Positions 1-64,000 of a stretch of 64,000 nt of DNA are shown here, piece by piece. Under the pieces are notes generated by a model. The model searched no databases. It saw only the letters and a program-made list of their open reading frames with translations, and had not been told where the DNA came from. A program made the translations under genes and the position numbers. The DNA is from the human T2T-CHM13v2.0 reference genome, Homo sapiens. Location of the stretch: assembly GCF_009914755.1 (NCBI RefSeq), contig NC_060938.1. One strand, given 5' to 3'. Positions within the stretch are counted from its first letter, which is position 1, and each line of letters opens with the position of its first letter.

Positions 1-310
1 GGACATTTGGAGCACTTTGCAGCCTATGTTAGAAAAGGAAATATCTTCGCATAAAATCTAGACAGAAGCAAACTGAGAAACTTCTTTGTGATGTGCGCAT
101 TCATCTCAGAGAGTGAAACCTTTCTTTTGATTGAGCAGTTCTGAAACTCTTTTTGTTGAATCTGCAAGAGGAAATTGGGAGGGCTTTGAGGCCTAGGGTG
201 GAAAAGGAAATATCTTCACAAAAAACAAGACAGAAGAGTTCTGAGAAACTTTTTTGTGAGGTGTGCGTTCATCTCACAGAGTTGAAGCTTTCTTTTGATT
301 GAGCAGTTTT
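1..310 (+). repeat. Alpha satellite, divergent monomers
   Basis: ~171-bp periodic alphoid motifs (GGAAAAGGAAATATCTTCAC, CTGAGAAACTTCTTTGTGATGTG); runs into an L1 poly(T) at ~310. Confidence 0.97.
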
Positions 311-530
311 TTTTAATTTATTTATTATTATACTTTAAGTTTTAGGGTACAAGTGCACATTGTGCAGGTTAGTTACATATGTATACATGTGCCATGGTGG
401 TGCGCTGCACCCACCAACTCGTCATCTAGCATTAGGTATATCTCCCAATGCTATCCCTCCCCCCTCCCCCACCCCACAACAGTCCCCAGAGTGTGATATT
501 CCCCTTCCTGTGTCCATGTGATCTCATTGT

Positions 531-4354
<3,824 letters not shown>

Positions 4355-4417
4355 TATGATGTTAGCTGGTTATTTTGCTCGTTAGTTGATGCAGTTTCTT
4401 CCTAGTCTCGATGGTCT

Positions 4418-5433
4418 TTACATTTTGGCATGATTTTGCAGTGGCTTGTACCGGTTGTTCCTTTCCATGTTTAGCACTTTCTTCAGGAGCTCTTTTAGGG
4501 CAGGCCTGGTGGTGACAAAATCTCTCAGCATTTGATTGTCTGTAAAGTATTTTATTTCTCCTTCACTTATGAAGCTTAGTTTGGCTGGATATGAAATTCT
4601 GGGTTGAAAATTCTTTTCTTTAAGAATGTTGAATATTGGCCCCCACTCTCTTCCGGCTTGTAGGCTTTCTGCTGAGAGATCCGCTGTTAGTCTGATGGGC
4701 TTCCCTTTGAGGGTAACCCGACCTTTCTCTCTGGCTGCCCTTAACATTTTTTCCTTCATTTCAACTTTGGTGAATCTGACAATTATGTTCTTGAAGTTGC
4801 TCTTCTCGAGGAGTATCTCTGTGGTGTTCTCTGTATTTCCTGAATCTGAACGTTGGCCTGCCTTGCTAGATTGGGGAAGTTCTCCTGGATAATATCCTGC
4901 AGAGTGTTTTCCAACTTGGTTCCATTCTCCCCATCACTTTCAGGTACACCAATCAGACGTAGATTTGGTCTTTTCACATAGTCCCATGTTTCTTGGAGGC
5001 TTTGTTCATTTCTTTTTATGCTTTTTTCTCTAAACTTCCTTTCTCGCTTCATTTCATTCATTTCATCTTCCATCGCTGATACCCTTTCTTCCAGTTGATG
5101 GCATCGGCTCCTGAGGCTTCTGCATTCTTCACGTAGTTCTCGAGCCTTGGTTTTCAGCTCCATCAGCTCCTTTAAGCACTTCTCTGTATTGGTTATTCTA
5201 ATTATACATTCTTCTAAATTTTTTTCAGAGTTTTCAACCTCTTTGCCTTTGGTTTGAATGTCCTCCCATAGCTCAGAGTAATTTGATTATCTGAAGGTTT
5301 CTTCTCTCAGCTCGTCAAAGTCATTTTCCATCCAGCTTTGTTCCGTTGCTGGTGAGGAACTGTGTTTCTTTTGAGGAGGAGAGGCACTCTGCTTTTTAGA
5401 GTTTCCAGTTTTTCTGTTCTGTTTTTTCCCCAC
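4418..5433 (-). pseudogene. Disrupted L1 ORF1
   Basis: Fragments 4783-5163 (coiled coil, RPNLRLIGVPE) and 4418-4759 (…QNHAKM*); start codon reads GTG at 5431-5433; frameshift near 4790. Confidence 0.93.
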
Positions 5434-5559
5434 CTTTGTGCTTTTATCTACTTTTGGAGTTTGATGATGGTGATGTACAGATGGGTTTTTGTTGTGGATG
5501 TCCTTTCTGTTTGTTAGTTCTCCTTCTAACAGACAGGTCCCTCAGCTGCAGGTCTGTTC

Positions 5560-8500
5560 CAGTTTTGAAACATTCTTTTTGTAGAATCTGCAAGTGGACA
5601 TTTGGAGTGCATTGCAACCTATGGTAGCAAAGGAAATATCTTCACATAAAATCTAGACAGAAGCAACCTGAGAAACCTCTTTGTGATGTGTGCATTCATG
5701 TCATAGAGTTAAACATTTCTTTTGATGGAGCAGTTTTGAAACTCTCTTTTTGTAGCTCCTGCAAGTGGATATTTGGAGCGCTTTGAGGCCTACGGTGGAA
5801 AAGGAAATACCTTCACATAAAAACTAGAGAGAAGAATTCTGAGAAACTTCTTTGTGATTTGTACATTCATCTCACAGAGTTGAAACTTTCTTTTGATGGA
5901 GCAGTTTTGAAACTCTTTTTGTAGAATCTGCAAGTGGACGTTTGGAGTGCTTTGAAGCCTATGGTGTAAAAGGAAATATCTTCACATAAAAACCAGATAG
6001 AAGCTTTCTGAGAAACTTCTTTGTGATATATGCATTCATGTCCCTGACTTGAGCATTTTTTTTTGAAGGACCAGTTTTGAAATACTCTTTTTGTAGAATC
6101 TGCAAGTGGACATTTCGAGTGTCTTGAGGCCTATGGTGGAAAAGAAAATATCTTCACATAAAAACTGGACAGAAGCATTCTGAGAAACCTCTTTGTGATG
6201 TGTACATTCATATCTCAAAGTTTAATCTTTCTTATGAAGGATCAGTTTTGAAATCCTCTTTTTGAAGGATCTGCAAGAGGACATTTTGTGCGCCTTGAGG
6301 CCTATGCTGGAAAAGGAAATATCTTCACATAAAATCTAGACAGAAGCAATCTGAGAAAATTCTTTCTGATGTGTGCATTCATCTCACAGAGTTAAACCTT
6401 TCTTTTGATTAAGCAGTTTTGAAACTCTTTTTGTAGAATCTGCAAGTGGACATTTGGAGTGCTTCACAGCCTACGATAGAAAAAGAAATATCTTCACATA
6501 AAATCTAGACAGAAGCCATCTGAGAAATTTCTTTGTGATGTTTGCATTCATCTCATAGAGTTAAAATTTTCTTTGAATGAGCAGTTTTGAAACTCTCTTT
6601 TGTAGAATCTGCAAGTGGACATTTGGAGTGCTTTGAGACCTATGATAGGAAAGGATATATCTTCACATAAAATCTAGACAGAAGCAATCTGAGAAACTAC
6701 ACTCTGATGTATGTATTCATGTCACAGAGTTAAACCTTTCTTTTAATTGAGCAGTTTTTTTTTTAGAATCTGCTAGTGGACGTTTAAGGCGCTTTGAGGT
6801 CTATGACGAAAAATGGAAATATCTTCACCTAAAAACTAAACAGAAGGTTTCTGAGAAACTTCTTTTTGATGTGTACGTTCATCTCACAGAGTTGAACCTT
6901 TCTTTTATTGAGCAGTTTGGAAACACTCTTTTTGCAGAATCTGCAAGAGTATATTTGGAGAGTTTTGAGGCCTATGGAGGAAAAGAAATATCTTCAGAAA
7001 AAAACTATTTAGAAACATTCTGAGAAACTTCTTTGTGATGTGTGCATTCATTTCCCAGAATTCAACATTTCTTTTTATGGACCAGTATTGAAATAATCTT
7101 TTTGTTGGATCTGCAAGTGGACATTTGGAGCGCCTTGGGGCCTATGGTGGAAAATGAAATATCTTCACATAATAACTAGACAGAATAAATCCAGGAAACT
7201 TCAACTGTGATGTGTACATTCATCCCACAGAGTTGAACTTTTCTTTTGATTGAGAAGTTTGGAAACACTCTTTTGGAGAATCTGCAAGTGGAAAATTTGT
7301 ACGCTTTGCAGTCAATGGTAGAAACGGAATAATCTTCAATTAAAATCTACACAGAAGCAATCTGAGAAACTTCTTTGTGACATGTGCATTCATCTCACAG
7401 AGTTAAACCTTTCTTTTGATTCAGCAGTTTTGCGCTCTCTTTTTATATAATATGCAAGTGGACTTTTGAACAGATATGAGGCCTACGGTGGAAAAGGAAA
7501 TATCTTCACATAAAAACTAGAAAGAAGAATTCTGAGATACTTCTTTGTGATGCATGTGTTCATCTCACAGATTAGAACCTTTGTTTAGATTGATTAGTTT
7601 GGAAACACTCTTTTTGTAAAATCTACAAGTGGACATTTGGAGCCCTTTGCGGCCTAAGGTAGAAAAGAAATATCTTCACATAAAATCTAGACAGAAGCAA
7701 TCTGAGAAACTTCTTTGTGATGAGTGCATTCATCTCACAGAGTTAAACCTTTCTTTGGATTGAGCAGTTTTGAAATTCTCTTTTTGTAGAATCTGCAAGT
7801 GAACATTTGGTGGGCTTTGAGGCCTTTGGTGGAAAAGAAAATCTTTATATTAAATTTAGACAGAAGAATTCTGAGAAACTACTTTGTGATTTGTGCATTC
7901 ATCTCACAGAGTTGAATCTTTCTTTTGATTGAGCAATTTGGAAACAATCATTTGTAGGATCTGCAAATGGACATTTGGAGCACTTTGCGGCCTGTGGTAG
8001 AAAAGGAAATATCTTCACATAAAATCTAGAAAGAAGCAATCTGAGAAACTTCTTTCTGATGTGTGCATTCATGTCACAGAGTTAAAACTTTCTTTATATT
8101 GAGCAGTTTTGAACATCTCTTTTTGCAGAATCTGCAAGTGGATATTTAGAGCGATTTGATACCTATGGTGGAAAAGAAAATATCTTCACAAAAAAACTAG
8201 ACAGAACAATTCTGAAAAACTACTTTGTGATGTGTGCGTTCATCTCACAGAGTTCAAAGTTCCTTTTGATGGAGCATTTTGGAAACACTCATTTTCTAGA
8301 ATCTTCAGCTGGACATTAGGAGGGCTTTGAGGCCTATGGTGAAAAAGGAAATATCTTCACATGAAAACTAGAGAGAAGAATTCTGTGAAAGTTCTTTTGT
8401 TGTGGGTGTTCATCTCACACAGATGAACCTTCTTTTAATTGAGCAGTTTGGAGACTCTCCTTCTTTAGAATCTGTAAGTGGACATTTGGAGCCCTTTGTG

Positions 8501-11500
8501 GCCTATGGTAGAAAAGGAAGTATCTTCATATAAATCTCTGCCGAAACAACCAGATAAACTTCTTTGTGATGTGTGCATTCATCTGACAGAGTTGAACCTT
8601 TCTTTTGATTGAGCAGTTTGGAAACTCTCTTTTTGTAGAATCTGCAAGTGGACATTTTGAGGGCTTTGAGGACTAAGGTGGAAAAGGAAATATCTTCAGA
8701 TAAAAACTAGACAGAAGGACTCTGAAAATCTTCTTTGTGATATGTGCGTTCATCTCACAGAGTTGAACATTTCTTTTGATTGAGCAGTTTGGAAACACAC
8801 TTTTTGTAGAATCTGCCAGTGTACATTTGGAGTGCTTGGCAGCCTATAGTAGAAAGGGAAATATCTTTATCTTATGTCTAGACAGAAGCAGTCTGAGAAA
8901 CTTCTTTGTGATGTGTGCATTCATCTCCAAGAGCCGAACCTTCCTTTTGATGTATCAGTTTTGAAATACTCTCTTTGTAGAATCTGCAAGTGGACATTTG
9001 GAACGCCTTGGGGCCTATGGTAGAAAAGGATATATCTTCATTTAAAATCTAGACAGAAGCAATCTGAGAAACTTCTTTGTGATGTAAGCATTCATCTGAC
9101 AGAGTTAAACCTTTCTTTTGATTGAGCAGTTTGGAAACTCTTGTTTTGTAGAACCTGCACGTGGACATTTGGAGCACTTTGAGTCCTATGATGGAAAAAG
9201 AAATATTCTCACATAAAAACTAGACAGAATAATTCTGAGAAACTTCTTTTTGATGCGTGTGTTTATCTCAAAGAGTTGAGCCTTTCTTTTGATTGAGGAG
9301 TTTGGAAACACTTTATTTTGTAGAATCTGCAAGTAGACATTTGGAGCTTTTTGCAGCCTATGGTAGAAAAGGAAATATCTACACATAAAATCTAGAGAGA
9401 AGCTATCTGAAAATCTTTGTGATGCATGCATTCATATTCCAGAGTAAAACCTTTCTTTTGATTCAGCAGTTTTGAAACTCTCTTTTTGTGTAATCTGCAA
9501 GTGGACATTTGGAGGGCTTTGAGGCCGATGGTGGAAAAGGAAATATCTTCAAAAATAAACTAGACATAAGCATTCTGAATAACTTCTTCATGATGTGTGC
9601 ATTCATCTCCCAGAGTTGAACCTCTCTTTTAATGGACCAGTTTTGAAATACTCTTTTTGTAGAATCTGCAAGAGGACATTTCTTGCACCTTGAGGCCTCT
9701 AGAGGGAAAAGAAATACTTTCACATAAAAACGAGACAGAAGAATTCTGAGAAACTTCTTTGTGATTTGTGTGTTCATATCACAGAGGTGAACCTTTCTTT
9801 TGATTGAGCAGTTTGGAAACACTCTTTTTGTAGAATCTGCCAGTGGACATATGGTGCGCTTTGAGGCTTATGGTAGAAAAGGAAATCTCTTCACAGTAAA
9901 TCCAGACAGAAGCAATCTGAGAAACATCTTTGTGATGTGTGCATTAATCTCACAGAGTGAAAACTTACTTTCGATGGAGTAGTTTTGAAACTCTATTTTT
10001 GTAGAATCTGCAAACTGACATTGGGAGTGCTTTGAGGCCTACAGTGGAAAAGGAAATATGTTCACATAAAAACTAGACAGAAGCATTCTGAGGAACTTGT
10101 TTGTGATGTGTGCATTCATCTCAAAGAGTTGAAACTTTCTTTTGATGGACCAGGTTTGAAATACTCCTTTTGTGGAATCTGCCAGGGGGCATTTCGAGCA
10201 CCTTGAGGCCTACGGTGGAAAGTGAAATATCTTCATATAAAATCTTGACAGAAGCAATCTTAGAAACTTCTCTGTGATGTGTGCATTCATCTCACTAAGT
10301 GAAACCTTTCTTTTGATTGAGCAGTTTTGAAACTCTCTTTTTGTTGAATCTGCAGTTGGACACTGGGAGCGCTTTGAGGCCTAAGTTGGAAAAGGAAATA
10401 GCTTCACATAAAAACTAGACAGAAGAATTCTGAGAAACTTCTTTGTAATGTGTGCGTTCATCTCACAGAGGTGAACTTTTCTTTTGATAGAGCAGTTTCG
10501 AAGCACTCTTTTTTTAGAATCTGCAAGTGAACATTTTGAGCGATTTGTGGCCTATGGTAAAAAGAATGAAATATCTTAACATAAAATCTACACGGAATCA
10601 ATCTGAGAAACTTCTTTGTGATGTGGGCATTCATCTCACATAGTTGAGTCTTTCTTTTGATGGAGCAGTTTTGAAACTCTCTTTTTGTAGAATCTGCAAG
10701 TGGACATTTGAAGCACTTTTTGGCCTATGTTAAAAAAGGAAATATCTTCACATAAAATCTAGACCGAAGCAATTTGAGAAACTTCTTTTTGATGTGTGCA
10801 TTCACCTCACAGAATTAAACCTTTCTTTTGATTGAGCCGTTTTGAAACTCTCTTTCTGTAGGATCTGCAAGTGGACACTTGGAGCGCTTTGAGGCCTATG
10901 TTGGAGTAGGAAGTATCTTCACATAAAAACTAGACAGAAGAATGGTGAGAAACTGCTTTGTGATGTGTACGTTTATATCACAGAGCTGAACCTTTCTTTT
11001 GATTATGCAGTTTGGAAACACTCTTTGTAGAATCTGGAAGTGGATATTTGGAGCGCTTAGCAGGCTATGGTAGAAAAGGAAATATCTTCCCATAAAATCT
11101 AGACACAAGCAATCTGAAAAACTTTGTGGTGTGTGCTTTCATCTCACAGTGTTAAAACTTTGTGTTGATTGAGCAGTTTTGAAACCCTCTTTTTGTAGAA
11201 TCTGCAAGTGGGTATTTGGAGTGCTTTGAGGCCTATGTTGAAAAAGGAAATATCTTCACATAAAAACTACATAGAAACATTCTGAGAAACGTCTTTGTAA
11301 TGTGTGCCTTCATCTCCCAGAGTTGAAACTTTCTTTTGATGAACTAGTTTTGAGGTACTCTTTTTGTAGAATCTGCAACTGGACATTTCTAGTGCCTTGA
11401 GGACTATGGTGGAAAATGAAATATCTTCACATAAAAACTAAACAGAAGAACTCTGAGAAACTTCTTTGTGATGGGTGCATTTATCTCACAGATTTGAAGC

Positions 11501-12340
11501 TTTCTTTAGATGGAGCAGTTTGGAAACCATCTTTTTGCAGAATCTGCAAGTGGACATTTGGAGCGCTTTGTGGCTTATGGTAGAAAAGGAAATATCTTCA
11601 CATAAAATCTAGACAGAAACAATCTCAGAAACTTCTTTGTGATGTGTGCATTTATCTCACAGAGTTAAACCTTTCTTTTGAATGAGCAGATTGGAAACAC
11701 TCTTTTTGTAGTATCTGCAGTTGGACATTTGGAACACTTTGTGGCCTATGGTAGAAAAGGAAATACCTTCACATACAATCCAGACAGAAGTAATCTGGGA
11801 AACTTCTTTGTGATATGTGCTTTCATCTCACAGAGTTGAACTTTTCTTTTGATTGAACAGTTTGGAAACTGCATGTAGACACTTGGAGCGATTTGCCGCC
11901 TATGGCAGAAAAGGAAATATCTTCACATAAAATCTAGACAGAGGCAATCTGAGAAACTTTTTATGATGTGTGCATTCATCTCAGAGAGTTAAACATTTCT
12001 TTTGATTGAGGTGTTTTGAAACTCTGTTTGTAGAATCTGCAATTGGACATTTGGAGCGATTTGAAGCCTATAGTGGGAAAGGAAATATCTCCACATAAAA
12101 ACTAGACGGAAGAATTCTTAGAAACTTCTTTGTGATGTGGGCGTTCATCTCACAAAGTTGAAGCTTTCTTTTGATTGAGCAGCTTGGAAACACTCTTTTT
12201 GTAGAATCTGCAAGTGCACATTTGGAGCGCTTTGGGGCCTATGGTAGAAAAGGAAATATCTTCACATAAAATCTAAACAGAAGCAATCTGAGTAACTTCT
12301 TTGTGATGTGTGCATTCATCTCACAGAATTGAACCTTTTC
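5560..12340 (+). repeat. Alpha satellite, divergent, with residual dimeric alternation (layer X)
   Basis: Monomers largely alternate AAATCTAGACAGAAGCAATCTG and AAAACTAGACAGAAGAATTCTG; no TTCG-containing CENP-B box seen. Confidence 0.97.
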
Positions 12341-14642
<2,302 letters not shown>

Positions 14643-17600
14643 ACTTTCTTTCGATTCAGCAGTTTGGAAACACTCTTTTTCTAGATTCTGCAAGTGGACT
14701 TTTGGAGCGCTTTGCGGCCTATATAGAAAAGGAAATATCTTCACATAAAATCTATACAGAAGCATTCTGAGAAACTTCTTTGAGATGTGTGCATTCATCA
14801 CACAGAGTTAAACCTTTCTTTTGATTGAGCAGTTTTGAAATTCTCTTTCTGTAGAATCTGCAAGTGGATATTCGGAGCGCTTTGAGGTCTATGGTGGAAA
14901 AGGAAATATCGTCACATAAATACTAGACAGAAGAATTCTGAGAAACTTCCTTGTGATGTGTGCGTTCATGTCACGGAGTTGAACCTTACTTTTGATAGAG
15001 CAGTTTGGAAACACTCTTTTTGTAGAATCTGCAAGTGGACATTTGGAGCACCTTGTGGCCTATGTTAGAAAAGGAAATACCTTCACATAAAATCTAGACA
15101 GAAGCAATCTGAGAAACTACTTTGTGATGTGTGCACTTATGTCACAGTGTTAAATATTTCTTTTCATTGAGGAGTTTTCAGGCTCTCTTTCTGTAGAATA
15201 TGCAAGTGGACATTTGAAGTGCTTTGAGGACTATGGTGGAAAAGGAAATATCTTCACATAAATACTATATAAAAGAATTCTGAGAAACTTCCCTGTTAAT
15301 TGTAGGTACATCTCACCGAGTTGAACCTTTCTTTTGATTCAGCATTTTTGAAACATTCTTTTAGCAGATTCTGCAAGTGGACATTTAGAGCGCTTTGCGG
15401 CCTATGTCAGAAAAGGTAAGATCTTCACATAACATCTAGACAGAAGCAATCTGAGAAACTCCTTTGTGATGTGTGCGTTAACCTCAGAGAGTTAAAACTT
15501 TCCTTTGATTGAGGAGATTCAAAGCTCTCTTTTTGTAGAGTCTGCAAGTAGACATTTGGAACGATTTGAGGACCATGGTGGAAAAGGAAATATCTTAACA
15601 TAAAAACTAGGCAGAAGAATTGTGAGAAAATTCTTTGTGATGTGTGCATTCATCTGACAGAGTAGAACTTTCCTTTGACTGAGCAGTTCGGAAACACTCT
15701 TTTTGTAGAATCTGCAATTGGATATGTGGAGTGCTTTGCAGCCTATGGTAGTAAAAAAAAATTCTTCACATAAAATCTAGGCAGAAACAATATGAGAAAC
15801 TTCTTTGAGATGTGTGCATTCAATTCACAGAGTTAAACCTTTTTTTTTATTGAGAAGTTTGGAAACTCTCTTTTTGAAGAAGCCACAAGCAGACATTTGG
15901 AGTACTTTGAGGTGTATGGTGGAAAAGGAAATATCTTAACATAAAAACAAGACAGAAGAATTCTGAGAAACCGCTTTGTGTTGTGTGCATTCCTCTCATG
16001 GAGTTGAAACTTTCTTTTTATTGAGCAGTATGCAGACACTATTTTTGTAGAATTCGCAAGTGGACATTTGGAGTGCTTTGAGGCCATGGTGGAAAAGGAA
16101 ATATCTTAAAATAAAAAATGGGCAGAAGAATTCTGAGAAACTCCTTTGTGATGTGTGCGTTCATCTCACAAAGTTGAACCTTTCCTTCAATTGAGCAATT
16201 TGGAAACACTCTTTTTGTAGAATCTGCAACTGGAAGTTTGGAGTGCTTTGTGGCCTATGGTAGAAAAGGAAAAATCTTCACGTAAAACCTAGACAGTAGC
16301 AATGTGAGAAACTTCTTTGAGATGTGTGCATTCATCCCACAGAGTTAAACCTTTCTTTTGATTGAGCAGTTTTGAAACTCTCTTTTTGTAGAATCTGCAA
16401 GTGGACATTTGGAGTACTTGGAGGCCTGTGGTGGAAAAGGAAATATCTTCATATAAAAACTAGAGAGAAGAATTCTGAGAAACCTCTTTGTGATGTGTGC
16501 ATTTATCTCATGGAGTTGAATCTTTCTTTTGATTGAGCAGAATGGAAACAATGTTTTTGTAGAATCTTCAAGTGCATATTTGGAGTGCTTTTTGGCCTAT
16601 GGCAGAAAAGGAAATATCTTCAAATAAAATCTAGACAAAAGCAATCTGGGAAACTTCTTTGTGATGTGTGTATTCATCTCACAGAGTTAAACCTTTCTTT
16701 TGATTGAGCAGTTTTGAAATTCTCTTTCTGTAGGATCTGCAAGTGGACATTTGGAGCACTTTGAGGTCTATTGTAGAAAAGGAAATATCTTCACATAAAT
16801 ACTAGAGAGAAGAATTCTTAGAAACTTCTTTGTGATGTGTGCGTTTATCTCACAGAGTTGAACCTTTCTTTTGATAGAGAAGTTTGGAAACACTCTTTCT
16901 GTAGAATCTGCAAGTGGACATTTGGTTCACCTTTTGGCCTGGGTTAGAAAAGTAAATACCTTCACATAAAATCTAGACAGAAGTGATCTGAGAAACTAAT
17001 TTGTGATGTGTACATTCACCTCACAGTGTTAAATATTTCTTTCCATTGAGGAGTTTTCAGGCTCTCTTTCTGTAGAATATGCAAGTGGACATTTGAAGTG
17101 CTTTGAGGACTATGGTGGAAAACGAAATATTTTCACATAAAAACTAGACAGAAGAATTCTGAGAAACTTCACTGTTATGTGTAGGTACATCTCACCGAGT
17201 TGAAACTTTCTTTTGATTCAGCATTTTGGAAACAATCTTTTAGTAGATTCTGCAAGTGGACATTTGGAGCGCTTTACGGCCTATGTCAGAAAAGGTAAGA
17301 TCCTCACATAAAATCTAGACAGAAGCAATCTGAGAAACTCCTTTGTGATGTGTGCATTAACCTCAAAGAGTTAAAACTTTCCTTTGATTGAGGAGATTCA
17401 AAGCTCTCTTTTTGTAGAGTCTGCAAGTTTACATTTGGAGCGCTTTGAGGACCATGGTGGAAAAGGAAATAACATAAAAACTAGGCAGAAGAATTCTGAG
17501 AAACTTCTTGGTGATGTGTGCATTATCTCGCAGAGTAGAACCTTTCCTTTGACTGAGCAGTTTGGAAACACTCTTTTTGTAGAATCTGCTATTAGACATT

Positions 17601-20242
17601 TGGAGCGCTTTGCAGCCTATGGTAGTAAAAAAGAAAATCTTCACAAAAAATCTAGACAGAAGCAATCTGAGAAACTTCTTTGAGATATGTGCACTCAACT
17701 TACATAATTAAACCTTTTTTTTTATTGTGCATTTTGCAAACTCTCTTTTTGTAGAAGCCACAAGCAGACATTTGGAGTACTTTGTGGTGTATGGTTGAAA
17801 AGGAAATATCTTCACATAAAAAAAAGACAGAAGAATTCTGAGGAATGGCTTTGTGATGTGTGCATTCCTCTCACGGAGTTGAAACTTTCTTTTTATTGAG
17901 CAGTATGGAGACACTGTTTTTGTAGAATCTGTAAGTGGACATTTGGAGGGCTTTGAGGCCCATGGTGGAAAAGGAAATATCAAATAAAAAATAGGCAGAA
18001 GAATTCTGAGAAACTTGTTTGTGATGTGTCCATTCATCTCACAAAGTTCAACCTTTCCTTTGATTGAGCAGTTAGGAAACACTCTTTTTGTAGAATCTGT
18101 AATTGGATATTTGGAGAGCTTTGCAGCCTATGGTATAAAAGGAAAAATCTTCACATAAAATCTAGACAGAAGCAATCTGAGAAACTTTTTTGAGATGTGT
18201 GCATTCATCCCAGAGAGTTAAACCTTTCTTTTGATTGAGCAGTTTTGAAACTCTCTTTTTGTAGAATCTGCAAGTGGACATTTGGAGTACTTGGAGGCCT
18301 ATGGTGGAAAAGGAAATATCTTCACATAAAAAATAGGCAGAAGAATTCTGAGAAACTTCTTTGTGATGTGTGTGTTCATCCCACAAAGTTGAACCTTTAT
18401 TTTCTTGAGCAGTATGGAAACAGTCTTTTTGTCAAAGCTGCTAGTGGACTTGTGGAGAGCTTTGCAGTTTATTGAATAAAAGAAATATCTTCACATTAAA
18501 TCAAGACAGAAGCAATCTGAGAAACTACTTTGTGATGTGTGCATTCATCTCACAGAGTTAAAATTGTCTTTTTATTGAGCAATTTTGAAACTCTCTTTTT
18601 GAAGAATCAGCAAGTAGACGTTTGGAGTGCCTTGAGGCCTATGATGGAAAAGGAAATATCTTCACATAAAAACTAGACAGATTTCTGAGAAACTTCTTTC
18701 TGATGTGTGCATTTACCTCAAAAATTTAAACATTTCTTTTGATTGGGAGTTTTGAAACTCTCTTTTTGTAGAATCTGCAAATGGACATTTGGAGAGCTTG
18801 GACACCTATGGTGGAAAAAGAAATATCTTCAAATAAAAACTAGGTAGAAGAATCCTGAGAAACTTCTTTGTGATGTGTGTGATCGTTTTTAGGCCTATGG
18901 TGGAAAAGGAAATATCTTCACATAAAAACTAGACAGAAGATTTCTGAGAAACTTCTTTGTGATGCTGGCGTTCATCTCACACAGTTGAATCTTTCTTTTG
19001 ATTTAGCAGTTTATAAACACTCTTTTTGTAGATTCTGCAAGTGGACATTTGGAGCACCTTCCGGCCTACGTTAGAAAAGGAAATATCTTCACATAAAATC
19101 TAGACAGAAGTAATCTGAGAAACTTCTTAGTGAAGTGTTCATTCACCTCAAAGAGTTAAACCTTCTTTTGATTGAGGAGTTTCGAAACTCTCCTTTCATA
19201 GAATCTGCAAGTGGACATTTGGAGGGCTTTGAGGACCATTGTGGAAAAGGAAATATCTTCACATAAAGACTAGACAGAAGAATTCTGAAAAACTTATTTG
19301 TGATGTGTGCATTCATCTCACAGAGTTAAATATTTCTTTTGATTGAGGAATTTTGAAACTCTCTTTTTGTAGAATCTGAAATTGCATATTTTGAGCGCTT
19401 TGAGGCCTATAGTGGGAAAGGAAATATCTTCACATAAAAACTAGACAGAAGAATTCTGAGAAACTTCTTTGTGATGTGTGCATTCATCTCACAGAGTTGA
19501 AACTTCCTTTTGATTGAGCAGTTTGGAAATACTCTTTTTGTAGAATCTGCAAATGGACATTTTGTGTGCTTTGCGGCCTATGTTATAAGAGAAAATATCT
19601 TCACAAAAAATCTAGACCGAAGCAATCTGAGAAACTACTTTGTAATGTGTGCATTCGTCTCACAGAGTTAAACCTTTCTTTTGATTGAGCAGTTTGGAAA
19701 CTTTTTTTTTTGTAGAATCTGCAAGTGCACATTTGGAGTGCTTTGAAGCCTATGGTGGAAAAGGAACTATATTCACATAAAAACTGGACAGAAGAATTCT
19801 GAGAAACTTCGCTTTGATGCGTGCGTTCATCTCACCGAGTTGATCCTTTCTTTTGATTCAGCAGTTTGGAAACACTCTTTTTGTAGAATCTGCATGTGGG
19901 CATTTGGAACGCTTTGCTGCCTATCTTAGAAAAGGAAATATCTTCACATAGAATGTAGACAGAAGCAATCTGAGAAACTTCTTTGTGATGTGTGAATTCA
20001 TCTCACAGAGTTAAACCTCTCATTTGTTTAATCAGTTTTTTAACTCTCTTTTTGTATAATCTGCAAGTGGACATTTGGAGCGCTTTGAGGCCTATAGTGG
20101 AAAAGGAAACATCTTCACCTAAAAACTAGACAGAAGAATTCTGAGAAACTTCTTTGTGATGTGTGTGTTCATCTCACAGAGTTGAGCATTCTTTTGAATG
20201 AGAAGTTTGGAAACAATCTTTTTGTGGAGTCTGCAGGTGGAC
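14643..20242 (+). repeat. Alpha satellite, layer X, containing an ~1.88-kb (11-monomer) duplication
   Basis: 171-bp periodicity; shared rare variants at an offset of 1873-1879. Confidence 0.97.
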
Positions 20243-20246
20243 TGTC

Positions 20247-23200
20247 ACAAAGAGAGAGTTTCAAAACTGCTCAATCAAAAGAAAGTTTTAACTCTGTGAG
20301 ATGAATACACACATCACAAAGAAGTTTCTCAGTTTGCTTCTGTCTACAAATTATGTGAAGATATTTCCTTTTCTACCATAGGCCACAAAGCGCTCCAAAT
20401 ATCCACTTGCAGATTCTACAAAAAGAGTGTTTTGAAAGTGCTCAATCAAAAGAAAGGTTCAACTTTGTGAGAAGAAAGCATGCATCACAAACAAATTTGT
20501 CATATAGCTTCTGTATAGATTTTATGTGAGGGTATTTCGTTTTCTAACATAGGCCACAAAGACCTCCAAATATCCACTTGCAGATTCTACAAAAAGAGAG
20601 TTTCAAAACTGCTCTATCAAAAGAATGGTTAAAATCTGTGACTTGAATGCACGCATAACAACGAAGTTTCCCAGAAAGCTTCTGTGTAGTTTTTATCTGA
20701 AGATATTTTCTTTTCCAAAATAGACCACAAAGCCCGTCAAATTTTCACTTCCAGGTTCTACAAAAAAAGTGTTTCCAAATTACTCAGTCAATAGAAAGAT
20801 TCAACCCTTTGTGATGAATGCACTCATCACAAAGATGTTTCCCAGAATGATTCTGTGTAGTTTTTATTTGAAGATATTTCCTTTTCCAACGTAGGCTGCA
20901 AAGGGCTCCAAAATTCCACCTGCAGTTGCTACAAAAGGAGAGATTCAAAACTGCTCAATCAAAAGATAGTTTCACATCTGTCAGTTGAATGCACACATCA
21001 CAAAGAAGTTTCTCAGAATGCCTCTGTGTAGTTTTTATGTGAAGATATTTCCTTTTCCACAATAGGCCTCAAATTGCTCCAAATATCCAATTAGAGATTC
21101 TACAAAAAGAGAGATTCAAAACTGCTCAATCAAAAGATAGGTTCAACTCTGTCAGTTGAATGCACACATCACAAAGAAGTTTCTCAGAATGCCTCTGTGT
21201 AGTTTTTATGTGAAGATATTTCCTTTTCCACAATAGGCCACAAAACACTCCAAATATCCACTTGCAGATTATGCAAAAAGAGAGATTCAAAACTGTTCAA
21301 TCAAAAGATGAGTTTAACTCTGTGAGTTGAATGCACACCTCACAACAAAGTTTCTCATAATGCTTCTGTGTAATTTTTATTTGAAAATATTTGCTTTTCC
21401 ACAGTAGGCCTCAAAGCGATACAAATATCCACTTGCAGATTCTGCAAAAAGAGAGATTCAAAACTGCTCAATCAAAAGATAGGCTCAACTCTGTGTGTTG
21501 AATGCATACATAACAAAGGAGTTTCTCCGAATAATTCTGTGCAGTTTTTATGTTAAGATATTTCCTTTTCCAAAATAGGCCTCAAAGCCCTCCAAATATC
21601 CACTTCCAGATTCTACGAAAAGAGTGTTTCAAAACTGCTCAATCAAAAGAAACTTTCAACTCTGTGTGATGAATGCACTTAACACAAAGAAGTTTTTCAG
21701 AATGCTTATGTGTAGTTTTTATTTGAAGATATTACCTTTTTCAGCACAGGGTGCAAAGAGCTCCAAATATCCACTTCCACATTCTACAAACGGAGAGATT
21801 GAAAACTGCTCAATCAAAAAATTCGTTCAACACTGTGAGTTGAATGAACACATAACAGAGAAGTTTGTCAGAATGCTTCTGTGTAGTTTTTATGTGGATA
21901 TGTTTCCTCTTCCACCTTAGGCCACAAAGGACAACAAATATCCACCTGCAGATTCTACAGAAACAGAGTTTCAAATCTGCTCATTCAAAAGATGGGATCA
22001 ACTCTGTGACTTGAATGCACACTTCACAAAGAAATGCCTCTGAATGCTTCTATGTAGTTTTTATGTGAAGATATTTAATTTTCCATAATAGGCCACAAAA
22101 CACTCCAAATATCCAATTGAATGTTCTACAAAAAGTGTGTTTCCAAATTGCTGAATAAAAAGGAAGGTTCACCTCTGTGAGAGGAATGCGCACATCACAA
22201 AGCAGTTTCTCAGAATGCTTCTGTGAAGTTTTTATGTGAAGATATTTCCTTTTCCAAAATAGGCCTCAAAGCACTCCAAATATCCTCTTTCAGATTCTAC
22301 AAAAAGAGGGTTTCAAAGCTGCTCAATCGAATGAAAGTTTCACAGCTGTGAGATGAATGCACACATCACAAATGAGTTTCTCAGAATGCTTCTGTGTAGT
22401 TTTTATGTGAAGATATTTCCTTTTCCACCATAGGACGCAAAGGGCTCCCAATATCCACTTGCAGATTCGACACAGAGTTTCAAAACTGCTCTATCAAAAG
22501 ATAAGTTCAACTCTGTGAGTTGAATGCACACACCACAAAGAAGTTTCTCAGAATGCTTCTGTAGAGTTTTTATATGAAGATGTTCCTTTTCCACCATAGG
22601 CTTCAAAGTGCTCCAAATATCCACTTGCAGATTCAACAAAAAGAGGGTTTCCAAATTGCTCAATCAAAAGAAAAGTTTAACTTGTGAGATGAATGCACAC
22701 ATCACAAAGAAGTTTCTCAGAATGCTTCTGTGAAGTTTTTGTGTGAAGATATTTCCTTTTCCACCATAGGCCTCAAAGAGCTCCAAATATCCACCTGCAG
22801 ATTCTACAAAAAGAGTGTTTCAAAACTGCTAAATCCAAAGAAAGCTTCAACTCTGTGAGATGAATGCACACATCAGACAGAAGTTTCTCAGAATGCTTCT
22901 GTGTAGATTTATGTGAAGACATTTCCTTTTCCATAACAGGCCTCAAAGCACTCCAAATATCCACTTGCAGATTCTGCAAAAAGAGTGTTTCCGAACTGCT
23001 CAATGAAAACAAAGTTTCAACTCTGTGAGATGAATGCACACATCACAACAGAGATTCTCAGAATGCTTCTGTGCAGTTGTTAGGTGAAGATATTTCCTTT
23101 TCCAACATAGTCCTCAAAGCGCTGCAACTATCCACATGCAGATTCTACAAAAGTGAGTTTCAAAACTGCTCTATCAAAAGATAGCTTCAACTGTAAGAGT

Positions 23201-23420
23201 TGAATGCACACATCACAAAGAAGTTTCTCAGAATGCTTCTGTGTAGTTTTTATGTGAAGATGTTTCCTTTTCCACCATAGGCCTCAAAGCTCTCCTAATA
23301 TCCACTTGCAGATTGTACAAAAAGATTGTTTCAAAACTGCTCATTCAAATGAAAGTTTCAACTCTGTGAGATGAATGCCCACATCACAAAGAAATTTCTC
23401 AGAATGCTTCTGTGTAGTTT
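20247..23420 (-). repeat. Alpha satellite, reverse orientation (about two layer-X-like monomers, then layer Y)
   Basis: Reverse-complement alphoid motifs (CACATCACAAAGAAGTTTCTCAGAATGCTTCTGTGTAG) begin right after the strand switch. Confidence 0.97.
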
Positions 23421-24796
<1,376 letters not shown>

Positions 24797-27700
24797 ATGC
24801 TTCTATGTAGTTTATATGTGAAGATATTACCTTTTCCACCTTAGGCTGCAAATGGCTCCAAATATCCACATGCAGATGCTACAAAAAGAGAGTTTCAAAA
24901 CTGCTCTATCAAAAGATAGGTTCAATTTCACAGTTGAATGCACACATCAAAAAGAAGTTTCTCAGAATTCTTCTGTGAAATTTTTATGTGAAGATAGTTC
25001 ATTTTCCAACATAGGCCTCGAAGCGCTTCAAATATCCACTTGCAGCTTCTACAAAAAGAGTGTGTCAAAACTGTGCAATCAAATGAAATGTTCAATTCTG
25101 TGAGATGAATGCACACATCACAAGAAATTTCTCACAATGTTTCTGTGTAATTTTTTTGTGGAGATAATTCCTTTTCCATAATAGTCCTCAAAGCACTCCA
25201 AATATCCACCCGCAGGTTCTACAAAAAGACTGTTTCAAAACTGCTCAATCAAAAGAGAGGTTCAACTATGTGATATGAATGCAAACATCACAAAGAAGTT
25301 TCTCAGAGTGCTTCTTTATAGTTTTTATGTGAAAATATTTCCTTTTCCACAATAGGCCTCAAAGCACTTCAAATATCCACTTGCAGATGCCTTACAAAGA
25401 GTGTTTCAAAACTGCTGTCTCAAAACATAGGTTCAACATTTTGAGTTGAATGTTCACATGACAAAGAAGTTTCTCAGAATGCTTCTGTGTAGTTTTAATT
25501 GGAAGACATTTCCTTTTGCCCAAAAGGCTGCAAAGGGCTCCAAATACCCACTTGCACATTCTACAAAAAGAGAGTTTCAAAACTGCTCTATCAAAAGATA
25601 GGTTCAACTCTGTGAGATGAATGCACACATCACAAAGAAGTGTCTCAGAATGCTTCTGTGTAGTTTTTATGTGAAGATATTTCCGTTTCCACCATAGGCT
25701 GCAAAGGGCTCCAAATATCCACTTGCAGATTCTACAAAAAGAGAGTTTCAAAACTGCTCAATCAAATGAACGGTTCATCTCTGTGAAATGAAGGCACACA
25801 TCGCAAAGAAGTTTCTCAGAATTCTTCTGTGTAGTTTTTATGTTAAGATATTTCCTTTTCCACAATAGGCCACAAAGTGCTCCAAATATCGACTTGCAGT
25901 TTCCACAAAAAGAAAGTTTCAAAACTGCTCTATCAAAAGACAGGTTCAACTCTGTGAGTTGAATGCAAACATCACGAAGAAGTTTCTCAGAATCTTTCTG
26001 TGTAGTTTTTATGTTAAGATATTTCCTTTTCCACCATAGGCTGCAAAGGAATCCAAATATCCACTTGCAGATTCTACAAAAAGAGAGTTTCAAAGCTGCT
26101 CTATTAAAAGATATGTTCAACTCTGTGAGTTGAATGCACACATCACAAAGAGGTTTCTCAGAATGCTTCTGTGTAGTTTTTATGTGAAGACATTTCCTTT
26201 TCCACAATAGGCCGCAAAGTGCTCCAAATATCGACTTGCAGTTTCCACAAAAAGAAAGTTTCAAAACTGCTCTATCAAAAGACAGGTTCAACTCTGTGAG
26301 TTGAATGCAAACATCACAAAGAAGTTTCTCCGAATACTTCTGTCTAGTTTTTATGTTAAGATATTTCCTTTTCCACCATAGGCCGCAAAGGAATCCAAAT
26401 ATCCACTTGCAAATTGTACAAAAAGAGAGTTTCAAGACTGCTCAATCAAAAGATAGGTTCAATTCTGAATGTTGAATGCACACATCACAAAGAACTTTCT
26501 TATAATGCTTCTGTGTATTTTTTATGTGTAGATATTAACTTTTCCATCATAGTCCTCAAAGTGCTCCAAATATCCACTTGCAGATTCTACAGAAAGAGTG
26601 TTTCAAAACTGATCAATCAAAAGAAAGGTTCAACTTTGTTAGATGAATGCACACAAAACAAAGAAGTTTCTGGGAATGCTTCTGTGTAGTTCTTACTTAA
26701 GGACATAGCCTTTTCCACAATAAGCCTCAAAGCAATCAAAATATCCACTTGCAGATTCTACAAAAAAAGTGTTTCAAAACTGCTCAATCAAAGGAAAGAT
26801 TCATCTCTGTGAATTGAATGCACACATCACAAAGAAGTTTCTCAGAATCCTTCTCTGTAGTTTTCATGTTAAGATATATTCTTTTCCACTATAGGCCACA
26901 AAGGGCTCCAAATGTCCACTTGCAGATTCTACAAAAAGAGTGTTTCAAAACTACTCTATCAAAAGATAGGTTCAACTCTGTGAGATGAATGCACACATCA
27001 CAAAGTAGTTTCTCAGAATGCTTCTGTGTAGTTTTTATGTGAAGATATTTCCTTTTTCACCATTGGCCAAAAAGGGCTCAAAATAACCACTTGCAGATTC
27101 TACAAAAAGAGAGTTTCAAGACTGCTCTATCAAAAGATAGGTTAATCTCTGCGAGTTGAATGCATACATCACAAATTGATTTCTCAGAATGCTTCTGTGT
27201 GGTTTTTAATTGAAGATATTTCCTTTTCCACCATAGACCTCAAAATGCTCCAAGTATCCACTTGCAGATTCTATGAAAAGAGTGTTTCAAAACTGCTCAA
27301 TCAAAAGAAAGTTTCAACCCTGTGAGATGAAGGCACACATCGCAAAGAAGTTTCTGAGAATGCTTCTGTGTAGTTTTTTGGGAAGATATTTCCTTTTCCA
27401 CGATAGGCCTCAGTGCGATGCAAATATCCACCTGCAGATTCTACAAAAAGAGTGTTTCAAAACTACTCTATCAAAAGAAAGTTTCAACTCCGTGAGATGA
27501 ATGTACACATCACAAAAATGTTTCTCAGAATGCTTATGTGTAGTTTTTATGAGAAGATATTTCCTTTTCAGCTATGGGCCTGAAAGCGCTCCAAATATCC
27601 ATTTGCAGATAATGTGTAAAGAGAGATTCAAGACTGCTCTATGAAAAGATACGTTCAACTCTGTGAGTTGAATGCATACTTCACAAAAATTTTCTCAGAA

Positions 27701-28297
27701 AGCTTCAGTGTAGTTTTTATGTGAAGATATTTCCTTTTCCAACATAGGACTCAAAGTGCTCCAAATATCCACTTGCAGATTATACAAAAAGAGTGTTTCA
27801 ACGCTGCTCAATCAATTGAAAGTTTCAAATATGTGAGACGAATGCACACATCCGAAAGAAGTTTCTCAGAATGCTTTTGTGTAGCTTTATGTGAAGATAT
27901 TTCCTTTTGAACAATAGGCCTCAAAACATTCATATATCCACTTGCAGATTCTTTAAGAAGAGTGTTTCTAAACTGCTCAATCAAAAGAGAGGTTCAACTT
28001 CGTGAGTTGAATCCACACATCAAAAAGAAGTTTCTCAGAAAGCTTCTGTGTAGTTCTTATGTGAAGATATTTCCTTTTCCACCATAAGCCACAAAGGGCT
28101 CCATATATCCAATTGCAGATTCTACAAAAAGAGTTTCAAAACCGCTCTGTCAGAAGATAGGTTCAAGTCTGTCAGTTGAATGCACACATCACAAAGGAGT
28201 TTCTCAGAATGCTTCTGTGTAGTTTTTATGAGAAGATATTTCCTTTTCCATCATAGGCCTCAAAGTGTTCAAATTATCCACTTGCAGATTCTACAAA
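24797..28297 (-). repeat. Alpha satellite, layer Y
   Basis: Monomers with CTTCTGTGTAGTTTTT, AAATATCCACTTGC and AAAAGATAGGTTCAAC. Confidence 0.97.
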
Positions 28298-28987
28298 AGA
28301 ATGGCAATCATTAAAAAGTCAGGAAACAAGAGGTGCTGGAGAGGATGTGGGGAAATAGGAACACTTTTACACTGTTGGTGGGACTGTAAACTAGTTCAAC
28401 CATTATGGAAGTCAGTGTGGCGATTCCTCAGTGATCTAAAACTAGAAATACCATTTGACCCAGTCATCCCATTACTGGGTGTATACCCAAAGGAATATAA
28501 ATCATGCTGCTATAAAGACACATGCACACGTATGTTTATTGTGGCGTTATTCACCATAGCAAAGACTTGGAACCAACCCAAACGTCCAACAATGATAGAC
28601 TGGATTAAGAAAATGTGGCACATATACACCATGGAATACTATGCAGCCATAAAAAGTAATGAGTTCATGTCCTTTGTAGGGACATGGATGAAATTGGAAA
28701 TCATCATTCTCAGTAAACTATCGCAAGAACAAAAAACCAGACACCACATATTCTCACTCATAGGTGGGAATTGAACAGTGAGATCACATGGACACAGGAA
28801 GGGGAATATCACACTCTGGGGACTGTTGTGGGGTGGGGTGAGGGGTGAGGGATAGCATTGGGAGATATACCTAATGCTAGATGACGAGTTAGTGGGTGCA
28901 GCGCACCAGCATGGCACATGTATACTTGTGTGACAAACCTGAACAATGAGCACATGTACCCTAAAACTTAAAGTATAATAAAAAAAA
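28298..28987 (+). mobile_element. LINE-1 L1PA3-like, 5'-truncated (~0.69 kb)
   Basis: ORF2 C-terminus (…HIFSLIGGN) plus 3'UTR (GCTAGATGACGAGTTAGTGGG, GACTGTTGTGGGG) and a short poly(A); probable short TSD AAAAGA(A) at ~28295-28301 and ~28984-28990. Confidence 0.93.
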
Positions 28988-31900
28988 GAAAGTTTCAAAA
29001 CTGCTGTATCACAAGATAGGTTCAACTCTGTGAGATGAATGCACACATCACAAAGAAGTTTCTCATAATGTTTCTGTGTAGTTTTTATGAGAAGATATTT
29101 ACTTTTCCATCATAGGCCTCAAAGCACTCCAATTATCCACTTGCAGATTCTACAAAAAGAGAGTTTCAAAATGCTCAATCAAAAGAAAGGTTGAACTCTG
29201 TGAGATGAATGTTCACATCAAAAAGAAGTTTCTCAGAATGCTTCTGTGTAGTTGTTATATGAAGATATTTCCTTTTCCACAATATGGCTCTGAGGGCTCC
29301 AAATATCCAGCTGCAGATTCTACTAAAACAGTGTTTCCAAACTGCTAAATCAAAATAAAGGTTCAACACTGTGAGATGAATGCACACATCACAAAGACGT
29401 TTCTGAGAAGGCTTCTGTGTAGTTTTTATATGAAGATATTTCCTTTTCCACAATAGGTCTCAAAGTGCTCCAAATATCCAATTGCAGATTTTACAAAAAG
29501 AGTGTTTCAGAACTGCCCAATCAAATGAAAAGTTCAGCTCTGTGAGATGAATGCACACATAACAAAGAAGTTTCTCAGAATGCTTCTCTGTAATTTTTAG
29601 GGAAAGATATTTCCTTTTCCACCATCGGCCACAAATGTCTCAAAATAACCACATGCAGATTCTATAAAAAGAGAGTTTCCAAACTGCTCTATCAAAAGAT
29701 AGGTTCAACTCTGCGAGTTGAATGCAAACATCACAAAGAAGTTTCACAGAATGCTTCTGGGTAGTTTCTATGTGAAGATATGTCCTTTTCCTCCATAGGC
29801 CTCAAAACGCTCTAAATATCCACTTGCAGATTCTACGAAAACAGTGTTTCAAAACTACTCAATCAAAAGAAAGCTTCAACTCTGTGAAATCAATGCACAC
29901 ATCACAAAGAATGTTCCCGGAATGCTTCTCTGCAGCTTTTAAGAGAATGTATTTCCTTTTCCACAGCAGGCAACAAAGGACTCCAAATATCCACTTGCAG
30001 ATTGTACAAAAAGAGAATTTCAACACGGCTCTATCGAAAGACAGGTTCAACTCTGTGATATGAATGCACACATCACAAAGTATTTTCTCAGAATGCTTCT
30101 GTGTAGTTTTTATGTGAAGATATTTCCTTTTCCACCATAGGCCTCAAAGTGCTCCAAATATCCACGTGCAGATTATACAAAAAGAGTGTTTCAAAACTGC
30201 TCAATGAAAAGAAATTTCAAGTCTGTGAGATGACTGCACTCAAAACAAAGAGCTTTCTGAGAAAGCTTCTGTGTAGCTTTTATGTGAAAGTATTCCCTTT
30301 TCCACAATAGGCCTCAACGCACTCCAAATATCCAATTGCAGATTCTACAAAAAGAGTGTTTCAAAACTGCTCAATCAACTGAAAGATTCAACTCTGTGAG
30401 TTGAATGCACACATCACAAAGAAGTTTCTCAGAATGCTTCTGTGCAGTTTTGATGTGAAGATATTTCCTATTCTACAACAGGCCGCAAAGGGCTCCAAAC
30501 ATCCACTTGCAGATTCTACAAAAAGAGAGTTTCAAAACTGCTCTATGAAAAGATAGGTTCAACTCTGTGAGCTGAATGTACACATCAGACAGATGTTTCT
30601 CAGAATGCTTCTGTGTAATGTTTATGAGAAGATATTTCCTTTTCTACAATAGGCAGCAAAGGGCTACAAATATCCTCTTGCAGATTCTACAAAAAGAGTT
30701 TCAAAACTGCTATATAAAAAGATAGGTTCAACACTATGAGATGAGTGCACACATCACAAAGAAGTTTCTCAGAATGTTTCTGCATAGTGTTTATATGAAG
30801 ATATTTCCTTTTCCACCATAAACCTCAAAGCACTCAAAATATCCACTTGCAGATTCTACAAAAAGAGTGTTTCAAAACGGCTCTATGAAATGAAAGTTTC
30901 AACTCTGTGAGATGAATGCACACATCACAAAGAAGTTTGTCAGCATGCTTCTGTGAAGTTTTTATATGAAGATATTTCCTTTTCCACCATAGGCCTCAAT
31001 GCACTCCTTGTATCCACTTGCAGCTTCTACAAAAAGATTTTCAAAAATGCTCAATGAATTGAAAGGTGCAACTCTGTGCGATGAATGCACACATCACAAA
31101 GAATTTTCACAGAATGCTTCTGTGTAGTTTTTCTGTGAAGATATTTCCTTTTCCACAATAGGCCTCAAAGCGCTTCATATATCTACTTGCAGATTCTACA
31201 AAAAGAGTGTTTCCAAGCTGCTCAATCAAAAGAGAGTTTCACCTCTGTGAGATGAATGCCCACAATAATAGAAGTTTCTCTGAATGCTTCTGTGTGCTTT
31301 TTATGTGAAGATGTTGCCATTTCCACCAAAGGCCCCAAAGGGCTCCAAATATCCACTTGCAGATTGTACAAAAAGAGAGCTTCAAAACTGCCCTATCAAA
31401 AGATATGTTCAACTCTGTGTGTTGAATGCACACACGACAAAGAACTTTCTCAGAATGCTCCTGTGTAGTTTTTTTGTTAAGATATTTCCTTTTTCTCTAT
31501 ACTCTGCAAAGGGCTCTTAATATCCGCTTGCAGATTCTACAAAAAGGAGGTTTCCAAACTGCTCTAACAAAAGATAGGTTCAACTCTTTGAGTTGAATGC
31601 TCACATCACAAAGAAGTTTCTCAGATTGCTTCACTGTAGTTTTTATGTGAAGATATTTCCTCTTCCAACATAGGCATCAAAGGGCTCCAAATATCCACTT
31701 ACAGATTCTACAAAAAGAGAGTTCCAAAACGGCTCTATAAAAAGATAGGTTGAACTCTGTCAGTTGAATGCACACATCACAAAGAAGTTTCTCAGAAAGC
31801 TTCTGTGTTGTTTTTATGTGAAGATATTTCCTTTTCCACCATAGGCCTCACAGCGCTCCAAATATCCCATTGCAGATTCTACTCAAAGAGTGTTTCAAAA

Positions 31901-34900
31901 GTGCTCAATCAAAAGAAACGTTCAAATTTTTGAGATGAATGCACATATCACAACGAAGTTTCTCAGAATGCTTCTGTGTGGTTTTTGTGTGAAGATATTT
32001 CCTTTTCCATCATAGGTGCAAATGGCTCCAAATATCCACTTGCAGATTCTACCAAAAGAGAGTTTCAAAACTGCTCTATCAAGAGACTGCTTCAACACTG
32101 TGAGTTGAATGCAAACATCACAAAAAAGTTTCTCAGAATGCTTCTATGTAGTTTTTATGTGAAGATTTTTTTTTCCACCTTAGGCCAAAAATAGCTTCAG
32201 ATATCTACTTGAAGATTCTACAAAAAGAGAATTTCAAAACTGCTGTATCAAAAGATAGGATCAACACTGTGAATTGAATGCACACATCACAAAAAGTTTC
32301 TCAGAATGCTTCTGTGTAGTTTTTATGTGAAGATATTTCCTTTTCCACCATTGGCCACAAACGGCTCCAAATATCCAGTTGCAGATTCTACAAAAAGAGT
32401 TTCAAAACTGCTCTATCAAAAGATAGGTTCAACTATGTGAGTTCAATTCACACATCACTAAGAAGTTTTTCAGAACGCTTCTGTTTAGTTTTTAGGGGAA
32501 GATATTTCTTTTTCCACAATAGGACTCAAAACGCTCCAAATATCCAATTGCAGATTCTACAAAAAGAGTGTCTCAATACTGCTCAATCAAAACAAAGGTT
32601 CTACCCTAAGAGGAATGGACACATCACAAAGAAGTTTCTCAGAATGCTTCTGTGTAATTTTTATGTGAAGATATTTCCTTTTCCACAAGAGGCCTCAACG
32701 TGCTCAAATACCACTTGCAGATTCTACAAAAAGAGTGTTTCAAAACTGCTCAGTCTAAAGAAAGGATCAACCCTGTGACAAAAATGCACACAAAACAAAG
32801 AAGTGTCTCAGAATCCTTCTGTGTAGTTTGTATGTGAAGATGTTACCTTTTCCACATTAGGCGATAAAACACTCCAAATTTCCAATTGCAGATTCTACAA
32901 AAAGAGTGTTTCAAAACTACTCAATCAAATGAAAGGTTCAACTCTGTGAGCTGAATGTATACATCACAAGGAAGTTTCTCAGAATGTTTCTGTAGTTTTT
33001 AGAGGAAGATATTTCTTTTTCCACCATTGGCCACAATGGGCTCCAAATAATCACACACAGATTCTACAAAAAGACTGTTTCAAAATTGCTATATCAAAAG
33101 ATCGGTAAAATGCTGCGAGTTGAATGCACACATCACAAAGAAATTTCTCGGAATACTTCTGTGTAGTTTTTATGTGAAGATATATCCCTTTCCACCATAG
33201 GCCTCAAAGCGCTCCATATATCCACTTGCAGATTCTGTGAAAAAAGTGTCTCAAATCTGTTCAAACAATACAAAATTTAACACTGTGAGATGAATGCACA
33301 CATTACAAAGAATTTTCCCAGAATACTTCTGTGTAGTTTTTAGGGGAACATATTTCCTTTTCCTCCATTGGCCACAAAGGGCTCCAAGCAACCACATGCA
33401 GATTTTACAAAAAGAAAGTTCCAAAACTGCTCAATCAAAAGAAATATTCAACTCTGTGAGATGAATGCACACATCAGAACGAAGTTTCTCAGAATGCTTC
33501 TGTGTTGTTTTTATGTGAAGATATTCCCTTTTCCACCATAGGCCTCTAAGTGCACCAACTATACACTTCCAGATTCTACAAAAAGAGTGTTTTAAAACTG
33601 CTCAATCAAAAGAAAGTATCAACTCTGTGAGGAAATGCACACATCACAAAGAAGTTTCTCAGAATGATTCTGTGTAGTTTTTAAGTGAAGGTATTTACTT
33701 TTATACAATAGGGCTCCAAGGGCTCCAAATGTTCACTTGCATTTCTACTGAAAGAATTTTCCCAAACTGCTCAATCAAAAGAATGGTTCAACTGTGTGAG
33801 ATGAGTGCACACATCACAAAGAAGTTTCTAAGCATGCTTTGTGTAGTTTTAGGGAAAGATATTTCCTTTTCCACCATTGGCCAAAAAGGGCTCCAAATAT
33901 CCACTTGCACATTTTACATAAAGACAGTTTCAAAACTGCTCTATCAAAAGACATATTACTCTGTGATTTGAATGCACACATCACAAAGAAGTTTCTCAGA
34001 ATGCTTCTCTGTAGTTTTTATGTTAAGATATTTCATTTTCCACAATAGACTTCAAAGTGCTCCAAATATCCACTTGAAGATTCCATGAAAAGAGTGTTTC
34101 CAAACTGCTCAATCAGAAGAAAGTTTCAACTCTGTGAGATGAATGCACAAATCACAACAAAGTTTCTCAAAATGCATCTGTGTAGTTTTTGTGTGAAGAT
34201 ATATCCTTTTCCACCATAGACCACAAAGGGCTCCAAATATCCACTTGCAGATTCTACAAAAAGAGAGTTTCAAAAGTGTTCAAAAAAAAGATAGGTTCAA
34301 CTCTGTCAGATGAATGCACACAAAACAAAGAAGTGTCTCAGAATCTTCTGTGTAGTTTGTATGTGAAGATATTACCTTTTCCACATTAGGTGACAAAGCG
34401 CTCCAAATTTCCAATTGCAGATTCTACAAAAAGAGTGTTTCAAAACTACTCAATCAAATGAAAGGTTCAACTCTGTGAGCTGAATATACACATCACAAAA
34501 AAGTTTCTCAGAATGTTTCTGTGTAGCTTTTAGAGAAAGACATTTCCTTTTCCACCATTGGCCACAAAGGGCTGCAAATAATCACACACAGATTCTACAA
34601 AAAGACTGTTTCAAAACTGCTATATGAAAAGATAAGTTCAACTTTGCAAGTTGAATGCACACATCACAAAGAAGTTTCTCAGAATCCTTCTGTGTAGTTT
34701 TTATGTGAAGGTATATTCCTTTCCACCATAGGCCTCAGAGCGCTCCATATATCCACTTGCAGATTCTGCGAAAAGAGTGTCTCAAAACTGCTCAAACAAT
34801 AGAAACTTTAACACCATGAGATGAATGCATACAAAACAAAGAAGTTTCTCAGAATGCTTCTGTGTAGTTTTTAGGGGTACATATTTCCTTTTCGTCCATT

Positions 34901-37900
34901 GGCCACAAAGGGCTCCAAATAACCACATGCAGATTTTACAAAAAGAAAGTTTCAAAACTACTCAATCAAAAGAAAGGTTCCACTCTGTGAGATGAATACA
35001 CACATCACAACGAAGTTTCTCAGAATATTTCCATGTTGTTTTTATGTGAAGCTATTTCCTTTTCCACCATAGGCCTCTAAGCGCACCAAATATCCACTTG
35101 CAGATTCTACAAAAGGAGTGTTTCAAAACTACTCAATTAAAAGAAAGGTTCAACTCTGTGAGATGAATGCACACATCACAGAGAAGTTTCTGAGAACACT
35201 TCTGTTAATTTTTATGTGAGTATGTTTCCTTTTCTACAAAAGTCCCCAAAGCCCTGCAAATATCCACTTGCAGATTCTACAAAAAGAGTGTTTCAAAACT
35301 CCTCAATCAAATGAAAGGTTCAAATATGTGAGCTAAATGCACACATGACAAAGAAGTTTCTCAGAATGCTTCTGTGTACTTTTTATGAGAAGATATTTCC
35401 TTTTCCACCATAGGCCTCAAAGGGCTCCAAATATCCACATGAAGACTCCAAAAAAAGACAGTTTCAAAACTCCTCTAACAAAAGATAGGTTCAACTCTGA
35501 ATTGAATGCACACATCAAAAGCAGTTTATCAGAGTAATTCTCTGTAGTTTTTATGTGAAGATATTTCCTTTTCCACCATTGGCCAAAATGCCCTCCAAAT
35601 ATCCACGTGCAGATTCTATGAAAAGAGTGTTTCCAAACTGCTCAATCAAAAGAAAGGTTCAACTTTGTGAGATGAAAACACACATCACAAGGAAGTTTCT
35701 CAGAATGCTTCCATGCAGTTTTTTTGTTAAAATATTTCTTTTTCCACCATGGGTCACAAGGGCTCCAAATATCCCCTTGCAGATTCTACAAAAAGAGAGT
35801 TTCAAAACTGCCCTATCAAAAGATAGTTTCAACTCTGTGAGATGAATACACACATCACAAAGAAGTTTCCAGAATGCTTCTGCTTATTTTTTTGTGAAGA
35901 TATTACCTTTTCCCCCATATGCCTCCAAGTCCTCTAAATATGCACTTGCAGATTCTACAAAAAGAGAGATTCAAAATTACTCAATCAAAAGGAAGTTTCA
36001 ACTCTGTGAGACGAATGCACACATCACAAAGAAGTTTTTCAGAATGCTTCTATGTAGTTTTTATGTGAAGATATTTCCTTTTCCACGTTAGGCCTCCAAG
36101 GGCTCCAAATATCCACTTGCAGATTCTACAAAAAGATTGCTTCCAAACTGCTCAATCAAAAGAAATTTTCAACACTGTGAGATGAATACACACATCTCAG
36201 AGAAGTTTCTGATAATGCTTCTGTGTAGTTTTTATGTGAAGATGTTTCCTTTTCCACAATAGGCCTCACAGCACTCCAATTATATCCTTGCAGATTCCAC
36301 AGAAAGAGTGTTTGAAAACTGCTCAATCAAATGAAAGTTTCACCTCTGTGAGAAGAATGCACACAACCCAAAGAAGTTTCTCAGAATGCTTCTGTGTAGT
36401 TTTTATATAAAGATATTTCCTTTTCCACCATAGGCCTCAAAGGGCTCCAAATATCCCCTTGCAGATTCTACAAAAAGAGAGTTTCAAAACTGCTCTATCA
36501 AAAGATAGGTTCAACTCTGTGAGATAAATGCACACATCCCAAACAAATTTCTCAGAATGCTTCTGTGTATTTTTTATGTGAAGATATTTCAATTTCCACC
36601 ATACACTTCAAGGCTCTCCAATTATCCACTTGCAGATCCTACAAAAAGATTTTCAGAACTGCTCTATCAAAAGAAAAGTTCAACTCTGAGAGATGAATGC
36701 ACACAAAACAAAGAGGTTTTTGAGAATGCTTCTGTGTAGTTTTTCTGTGAAGTTATTTCCTTTTCCACAATAGGCCACAAAGAGCTCCAAATATCCCCTT
36801 GCAGATTCTACAAAAAGAGAGTTTCAAAACTGCTCTATCAAAAGATAAATTCAACTATGTGGTTTGAATGCACACATCAAAAAGCAGTTTCTCAGAATGC
36901 TTCTGTGTAGTTTTTATGAGAAGATATTTCCTTTTCCCCAATAGGCCTCCAAGGGCTCCAAATATCCACTTGCAGATTCTATTAAAAGAGTGTTTCCAAA
37001 CTGCTCAATATAATGAAAGTTTCAATACTGTGAGATGAATGCTCACATCAAAAAGAAGTTCCTGAGAATGCTCCTGTGTACTTTTTATGTGAAGATATTT
37101 CCTTTTCAACAATAGGCCTCAAAGCGCTCCAATTATACACTTGCAGATTCTACAAAAAGAGTGTTTGAAAACTGCTCAATCAAATGAAATATTCACCTCT
37201 GTGAGATGAATACACACATCACAAAGAAGTTTCTCAGAATACTTCTGTGTAGTTTTTATGTGAGGATGTTCCCTTTTCCAACATTGGCTGCAAAGGGCTC
37301 CAATTATCCAGTTGCAGATACCACAAAAAGAGAGTTACCAAACTGCTCTATCAAAAGATAGGTTCAACTATGTGAGATGAATGCACAAATCCCAAACAAG
37401 TTCCTTAGAATGCTTCTGTGTAGTTATTATGTGAAGTTATTTCCATTTCAACCATTGACTTCTAAGCTCTCCAAATATCCTCTTACATATTCTACAAAAA
37501 GAGTTTCAAAACTGTCCAATCAAAAGAAATGTTCAACACTGGGAGATGAATACACACATCTCAAAGAAGTTTCTCAGAATGCTTCTATCCGGTTTTTATG
37601 TGAAGATATCTCCTTTTCCACCATAGGCTTCAAAGAGCTTCAAATGTCCACTTGCAGATCCCACAAAAAGAGATTTTCAAAACTGCTCAATCAAAAGAAA
37701 GGTTTAACACTGTGAGATAAATGAACACATCACAAGGAAGTTTCTCAGATTGCTTCTGTCTAGATTTTATGTGAAGATATTTCCTTTTCCACCATACGCC
37801 TCAAGGTGCTCGAAATGTCGACTTGCAGATACTTCAAAAAGAGGATTTCAAAACTGGTCATTTAAAAGAAACCTTCAACTCTGAGATATGAATGCACACA

Positions 37901-39075
37901 TCACAAAAAAGTTTCTCAGAATGCTTCTATCTGGTTTTCATGTGAAGATATTTCCTTTTTCACCATAGACTTCAAAGTGCTCCAAATGTCCAATTACAGT
38001 TTCTACAAAAAGAGAGTTTCAAAACTGCTCAATCCAAAGAAAGGTTTAATTATGTGAGATAAATGAACACATCAGAAGGAAGTTTCTCAGATTGCTTCTG
38101 TCTAGATTTTATGTGAAGTTATTTCCTTTTCTACCATAGGCCGCAAAGAGCTCCAAATCTCCACTTGCAAATTCTACAAAAAGACTGTTTCCAAACTGCT
38201 CAATCAAAAGAAAGGTTGAAATCTGTGAGACTGAATGCACACATCGCCAAGAACTTTGTCAGAATTCTTCTGTCTAGTTTTTATGTGAAGATATTACCTT
38301 TTCCAAAATAGGCCTCAAAAAGCTCCAAATGTCCACTTGTAGATACTACAAAAAGAGAGTTTCAATACTGCTCATTCAAAAAAAAAAAGCTTTAACTCTG
38401 TGAGAGGAAGGAACACATCAGAAAGAAATTTCTCAGATTGCTTCTGTCTAGATTTTATATGAAGATATTTCTTTCCTACCATTGGCTGCAAAGCACTCCA
38501 AATGTCCACTTGCAGATTCTACAAAAAGAGATTTTCAAAACTGCCCAATCAAAAGGAAGGTTCAACGCCATGAGTTGAACCCACTCATCACAAACAAGTT
38601 TCTCAAAATTCTTTTCTCTAGTTTTTATGTGAAGATATTTCCTTTTCCACCTTTGGCCTCAAAGTGCTCAAAATGTCCACTTGCAGATTTTACAAAAAGA
38701 GTTTCAAAACTGCTCAATCAAAAGAAAGGTTTATCTCTGGGAGATGAATGCACACATAACAAAGGGGTTCCTCAGATTGCTACTGTCTAGATTTTATGTG
38801 AAGATATTTCCTTTTCTACCATAGGCTGCAAAGCGCTCCAAATGTCCACTTTTAGATTCTACAAAAAGAGTGTTTCCAAACTGCTCAATCAAAAGAAACG
38901 TTTACCTCTGTGAGATGAATGCACAAATCACAAAGAAGTTTCTCAGAAGTTTTCTGCCTAGTTTTTATGTGAAGATATTTCCTTTTCCACCACATGCCTC
39001 AAGGATCTCGAAATGTCCAATTGCAGATTCTTCAAAAAGAGTATTTCAAAACTCGTCCTTCAAAAGAAAGGTTCA
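28988..39075 (-). repeat. Alpha satellite: layer Y to ~37500, then layer X
   Basis: Diagnostics change at ~37450-37640 from TGTGTAG/ATATCCAC to GATTGCTTCTGTCTAGATT/ATGTCCAC. Confidence 0.96.
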
Positions 39076-40881
39076 GTTCTCCCTCTCCCTCTCCCTCTCC
39101 CTCTCCTCACGGTCTCCCTCTCCCTCTCCCCACGGTCTCCCTCTCCCTCTCTTTCCATTGTCTCCCTCTGATGCCGAGCCGAAGCTGGACTGTACTGCTG
39201 CCATCTCTGCTCACTGCAACCTCCCTGCCTGATTCTCCTGCCTCAGCCTGCTGAGTGCCTGCGATTGCAGGCATGCGCCACCATGCCTGACTGATTTTCG
39301 TATTTTTTTGGTGGAGACAGGGTTTCACTGTGTTGGCTGGGCTGGTCTCCAGCTCCTAACCGCGAGTGATCTGCCAGCCTCAGCCTCCCGAGGTGCCAGG
39401 ATTGCAGATGGAGTCTCATTCACTCAGTGCTCAATGTTGCCCAGGCTGGAGTGCAGTGGCGTGATCTCAGCTCGCTACAACCTCCACCTCCCAGCCGCCA
39501 GCCTTGGCCTCCCAAAGTGCCGAGATTGCAGTCTCTGCCCAGCCGCCACCCCATCTGGGAAGTGAGGAGCGTCTCTGCCTGGCCGCCCATCATCTGGGAT
39601 GTGTGGAGCCCCTCAGCCCGGCTGCCCAGTCTGGGAAGTGAAGAGCACCTCTTCCCGGTCGCCATCGCATCTAGGAAGTGAGGAGGGTCTCTGCCCGGCC
39701 GCCCATCGTCTGAGATGTGGGGAGCGCCTCTGCCCGGCCACTCCATCTGGGATGTGAGGAGTGCCTCTACCCAGCCACGACCCTGTCTGGGAGGTGAGGA
39801 GTGTCTCTGCCCGGCTGCCCAGTCTGAGAAGTGAGGAGCCCCTCTGCCCAGCAGCCGCCCCATCTGAGAAGTGAGGAGCCCCTCTGCCCAGCAGCTGCCC
39901 CATCTGAGAAGTGATGAGCCCCTCTGCCCTGCAGCCACCCCATCTGGGAAGTGAGGAGTGTCTCCGCCTGGCAGCCACCCCATCCAGGAGGGAGGTGGGG
40001 GGCAACCCCCACCAGTCAAGCCACCCCGTCCAGGAGGAAGATGGCAGGCAGCCCCCCCCCCCGGCCAGCTGCCCCATCCAGGAGGAAGGCAGGGGGCAGC
40101 CCCTGCCCGGCCAGCCACCCCATCTGGGAGGTAGGTGGGGGGCAGCCCCTTCCCGGCCAGCCGCCCCATCTGGGAGGGAGGTGGGGGGCAGCCCCCGCCC
40201 GGCCAGCCACCCCGGCAGGGAGGGAGGTGGGGAGCAGCCCACGCCCAGTCAGCCGCCCTGTCTGGGGGGTGGGGGGCGCCTCTGCCTGGCCACCCCTTCT
40301 GGGAAGTGAGGAGACCCTCTGCCCGGCCGCCACCCCATCTGGGAGGTGTACCCAACAGCTCATTGAGAACGGGCCATGATGACGATGGTGGTTTTGTCAA
40401 ATAGAAAAGGGGGAAATGTGGGGAAAAGATAGAGAAATCAGATTGTTGCTGTGTCTGTGTGGAAAGAAGTAGACATAGGAGACTCCATTTTGTTCTGTAC
40501 TAAGAAAAATTCTTCTGCCTTGGGATGCTGTTGATCTACGACCTTACCCCCAACCTGGTGCTCTCTGAAACATGTGCTGTGTCCACTCAGGGTTAAATGG
40601 ATTAAGGGCGGTGCAAGATGTGCTTTGTTAAACAGATGCTTGAAGGCAGCATGCTCATTAAGAGTCATCACCACTCCCTAATCTCAAGTACCCAGAGACA
40701 CAAACACTGAGGAAGGCACCAGGGTCCTCTGCCTAGGAAAACCAGAGACCTTTTTTCACTTGTTTATCTGCTGACCTTCCCTCCACTATTGTCCTGTGAC
40801 CTTGCCAAATCCCCCTCTGCAAGAAACACTCAAGAATGATCAATAAAAAAGAAAAAGAAAAAAAAACAACAAAAACAAAAA
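39076..40881 (+). mobile_element. SVA retrotransposon, full length, probably an older subfamily (SVA_B/C-like)
   Basis: (CCCTCT)n ~39079-39130, Alu-like ~39131-39530, GC-rich VNTR ~39530-40345, SINE-R ~40346-40847, AATAAA at 40842, A-rich tail. TSD AAAA(G/A)AAAGGTTCA at 39062-39075 and 41085-41098. Heavy CpG decay. Confidence 0.96.
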
Positions 40882-41090
40882 CTAGAAGAGTATAATTGGA
40901 TGTTTGTAACACAAAGGATAATAAATACTTGAGGGAATGGATAGTCTATTTTCCATGCTGTGATTGTTATGCCCTGCATGCCTGTATCAAAACATCTCAT
41001 ATATCCATAAATATATATATCTACTAAGTACCCACCAAAATTAAAAATTAAAAAATAAATAAAGTATACAAAATGAAAGGCAAAAAAAAA
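40882..41090 (+). mobile_element. SVA 3' transduction: 3' end of an old L1MA-type element plus a second poly(A)
   Basis: GAGTATAATTGGATGTTTGTAACACAAAGGATA…GCATGCCTGTATCAAAACATCTCAT…GTACCCACCAAAATTAAAAATT resembles the L1MA1-3 3' terminus; it lies inside the SVA TSDs; AATAAA at 41054 and 41058, poly(A) from 41082. Confidence 0.85.
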
Positions 41091-44000
41091 AAGGTTCAAC
41101 TCTGAGATATGACTGCATACATCACAAAGAAGTTTCTCAGAATACTTCTATCTAGTTTTCCTGTGAAGATATTTCCTTTTCCACCATAGGCCTCAAAGCG
41201 CTCCAAATGTCCACTTGCAGATTCTACAAAAACAGAGTTTCAAACTGCTCAATCAAAAGAAAGTTTTAACTCTGTGAAGTGAATGCACAAATCACAATAA
41301 AAGTTTCTCAGATTGCTTCCGTCTAGAATTTATGTGAAGGTATTTCCTTTTGTACCAAAGGATGCAAAGCCCTTCAAATGTCCACTTGCAGATTCTACAA
41401 AAAGAGAGTTTTCAAACTGCTCAATCAAAAGAAATTTTCAACTCTGTGAGATAAACACAGACAACACAATGAAGTTTCTCAGAATTCTTCTATCTAGTTT
41501 CTATGTGAGGATATTTCCTTTTCCACAATAGGCCTCAAAGTGCTCCAAAAGTCCACTTGCAGATTCTACAAAAAGAGAATTTTAAACTACTCAATCAAAA
41601 GAAAGTTTTAACTCTGTGAGATGAATGCACACATCAAAAAGAAGTTTCTCAGATTGCTTCTGTCTAGATTTTATGTGAAGATACTTCCTTTTCTATCACA
41701 GCCCTCAAAGCGCTGCAAATGTCTACTTGTAGATTCTACAAAAAGTGTTTCCAAACTGCTCAATCAAAAGAAAGATTAAACTCTGTAAGATGAACGCACG
41801 TATCCCAAAGAAATTTCTCAGAATTCTTCTGTGTAGTTTTTATGTGAAGACGTTTCCTATTCCACCATAGGCCTCAAAGCGCTAAAAGTGTCCAATTGCA
41901 GGTTCTACAAAAAGAGAGTTTCAAAACTGTTCAATCAAAACAAAGGTTTAACTCTTTGATATGAATGCACACATCACAAAGAAATTTCTCAGATTGCTTC
42001 TGTCGAGATTTTATGTGATGGTATTTCATTTTATAACATAGGACGCAAAGCGCTCCAAATATCTACTTGCAGATTTTACATAAACCGTGTTTCCAAACTG
42101 CTCACTCAAAATAAAGGTTCACCTTTGTGAGATGAACGTACACATCACAATGAAGTTTCTCACAAATCTTCAGTCTAGTTTTTATGTAAAGATATTTCCT
42201 TTTCCACCATTGTCCTCAAAGTGCTCCAAATGTCCACTATCAGATTCTACAAAAAGAGAGTTTCAAACTGTTCAATCACAGGAAAGGTTTAACACTGTGA
42301 GATGAATACACAAATCAAAAAGAAGTTTCTCAGATTGCTTCTCTCTAGATTTTATGTGAAGGTATTTCTTTCACTACCATAGGCCGCAAAGCACTCCAAA
42401 TGTCCAAATGCAGATTCTACAAATAGAGTGTTTAAAACTGCTCAATCAAAAGAAAGGTTCAACCCTGTGAGATGAATGCCCACCTTACAAAAAAGTTTCT
42501 CAGAATTCTTCTGTCTTGTTTTATGTGAAGATATTTCCTTTTCTACCATAGGCCTCAAAGCTCCCAAAATATCCACTTGTAGATTCTACAAAAAGAGTAT
42601 TTCAAAACTGCTCAATGGAAAAATCTCCAAACCTGTGACATGCATGAACACATCACAAATAATTTTCTCAGAATGCTTCTGTCTAGTTTTTATGTGAAGA
42701 TATTTCCTTTTCCAAAACAGGCCTCAAATTTCTCCCAATATCCACTTGCAGATTATCAAAAAGAATGTTTCAAAACTGCTCAATCATAAGAAAATTTCAA
42801 CTCTGTCACGTGAATGCACACATGTGAAAGGAGTTGCTCAGAATGCTTCTGTCTAGTTTTTATGTGAAGTTATTTTCTTTTCCACTTTAGGCAGTATAGC
42901 ACTCCAAATATCCACTTGCAGATTCTACAAAAAGAGTGTTTCCAAACTGCTCAACCAAAAGAAAGGTTCGAATCTGTGAGGTGAGTGCACACATCATAAA
43001 GAAGATTCTCAGAATGCTTCTGTCTAGTTTTTATGTGAAGATATTTCCTTTTCCACCATAGGCCTCAAAGTGCTGCAAATGACCAATTATAGATTCTACA
43101 AATGAGTTTTTCAAAACTGCTCAAAAGAAAGGTTCAACTCTCTAAGATGAATTCACATATCACAAAGAATTTTCTCAGAATGATTCTGTCTAGTTTTTAT
43201 GTGAAGTTATTTCCTTTTCCACCATAGTCCACAAAGCGCTCCAAATGTCCTATTGCAGATTCTACAAGAGTGTTTCAAAACAGCTCAATCAAAAGTAAGG
43301 TTAAATTCGGTGAGATGAATGCACACATCACAAAGAAGGTTCTCAGAATGCTTCTGTTTAGCACTTAAGTGAAGATATTTTCTTTTCCACCATAGGCCTC
43401 AAAACACTCCAAATGTCCTCCTGCAAATTCTACAAAACGTGTTTCAAAACTGTTCAATCAAAAGAAAGTTCCAACTCTGTCAGATGAATGCACACATCCC
43501 AAAGAAGTTTGTCAGAATGATTCTGTCTAGTTTTTATGTGAAAATGTTTCCTTTTCCACCATAGCCTGCAAAGCGCTCCAAATTTCCACTTGCAGATTCT
43601 ACAAAAAGAGTGTTTCAGAACTGCTCAATCGAAAGTAAGGTTCACATCTGGAAGATAGATGCACACATCCAAAAGAAGTTGGTCAGAATTATTCTGTCTA
43701 GTTTTAATGTGAAGATGTTTCCTTTTCCACACTAGGCCTCACAGTGCTCATAAATGTCCACTTGCAGATTCTACAAAAAGAGTGTTTTGAAACTGCTCAA
43801 TCAAAATAAAATTTCAACACTGTGAGGTGAATGCATACATCACAAAGAAGTTTCTCAGAATGCTTCTGTTTAGTTTTTATGTGAAGATATTTCCTTTTCC
43901 ACCGTAGGCCTGAAAACTCTCCAAATATCCACTTGCAGATTCTACAAAAAGAGTGTTTCAAAACTGCTCAATGAAAAGAAACGTTCAAATCTGTGAGATA

Positions 44001-44594
44001 AATTCACACATCAGAAAGAAGTTTGTCAGAATGTTTCTGTATAGTTTTTATATGAAGATACTTCCTTTTCCACCATAGGATTCAAAGTGCTCCAAATTTC
44101 CACATGCAGATTGTACAAAGTTTTTCAAAGCCGTTCAATCAAATGAAAGGTTCAAACCTGTGAGATGAATGCACACATCACAAAGAAATTTGTCAGAATG
44201 TTTCTGTCTAGCTTTTTTGAAGATATTTCCTTTTCCATCATATGCCTCAAAGCACTCCAAATGTCCACTTGCAGATAATACAAAAAGGGAGTTTCAAAGC
44301 TGCTGAATCAAATAAAGGTTAAATTATTTGAGATGAATGCACATATCACAAAGAAGTTTGCAGAACGCTTCTGTCTAGTTTTCATGTGAAGATTTTTTTT
44401 CAACATATGCCTCAAATCGCTCCAAATGTCCACTTGCAGATTCTACAAAAAGAGTTTCCAAACTGCTCAATAAAAAGAAAGGTTCAACTCTGTGAGAAGA
44501 CCGCACACATCACAAAGAAGTTTCTCAGACTGCTTCTGTCTAGGTATTATGTGAAGATATTTCCTTTTCCACCATAGGCCTCAAAATGCTCCAA
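41091..44594 (-). repeat. Alpha satellite: layer X to ~42550, then layer Z
   Basis: Dimeric GATTGCTTC/GAATTCTTC alternation gives way at ~42660 to mostly uniform AGAATGCTTCTGTCTAGTTTTT monomers. Confidence 0.96.
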
Positions 44595-44720
44595 TCCACT
44601 CCACTGCATTCCATTCTGTCCCATTCCATTCCACTCCACCTCACTCCACTGCACTCCACCCCACTCCATTCCATTACTTTACATTACATTCCACTCCATT
44701 CCATTACATTCATTTCTTTC

Positions 44721-47700
44721 GACAGGATCTCACTCTGTAACCCAGGCTGCAGTGCAGTGGCACAATCTCAGCTCGCATTACATTTCACCTTTCCATTCCA
44801 TTCCATTGCATTCCATTCCTTTCCATTCTATTCCATTCCACTCCACTCCAAACCACTCTACTCGACTCCACTCTACTCCATTCCATTCCATCCCATTGCA
44901 TTCAACTCCACTCCACTCCACTCCTTTCTTTTGACAATATCTCACCCTGTCAACCAGCCTGGAGTGAAGTAGCACAATCTCAGCTCACATTTCATTTCAC
45001 CATTCCATTCCAATTCATTCCACGCCATTCCATTCCATTGCATTCCATTCAATTCCATTCCACTCCATTCCATTCCATTCCACTACACTCCGCTCCACTG
45101 CAATCCACTCCATTCCAATCCATCACACTCCCTTTCACTACATTGCATTCCACTCCACTCCACTCCCTTCCATTCCATCCCATTGCATTAAACTCCACTC
45201 CACTCCACTACACTGCACTACACTACACTCCATTCCACTACACTACACTACACTACACTACACTACACTACACTACACTACACTACACTCCCTTCCATTC
45301 CATTCCATTCCACACCATTCCATTCCATTCCATTCCTTTCTTTCGACAGGATATCACTCTGTCACCCAGGCTGGAGTGCAGTGGAGTAATCTCAGCTGAC
45401 ATTTCACTTCACCATTATATTTCATTGCATTCCATTCCATTCATTTCCATTCCATAACATTCCACTGCACTTCACTCCACTCCACTTCAATCCACTCAAC
45501 TCCATTCCAATCCATTTCATTCCATTCCATCCACTCCATTCCACTCCATTCCACTCCAATCCACTCCACCTCAGTCCAGTCCATTCTACTCCATTCCACT
45601 CCAATCCATCCTATCACATTCCACTCCATTCCTCTCCACTCCACTCCACTCCACTTCACTCCACTCCATTCCATTCCATTCCATTCCATTCCATTCCATT
45701 CCATTCCATTCCATTCCTTTCTTTCAACAGGATCTCACTCTGTCACCCAGGCTGGAGTGCAGCGGCACTATCTCAGCTCACATTTCATTTCACCATTCCA
45801 TTCCATTCCATTCCATTCCATTCCATTCCATTCCATTCCACTCCATTCCATTCCACTCCATTCCATTCAATTCCATTCCATTCCGTTCCATTCCACTTCA
45901 TTCCAGTCCACCCTTCTACATTCCAATCCACTCCACTCCATTCCATTGTATTCCACTCCATTCCACTCCACTCCACTCCACTCTAATCAACTCTACTCCA
46001 CTCCATGCCATTCCATTCCATTCCATCCCATTCCATTCCACAGCATTCCACTCCACTCCACTAAACTCCACTCCAATTCACTCCATTCCATTCCATTCCA
46101 TTCCATTCTACTCCATTCCATTCCATTCCTTTCTTTTGACAGGATCTCACTCTGTCACCCAGGGTGGAGTGCAGTAACACAATTTCAGTTCACATTTCAT
46201 TTCACCATTCCATTCCATTCCATTCCATTCCATTCCATTCCATTCCTTTCCATTCAATTCCATTCCATCCCATTCTATTAAACTCCACTCCACTCCATTC
46301 CATTCCATCCCATTCCATTAAACTCCCTTCCACTCCAGTCCACTCCACACCACTCCACTCCATTCCATTCAACTCCCATCCACTCCAGTCCGCTCCACAC
46401 CACTCCACTCCATTCCAACCCATTCCATTCCACTCCAGTCCGCTCCACACCACTCCACTCCATTCCAACCCATTCCATTCCACTCCATTCCAATCCATTT
46501 CACTCCACTACCCTCCACTCCATTCAATTCCACTCCAAACTATTCCATTCCTCTCCACTCCACTTCACTCCACTCCACTACTCTCCACTCCATTCCATTC
46601 CATTCCATTCCACTCCATTCCATTCCATTCGTTTTCTTCGAAAGAGTGTCACTCTGTCACTGAGGCTGGAGTGTAGTGGCACAATCTCAGATCACATTTC
46701 ATTTCACCATTCCATTACATTCAATTCCATTCTATTTAACTCCAATCCACTCCACCCCACTCCACGCCATTCCATTCCATTCCACTCCACTCCACTCCGC
46801 TATATTCCATTCAATTCCTTCCCATCCCATTCCACTCCATTCCATTCCTCTCCACTCCACTCCACTCCACACCACTTCTCTCCATTCCGCTCCATTCCAT
46901 TCCATTCCATTGCATTCCTTTCTTTCGACAGCATCTCACTCTGCCACCCAGGCTGGAGTGCAGTGGCACAATCACAGCTCACATTTAATTTCACCATTCC
47001 ATTCCATTCCGTTCCATTCCATTGCATTCCAGTGCACTCCACTCCATTCCATTCCACTCCACTCCATTCCATTCCATTCCATTCCATTCCACTCCATTCC
47101 ATCCCACTCCACTCCATTCAATCCATCCCATTATATTCCACTCCATTCCACATCACTCCACTCCATTTGAAACCATTACATTCCTTTCCATCCCATTCCA
47201 TTCCACTCCATTCCACTCCACTCCACTCCATTCCACTCCATTCCATTCCACTCCACTCCACTCCATTCCACTCCATTCCATTCCACTACACTCCACTCCA
47301 TTCAATTCCATTCCTTTCCATTCCACTCCATTCCATTCCATCACTTTCTTTTGACAGGGTCTCACTCTGTCACACAGGCTGGAGTACAGTGGCACAATCT
47401 GAGCTCACATTTCATTTCACCTTTCCATTCCATTACACTCCATTCCACTCCAGTCCACTCAACTCCACTCCACTCCATTCCATTCCATTCCACTCCACTC
47501 CAATCCTCTCCTCTACTCTCCATTCCATCTTATTCCATTCCATTCCATTCGACTCCACTCCACTCCGATCCTTTCTATAGCATCACTTTACATTCCACTC
47601 CATTTCACTCCACTCCAGTCCACTCCACTGCATTCCATTCCATTCAATTCCAATACAATCCATTACATTACTTTCCTATCTTTTGAAAGGAAAGTCACCC

Positions 47701-50700
47701 TGGCTGGAGTGCAGTGGCACAATCTCAGCTCACATTTTATTTCACCATTCCATTCCATTTCGTTCCATTCTGTTCCATTCTGCTCCACTCGACTCCACTC
47801 CCTTCCACTCCAGTCCACTCCACTCCACTCCTGTCCACTCCGCATCAATACTCTCCATCCCATTCCATTCCACTCCATTCCACTCCACTGCACTCCACTC
47901 CACTCCATTCCATTACATTCTGTCCCATTAGATTCCATTCCATACCACACCACTCCAGTCCACTCCACTCCATTCCATTCCATACCATTCCATTCCATTC
48001 CATTCCATCCCATCCCATTCCATTCCATCCCATCCCATTCTATTCCATTCCATTCCATTTCTTTCAATTCCACTTCACTGCAATCCATTCCCTTCTTTTG
48101 ACAGGATCTCACTCTGTGACACAAGCTGGAGTGCAAGTAGCACAATCTCATCTCAAATTTCATTTCACCATTCCATTCCACTCCATTCCACTCCAGTGCA
48201 CTCCACTCAACTCCACTCCACTCCACTACACTCCATTCCACTCCATTCCAATCCACTCCATTTGATTCCATTCCTTTCTTTGAGAGAATCTCACTCTGTT
48301 ACCCAGGCTGGAGTGCAGTGGCACAATTTCAGCTCATATTTCATTTCACGAGTCCATTCCATTCTATTCCATTCCATTCTACTCCACTCCAGTCCACTCC
48401 ACTCTGTTCCATTCCATTCCACTCCTCTCCACTCCACTGCAATGCACTCCATTCTGTTCCATCCTATTCCATTCCACTCCACTCCACTCCATTCCATTCC
48501 ATCCCATTCAATTCCACTCCATTCCACTCCACTTCACTCCACTCCATTCCACTCCATCCCATTCAATTCCACTCTATTCCACTCCCATCAACTCCACTCC
48601 ACTCCATTCCATTCCATTCCCTTCCATTCCATTCCTTTCCTTCGACAGGATCTCACTGTCACACCCAGGTTGGAGTGCTGTGGCACAATCTCAGCTCACA
48701 TTTCATTTCACCATTCTATTCCATTTCATTCCATTGCATTCCACTCCATTCCATTGCATTCCTTTCCTTTCCATTCCGTTCAATTCCATTCCATTCCATT
48801 CCATTCCACTCCACTCCACTCCACTCCATTTAACTCCGCTCCATTCTATTCAATTCCACTCCACTCCATTCCACTCCAATACACTCCACTCCACTCGGCT
48901 CCATTCCATTCCATTCCATTCCACTCCATTGCACTCCAGTGCACTCCACTCAACTCCACTCCACTAACCTCCACTCCATTCCATTCCAATCCATCCCATT
49001 CTATTCCACTCTATTCCCCTCCACTCCACTCCCCTCCACTTCACTGCACTTTAATCCAATCCAGTCCACTCTTGTTCACTCCACTCCACTCCATTCCACT
49101 CCATCCCATTCCATTCCACTCCACTCTACTGCACTCCACTCCACTCCATTCTATTCCATTCCACTCCTTTCCACTCCTTTCCTTTCTTTTGACAGGATCT
49201 CACTCTCACACCCCGGCTGGAGTGCCATGGCACAATCTCAGCTCACATTTCATTTCACCATTTTATTCTATTGCATTCCATCGCATTCTATTCCATTCTA
49301 TTCCATTGCATTCCACTACACTCCATTCCACTCCACTCCACTACACTACACTCGAGTCCATTCCATTGCTTTCCATTCCACTCCATTCCACTTCTCTGCA
49401 CTCCAGTCGACTCCACTCCACTCCACTCCACTTCATTCCATTCCAGTCCATCCCATTCTATTCCACTCCATTCCCCTCCACTCCACTTTACTCCACTCCA
49501 GTCCACTCCACTCCACTCCACCCACTCCACTACATTCCATTCCTTTCCATTATTTTCCAATCCATTCCATTCCTTTCCTTTCTTAAGACAGGATCTCACT
49601 CTATCACCCAGGATGGAGTACAGTGGGACAGTCTCAGCTCACATTTCATTTCACCATAGCATTCCATTCCTTTTCATTCCATTCCATTCTTTTAAATTCC
49701 ATTCCATTCCATTCCACTCCACTCCACTTCACTCCACTGCACTCCATTCCATTCTATCCCATTCCATTCCACTCCATTCCACGCCACTCCAATCCACTCC
49801 TTTCCATTCCATCCCATTCCATTCCACTCCAATCCACCCCAATCCACTCCACTCAACTCCACTCCACTCCTATCCACTCCATTCCATTCCACTCCATCCC
49901 ATTCTATTCATGCCAATCCACTCCACTTAACTCCACTCCATTCCATTCCACTACACTCCTTTCCATTCCATTCCTTTCTTTCGACAGGATCTCACTCTGT
50001 CACCCAAGATGGAGTACAGTGGCACAATCTCAGTTCACATTTCATTTCACCATTCCATTGCATTCCATTACATTGCATTCCTTTCCATTCCATTACGTTC
50101 CATTCCACTCCACTCCACTCTTCTGCATTCCATTCCATTCCATTCCATTCCACTGCATTCCATTCCACTCCACACCACTATATCCATTCCACTCTATTCC
50201 ATTCCACTCCAGTCCACTCCACTCCAATCCACGCCACTCCACTCCATGTCATTCCATCCCATTACATTCCACTCCATTCCACTCCACTCCACTCCATTCC
50301 ATTCCATTCTACTCCATTCCATTCCATTCCTTTCTTTTGACTGGATCTCACTCTGTCACCCAGGCTGGAGTGCAGCAACACAATTTCAGTTCACATTTCA
50401 TTTCACCATTCCATTCCATTCCATTCCATTCTATTCCACCCCACTTCACTCCACTCCACTCCATTCCAATCCATCCCACTCCATTCAGCTCCCTTCCACT
50501 CCAGTCCATTCCACACCACTCCACTCCATTCCATTCAACTCCCTTCCACTTCAGTCCACTCCAAACCACTGCACTACATTCCATTCCATCCCATTCCATT
50601 CCACTCCATTCCATTCCACTACATTCCATTCCATTCCATTACACTCCATTCCATTCCATTCCACTACACTCCATTCCATTCCGTTCCACTACATTCCATT

Positions 50701-53700
50701 CCATTCCATTCCATTACACTCCATTCCGTTCCATTCCTTTCTTTCTACAGGATCTCACACTGTCTCCCAGGCTGGAGTACAGTGGCACAATCTCAGCTCA
50801 CATTTCATTTCACCAATCCCTTCCACAGTATTCCATTCCATTCCATTCCACTCCATTCCATTCAATTCCATTCCACTGCACTCCACACCACTCCACTCCA
50901 TTCCATCCGGTTCCATTAGACTCCATTCCACTCAACTCCACTCCATTTCACTCTACTCCATTCCATTACATTCCGTTATACTCCATTCAATTCCATTTCT
51001 TTGTTTTGAGAGGATCTCACTCTGTCACCCAGGCTGGAGTGCAGTGACAAAGTTTCAGTTCACATTTCATTTCACAATTCCAATCCATTCCATTCCTTTC
51101 CATTCCATTCCATTAAATTCCATTCCATTCCATTCTATTCCACTCCATTCCACTCCACTCCAATTCACTCCATTCGATCCCATTCCATTCCACTCCATTC
51201 CACTCCACTCCACTCCTCTCCACTCCATTCCATTCTATTCCATCCATTGCATACCATTCCATTCCCCTCCACTCCACTCCTCTCCACTCCAGTCCACTCC
51301 ACTCCACTCCATTCCACTCCATTCCGTTCCATTGCACTCCATTCCGTTCCATTCCTTTCTTTTGACAGGATCTCACTCTCTCTCCCAGGATGGAGTGCAG
51401 TGGCACAATCTCAGCTCATATTTCGTTTCACCATTCCACTCTACTGCATTCCAATCCATTCCATTTCATTCCATTCCATTCCACTCCACTCCCCTATATA
51501 CATCCCACTCCATTACATTCCATTCCATTACACTCCACTCCACTCCATTCCACTCTATGCCACTCCACTCCATGTCATTCCATCCCATTACATTCCACTC
51601 CATTCCACTCCACTCCACTCCATTCCATTCCATTCCGTTCCATTCCATTCCGTTCCATTCCATTCCATTCCATTCCGTTCCATTCTAATCCATTCCATTT
51701 TATTCCTTTCTTTTGATAGGATCTCACTCTGTCACCCAGGCTGGAGTGCAGTAACGCAATTTCAGTTCACATTTCATTTCACCATTCCATTCCATTCATT
51801 TCCATTCCATTCCATTCCATTCCATTCCATTCCATTCCATTCATTTCCATTCCATTCCATTCCATTCCATTCCATTCATTTCCATTCCATTCCATTCCAT
51901 TCCACTCCACTCCACTCCATTCCATTCCATCCCATTCCATTCAACTCTCTTCCTCTCCATTCCACTCCACACCACTCTAATCCATTCCATTCAACTCCCT
52001 TACACTCCAGTACACTCCACACCACTCAACTCCATTCTATTCAATCCCATTCAATTCCATTCCATTCCACTATACTTCACTCCACTACCCTCCACGCCAT
52101 TCAATTCCACTGGAAACCATTCCATTCCACTCCACTCTACTCCTCTCCACTCCACTCCATTCCATTACATTCGAGTTCATTCCTTTCAATTCCAGTCCAC
52201 TCCACTCCACTACATTCCATTCAATTCCATCCCATCCCATTCCAATCCATTCCATTCCTCTCCATTCTACTGCACTCCACTCTACTCGTCTGCATTCCAT
52301 TCCATTCCTTTCTTTTGACAGCATCTCACTGTGTCACCAAGGCTGGAGTGCAGTGGCACAATCACAGCTCACATTTAATTTCACCATTCCATTCCATTGC
52401 ACTCCAGTGCACTCCACTGTATTCCACTCCACTCCATTCCATTCCATTCCATTCCATTCCATTCCATTCCATTCCACTCCACTCCAGTCCTCTCCATTCC
52501 AATCCATCCCATTCCTTTCCACTCCATTACACATCACTCAACTCCACTCCACTCCAAACCATTACATTCCTTTCCATCCCATTCTATTCCACTCCATTCC
52601 ACTCCACTCCACCCCACTCCTCTCCATTCAATTCCGTTCCTTTCCATTCCACTCCATTCCATTCCATCCCTTTCTTTCGACAGGGTCTCACTGTCTCACA
52701 CAGGCTGGAGTACAGTGGCACAATCTGAGCTCACATTTCATTTCACCTTTCCATTCCATTCCACTCCAATCCACTAAACTCCACTCCACTCCATTCCATT
52801 CCACTCCACTTTTCTCCTCTCCTCTCCATTCCATCCCATTCCATTCCACTCAATACCACTGCACTCCACTCCACTCCGATCCTTTCCATTACATCACATT
52901 GCATTCCACTCCTTTCCGCTCCACTCCACTACATTCCATTCCATTCAATTCCAGTACACTCCATAACATTACTTTCCTTTCTTTCAACAGGATCTCACTC
53001 TGTCACCCAGGCTGGAGTGTAGTGGCACAATCTCAGCTCACATTTCATTTCACCATTCCGTTCCATTCCATTCCATTCCATTCCATTCCTACTCCATTTC
53101 ATTCCACTCCACTCCACTCCACTCCATTTCACTCCATTCGACTCCATTCCACTCCACTCCATTCCACTCCAATCCACTCCACTCCACTCGATTGTATTCC
53201 ACTCCATTCCATTTCATTCCAGTCCATACCATTCCATTCCATTCCACTCCATTCCATTCCACTCCACTCCATTACACTCAGAGCACTCCACTCCATTCGA
53301 CTCCACTCCACTCCATTCCACTCCATTCCTTCCAGTCCACTGCATTCCATTTCACTCCATTCCACTCCATTCCACTCTATTCCACTCCACTCCATTCCAC
53401 TCCACTCCATTCCACTCCACTCCATTTGATTCCACTCCATTCCATTCCACTCCACTCCATTCCATTCCATTATACTCCATTTCGTTCCATTCCTTTATTT
53501 CGACTGGATCTCACTCTGTCACACATACTGGAGTGCAGTGGCACAATCTTAGCTCACATTTAATTTCACCATTCCTTTCCATTTCATTCTATTCCATTCC
53601 ATTGCATTCCACTCCACTTCACTCCACTCCATTCCACTCCACTCCTCTCCACTACACGACTCTACACTCCACTCCATTCCATTTCATTCCATTCCATTCT

Positions 53701-56700
53701 AATGCATTCTGATCCACTCCACTCAACTCCACTCCACTCCGCTCTATTCCATTCCGTTCCATTTTGTTCTATTCTGTTCCATTCCACTCCAATCCTTTCC
53801 ACTACCCTCCTTTCCACTGCACTCCATTTCACTCTACTGCACTCCATTCCACTCCAATCCACTCCAACCCACTCCACTCCACTCCATTACATTCCAATGC
53901 ACTTCATTCCATTCCATTCAATTCCATTCCCGTCCATTCCACTCCATTCCACTCCATTCCACAACACTTCATTCCACTGCAGTCCATTCCACTCCACTCC
54001 AATCCATTCCACTCCATTTCATTCATTTCCACTCCATTCCTTTCCATTCCACTCCACTGCATTCCACTCCACTCCTCTCCACTCCATTCCACTCCACTCT
54101 ACTCCAATCCACTACAGTCCATTCCAGTCCACTCCATTCCATTCCATTCTACTTCGTTCCTTTCCATTCCATTATTTCGACTGGATCTTCCTCTGTCACC
54201 CAGACAGGAGTGCAGTGGCACAATCTTAGCTCACATTTCATTTCCCCTTTCCATTCCATTGCATTCCATTCCATTCCATGTCATTCCATTCCACTCCACT
54301 CCACTCCACTCCACTCTACTCCATTCCGTTCTGTTCCATTCCATTTCATTGCATTCCGATCCATTCCATTCCATTCCTCTCCACTCCATTCCACTCAATT
54401 TCATTCCATGCCACTCAACTCCACTGCAGTCTTCTCCACTTCACTCCACTCCATTCCACTACAATCAACTAAACTCCACTCTACTCCACTCCACTCCATT
54501 CCATTCCATTCCATTCCATGCAACTACACTCCGATCATCTCCACTCAACTCCATTCCACTCCACTCACTCCGTTTCATTCCGTTCCGTTCCAGTTCTTTC
54601 CGTTCCTTTCCATTCCACTCCATTCCATTCCACTCCACTCCAGTCAACTCCACTCCATTTCACTCCATTCCACTCCATTCCACTCTTATCCACTCCACCC
54701 CAATCCACTACACTCCACTCCATTACATTCCACTCCATTCTATTCCATTCCATTGCATTCCATTCCACTCCACTCCATTCCATTCCATTGCACTCCATTC
54801 CACTCCATTCCAAACCATGCCACTCCACTCCACTCCATGTCATTCCATTACATTACATTCCAATCCATTCCACTCCACTCCACTCTATTCCATTCCATTC
54901 CATTCCATTGTACTCCATTCCATTCCTTTCCTTTGACAGGATCTCACTCTGTCACCCAGGCTGGAGTGCAGTAACAGAATTTTAGTTCACATTTCATTTC
55001 ACCGTTCCATTCCATTCCATTCCATTCCATTCCATTCCATTCCATTCCATTTTATTCCACTCCACTCCCCTCCACTCCATTCCATTCCATCCCATTAAAT
55101 TCAACTCCCTTCCACTCCAGTCCACTCCACACCACTCCACTCCATTCCATTCAACTCCCTACCACTTCTGTCCACTCCACACCACTACACTCCATTCCAG
55201 TCCATCGCATTCCATTCCACTCCATTCCACTCCACTATATTCCATTCCATTCTGTGACACTGCATTCCATTCCATTCCTTTTTTTCTACAGGATCTCATC
55301 CTGTCTCCCAGCCTGGAGTGCAGTGGCACAATCTCAGCTCACATTTCATTTCACCATTCCTTTCCACTGCATTCCATTCCATTCCATTCCATTCCATTCC
55401 TTTCCACTCTACTCCACTCCATCATATCCATTCCACTCCTTTCCATTCAATTCCATTCCATTGCACTCCACACCACTCCACTCCATTCCATCCGGTTCCA
55501 TTAGACTCCATTCCACTCAACTCCACTCCATTTCACTTTACTCCATTCCATTACATTCCATTATACTGCAATCAATTCCATTTCTTTGTTTTGAGAGGAT
55601 CTCACTCTGTCACCCAGGCTGGAGTGCAGTGACACAATTTCAGTTCATATTTCATTTCACCATTCCATTCCACTCCATTCCTTTATATTCCATTCCATTG
55701 AATTCCATTCCTTTCCGTTCCATTCCATTCTATTCCACTCCACTCCACTCCAATTCACTCCATTCTATCCCATTTGATTCCACTCCATTCCACTCCACTC
55801 CACTCCTCTCCACTCTATTCCATTCCACTCCATCCATTCCATACCACTCCATTCCCCTCCACTCCATTCCTCTCCACTCCAGTCCCCTCCATTCCACGCC
55901 ACTCCACTCCTCTCCACTCCAGTCCCCTGCACTCCACGCCACTCCACTCCACTCCATTCCACTCCATTCAATTCCATTGCATTCATTCGGTTCCTTTCCT
56001 TTCTTTCGACAGGATCTCACTCTCTCTCCCAGGTTGGAGTTCAGTGGCACAATCACAGCTCACATTTGGTTTCACCATTCCATTCCACTGCATTCCAATC
56101 CGTTCCATTTCATTCCATTCCACTATATCCATTCCACTCCATTCCATTCCATTCCATTCCACTCCTCTCCACTCCATTCCACTCCACGCCACTCCACTCC
56201 ATGTCATTCCATCCCATTACATTCCACTCCATTCCACTCCACTCCACTCCATTCCATTCAATTCCATTCCATTCTAATCCATTCCATTCCATTCCATTCC
56301 ATTCCATTCCATTCCATTCCATTCCAATCCATTCCATCCTATTTCTTTCTTTTGACAGGATCTCACTCTGTCAACCAGGCTGGAGTGCAGTAACACAATT
56401 TCAGTTCACATTTCACATCACCATTCAATTCCGTTCCATTCCTTTCCATTCCTTTCCATTCCACTCCATTCCATTCCATTCCACTCCCCTCCACTCCATT
56501 CCATTCCATCCCATTCCATTCAACTCCCTTCCTCTCCAGTCCACTGCAAACCACTCCACTCTATTCCATTCCATCCTTTCAATTCCACTCAATTCCACTC
56601 CACTTCATTCCACTACCCTCCGCTCAATTCAATTCCACTCGAAACCATTCCATTCCACTCCACTCCACGCCATTCCATTCCATTACATTCCAGTCCATTC

Positions 56701-59700
56701 CATTCCATTCCCGTCCACTCCACTCTGCTACATTCCATTGAATTCCATCCCATCTCATTCCAATCCATCCCATTCCTTTCCACTCCATTCCACATCACTC
56801 AACTCCACTCCACTCCAAACCATTACATTCCTTTCCATCCCATTCCATTCCACTCCATTCCACTCCACTCCACCCCACTCCTCTCCATTCAATTCCGTTC
56901 CTTTCCATTCCACTCCATTCCATTCCATCCCTTTCTTTCGACAGGGTCTCACTGTCTCACACAGACTGGAGCACAGTGGCACAATCTGAGCTCACATTTC
57001 ATTTCACCTTTCCATTCCATTCCACTCCATTCCACTCCAGTCCACTCAACTCCACTCCACTCCATTCCATTCCACTCCACTACACTTTTCTCCTCTCCTC
57101 TCCATTACATCCCATTCCATTCCACTCCATTCCACTGCACTCTACTCCCCTCCGATCCTTTCCATTGAATCACATTGCATTCCACTCCATTCCACTGCAC
57201 TCCACTCCTCTACATTCCGTTCCATTCCATTCCATTCCTTTCTTTCGACAGCATCTCACTCTGTCACACAGTTTGGAGTGCAGTGGCACAATCACATCTC
57301 ACATCTAATTTCACCATTCCATTCCATTCCGTTCCATTACATTGCATTCCAGTGGACTCAACTCCTTTCCACTCCACTCCATTCCATTCCATTCCATTCC
57401 ATTCAATTCCATTCCAATCCACTCCAGTCCTCTCCATTCCAATTCGTCCCATTACATTCCACTCCATTCCACATCACTCCACTCCACTCCACTCAAAACC
57501 ATTACATTCCTTTCCATCCCATTCCATTCCACTCCATTGCACTCCACTCCACTCCATTCAATTCCGTTCCTTTCCATTCCACACCATTCCATTCCATCCT
57601 TTTCTTTCGACAGGGTCTCACTGTCTCACACAGACTGGAGCACAGTGGCACAATCTGAGCTCACATTTCATTTCACCTTTCCATTCCATTCCACTCCATT
57701 CCACTCCAGTCCACTCAATTCCACTCCACTCCATTCCATTCCACTCCACTACACTTTTCTTCTCTCCTCTCCATTCCATCCCATTCCATTCCACTCCATT
57801 CCACTGCACTCTACTCCCCTCCGATCCTTTCCATTGAATCACATTGCATTCCACTCCATTCCACTGTACTCCACTCCACTCCACTCCACTACATTCCATT
57901 CCATTCAATTCCAGTATACTCCATAAAATTACTTTCCTATCTTTCCACAGGATCTCACTCTGTCACCCAGGCTGGAGTGCAGTCGCACAATCTCAGCTCA
58001 CATTTCATTTCACCATTCCGTTCCATTCCATTCCATTCCATTTCATTCCACTCCACTCCACTCCACTCCATTTCACTCCATTCCACTCCATCCCACTCCA
58101 CTCCACTCCATTCCATTGCATTCCAGTCCATTCCATTTCATTCCAATCCAATCCATTACATTCCATTCCACTCCATTCCGCTCCATTCCATTCCAGTCCA
58201 ATCCATTCCACTCAGTGCACTCCACTCCATTCCACTCCACTCCACTCCATTCCACTCCATTCCTTCCATTCCACTCCATTCCATTTCATTCCATTCCAAT
58301 GCATTCCATTCTATTCCACTCCACTCCATTCCATTCCACTCCATTCCATTTCATTCCACTCCATTCCATTCCACTCCACTCCATTCCATTCCATTCTACT
58401 CCATTTCCTTCCATTCCTTTATTTTGACTGGATCTCACTCTGTCACACATACTGGAGTGCAGTGGCACAATCAGTTCACATTTCATTTCACCATTCCATT
58501 CCATTTCATTCTATTCCATTCCATTCCACTCCAGGCCACTACACTACACTCAACTCCACTCCATTTCACTCTACTCCATTCCGTTCTGTTCCATTCCATT
58601 CCGTTCCATTCCATTGCATTCCATTCCATTCCATTCCATTCCATTCCATTCCTCTCGACTCCATTCCGCTCCACTCAATTCCACCCCATTCCACTCAACT
58701 CCCCTGCAGTCCTCTCCACTCCACTCCATTCCACTACAGTCCACTAAACTCTACTCTACTCCACTCAATTTCAATCCATTCCATTCCATTCCATGCAACT
58801 GCACTCCGATCAACTACACTCAACTCCACTCCACTCCACTCACTCCATTTCATTCTGTTCTGTTGCAGCTGTTCCGTTCCTTTCAATTCCACTCAATTGC
58901 ATTCCACTCCACTCCAGTCCACTCCACTCCATTTCACTCCATTCCACTCCTATATACTCCACTCCACTCCAATCCACTCCACTCCACTCCATTACATTCC
59001 ACTCCATTCTTCTCCATTCCTCTCCATTCCATTCCATTCCATTCCATTCCATTCCATTCCACTCCATTCCCCTCTGCTCCACTCCATTCCATTCCACTCC
59101 ACTCCATTCCACTCCACTCCACTCCATTCCACTCCACTCCGTTTCACTAACTCCACTCCACTCCACTCCACTCCATTCCTTGCATTCCAATCTATTCCTT
59201 TTCATTTTATTCCACTCCACTCCACTCCATTCCACTCCACTCCATTCCACTCTACTCCATTCCACTAAGCTCCATTCCATTCCACTCCATTCCATTCCAC
59301 TCTACTCCATTCCATTCCTTTCCTTTCTACTCCCTTCCATTCCATCATTTCGACTGGATCTCACTCTGTCACCCAGACTGGATTGCAGTGGCACAATCTT
59401 AGCACACATTTCATTTCACCATTCCATTCCATTACACTCCACTCAATTACATTCCATTCCACTACACTCCACTACACTCTACTTCCCTCCACTCCATGCC
59501 ACTCCACTCCATTCTACTTGACTCCTTTCCATTCCATTCCATTCAATTCCATTCTATTCCATTCCATTCCAGTGCACTTTTATCCACTCCACTCAACTCC
59601 AATCCACACCTCTCCACTCCTCTCCATTCCATTCCTTTCCATTCCATTCCGTTCTGTTCCATGCCATTTCTTTCCATTCCATTCCATTCCACTCTACTCC

Positions 59701-62700
59701 ATTCCCTTCCACTCCACTCTATTCCATTCCACTCCATTCCATTCCATTCCACTCCACTCCACTCCATTCCATTCCACTCCACTCCATTCCATTCCTTTCC
59801 ATTCCATTCCATTAAATTCCACACCACTCCGATCCACTCCACTCAACTCCACTCCAATCCACTCCACTCCAATCTGTTCCTTTCCATTCCATTCCATTCC
59901 ACTCCTTTCTATTCCACTACAATCCATACCACTCCACTACATTTCTCTCATTTCCATTCCATTACAGTCCACTCGACTCCACTCCAGTACACTCCATTCA
60001 ATTCCATTCCACTCCATTACATTCCAGTCCACTCCATTCCTTTCCATTCCATTCCAATCCATTCCACTCCATTACACTCCACTCCACTCCACTCCACTTC
60101 ATTCCATTCCACTCCAAACCATTACACTCCACTCCACTCCAATCCATTCTACTCCACTACACTCCATTCCATTCCATTCCATCCCTTTCCACTCTACCCC
60201 ACACCACTCCACTCCATTCCATTCCACTCCACTCCATTCCATTGCAATCCATTCCATTCCGTTCCATCCCACTCCACTCTGAACCACTCCACTCAACTCC
60301 ACTGCATTCCACTCCACTCCACTTAGTTCTGTTCTGCTTCTTTCCATTCCGTTCCTTTACATTCCATTCCATTCCATTCCACTCCACTCTGAACCACTCC
60401 ACTTAACTCCACTTCATTCCTGTCCACTCCACTCAGTTCCGTTCTGTTTCTTTCCTTTCCATTCCATTCCGTTTCGTTCCATTACATTCCAATCCCCTTC
60501 ATTCCATTGCAGTCCACATCACTCCACTCCACTCCACTCCATTCCATTCCACTCCACTACACTCCATTCCATTCCACTCTACTCCACACCACTCCACTAC
60601 ACTCCATTCCATTCCATTCCATTCCATTCCATTCCAATCCATTCCATTCCACTCCATTCCATTCAGATCCATTCCATTCCATTCCACTCCACTATGAACC
60701 ACTCCACTCAACTCCACTGCATTCCAGTCCACTCCACTCAGTTCCGTTCTGTTTCTTTCCATTCCGTTACATTCCATTCCATTCCGTTCTATTTCATTCC
60801 AATCCTCTCCATTCCATTACAGTCCATTCCATTCCACTTCACTCCAATCCACTTCACTCCACTCCACTCCACTCCTCTCCACTCAATTTCATTCCACTCC
60901 ATTCCGTTCCATTTCACTCCATTACATTCCATTCCATTGCTCTCCATACCCCTCCATTCCACTCCACTCCATTCTACTCCACTCATCTCCACTCCACTCC
61001 ATTCCACTCCATTACATTCCACTCCATTCCATTCCATTCCATTCCATTCCATTCCATTCCACTCCATTCCATTCCATTCCACTCCATTCCATTCCATTCC
61101 ATTCCATTCCACTCCATTCCATTCCATTCCATTCCACTCCATTCCATTCCATTCCACTCCATTGCTCTCCATTCCACTCCTCTCCATTCCACTCCACTCC
61201 ATTCCACTCCACTCCACTTCATTCCACTCCATGCCATTCCACTCCACTCCTTTCCTTCCCATTCTACTCCATTGCATTCCAGTCCTTTATTTCAAATGAA
61301 TCTCACTCTGTCATCCAGAAAGGAGTGCAGTGGCACAATTTTAGCTCACATTTCATTTCACCATTCTCTTCCATTCCATTCAATTCCACTGCATTCCATT
61401 CTACTCCACTCCTTTCCATTCCACTTCACTCCATTCCACTCTATTCCACTCTACTCCCTTCCATTCCAATCCACTCCACCCCATTCCTTTCCATCCAGTT
61501 GCATTCCATTCAATTCCACTGCACTCCGATCCACTCCACTCTACTCCTCTCCACTCCACTCCACTCCGTTCCTTTCTTTTCCATTCCATTTCATTTCATT
61601 CCATTCCATTCCGTTACATTCCATTTCATTCCACTCTACTCCACTCCATTCCACTTCACACCATTCCACTAAACTCCACACCACTCCACTGCACTCTACT
61701 TCACTCCACTCCATTCCTTTCCATTCCATTCCATTCCACTGCACTCGGTTTCACTCCACTGAACTCCCCTCCATTCCACTCCACTCCACTCCGTTCCATT
61801 CCGTTCCATTCTGTTTCATTCCATTCCACTCCATTCCATTCCTCTCCCCTCCGTATCACTCCACTCCATTTCCCTACATTCCACTCCATTTTACTCGACT
61901 CCTCTCCGATACACTTTACTTCATTCCATTCCAATCCATTCCCTTCCAGTCCACTCCATTCCATTCCATTCCATTCCCCTCCATTCCACTCCATTCCACA
62001 CCACTCCGTTCCACTCCCCTACACTCCACTCCACTCCATTTCATTCCACTCCACTCCATTCTATTCCATTCCATTCCTCTCCACTACATTCCATTCCAAT
62101 CCATCAAATTCCATTCCATTCCACTGCACTGTGACCCACTCCTCTCAATTCCACTCCACTCCATTCCATTCCATTCCACTCCATTCTGTTCCATTCAATT
62201 CCATACCGTTCCATTCCATTCCATTCCACTCCACTCCCTTCCATTCCACTTCATTCCACTCCACTCCCTTCCATTCCACTCCATTCCACTCCACTCCACA
62301 CAACTCCTCACAACTCCAGTCAATTCCACTCAATTCCACCAAACTCCTCTCCACTCACTACACTCCATTCCAGTCCATTTCATTCCATTCAATTCAAGTG
62401 CACTCCGATCCACTCCAATGAACTCCACTCCACTCCACCCCACTCCTTTCCATTCTCTTCCATTCTGTTCCATTCCATTCCAATCCATTCAATTCCACTC
62501 CACTCCATTCCACTCCACTCCATTTCACTACATTCCACTCCATTCCATTGCAATCCACTGCATTCCACTCCACTCCATTCCCTCCCTTTCCACTGCATTC
62601 CATTCCATTAAACTCCACTCCACTCCATTTCACTCCATTCCACTCCACTCCACTCCATTCCACTCCATTCCATTTCACTCCAACCCATTCCATTTCATTT

Positions 62701-63728
62701 TACTCCATACCTTTCCATTCCTTTATTTTGACTGGATCTAACTTTGTCACCCAGACTGTAGTGCAGTTGCAGAATCTTAGCTCACATTTCATTTCACTAT
62801 TCCATTCCATTCCATTCCATTCCATTCCACTCCACTCCACTCCACCCTACTCCATTCCACTCCACTACACTACACACCACTCCCCTCCACTTCACTCTGT
62901 TCCATTCAACTTCACTCCATTCCATTCCATTCCATTCCAGTACACTCTGATCCACTCCACTCAACTCCACTCCACTTCACTCCACTCCTCTCCATTACTT
63001 TCCTTTCCATTCTGTTGCATGCCATTCCACTCCATTCCATTCGACTCCATTTCACTCCACTCCATTTCACTCCATTCTACCCCATTCCACTCCACTCCAA
63101 TCCACTCCTTTCCATTCCATGCCACTAAATTCCATTCCAAACCATTCCACTTCGTTCCACTCCACTCTGTTGCACTCCAATCCATTCCACTCTACTCCAC
63201 TCCGCTCAACTCCACTCCACTCCACTTCAATCCACTCCACTACATTCCATTCCATTCTATTCCATTCCATTCCATTCCATTCCATTATACTCAACTCCAT
63301 TACCTTCCCCTCCATTCCACTCCAATCCACTCCTCTCTGCTACACACCAGTCCATTCCATTCCACTCTACTCCACTTCACTCGACTCCATTCTGTTCCAT
63401 TCAGTTCCATTCCATTCCGTTCTGTGCCACTCCACACCATTGCTTTCCATTTCACTCCATTCCACTCCACTCCTGTTCACTACATTCCACTCCATTCCAC
63501 TCCACTCCATTCCTGTGCATTGCATTCCATTCCATTCCACTGCACTCTGATCCACTCCTGTCAACTCCATTCCTCTACAGTCTGTTCCACTCCACTCCAT
63601 TGCACACCATTCCATACCACTGCACTCCATTCCATTCCATTCGACTCCATTCCATTTCACTCCTTTATTTGGATTGGGACTCTCTCTGTCACCCAGATTG
63701 GAGTGCAGTTGCACAATCTTAGCTCACA
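44721..63728 (-). repeat. About 39 interspersed copies of a ~55-bp Alu 3'-end fragment (AluJ-like)
   Basis: Consensus GACAGGATCTCACTCTGTCACCCAGGCTGGAGTGCAGTGGCACAATCTCAGCTCAC. Approximate starts: 44721, 44933, 45345, 45726, 46138, 46640, 46927, 47353, 47685, 48100, 48282, 48644, 49191, 49587, 49983, 50339, 50746, 51008, 51364, 51715, 52317, 52679, 52986, 53502, 54179, 54935, 55287, 55593, 56008, 56354, 56940, 57247, 57609, 57946, 58426, 59352, 61294, 62730, 63672. Confidence 0.92.
45236..45285 (+). repeat. (CACTA)10 pure microsatellite within the satellite
   Basis: Ten uninterrupted CACTA units read directly. Confidence 0.9.
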
Positions 63729-64000
63729 TATCATTTCACCATTCCATTCCATTCCATTCTATTCCATTCCACTGCACTGCAATACACTGCACTCAACTCT
63801 ACGCCACTCCAATCCACTCCACTATGTTCCATTCCATTCTATTCTGTTCATTCCGTTCCATTCCGTTCCATTCTGTTCCATTCCGTTCCATTACATTCCA
63901 TTCCACTCCACTCCATTCCCTTCCCCCACATTCCACTCCAATCCACTCCACTCCACTACACACGGGTCCATTCCATTCCAATCCACCCCTCTTCATTCCA

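What the first reader, a model, noticed from the sequence alone, without database searches (positions are those of the whole stretch)
44595..64000. Composite Alu-fragment/pentamer satellite: one ~55-bp Alu end amplified ~39 times as part of the repeat unit
Seen: the copies share the same two breakpoints, the same orientation and the same flanks (TTTCTTTC before, ATTTCATTTCACCATTCC after). Alu CpG positions are mostly fixed as CpA (TCACTC, GTCACC, GGCACAAT, TCAGCT), and there are no individual TSDs. Inference: these are not independent insertions. One already-decayed, 5'-truncated AluJ-like end was co-amplified with the satellite, giving units of roughly 200-750 bp. On the G-rich strand the Alu end runs into GAAAGAAAGGAATGGAAT, so the pentamer tract sits where the Alu A-tail should be. 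Either the tail seeded the satellite, or the fragment landed in pre-existing HSat3. I cannot tell whether this composite is already catalogued.
Basis: partly seen in the sequence, partly recalled or inferred. Interest (0 to 1): 0.8.

Follow-up and report, generated by a model that had tools for sequence, protein, structure and literature searches.

The report
Alu-punctuated human satellite 3 array
A stretch of classical human satellite 3 on the short arm of chromosome 14 carries the same 56-base Alu tail-end remnant in every repeat unit; the remnant was copied along with the satellite rather than inserted many times, and this kind of satellite is already described.

Summary
The window holds 39 copies of a 56-nt Alu 3'-end piece, all on one strand and with the same two junctions. 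They sit in CATTC/CACTC pentamer satellite from 44,595 to the window end; the block runs on to about 69,300.

- The six Alu CpG sites are fixed as CpA, while the CpG at the tail junction is still decaying.
- A later full-length Alu inserted in the same block has a poly-T run and a 16-nt target-site duplication. The 39 pieces have neither.

The structure is not local or new. The same junctions occur at least 2,000-2,400 times genome-wide (about 3,250 after scaling), on chromosomes 1, 3, 4, 9, 10, 13-16, 20-22 and Y. The window's block is 98% identical to chr13 and chr21 copies. It is old (units 75-89% alike) and carries a nested repeat of about 4.2-5 kb. It resembles subfamily HSat3A4.

T2T papers already state that HSat3 units include ancient TE fragments and that Alu fragments are interspersed with HSat3 on the acrocentrics and Y. 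The "AluJ-like" call cannot be resolved from 56 nt. Whether the Alu tail seeded the pentamers stays open but is unlikely. Interest is low.

The parts
44595..64000 (+). HSat3 block with the C-rich CATTC/CACTC strand on +. It continues past the window to about 69,300 (C14:8,005,300). Alpha satellite lies on both sides.
   Evidence: (GC skew -0.6 to -0.86), and 60 (TRF period 5, 3,740 copies, 68% matches).
44001..44594 (.). Alpha-satellite monomers abutting the HSat3 block (context).
   Evidence: period 165, 3.6 copies.
50325..54920 (+). Nested-repeat period B (approximate): ten Alu-punctuated units.
   Evidence: Its units pair with those of period C at 77-89% identity; the lag is 4,541-4,960 bp.
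54921..59337 (+). Nested-repeat period C (approximate).
44721..44776 (+). Alu 3'-end piece 1 (antisense Alu on + strand), 56 nt
44933..44988 (+). Alu piece 2, 56 nt
45345..45400 (+). Alu piece 3, 56 nt
45726..45781 (+). Alu piece 4, 56 nt (part of the query copy 45712-45800)
46138..46193 (+). Alu piece 5, 56 nt
46640..46695 (+). Alu piece 6, 56 nt (diverged left end)
46927..46982 (+). Alu piece 7, 56 nt
47353..47408 (+). Alu piece 8, 56 nt
47685..47733 (+). Alu piece 9, 49 nt (7-nt internal deletion)
48100..48156 (+). Alu piece 10, 57 nt
48282..48337 (+). Alu piece 11, 56 nt
48644..48699 (+). Alu piece 12, 56 nt
49191..49246 (+). Alu piece 13, 56 nt
49587..49642 (+). Alu piece 14, 56 nt
49983..50038 (+). 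Alu piece 15, 56 nt
50339..50394 (+). Alu piece 16, 56 nt
50746..50801 (+). Alu piece 17, 56 nt
51008..51063 (+). Alu piece 18, 56 nt
51364..51419 (+). Alu piece 19, 56 nt
51715..51770 (+). Alu piece 20, 56 nt
52317..52372 (+). Alu piece 21, 56 nt
52679..52734 (+). Alu piece 22, 56 nt
52986..53041 (+). Alu piece 23, 56 nt
53502..53557 (+). Alu piece 24, 56 nt
54179..54234 (+). Alu piece 25, 56 nt
54935..54990 (+). Alu piece 26, 56 nt
55287..55342 (+). Alu piece 27, 56 nt
55593..55648 (+). Alu piece 28, 56 nt
56008..56063 (+). Alu piece 29, 56 nt
56354..56409 (+). Alu piece 30, 56 nt
56940..56995 (+). Alu piece 31, 56 nt
57247..57302 (+). Alu piece 32, 56 nt
57609..57664 (+). Alu piece 33, 56 nt
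57946..58001 (+). Alu piece 34, 56 nt
58426..58479 (+). Alu piece 35, 54 nt
59352..59407 (+). Alu piece 36, 56 nt
61294..61349 (+). Alu piece 37, 56 nt
62730..62785 (+). Alu piece 38, 56 nt
63672..63727 (+). Alu piece 39, 56 nt. Two more pieces follow outside the window, at about 64,303 and 67,380-67,760.

Best explanation
This is an old, diverged array of classical human satellite 3, probably the acrocentric subfamily HSat3A4. Its repeat unit is a run of CATTC/CACTC pentamers punctuated by a 77-nt non-pentamer insert. The insert has three parts: an 8-nt degenerate Alu tail (TTTCTTTC), the last 56 nt of an Alu in antisense, and a 13-nt variant flank (ATTTCATTTCACC).

Proposed history:
1. One Alu, with a GAAA-type decayed A-tail, came to lie against (GGAAT)n, most likely by retrotransposition into an existing pentamer array (inferred).
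2. Only its last 56 nt survived, through 5' truncation or a later deletion or unequal exchange (inferred).
3. Its CpGs decayed (shown to precede amplification).
4. The pentamer tract plus the remnant was then amplified as one unit by unequal exchange (single origin shown, mechanism inferred).
5. Pentamer tracts drifted in length in steps of five (shown by spacings modulo 5).
6. Groups of about ten units were re-amplified as a nested repeat of about 4.2-5 kb (shown).
7. Blocks were spread among acrocentric short arms, several pericentromeres and the Y by segmental duplication or ectopic exchange (distribution shown).

The window's block is one such copy, shared with chr13 and chr21 at 98% identity together with its alpha-satellite flank and an SVA. 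No function is indicated; the Alu piece is a passenger and a lineage marker.
For: Single origin:
- 39 of 39 window copies lie on one strand with the same junctions.
- 338 copies from the window plus 17 sampled stretches (11 chromosomes) give one consensus. Both junctions are intact in 298 of 338, the left in 313 and the right in 323.
- Genome counts are 2,412 for the right junction and 2,008 for the left, at up to 2 mismatches, against 0 and 1 for the controls. Scaled by the fraction of sampled copies that pass the same test (251 and 207 of 338), both give about 3,250 copies.
- An exact 41-mer across the right junction occurs 46 times, on C9, C13-C16, C20-C22 and C24, which is Y.

It is Alu:
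- The 56-mer fits a gapped pattern that 79,939 genomic sites match.
- Against the commonest state in the 100 sites printed, it differs at 8 of 56 positions. Six of these are G-to-A changes at CpGs.
- A full-length euchromatic Alu used as query gave 312 HSPs in the window and sampled stretches. 309 of them end within the first 70 nt from the tail. The other three are two SVA Alu-like regions and one separate young Alu.

Decay came before amplification:
- The six internal sites are CA in 245-300 of 338 copies and CG in at most 9.
- The tail-junction CpG is CG 143, TG 115, CA 29.

Internal contrast: a later Alu at L011:3424-3723 interrupts one old piece. It has 20 T, a full body, mixed CG/CA/TG states and a perfect 16-nt target-site duplication.

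Natural tail: 16 euchromatic Alus have CTTTCTTTYGACAGG and then continue as Alu. Two were read; their tails are (AAGG)n and (GAAA)n.

Pentamer slippage: 274 of 320 spacings are 1 or 2 modulo 5.

Nested repeat: lag peaks lie near 4250, 4550-4600, 4900-4950 and 9550. Units pair at 77-89% identity, with one pair at 96%.

Segmental duplication: window 38001-54971 aligns to chr13 at 98.0% over 17.1 kb, to chr21 at 98.4% over 10 kb, to chr15 at 93-95% and to chr22 at 90-95%.

Subfamily:
- 5 of 12 tested HSat3A4-specific 24-mers occur in the block.
- All 5 listed 24-mers containing ACTCCACTCCACTCCA are labelled 3A4.

In print:
- HSat3 is 'intermingled with Alu fragments' on the acrocentrics and Y.
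Against: - The T2T-Y preprint calls these fragments AluY, derives them from PAR1 AluY elements and reports no clustering or homogenization. My data neither show nor exclude AluY, because the 56 nt carry too few diagnostic sites.
- 40 of 338 sampled copies fail one junction test, mostly because of partial deletions.
- I sampled only about 200 kb plus pattern counts, and the search tool describes its counts as lower bounds.
- No founder target-site duplication can be shown, so insertion into a pre-existing array is inferred, not demonstrated.
- The timescale is uneasy. Copies differ from their consensus by 10.7%, and a CpG decay period came before that. By ordinary Alu clocks (recalled) the two together would be older than expected, so a faster rate in satellite DNA has to be assumed.
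- The HSat3A4 assignment rests on 12 of 65 markers, without an equal-sized negative control. The top A4 marker itself is absent. The composite also lies on chromosomes not listed for A4.
- No ape genomes could be searched.
Confidence: 0.85

Rival explanations
1. Tail-seeded origin. The pentamer tract of this HSat3 lineage grew out of the A-tail of the Alu itself: A-tail to (GAAA)n to (GGAAT)n. A tandem duplication with one breakpoint inside the Alu then created the unit. On this reading the Alu came before the satellite.
For: - The pentamers start directly after a 9-nt GAAAGAAAG tail.
- Euchromatic Alus with the identical tail start have grown (AAGG)n and (GAAA)n microsatellites. One, at C4:133.1 Mb, shares the 9-nt tail and the first 26 nt of the Alu end.
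Against: - Pentamers flank the piece on both sides.
- The same CATTC/CACTC vocabulary is shared with HSat3 and HSat2 arrays that are described as deriving from one ancestral (CATTC)n (passages).
- Most HSat3 lacks the piece: about 1.2-1.4 Mb carries it, out of the 47.6 Mb of HSat3 stated.
- No locus with a full Alu at an array edge was seen in the sampled stretches.
- The match to the chr4 Alu could be chance among about a million Alus.
Confidence: 0.1
2. Many independent Alu insertions into a hotspot in the satellite, each truncated at the same place.
For: Annotation pipelines count SINE/Alu as the most frequent 'TE insertion' in HSat3, at about 81 per Mb (passage).
Against: - Both breakpoints are identical, the strand is uniform, and the same decayed CpG states and the same 13-nt variant flank recur in hundreds of copies.
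- There are no poly-A runs.
- The one true later insertion in the block looks entirely different.
- 81 per Mb times the 47.6 Mb of HSat3 is about 3,900, close to my estimate of about 3,250 co-amplified copies. Those 'insertions' are therefore largely this one piece (inference).
Confidence: 0.01
3. The 56-mer, or its conserved 13-nt flank, is retained because it does something in the array. For example, it could act as a splice-acceptor-like or protein-binding punctuation in satellite transcripts or chromatin. On this reading it is not a pure passenger.
For: - The 13-nt right flank is the least diverged part: 6.4%, against 10.7% for the Alu piece and 11-13% for the pentamer flanks.
- The piece persists in arrays on at least 13 chromosomes.
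- Antisense Alu ends are known sources of cryptic 3' splice sites (recalled, not tested).
Against: - The Alu piece itself is no better conserved than the pentamers.
- Pieces thin out and carry deletions in parts of arrays.
- The low divergence of the flank may reflect how copies were found and aligned.
- No expression or binding data were examined.
Confidence: 0.04

Closest known systems
HSat3 nested tandem repeats that carry ancient TE fragments, and the HSat3-Alu fragments of the acrocentrics and Y (Altemose et al. 2021 preprint, passages; Rhie et al. T2T-Y preprint, passages)
   Same: - The satellite family is the same, and so are the chromosomes (acrocentrics and Y).
- Alu fragments form part of the repeating structure.
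- There is a kilobase-scale nested periodicity and no local homogenization.
- The exact junction 41-mer lies on Y as well as on the acrocentrics.
   Different: - Those texts, as far as I read them, do not state that the pieces share one pair of breakpoints and pre-amplification CpG decay.
- The T2T-Y text calls them AluY seeded from PAR1, which my data do not support or exclude.
HSat3 subfamily HSat3A4, with reference clone pTRS-47 (Altemose et al. 2014, PMC4022460; Table 1 and Dataset S2)
   Same: - It is rich in both CATTC and CACTC and localizes to the acrocentrics and Y.
- It is old and has few specific 24-mers.
- 5 of 12 tested markers are present.
- The estimated amount, about 1.2-1.4 Mb, is near half of the 2,518 kb diploid figure.
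   Different: - The top A4 marker is absent from the window.
- The composite also lies on chromosomes 1, 3, 4, 9, 10, 16 and 20.
- No listed marker contains the Alu piece.
- The pTRS-47 sequence itself was not available to me.
[quoted passage not shown]
   Same: The window's block abuts alpha satellite at 44594/44595 and is 98% identical to chr13 and chr21 copies, flank included.
   Different: The clone sequence and the paper are not held, so identity cannot be tested.
HSat1B / DYZ2 (passages)
   Same: It is a classical satellite whose unit contains one ancient Alu-derived subunit that was co-amplified with non-Alu sequence.
   Different: - The unit is about 2.5 kb, homogeneous and AT-rich, and lies mainly on Y.
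- It has a larger Alu part and no pentamers.
AluSx3-WaluSat and the TE-containing composite arrays of Hoyt et al. 2021 (passages)
   Same: An Alu is associated with a satellite that expanded on acrocentric short arms through segmental duplication.
   Different: In WaluSat the Alu sits beside the array and only the 64-nt satellite is amplified. Here the Alu remnant is inside every unit.

Membership tests
Human satellite 3 (HSat3) | Arrays derived from the pentamer CATTC/GGAAT | tested here: met
   TRF finds period 5, 3,740 copies, consensus CCATT. CATTC plus CACTC words cover about 0.34-0.58 of each 2-kb bin from 44 to 69 kb.
Human satellite 3 (HSat3) | Pericentromeric or acrocentric short-arm location next to other satellites | tested here: met
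   The window is chr14:7.94-8.00 Mb (given). Alpha satellite lies on both sides. Related arrays are on acrocentric short arms and pericentromeres.
HSat3A4 subfamily (Altemose 2014) | Presence of subfamily-specific 24-mers and absence of those of other subfamilies | tested here: inconclusive
   5 of 12 tested A4 24-mers (of 65 listed) are present, with 6 hits in 19.4 kb. The single top marker of each of the 11 subfamilies, A4 included, gave 0 exact hits. No equal-sized negative control was run.
HSat3A4 subfamily (Altemose 2014) | Localization to chromosomes 13, 14, 15, 21, 22 and Y | tested here: inconclusive
   The composite is on all of these. It is also on 1, 3, 4, 9, 10, 16 and 20, so it may span several subfamilies.
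Alu SINE (3' end) | Collinear similarity to the Alu 3' terminal sequence | tested here: met
   The 56 nt fit a pattern matched by 79,939 genomic sites, with 48 of 56 identical to the commonest state and 6 of the 8 differences at CpGs. Hits of a full Alu query end within 70 nt of its tail end in 309 of 312 HSPs.
Alu SINE (3' end) | A-rich tail directly after the 3' end | tested here: met
   The tail is GAAAGAAAG on the sense strand. The same junction occurs in 16 euchromatic Alus, and the two that were read have A/G-rich microsatellite tails.
Alu SINE (3' end) | Target-site duplication and an approximately 300-nt dimeric body (an individual retrotransposition) | tested here: not met
   Only 56 nt are present, and all copies share the same flanks, so there is no per-copy duplication. 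The later Alu at L011:3424-3723 shows what a true insertion looks like here. A duplication for the founder is not recoverable in a pentamer repeat.
   Hand tally of the 100 Alu ends printed. At positions 4-7 the piece has AGGA. This is one step from AGGG (12 of 100, of which 9 carry ATCA at positions 45-48) and two steps from GGAG/AGAG (about 65 of 100). At positions 45-50 the piece has the majority ATCTCA. That the AGGG+ATCA class is AluJ is recalled, not tested. No Dfam models were available.
Composite element sensu Hoyt et al. 2021 | The repeating unit is built from TEs combined with other repeat subunits | not tested
   The unit has one TE fragment plus a simple pentamer tract. I read only passages and did not see their full definition or list.

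The most novel reading that the evidence does not exclude
This whole HSat3 lineage (about 3,250 units, roughly 1.2-1.4 Mb, on at least 13 chromosomes) may not have received an Alu. It may instead have grown out of one. On this reading a single old Alu's degenerate GAAA-type tail mutated into GGAAT repeats, as Alu tails do in pentanucleotide-expansion loci. A duplication with one end inside the Alu then launched the satellite. The 56-nt piece would be the birth scar of a major acrocentric satellite and would give it a maximum age.

A weaker and much more likely version (about 0.8) is that nearly all 'Alu insertions in HSat3' counted in T2T-era annotations are copies of this one pre-decayed fragment. 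That fragment would then be a clade marker for tracing exchange among acrocentrics, pericentromeres and Y. It would not be a set of AluY seedings.
Probability: 0.1. Interest if true: 0.6.

Novelty: already known. Interest (0 to 1): 0.2.

Why it matters
It matters mainly as a clarification. Counts of Alu 'insertions' in HSat3 are dominated by one co-amplified remnant, so they say nothing about Alu target preference in satellites.

The two junction words (23-24 nt, with essentially no background) are ready-made markers for one HSat3 lineage. They could be used to date and trace sequence exchange among acrocentric short arms, several pericentromeres and the Y in human and ape T2T assemblies.

For the window itself the result is ordinary. 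It holds an old HSat3 island inside an acrocentric-shared segmental duplication.

Tried and rejected
- A fuzzy-regex scan for copies timed out and printed nothing; blastn-short replaced it.
- Rfam at E<=1 found nothing in 44-64 kb. The piece is too short. The only weak SRP hits lie in the SVA at 39.2-39.4 kb.
- The window has no true Alu to compare with; the 39.4-kb hit is the Alu-like region of an SVA.
A 10-kb fetch was allowed but happened to hold no Alu.
A gapped pattern gave the 100 Alu ends used instead.
- The top subfamily 24-mers of Altemose 2014 gave no exact hit in the window.
- No Dataset S2 24-mer contains the Alu piece or its junctions. A control term showed that the file is searchable.
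- The HSAT4/5/6 literature was checked for a catalogued composite and gave nothing informative. Whether RepeatMasker's HSAT5 consensus covers this unit is a recollection I could not test.
- The older clone papers were not held: Choo 1990 and 1992 and Jarmuz 2007. Bandyopadhyay 2001 and Vissel 1992 were seen only as references.
- Searches for 'HSat3A4' with 'Alu' found 0 papers. 'Alu fragments' with 'HSat3' found only the two T2T preprints.
- A recent palindrome between the inverted HSat3 blocks flanking the alpha satellite was rejected: identity is only 72-80%.

Full report
**What is in the window**

From 44,595 the sequence changes from alpha satellite (TRF period 165) to a strongly strand-asymmetric pentamer satellite. 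Its GC skew is -0.6 to -0.86. TRF finds period 5, 3,740 copies and consensus CCATT.

CATTC and CACTC words together cover about a third to a half of every 2-kb bin. The block does not end at 64,000. With the next 40 kb of the chromosome fetched, pentamers continue to about 69,300 (C14:8,005,300) and alpha satellite resumes there. It is a 25-kb HSat3 island.

**The observation**

One 89-nt copy (45712-45800), searched against the window with blastn-short, gave 40 hits. Of these, 39 lie between 44707 and 63746, all on the + strand. One lies at 39440-39473, which on reading is the Alu-like region of an SVA.

The alignment of the 39 copies shows the same left junction (CATTCC TTTCTTTY | GACAGG) and the same right junction (CAGCTCAC | ATTTCATTTCACC ATTCC). 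The Alu piece is 56 nt in 36 of 39 copies. Both junction windows pass at up to 4 mismatches in 35 of 39.

Spacings are 182-756 bp for the first 34 intervals and then 926, 1942, 1436 and 942 bp. Two more pieces follow beyond the window.

**Is it Alu?**

The window holds no true Alu, so I used the genome. A gapped pattern built from the piece, with N at variable places, matches 79,939 sites, and 100 of them were printed. The commonest printed state has CG at six places. The piece differs from that state at 8 of 56 positions, and six of these are G-to-A changes at those CpGs.

A full-length euchromatic Alu (read), used as query against the window plus 17 sampled stretches, gave 312 HSPs. 309 of them end within 70 nt of the tail end. 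The other three are two SVA Alu-like regions and one separate Alu.

Rfam found nothing in the block, as expected for 56 nt.

**One origin, and decay before amplification**

At the six Alu CpG sites the 338 sampled copies have CA in 245, 300, 279, 291, 266 and 278. CG is present in at most 9, and TG is not among the six commonest states.

The CpG created by the tail junction (TTTC|G) is different: CG 143, TG 115, CA 29. So CpG decay does go on in these arrays and gives both products, but the Alu-internal sites were already CA in the founder.

A further contrast lies just outside the window. At L011:3424-3723 (C14:8,003,424-8,003,723) a later Alu interrupts one old piece. It has 20 T, a full body, a mixture of CG, CA and TG at the same six sites, and a perfect 16-nt duplication TGCAGTGGCACAATCT on both sides. 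None of the 41 old pieces has any of these features.

**Scale**

The unit is not a chr14 peculiarity. A 412-nt unit finds full-length matches on chr13 (99%), chr21 (97%), chr22 (92%), chr15, chr20, chr3 and elsewhere on chr14.

- The right junction word occurs 2,412 times at up to 2 mismatches (reversed control 0).
- The left junction word occurs 2,008 times (control 1).
- In my sample 251 and 207 of 338 copies pass those same tests, so both counts scale to about 3,250 copies.

In twenty 10-kb samples the piece recurs 8-29 times per 10 kb in the stretches that lie wholly inside an array, always on one strand within an array. These samples cover chromosomes 1, 3, 4, 9, 10, 13, 14, 15, 20, 21 and 22. 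An exact 41-mer across the right junction adds chr16 and the Y.

The median spacing is 376 bp, and 274 of 320 spacings are 1 or 2 modulo 5. This fits a 77-nt insert in tracts that change by whole pentamers.

**Internal structure and age**

Unit-to-unit identity in the window is 75-89%, with one pair at 96%. The pieces differ from the 338-copy consensus by 10.7% (9.9% in the window) and from each other by 17.5%.

Variant classes of the piece recur, and 16-mer lag counts peak near 4250, 4550-4600, 4900-4950 and 9550. Units at 50.3-54.9 kb pair with units at 54.9-59.3 kb, and partly with 46.1-48 kb. This is a nested repeat of about ten Alu-punctuated units, itself old.

By contrast, window 38001-54971 (SVA, alpha satellite and HSat3) is collinear with chr13 at 98.0% over 17.1 kb and with chr21 at 98.4% over 10 kb. 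Identity is 93-95% to chr15 and 90-95% to chr22. The whole module is a recently exchanged acrocentric duplication.

**Which Alu, and which came first?**

In the 100 printed Alu ends (hand tally), positions 4-7 are GGAG or AGAG in about 65 and AGGG in 12. Nine of those 12 also carry ATCA at positions 45-48, which only 1 of the other 88 does.

The piece has AGGA (seen in 2 of 100) together with the majority ATCTCA. It is therefore one step from the older-looking class at one site and identical to the majority at the other. That the AGGG+ATCA class is AluJ is my recollection.

The tail looks genuine. Sixteen euchromatic Alus have CTTTCTTTYGACAGG and then continue as Alu. The two I read have (AAGG)n and (GAAA)n tails. 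This keeps the tail-seeded idea alive. However, pentamers flank the piece on both sides, and the piece-bearing arrays are a small part of an HSat3 family said to derive from one (CATTC)n. I therefore favour insertion into, or capture next to, an existing array.

**What is known**

- The Altemose et al. [quoted passage not shown] It cites Bandyopadhyay et al. 2001 (not held) and names kilobase units 'nested tandem repeats'.
[quoted passage not shown] It reports no local homogenization and proposes seeding from PAR1 AluY.
- A 2026 preprint (passage) counts about 81 SINE/Alu per Mb in HSat3. Multiplied by 47.6 Mb of HSat3, that is close to my 3,250 copies, so those counts are probably mostly this piece (inference).
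- Subfamily: 5 of 12 tested HSat3A4-specific 24-mers occur in the block. All five listed 24-mers with three CACTC in a row are labelled A4. The amount fits. The test is nonetheless incomplete.
- The title of Vissel et al. 1992 (pTRS-2; a reference seen) fits this block, but the paper is not held.
- Two searches for the specific composite found no further text.

**Verdict**

This is a real structure, correctly read in its essentials, and it belongs to a described kind of satellite. What the session adds is modest:
- a single pair of breakpoints genome-wide;
- proof that CpG decay came first;
- a copy-number estimate;
- two clean marker words.

Noticed in passing
L011:3408-3739 (C14:8,003,408-8,003,739; window-equivalent 67,408-67,739): A later full-length Alu (20 T plus body) sits inside one old Alu piece. 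It is flanked by a perfect 16-nt target-site duplication, TGCAGTGGCACAATCT. It shows that the block did receive at least one true insertion.
   Followed up: yes
window about 39,080 to at least 39,720; high GC to about 42,000: An SVA element lies on the + strand: hexamer repeats, an Alu-like region, then VNTR-type repeats. It is embedded in alpha satellite 5 kb before the HSat3 block and is also present in the chr13 copy. It was only read.
   Followed up: partly
window about 20,000; L009-L010 (C14:7,921,500-7,933,000): GC skew and GAATG content flip sign near 20 kb, so the alpha satellite changes orientation there. A second HSat3 block with the same Alu piece lies upstream on the minus strand. 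The two arms are only 72-80% identical, so this is not a recent palindrome.
   Followed up: partly
all 338 sampled copies (right flank of each piece, e.g. window 45782-45794): The 13-nt flank ATTTCATTTCACC is the least diverged part of the unit: 6.4%, against 10.7% for the Alu piece and 11-13% for the pentamer flanks. This may be an artefact of how the copies were found.
   Followed up: no
the six CpG sites of the piece and the tail-junction CpG: All six founder CpGs went to CA on the + strand and none to TG. The still-decaying junction CpG goes mostly to TG (115 against 29). Copies are not independent events, so no strand bias can be claimed.
   Followed up: no
L020 (C3:95.52 Mb), L021 (C4:49.55 Mb), L026 (C13:5.13 Mb): These three arrays share the same series of partly deleted pieces, recurring about every 4.57 kb. 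This points to a second nested-repeat family spread by duplication.
   Followed up: no
L030 (C4:133,117,700-133,118,400, minus strand): A full-length euchromatic Alu here has a tail that begins with the same 9 nt as the satellite insert and then continues as (AAGG)n. Its first 26 nt equal the satellite piece. It could be coincidence or a relative of the founder.
   Followed up: partly
window 1-6,000: Strong AT skew (-0.25 to -0.34) with GC 0.38-0.39, unlike the alpha satellite that follows. Not examined.
   Followed up: no

What the first reader, a model, noticed from the sequence alone, without database searches (positions are those of the whole stretch)
46138..59410. Hidden ~4.6-5.4 kb higher-order repeat read out by Alu-fragment variants
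Seen: variant copies recur in the same order. Pairs: 50339/54935 (AAC..AATTT.AGTTCAC), 50746/55287 (CTACAGG, followed by CATCCGGTTCCATTAGAC), 51008/55593 (TTGTTTTGAGAGG), 51364/56008 (CTCTCTCTCCCAGG), 51715/56354, 52317/57247 (GACAGCATC…AATCAC), 52679/57609 (GACAGGGTC…TCTGAGC), 52986/57946 and 53502/58426 (CACACATACTGG). Offsets are 4541-4960. A third partial copy (46138, 46927, 47353, 47685) lies ~5.3-5.6 kb upstream of its counterparts. Inference: a roughly 10-subunit HOR whose pentamer tracts have since changed length by slippage.
Basis: partly seen in the sequence, partly recalled or inferred. Interest (0 to 1): 0.7.

Follow-up and report, generated by a model that had tools for sequence, protein, structure and literature searches.

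The report
Frozen old duplication in satellite DNA
A 4.6-kb block of ten Alu-tagged satellite units on human chromosome 14 occurs twice in a row, and the same pair recurs, with local losses, at other sites on the acrocentric short arms; it is likely the relic of one old duplication rather than an active higher-order repeat, so it is ordinary, though useful as an evolutionary barcode.

Summary
From 44,590 the window is a CATTC/CACTC satellite 3 island holding 39 Alu-derived ~80-bp fragments. Units 16-25 (50.3-54.9 kb) recur in order as units 26-36: fragments differ by 6.7% against 15.4% for all pairs, and only 1 of 2000 shuffles of unit order did as well. It is not an amplified higher-order repeat. 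The island is only 24.7 kb. Three marker searches place the block at 9 acrocentric loci, never as more than two copies. A tree groups first copies across chromosomes apart from second copies (100% support). So one old tandem duplication was frozen, then spread by segmental duplication. The chr15 paralogue keeps the clean 10+10 form; others lost 3 or 5 units. Pentamer slippage is supported (105 of 125 length changes between paralogues are multiples of 5). Multi-kb nested repeats and TE fragments in HSat3 are described; I did not find this particular block in print. Low interest.

The parts
44590..64000 (+). CATTC/CACTC satellite 3 island with 39 Alu-derived ~80-bp fragments in the window; it runs on to about chr14:8,005,255 (24.7 kb in all) and then returns to alpha satellite
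50329..54924 (+). copy 1 of the block: ten units u16-u25 (types A B C D A' E F G H I); the true left edge probably lies 100-150 bp earlier, in the preceding tract
   Evidence: tract motif shared before u16 and u26 seen
54925..61283 (+). copy 2: eleven units u26-u36 (A B C D A' [extra F] E F G H I); likeness to copy 1 fades in the long tracts after about 58,500
56764..57212 (+). extra chimeric unit (u31): tract tail of copy-1 type joined to a fragment and tract of copy-2 type; present on C13, C14:7.99, C21:8.42, absent on C15, C14:9.2, C22
46128..46629 (+). A-type unit u5, older partial relative of u16/u20
   Evidence: 3 of 81 differences to u16 and to u20; tract best match u16
46917..47674 (+). 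E and F units u7-u8, older partial copy of u21-u22 (92.2%) and u32-u33 (90.9%)
41085..44589 (.). 171-bp alpha satellite abutting the island; the same alpha/HSat3 junction is in five other loci examined

Best explanation
A ten-unit, 4.4-4.6 kb block of an Alu-tagged satellite 3 array occurs twice in tandem, most likely from one old unequal exchange, after which the pair likely froze and was carried to other acrocentric sites inside segmental duplications. Steps: (1) A ~60-bp piece of an antisense Alu end became part of the repeat unit among CATTC/CACTC pentamers (homology shown) and was amplified; units now differ by ~15% (shown). (2) Small duplications gave recurring types A, E and F (shown; order of events inferred). 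(3) One tandem duplication copied ten units (copies ~7% apart; shown as one clade split, mechanism inferred). (4) The alpha-HSat3-alpha island was copied to 9 loci on C13/14/15/21/22; paralogues are 0-4.6% apart (shown). (5) Since then each locus has changed by pentamer slippage, by deletions of whole units between look-alike tracts, and by at least one in-register exchange between the copies, which left the chimeric extra unit (patterns shown, mechanisms inferred). No function is proposed: neutral heterochromatin turnover.
For: Order and identity tests. Same unit order in all 7 other loci fetched. Copy 1 vs copy 2 is 6.7-7.4% in 6 of 7 loci (11.7% over 5 units at C14:6.25), while paralogue distances are 0-4.6%; the tree of 14 rows splits copy 1 from copy 2 with 100% ultrafast bootstrap. 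Marker B: 15 matches at 0-1 mismatch in 9 loci, at most 2 each. Marker F: 19 of 35 matches lie in the same 9 loci, 1-3 each, the third being the extra unit. Marker H: 20 of 26 matches lie in the 9 loci, 2 each except 4 at C21:10.2, explained by a separate 27.7-kb repeat. Whole-unit losses: C14:9.2 and C22 lack E F G in copy 1; C14:6.25 and C13:13.18 lack five units in copy 2. Chimera: 5 of 5 diagnostic sites copy-1 type upstream, 9 of 9 copy-2 type downstream. Alu homology: 47 of 63 bases to a full Alu, score 78 against a maximum of 52 in 500 shuffles.
Against: Only one haploid assembly was searched, so other haplotypes or apes may hold one or three-plus copies. The chimeric unit shows that exchange between the copies did occur, so 'frozen' is not absolute. 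Only 4 of 10 copy-1/copy-2 length differences are multiples of 5, so slippage alone does not explain them. The last two units align at background identity. C21:10.19 is inferred from markers only, not fetched. Marker searches miss copies with more mismatches. Rfam did not detect the fragments as SRP/Alu-like.
Confidence: 0.85

Rival explanations
1. A true higher-order repeat array once existed with many copies and has shrunk to two copies and a fragment.
For: Partial third set u5, u7, u8; the chimeric unit points to a past one- or three-copy allele; islands vary from 25 to ~157 kb among paralogues.
Against: All 9 loci show at most two copies, always the same two lineages; units 10-15 between the partial set and copy 1 have no counterparts in the block; related arrays on C20 and C4 show no such order.
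Confidence: 0.1
2. The two copies are kept alike by ongoing concerted evolution or selection for a structural or binding role.
For: One in-register chimera; HSat3 is reported to bind TEAD and other factors (PMC11526998, passages).
Against: Copies are further apart than paralogues on different chromosomes; 3 or 5 units are freely lost at 5 of 9 loci (4 fetched, 1 by markers).
Confidence: 0.03
3. An assembly artefact or chance similarity in low-complexity sequence.
For: Pentamer tracts align at 86% on average by composition alone (630 pairs).
Against: Copies are 7-9% apart, too far for a false duplication; the structure recurs in separately placed loci on five chromosomes; shuffle tests 1 of 2000.
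Confidence: 0.02

Closest known systems
HSat3 / satellite III with GGAAT and GGAGT pentamers (group II) on acrocentric short arms
   Same: CATTC 1437 and CACTC 1103 times in 24,661 bp; short-arm location; abuts alpha satellite. Described in PMC7767330, PMC2588610 and PMC11305138 (passages seen). TE fragments as part of HSat3 units are stated in bioRxiv 10.1101/2021.07.12.452052 (passage), citing Bandyopadhyay 2001 (reference line only). A satellite III shared by 13/14/21 and contiguous with alpha (Vissel 1992) was seen as a title only.
   Different: Subfamily (A1-6, B1-5) and clone identity not assigned; this unit-by-unit order was not found described.
Nested tandem repeats / HORs in GAATG arrays (Yq12 3.6 kb, Yq11 3.36 and 5.63 kb, 4p11)
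   Same: Multi-kb periodicity above the pentamer (PMC2588610 passages; term NTR).
   Different: Those run over tens of kb as highly similar copies; here two copies at ~91%.
Alpha-satellite higher-order repeats
   Same: A fixed order of diverged monomer types recurs; in-register exchange between copies.
   Different: Monomers of unequal length, two copies only, no homogenisation.
HSat1B (DYZ2)
   Same: Satellite unit that carries an Alu fragment.
   Different: AT-rich 2.47-kb unit, mostly on Y; here ~60 bp of Alu in 0.2-1.9 kb pentamer units.
Pseudo-homologous regions of chr13/14/21 around SST1
   Same: 99.6-99.7% identity to C13 and C21 copies, opposite strand, as described for the chr14 inversion (bioRxiv 10.1101/2022.08.15.504037 passages; its figure window ends at chr14:7,988,409).
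   Different: Formal PHR limits are in supplements I could not see.

Membership tests
Higher-order repeat (alpha-satellite sense) | Fixed number of monomer types repeated in the same order | tested here: met
   10+11 here, 10+10 on C15
Higher-order repeat (alpha-satellite sense) | Copies of the block clearly more alike than monomers | tested here: met
   6.7% vs 15.4% at fragments; 91-93% vs 82-85% overall; not met for the last two tracts
Higher-order repeat (alpha-satellite sense) | Monomers of similar length | tested here: not met
   182-1942 bp; definition
Higher-order repeat (alpha-satellite sense) | Many tandem copies | tested here: not met
   at most two per locus at 9 loci; island 24.7 kb
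Higher-order repeat (alpha-satellite sense) | Homogenisation within the array (concerted evolution) | tested here: not met
   tree groups by copy rank across loci, 100% support; one local chimera
HSat3 / satellite III group II | Mixed CATTC and CACTC pentamers | tested here: met
HSat3 / satellite III group II | Mainly on acrocentric short arms and pericentromeres | tested here: met
   253 matches of the fragment/pentamer junction; the 100 listed lie on C3, 4, 9, 13, 14, 15, 16, 20, 21, 22, 24; control 0
HSat3 / satellite III group II | Assignment to a named subfamily by 24-mers or clone identity | not testable with these tools
   no subfamily k-mer sets or clone sequences on hand
Alu-derived fragment | Homology to the 3' end of an Alu, antisense | tested here: met
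   47 of 63 bases to a full Alu, above 500 shuffles; no Rfam hit in the array; an AluJ-type origin is recalled, not tested
chr13/14/21 pseudo-homologous region | Near-identity among 13, 14, 21 with chr14 inverted | tested here: met
   99.6-99.7%, opposite strand
chr13/14/21 pseudo-homologous region | Haplotype mosaicism across a pangenome | not testable with these tools
   one assembly only

The most novel reading that the evidence does not exclude
A higher-order repeat caught at birth: a two-copy block that has already undergone in-register exchange (the chimeric unit) and that in some human or ape haplotypes has gone on to three or more copies. Its Alu tags would give a unit-by-unit barcode for timing exchange among acrocentric short arms, and the TT variant of the tag would be a recurrent Alu insertion site.
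Probability: 0.2. Interest if true: 0.45.

Novelty: new member of a known kind. Interest (0 to 1): 0.2.

Why it matters
Modestly. It shows how far the first step towards a higher-order repeat can go and then stall, and it gives a register of about 40 typed units by which nine acrocentric loci can be aligned and ordered where pentamer DNA is otherwise unalignable. It suggests no function and changes no current view: multi-kb nesting in HSat3, TE fragments in HSat3 units and short-arm segmental duplication are all described.

Tried and rejected
Megablast self-comparison was swamped by alpha satellite. TRF reports only the 5-bp period (its longest period is 500). Counting alignment gaps in multiples of 5 does not discriminate: 21 of 32 between copies, but 19 of 25 in one control, so I used paralogue unit lengths instead. 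z-scores for tract similarity were uninformative because length differences inflate the spread; ranks were used. I first read the extra unit as a plain 669-bp tandem duplication; rejected because the insertion is ~449 bp replacing ~62 bp and is chimeric. I tested whether it came from the C14:6.25 lineage: no (92.4% against 97%). Pairing of unit 9 with 23/34 rejected. I considered that the end of the island marks an inversion breakpoint; rejected because the same exit junction is on C13, C21 and other loci. Related arrays on C20 (18 units) and C4 (27 units) show no matching order. Rfam found nothing in the array. Nine literature searches found no description of this block; four papers were not held (Jarmuz 2007, Altemose 2022 review, the Science version of the centromere paper, Choo 1990), and preprint supplements were not seen, so it may be described there or in the CenSat/RepeatMasker tracks. 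The neighbouring inverted arrays (C14:7.93, C13:11.42, C21:8.48, C22:7.76-7.78) were not examined beyond BLAST rows of 80% identity or less.

Full report
Setting. The window is mostly 171-bp alpha satellite, with an L1-like insert at about 310-5,559 and an SVA-like insert at about 39,078-41,085 (names from recall of these elements). At 44,590 it changes to a pentamer array. The array is mixed CATTC/CACTC (1437 and 1103 occurrences in 24,661 bp) and returns to alpha satellite at about chr14:8,005,255, 5 kb past the window. A seed search finds 39 ~80-bp interruptions in the window's array (40 hits, one in the SVA-like element dropped). Their majority sequence matches the antisense 3' end of a full Alu at 47 of 63 bases, score 78 against at most 52 in 500 shuffles. 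Rfam reported nothing in the array. The fragment/pentamer junction has 253 matches genome-wide at 0-1 mismatch, control 0; the 100 listed lie on eleven chromosomes. So the composite unit is a widespread kind of HSat3, not peculiar to this window.

The observation. All 22 coordinates and the named motifs check out. Aligning the 39 fragments gives types: units 16-25 read A B C D A' E F G H I, units 26-36 read A B C D A' F E F G H I. The best five-unit lag is 10, from unit 16 (mean 5.4 differences), reached by 1 of 2000 order shuffles; a chain score on fragments by 1 of 2000; on tracts alone by 19 of 2000. Six of ten copy-1 tracts pick the predicted copy-2 tract as best of 35. Rare k-mers peak at offsets 4.25-5.0 kb. 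Identity is 93.0% over units 16-19/26-29 and 21-23/32-34, 91.4% over the longer span, 82-85% in four controls, and only 85.8% for the last two units. Fragments differ at 54 of 808 sites (6.7%) against 15.4% over 703 pairs (unit 9 left out). The third partial set is units 5, 7, 8 (92.2% to copy 1, 90.9% to copy 2 for 7-8); unit 6 intervenes and unit 9 does not pair.

Is it an array of higher-order repeats? A search of the window's genome found near copies at C21:8.42 (99%), C13:11.36 (98%), C15:14.18, C14:9.21, C22:11.95 and C14:6.25 (89-93%). I fetched these six, later C13:13.18, and two more distant arrays on C20 and C4. All seven close loci carry the same units in the same order. C13:11.36 and C21:8.42 are as in the window (10+11). 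C15 has exactly 10+10 (period 4,386). C14:9.21 and C22 lack E, F, G in copy 1, by a junction between the A' and G tracts. C14:6.25 and C13:13.18 keep only A F G H I of copy 2. C20 (18 units) and C4 (27 units) show no such order. Three markers were then counted genome-wide. B: 15 matches at 0-1 mismatch in 9 loci, one or two each; 7 more at 2 mismatches against 3 in the control. F: 19 of 35 matches in those 9 loci, the other 16 scattered single-mismatch hits. H: 20 of 26 in those loci, two each except four at C21:10.2, where a separate 27.7-kb repeat also triplicates an Alu insertion. No locus holds more than two blocks.

Order of events. Paralogues differ by 0-0.2% (C13/C14:7.98/C21), 0.6% (C14:9.21/C22) and 2.1-4.6% otherwise; the two copies within a locus differ by 6.7-7.4% in six loci and 11.7% over five units in C14:6.25. 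A K2P tree of 14 rows (seven loci, missing units as gaps; C13:13.18 and C21:10.19 not included) separates all first copies from all second copies with 100% ultrafast bootstrap. The duplication therefore came before the spread among chromosomes, and the copies have not been homogenised since. Absolute age is open. At the short-arm de novo rate of 1.33e-7 per generation (PMC12724521, passages) 7% means roughly 7 million years with generations of 25-30 years; at the autosomal rate it would exceed the 16-23 million years given for satellite III (PMC7767330, passage). I infer 7-20 million years. The 99.6-99.7% identity and opposite strand of the C13 and C21 copies fit the described chr14 inversion and exchange among 13/14/21 (bioRxiv 10.1101/2022.08.15.504037 and PMC11463614, passages).

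Slippage and the extra unit. Of 173 unit-length comparisons between the window and paralogues (units next to structural changes, and units 8-9, left out), 125 differ and 105 of those by a multiple of 5; 36 of 39 unit lengths are 1 or 2 modulo 5. Slippage is thus well supported, though only 4 of 10 copy-1/copy-2 differences are multiples of 5. The jump in offset from 4,639 to 4,930 has another cause. Against C15, the window has about 449 bp (56,764-57,212) in place of about 62 bp. This piece is a chimera: its tract tail matches copy 1 at 5 of 5 diagnostic sites and carries a copy-1 10-bp insertion, while its fragment and tract match copy 2 at 9 of 9. The simplest reading (inferred) is an in-register exchange between the copies near the start of the F fragment, a patch of which was then copied into the A' tail in the ancestor of the 13/14/21 loci. 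It is the process that builds higher-order repeats, seen once and without amplification.

Comparison with what is known. Satellite III with GGAAT and GGAGT pentamers on acrocentric short arms is described (PMC7767330, PMC2588610, PMC11305138; passages). [quoted passage not shown] Warburton 2008 reports 3.36-5.63 kb higher-order units in GAATG arrays. The block works like the seed of a HOR but fails three membership features: equal monomers, many copies, homogenisation. Nine searches found no account of this block; several key papers and all preprint supplements were not available, so absence from print is not established. Other papers opened (passages only): PMC11526998, PMC4022460, PMC8125562, bioRxiv 10.64898/2025.12.22.696095 and 10.1101/2021.07.12.451456; none of the passages seen describes it.

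Verdict. Real, correctly seen, over-named. One old tandem duplication, frozen and dispersed (confidence 0.85). New member of a known kind; interest 0.2.

Noticed in passing
L011 (C14:8,003,423) and L029 (C14:6,247,773): Two different full-length Alus (32 of 280 bases apart) sit at the same position of the satellite's Alu-derived tag, in different units, each with a 16-17 bp target-site duplication; both host units carry the TT variant typical of H/I units. First insertion also on C13:11.35 and C21:8.41; second also on C13:13.18 and three times on C21:10.20-10.25. Possibly a recurrent insertion site.
   Followed up: partly
G000:C21:10,196,000-10,252,000: Markers recur at a 27.7-kb spacing, three times: a larger tandem triplication starting inside copy 2 of the block. 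Not fetched.
   Followed up: no
window 44,590 and L011:5243-5278: The alpha-to-HSat3 entry junction is shared by five other loci examined and the exit junction has 16 matches at 0-3 mismatches. Island length is 24.7 kb here, ~36 kb on C13 and C21 and up to ~157 kb at C14:9.06-9.22, so this copy has lost about 11 kb relative to C13/C21.
   Followed up: partly
window 59,342-64,000: Tag spacing widens from ~0.4 kb to 0.9-1.9 kb and all tags become H/I type; short local repeats at 60,250-60,800 and 63,537/64,163.
   Followed up: no
window 310-5,559: About 5.2-kb antisense L1-like insert in alpha satellite (identified from recall); no target-site duplication of 8 bp or more found in the small range searched.
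   Followed up: partly
window 39,078-41,085: SVA-like insert (CCCTCT hexamers, Alu-like part with weak SRP hits, GC-rich VNTR) with a short target-site duplication of at least 9 bp.
   Followed up: partly
window 5,560-39,075: Monomeric alpha satellite (~80% between monomers) with strand switches, including one near 20,245.
   Followed up: no
G000:C14:7,926,500-7,931,400 (just before the window): A second tagged HSat3 array on the opposite strand flanks the alpha block; likewise on C13 and C21.
   Followed up: no
window 47,685: Unit 9 has a 7-bp deletion in its tag that C13 and C21 lack, one of few differences private to this copy.
   Followed up: yes
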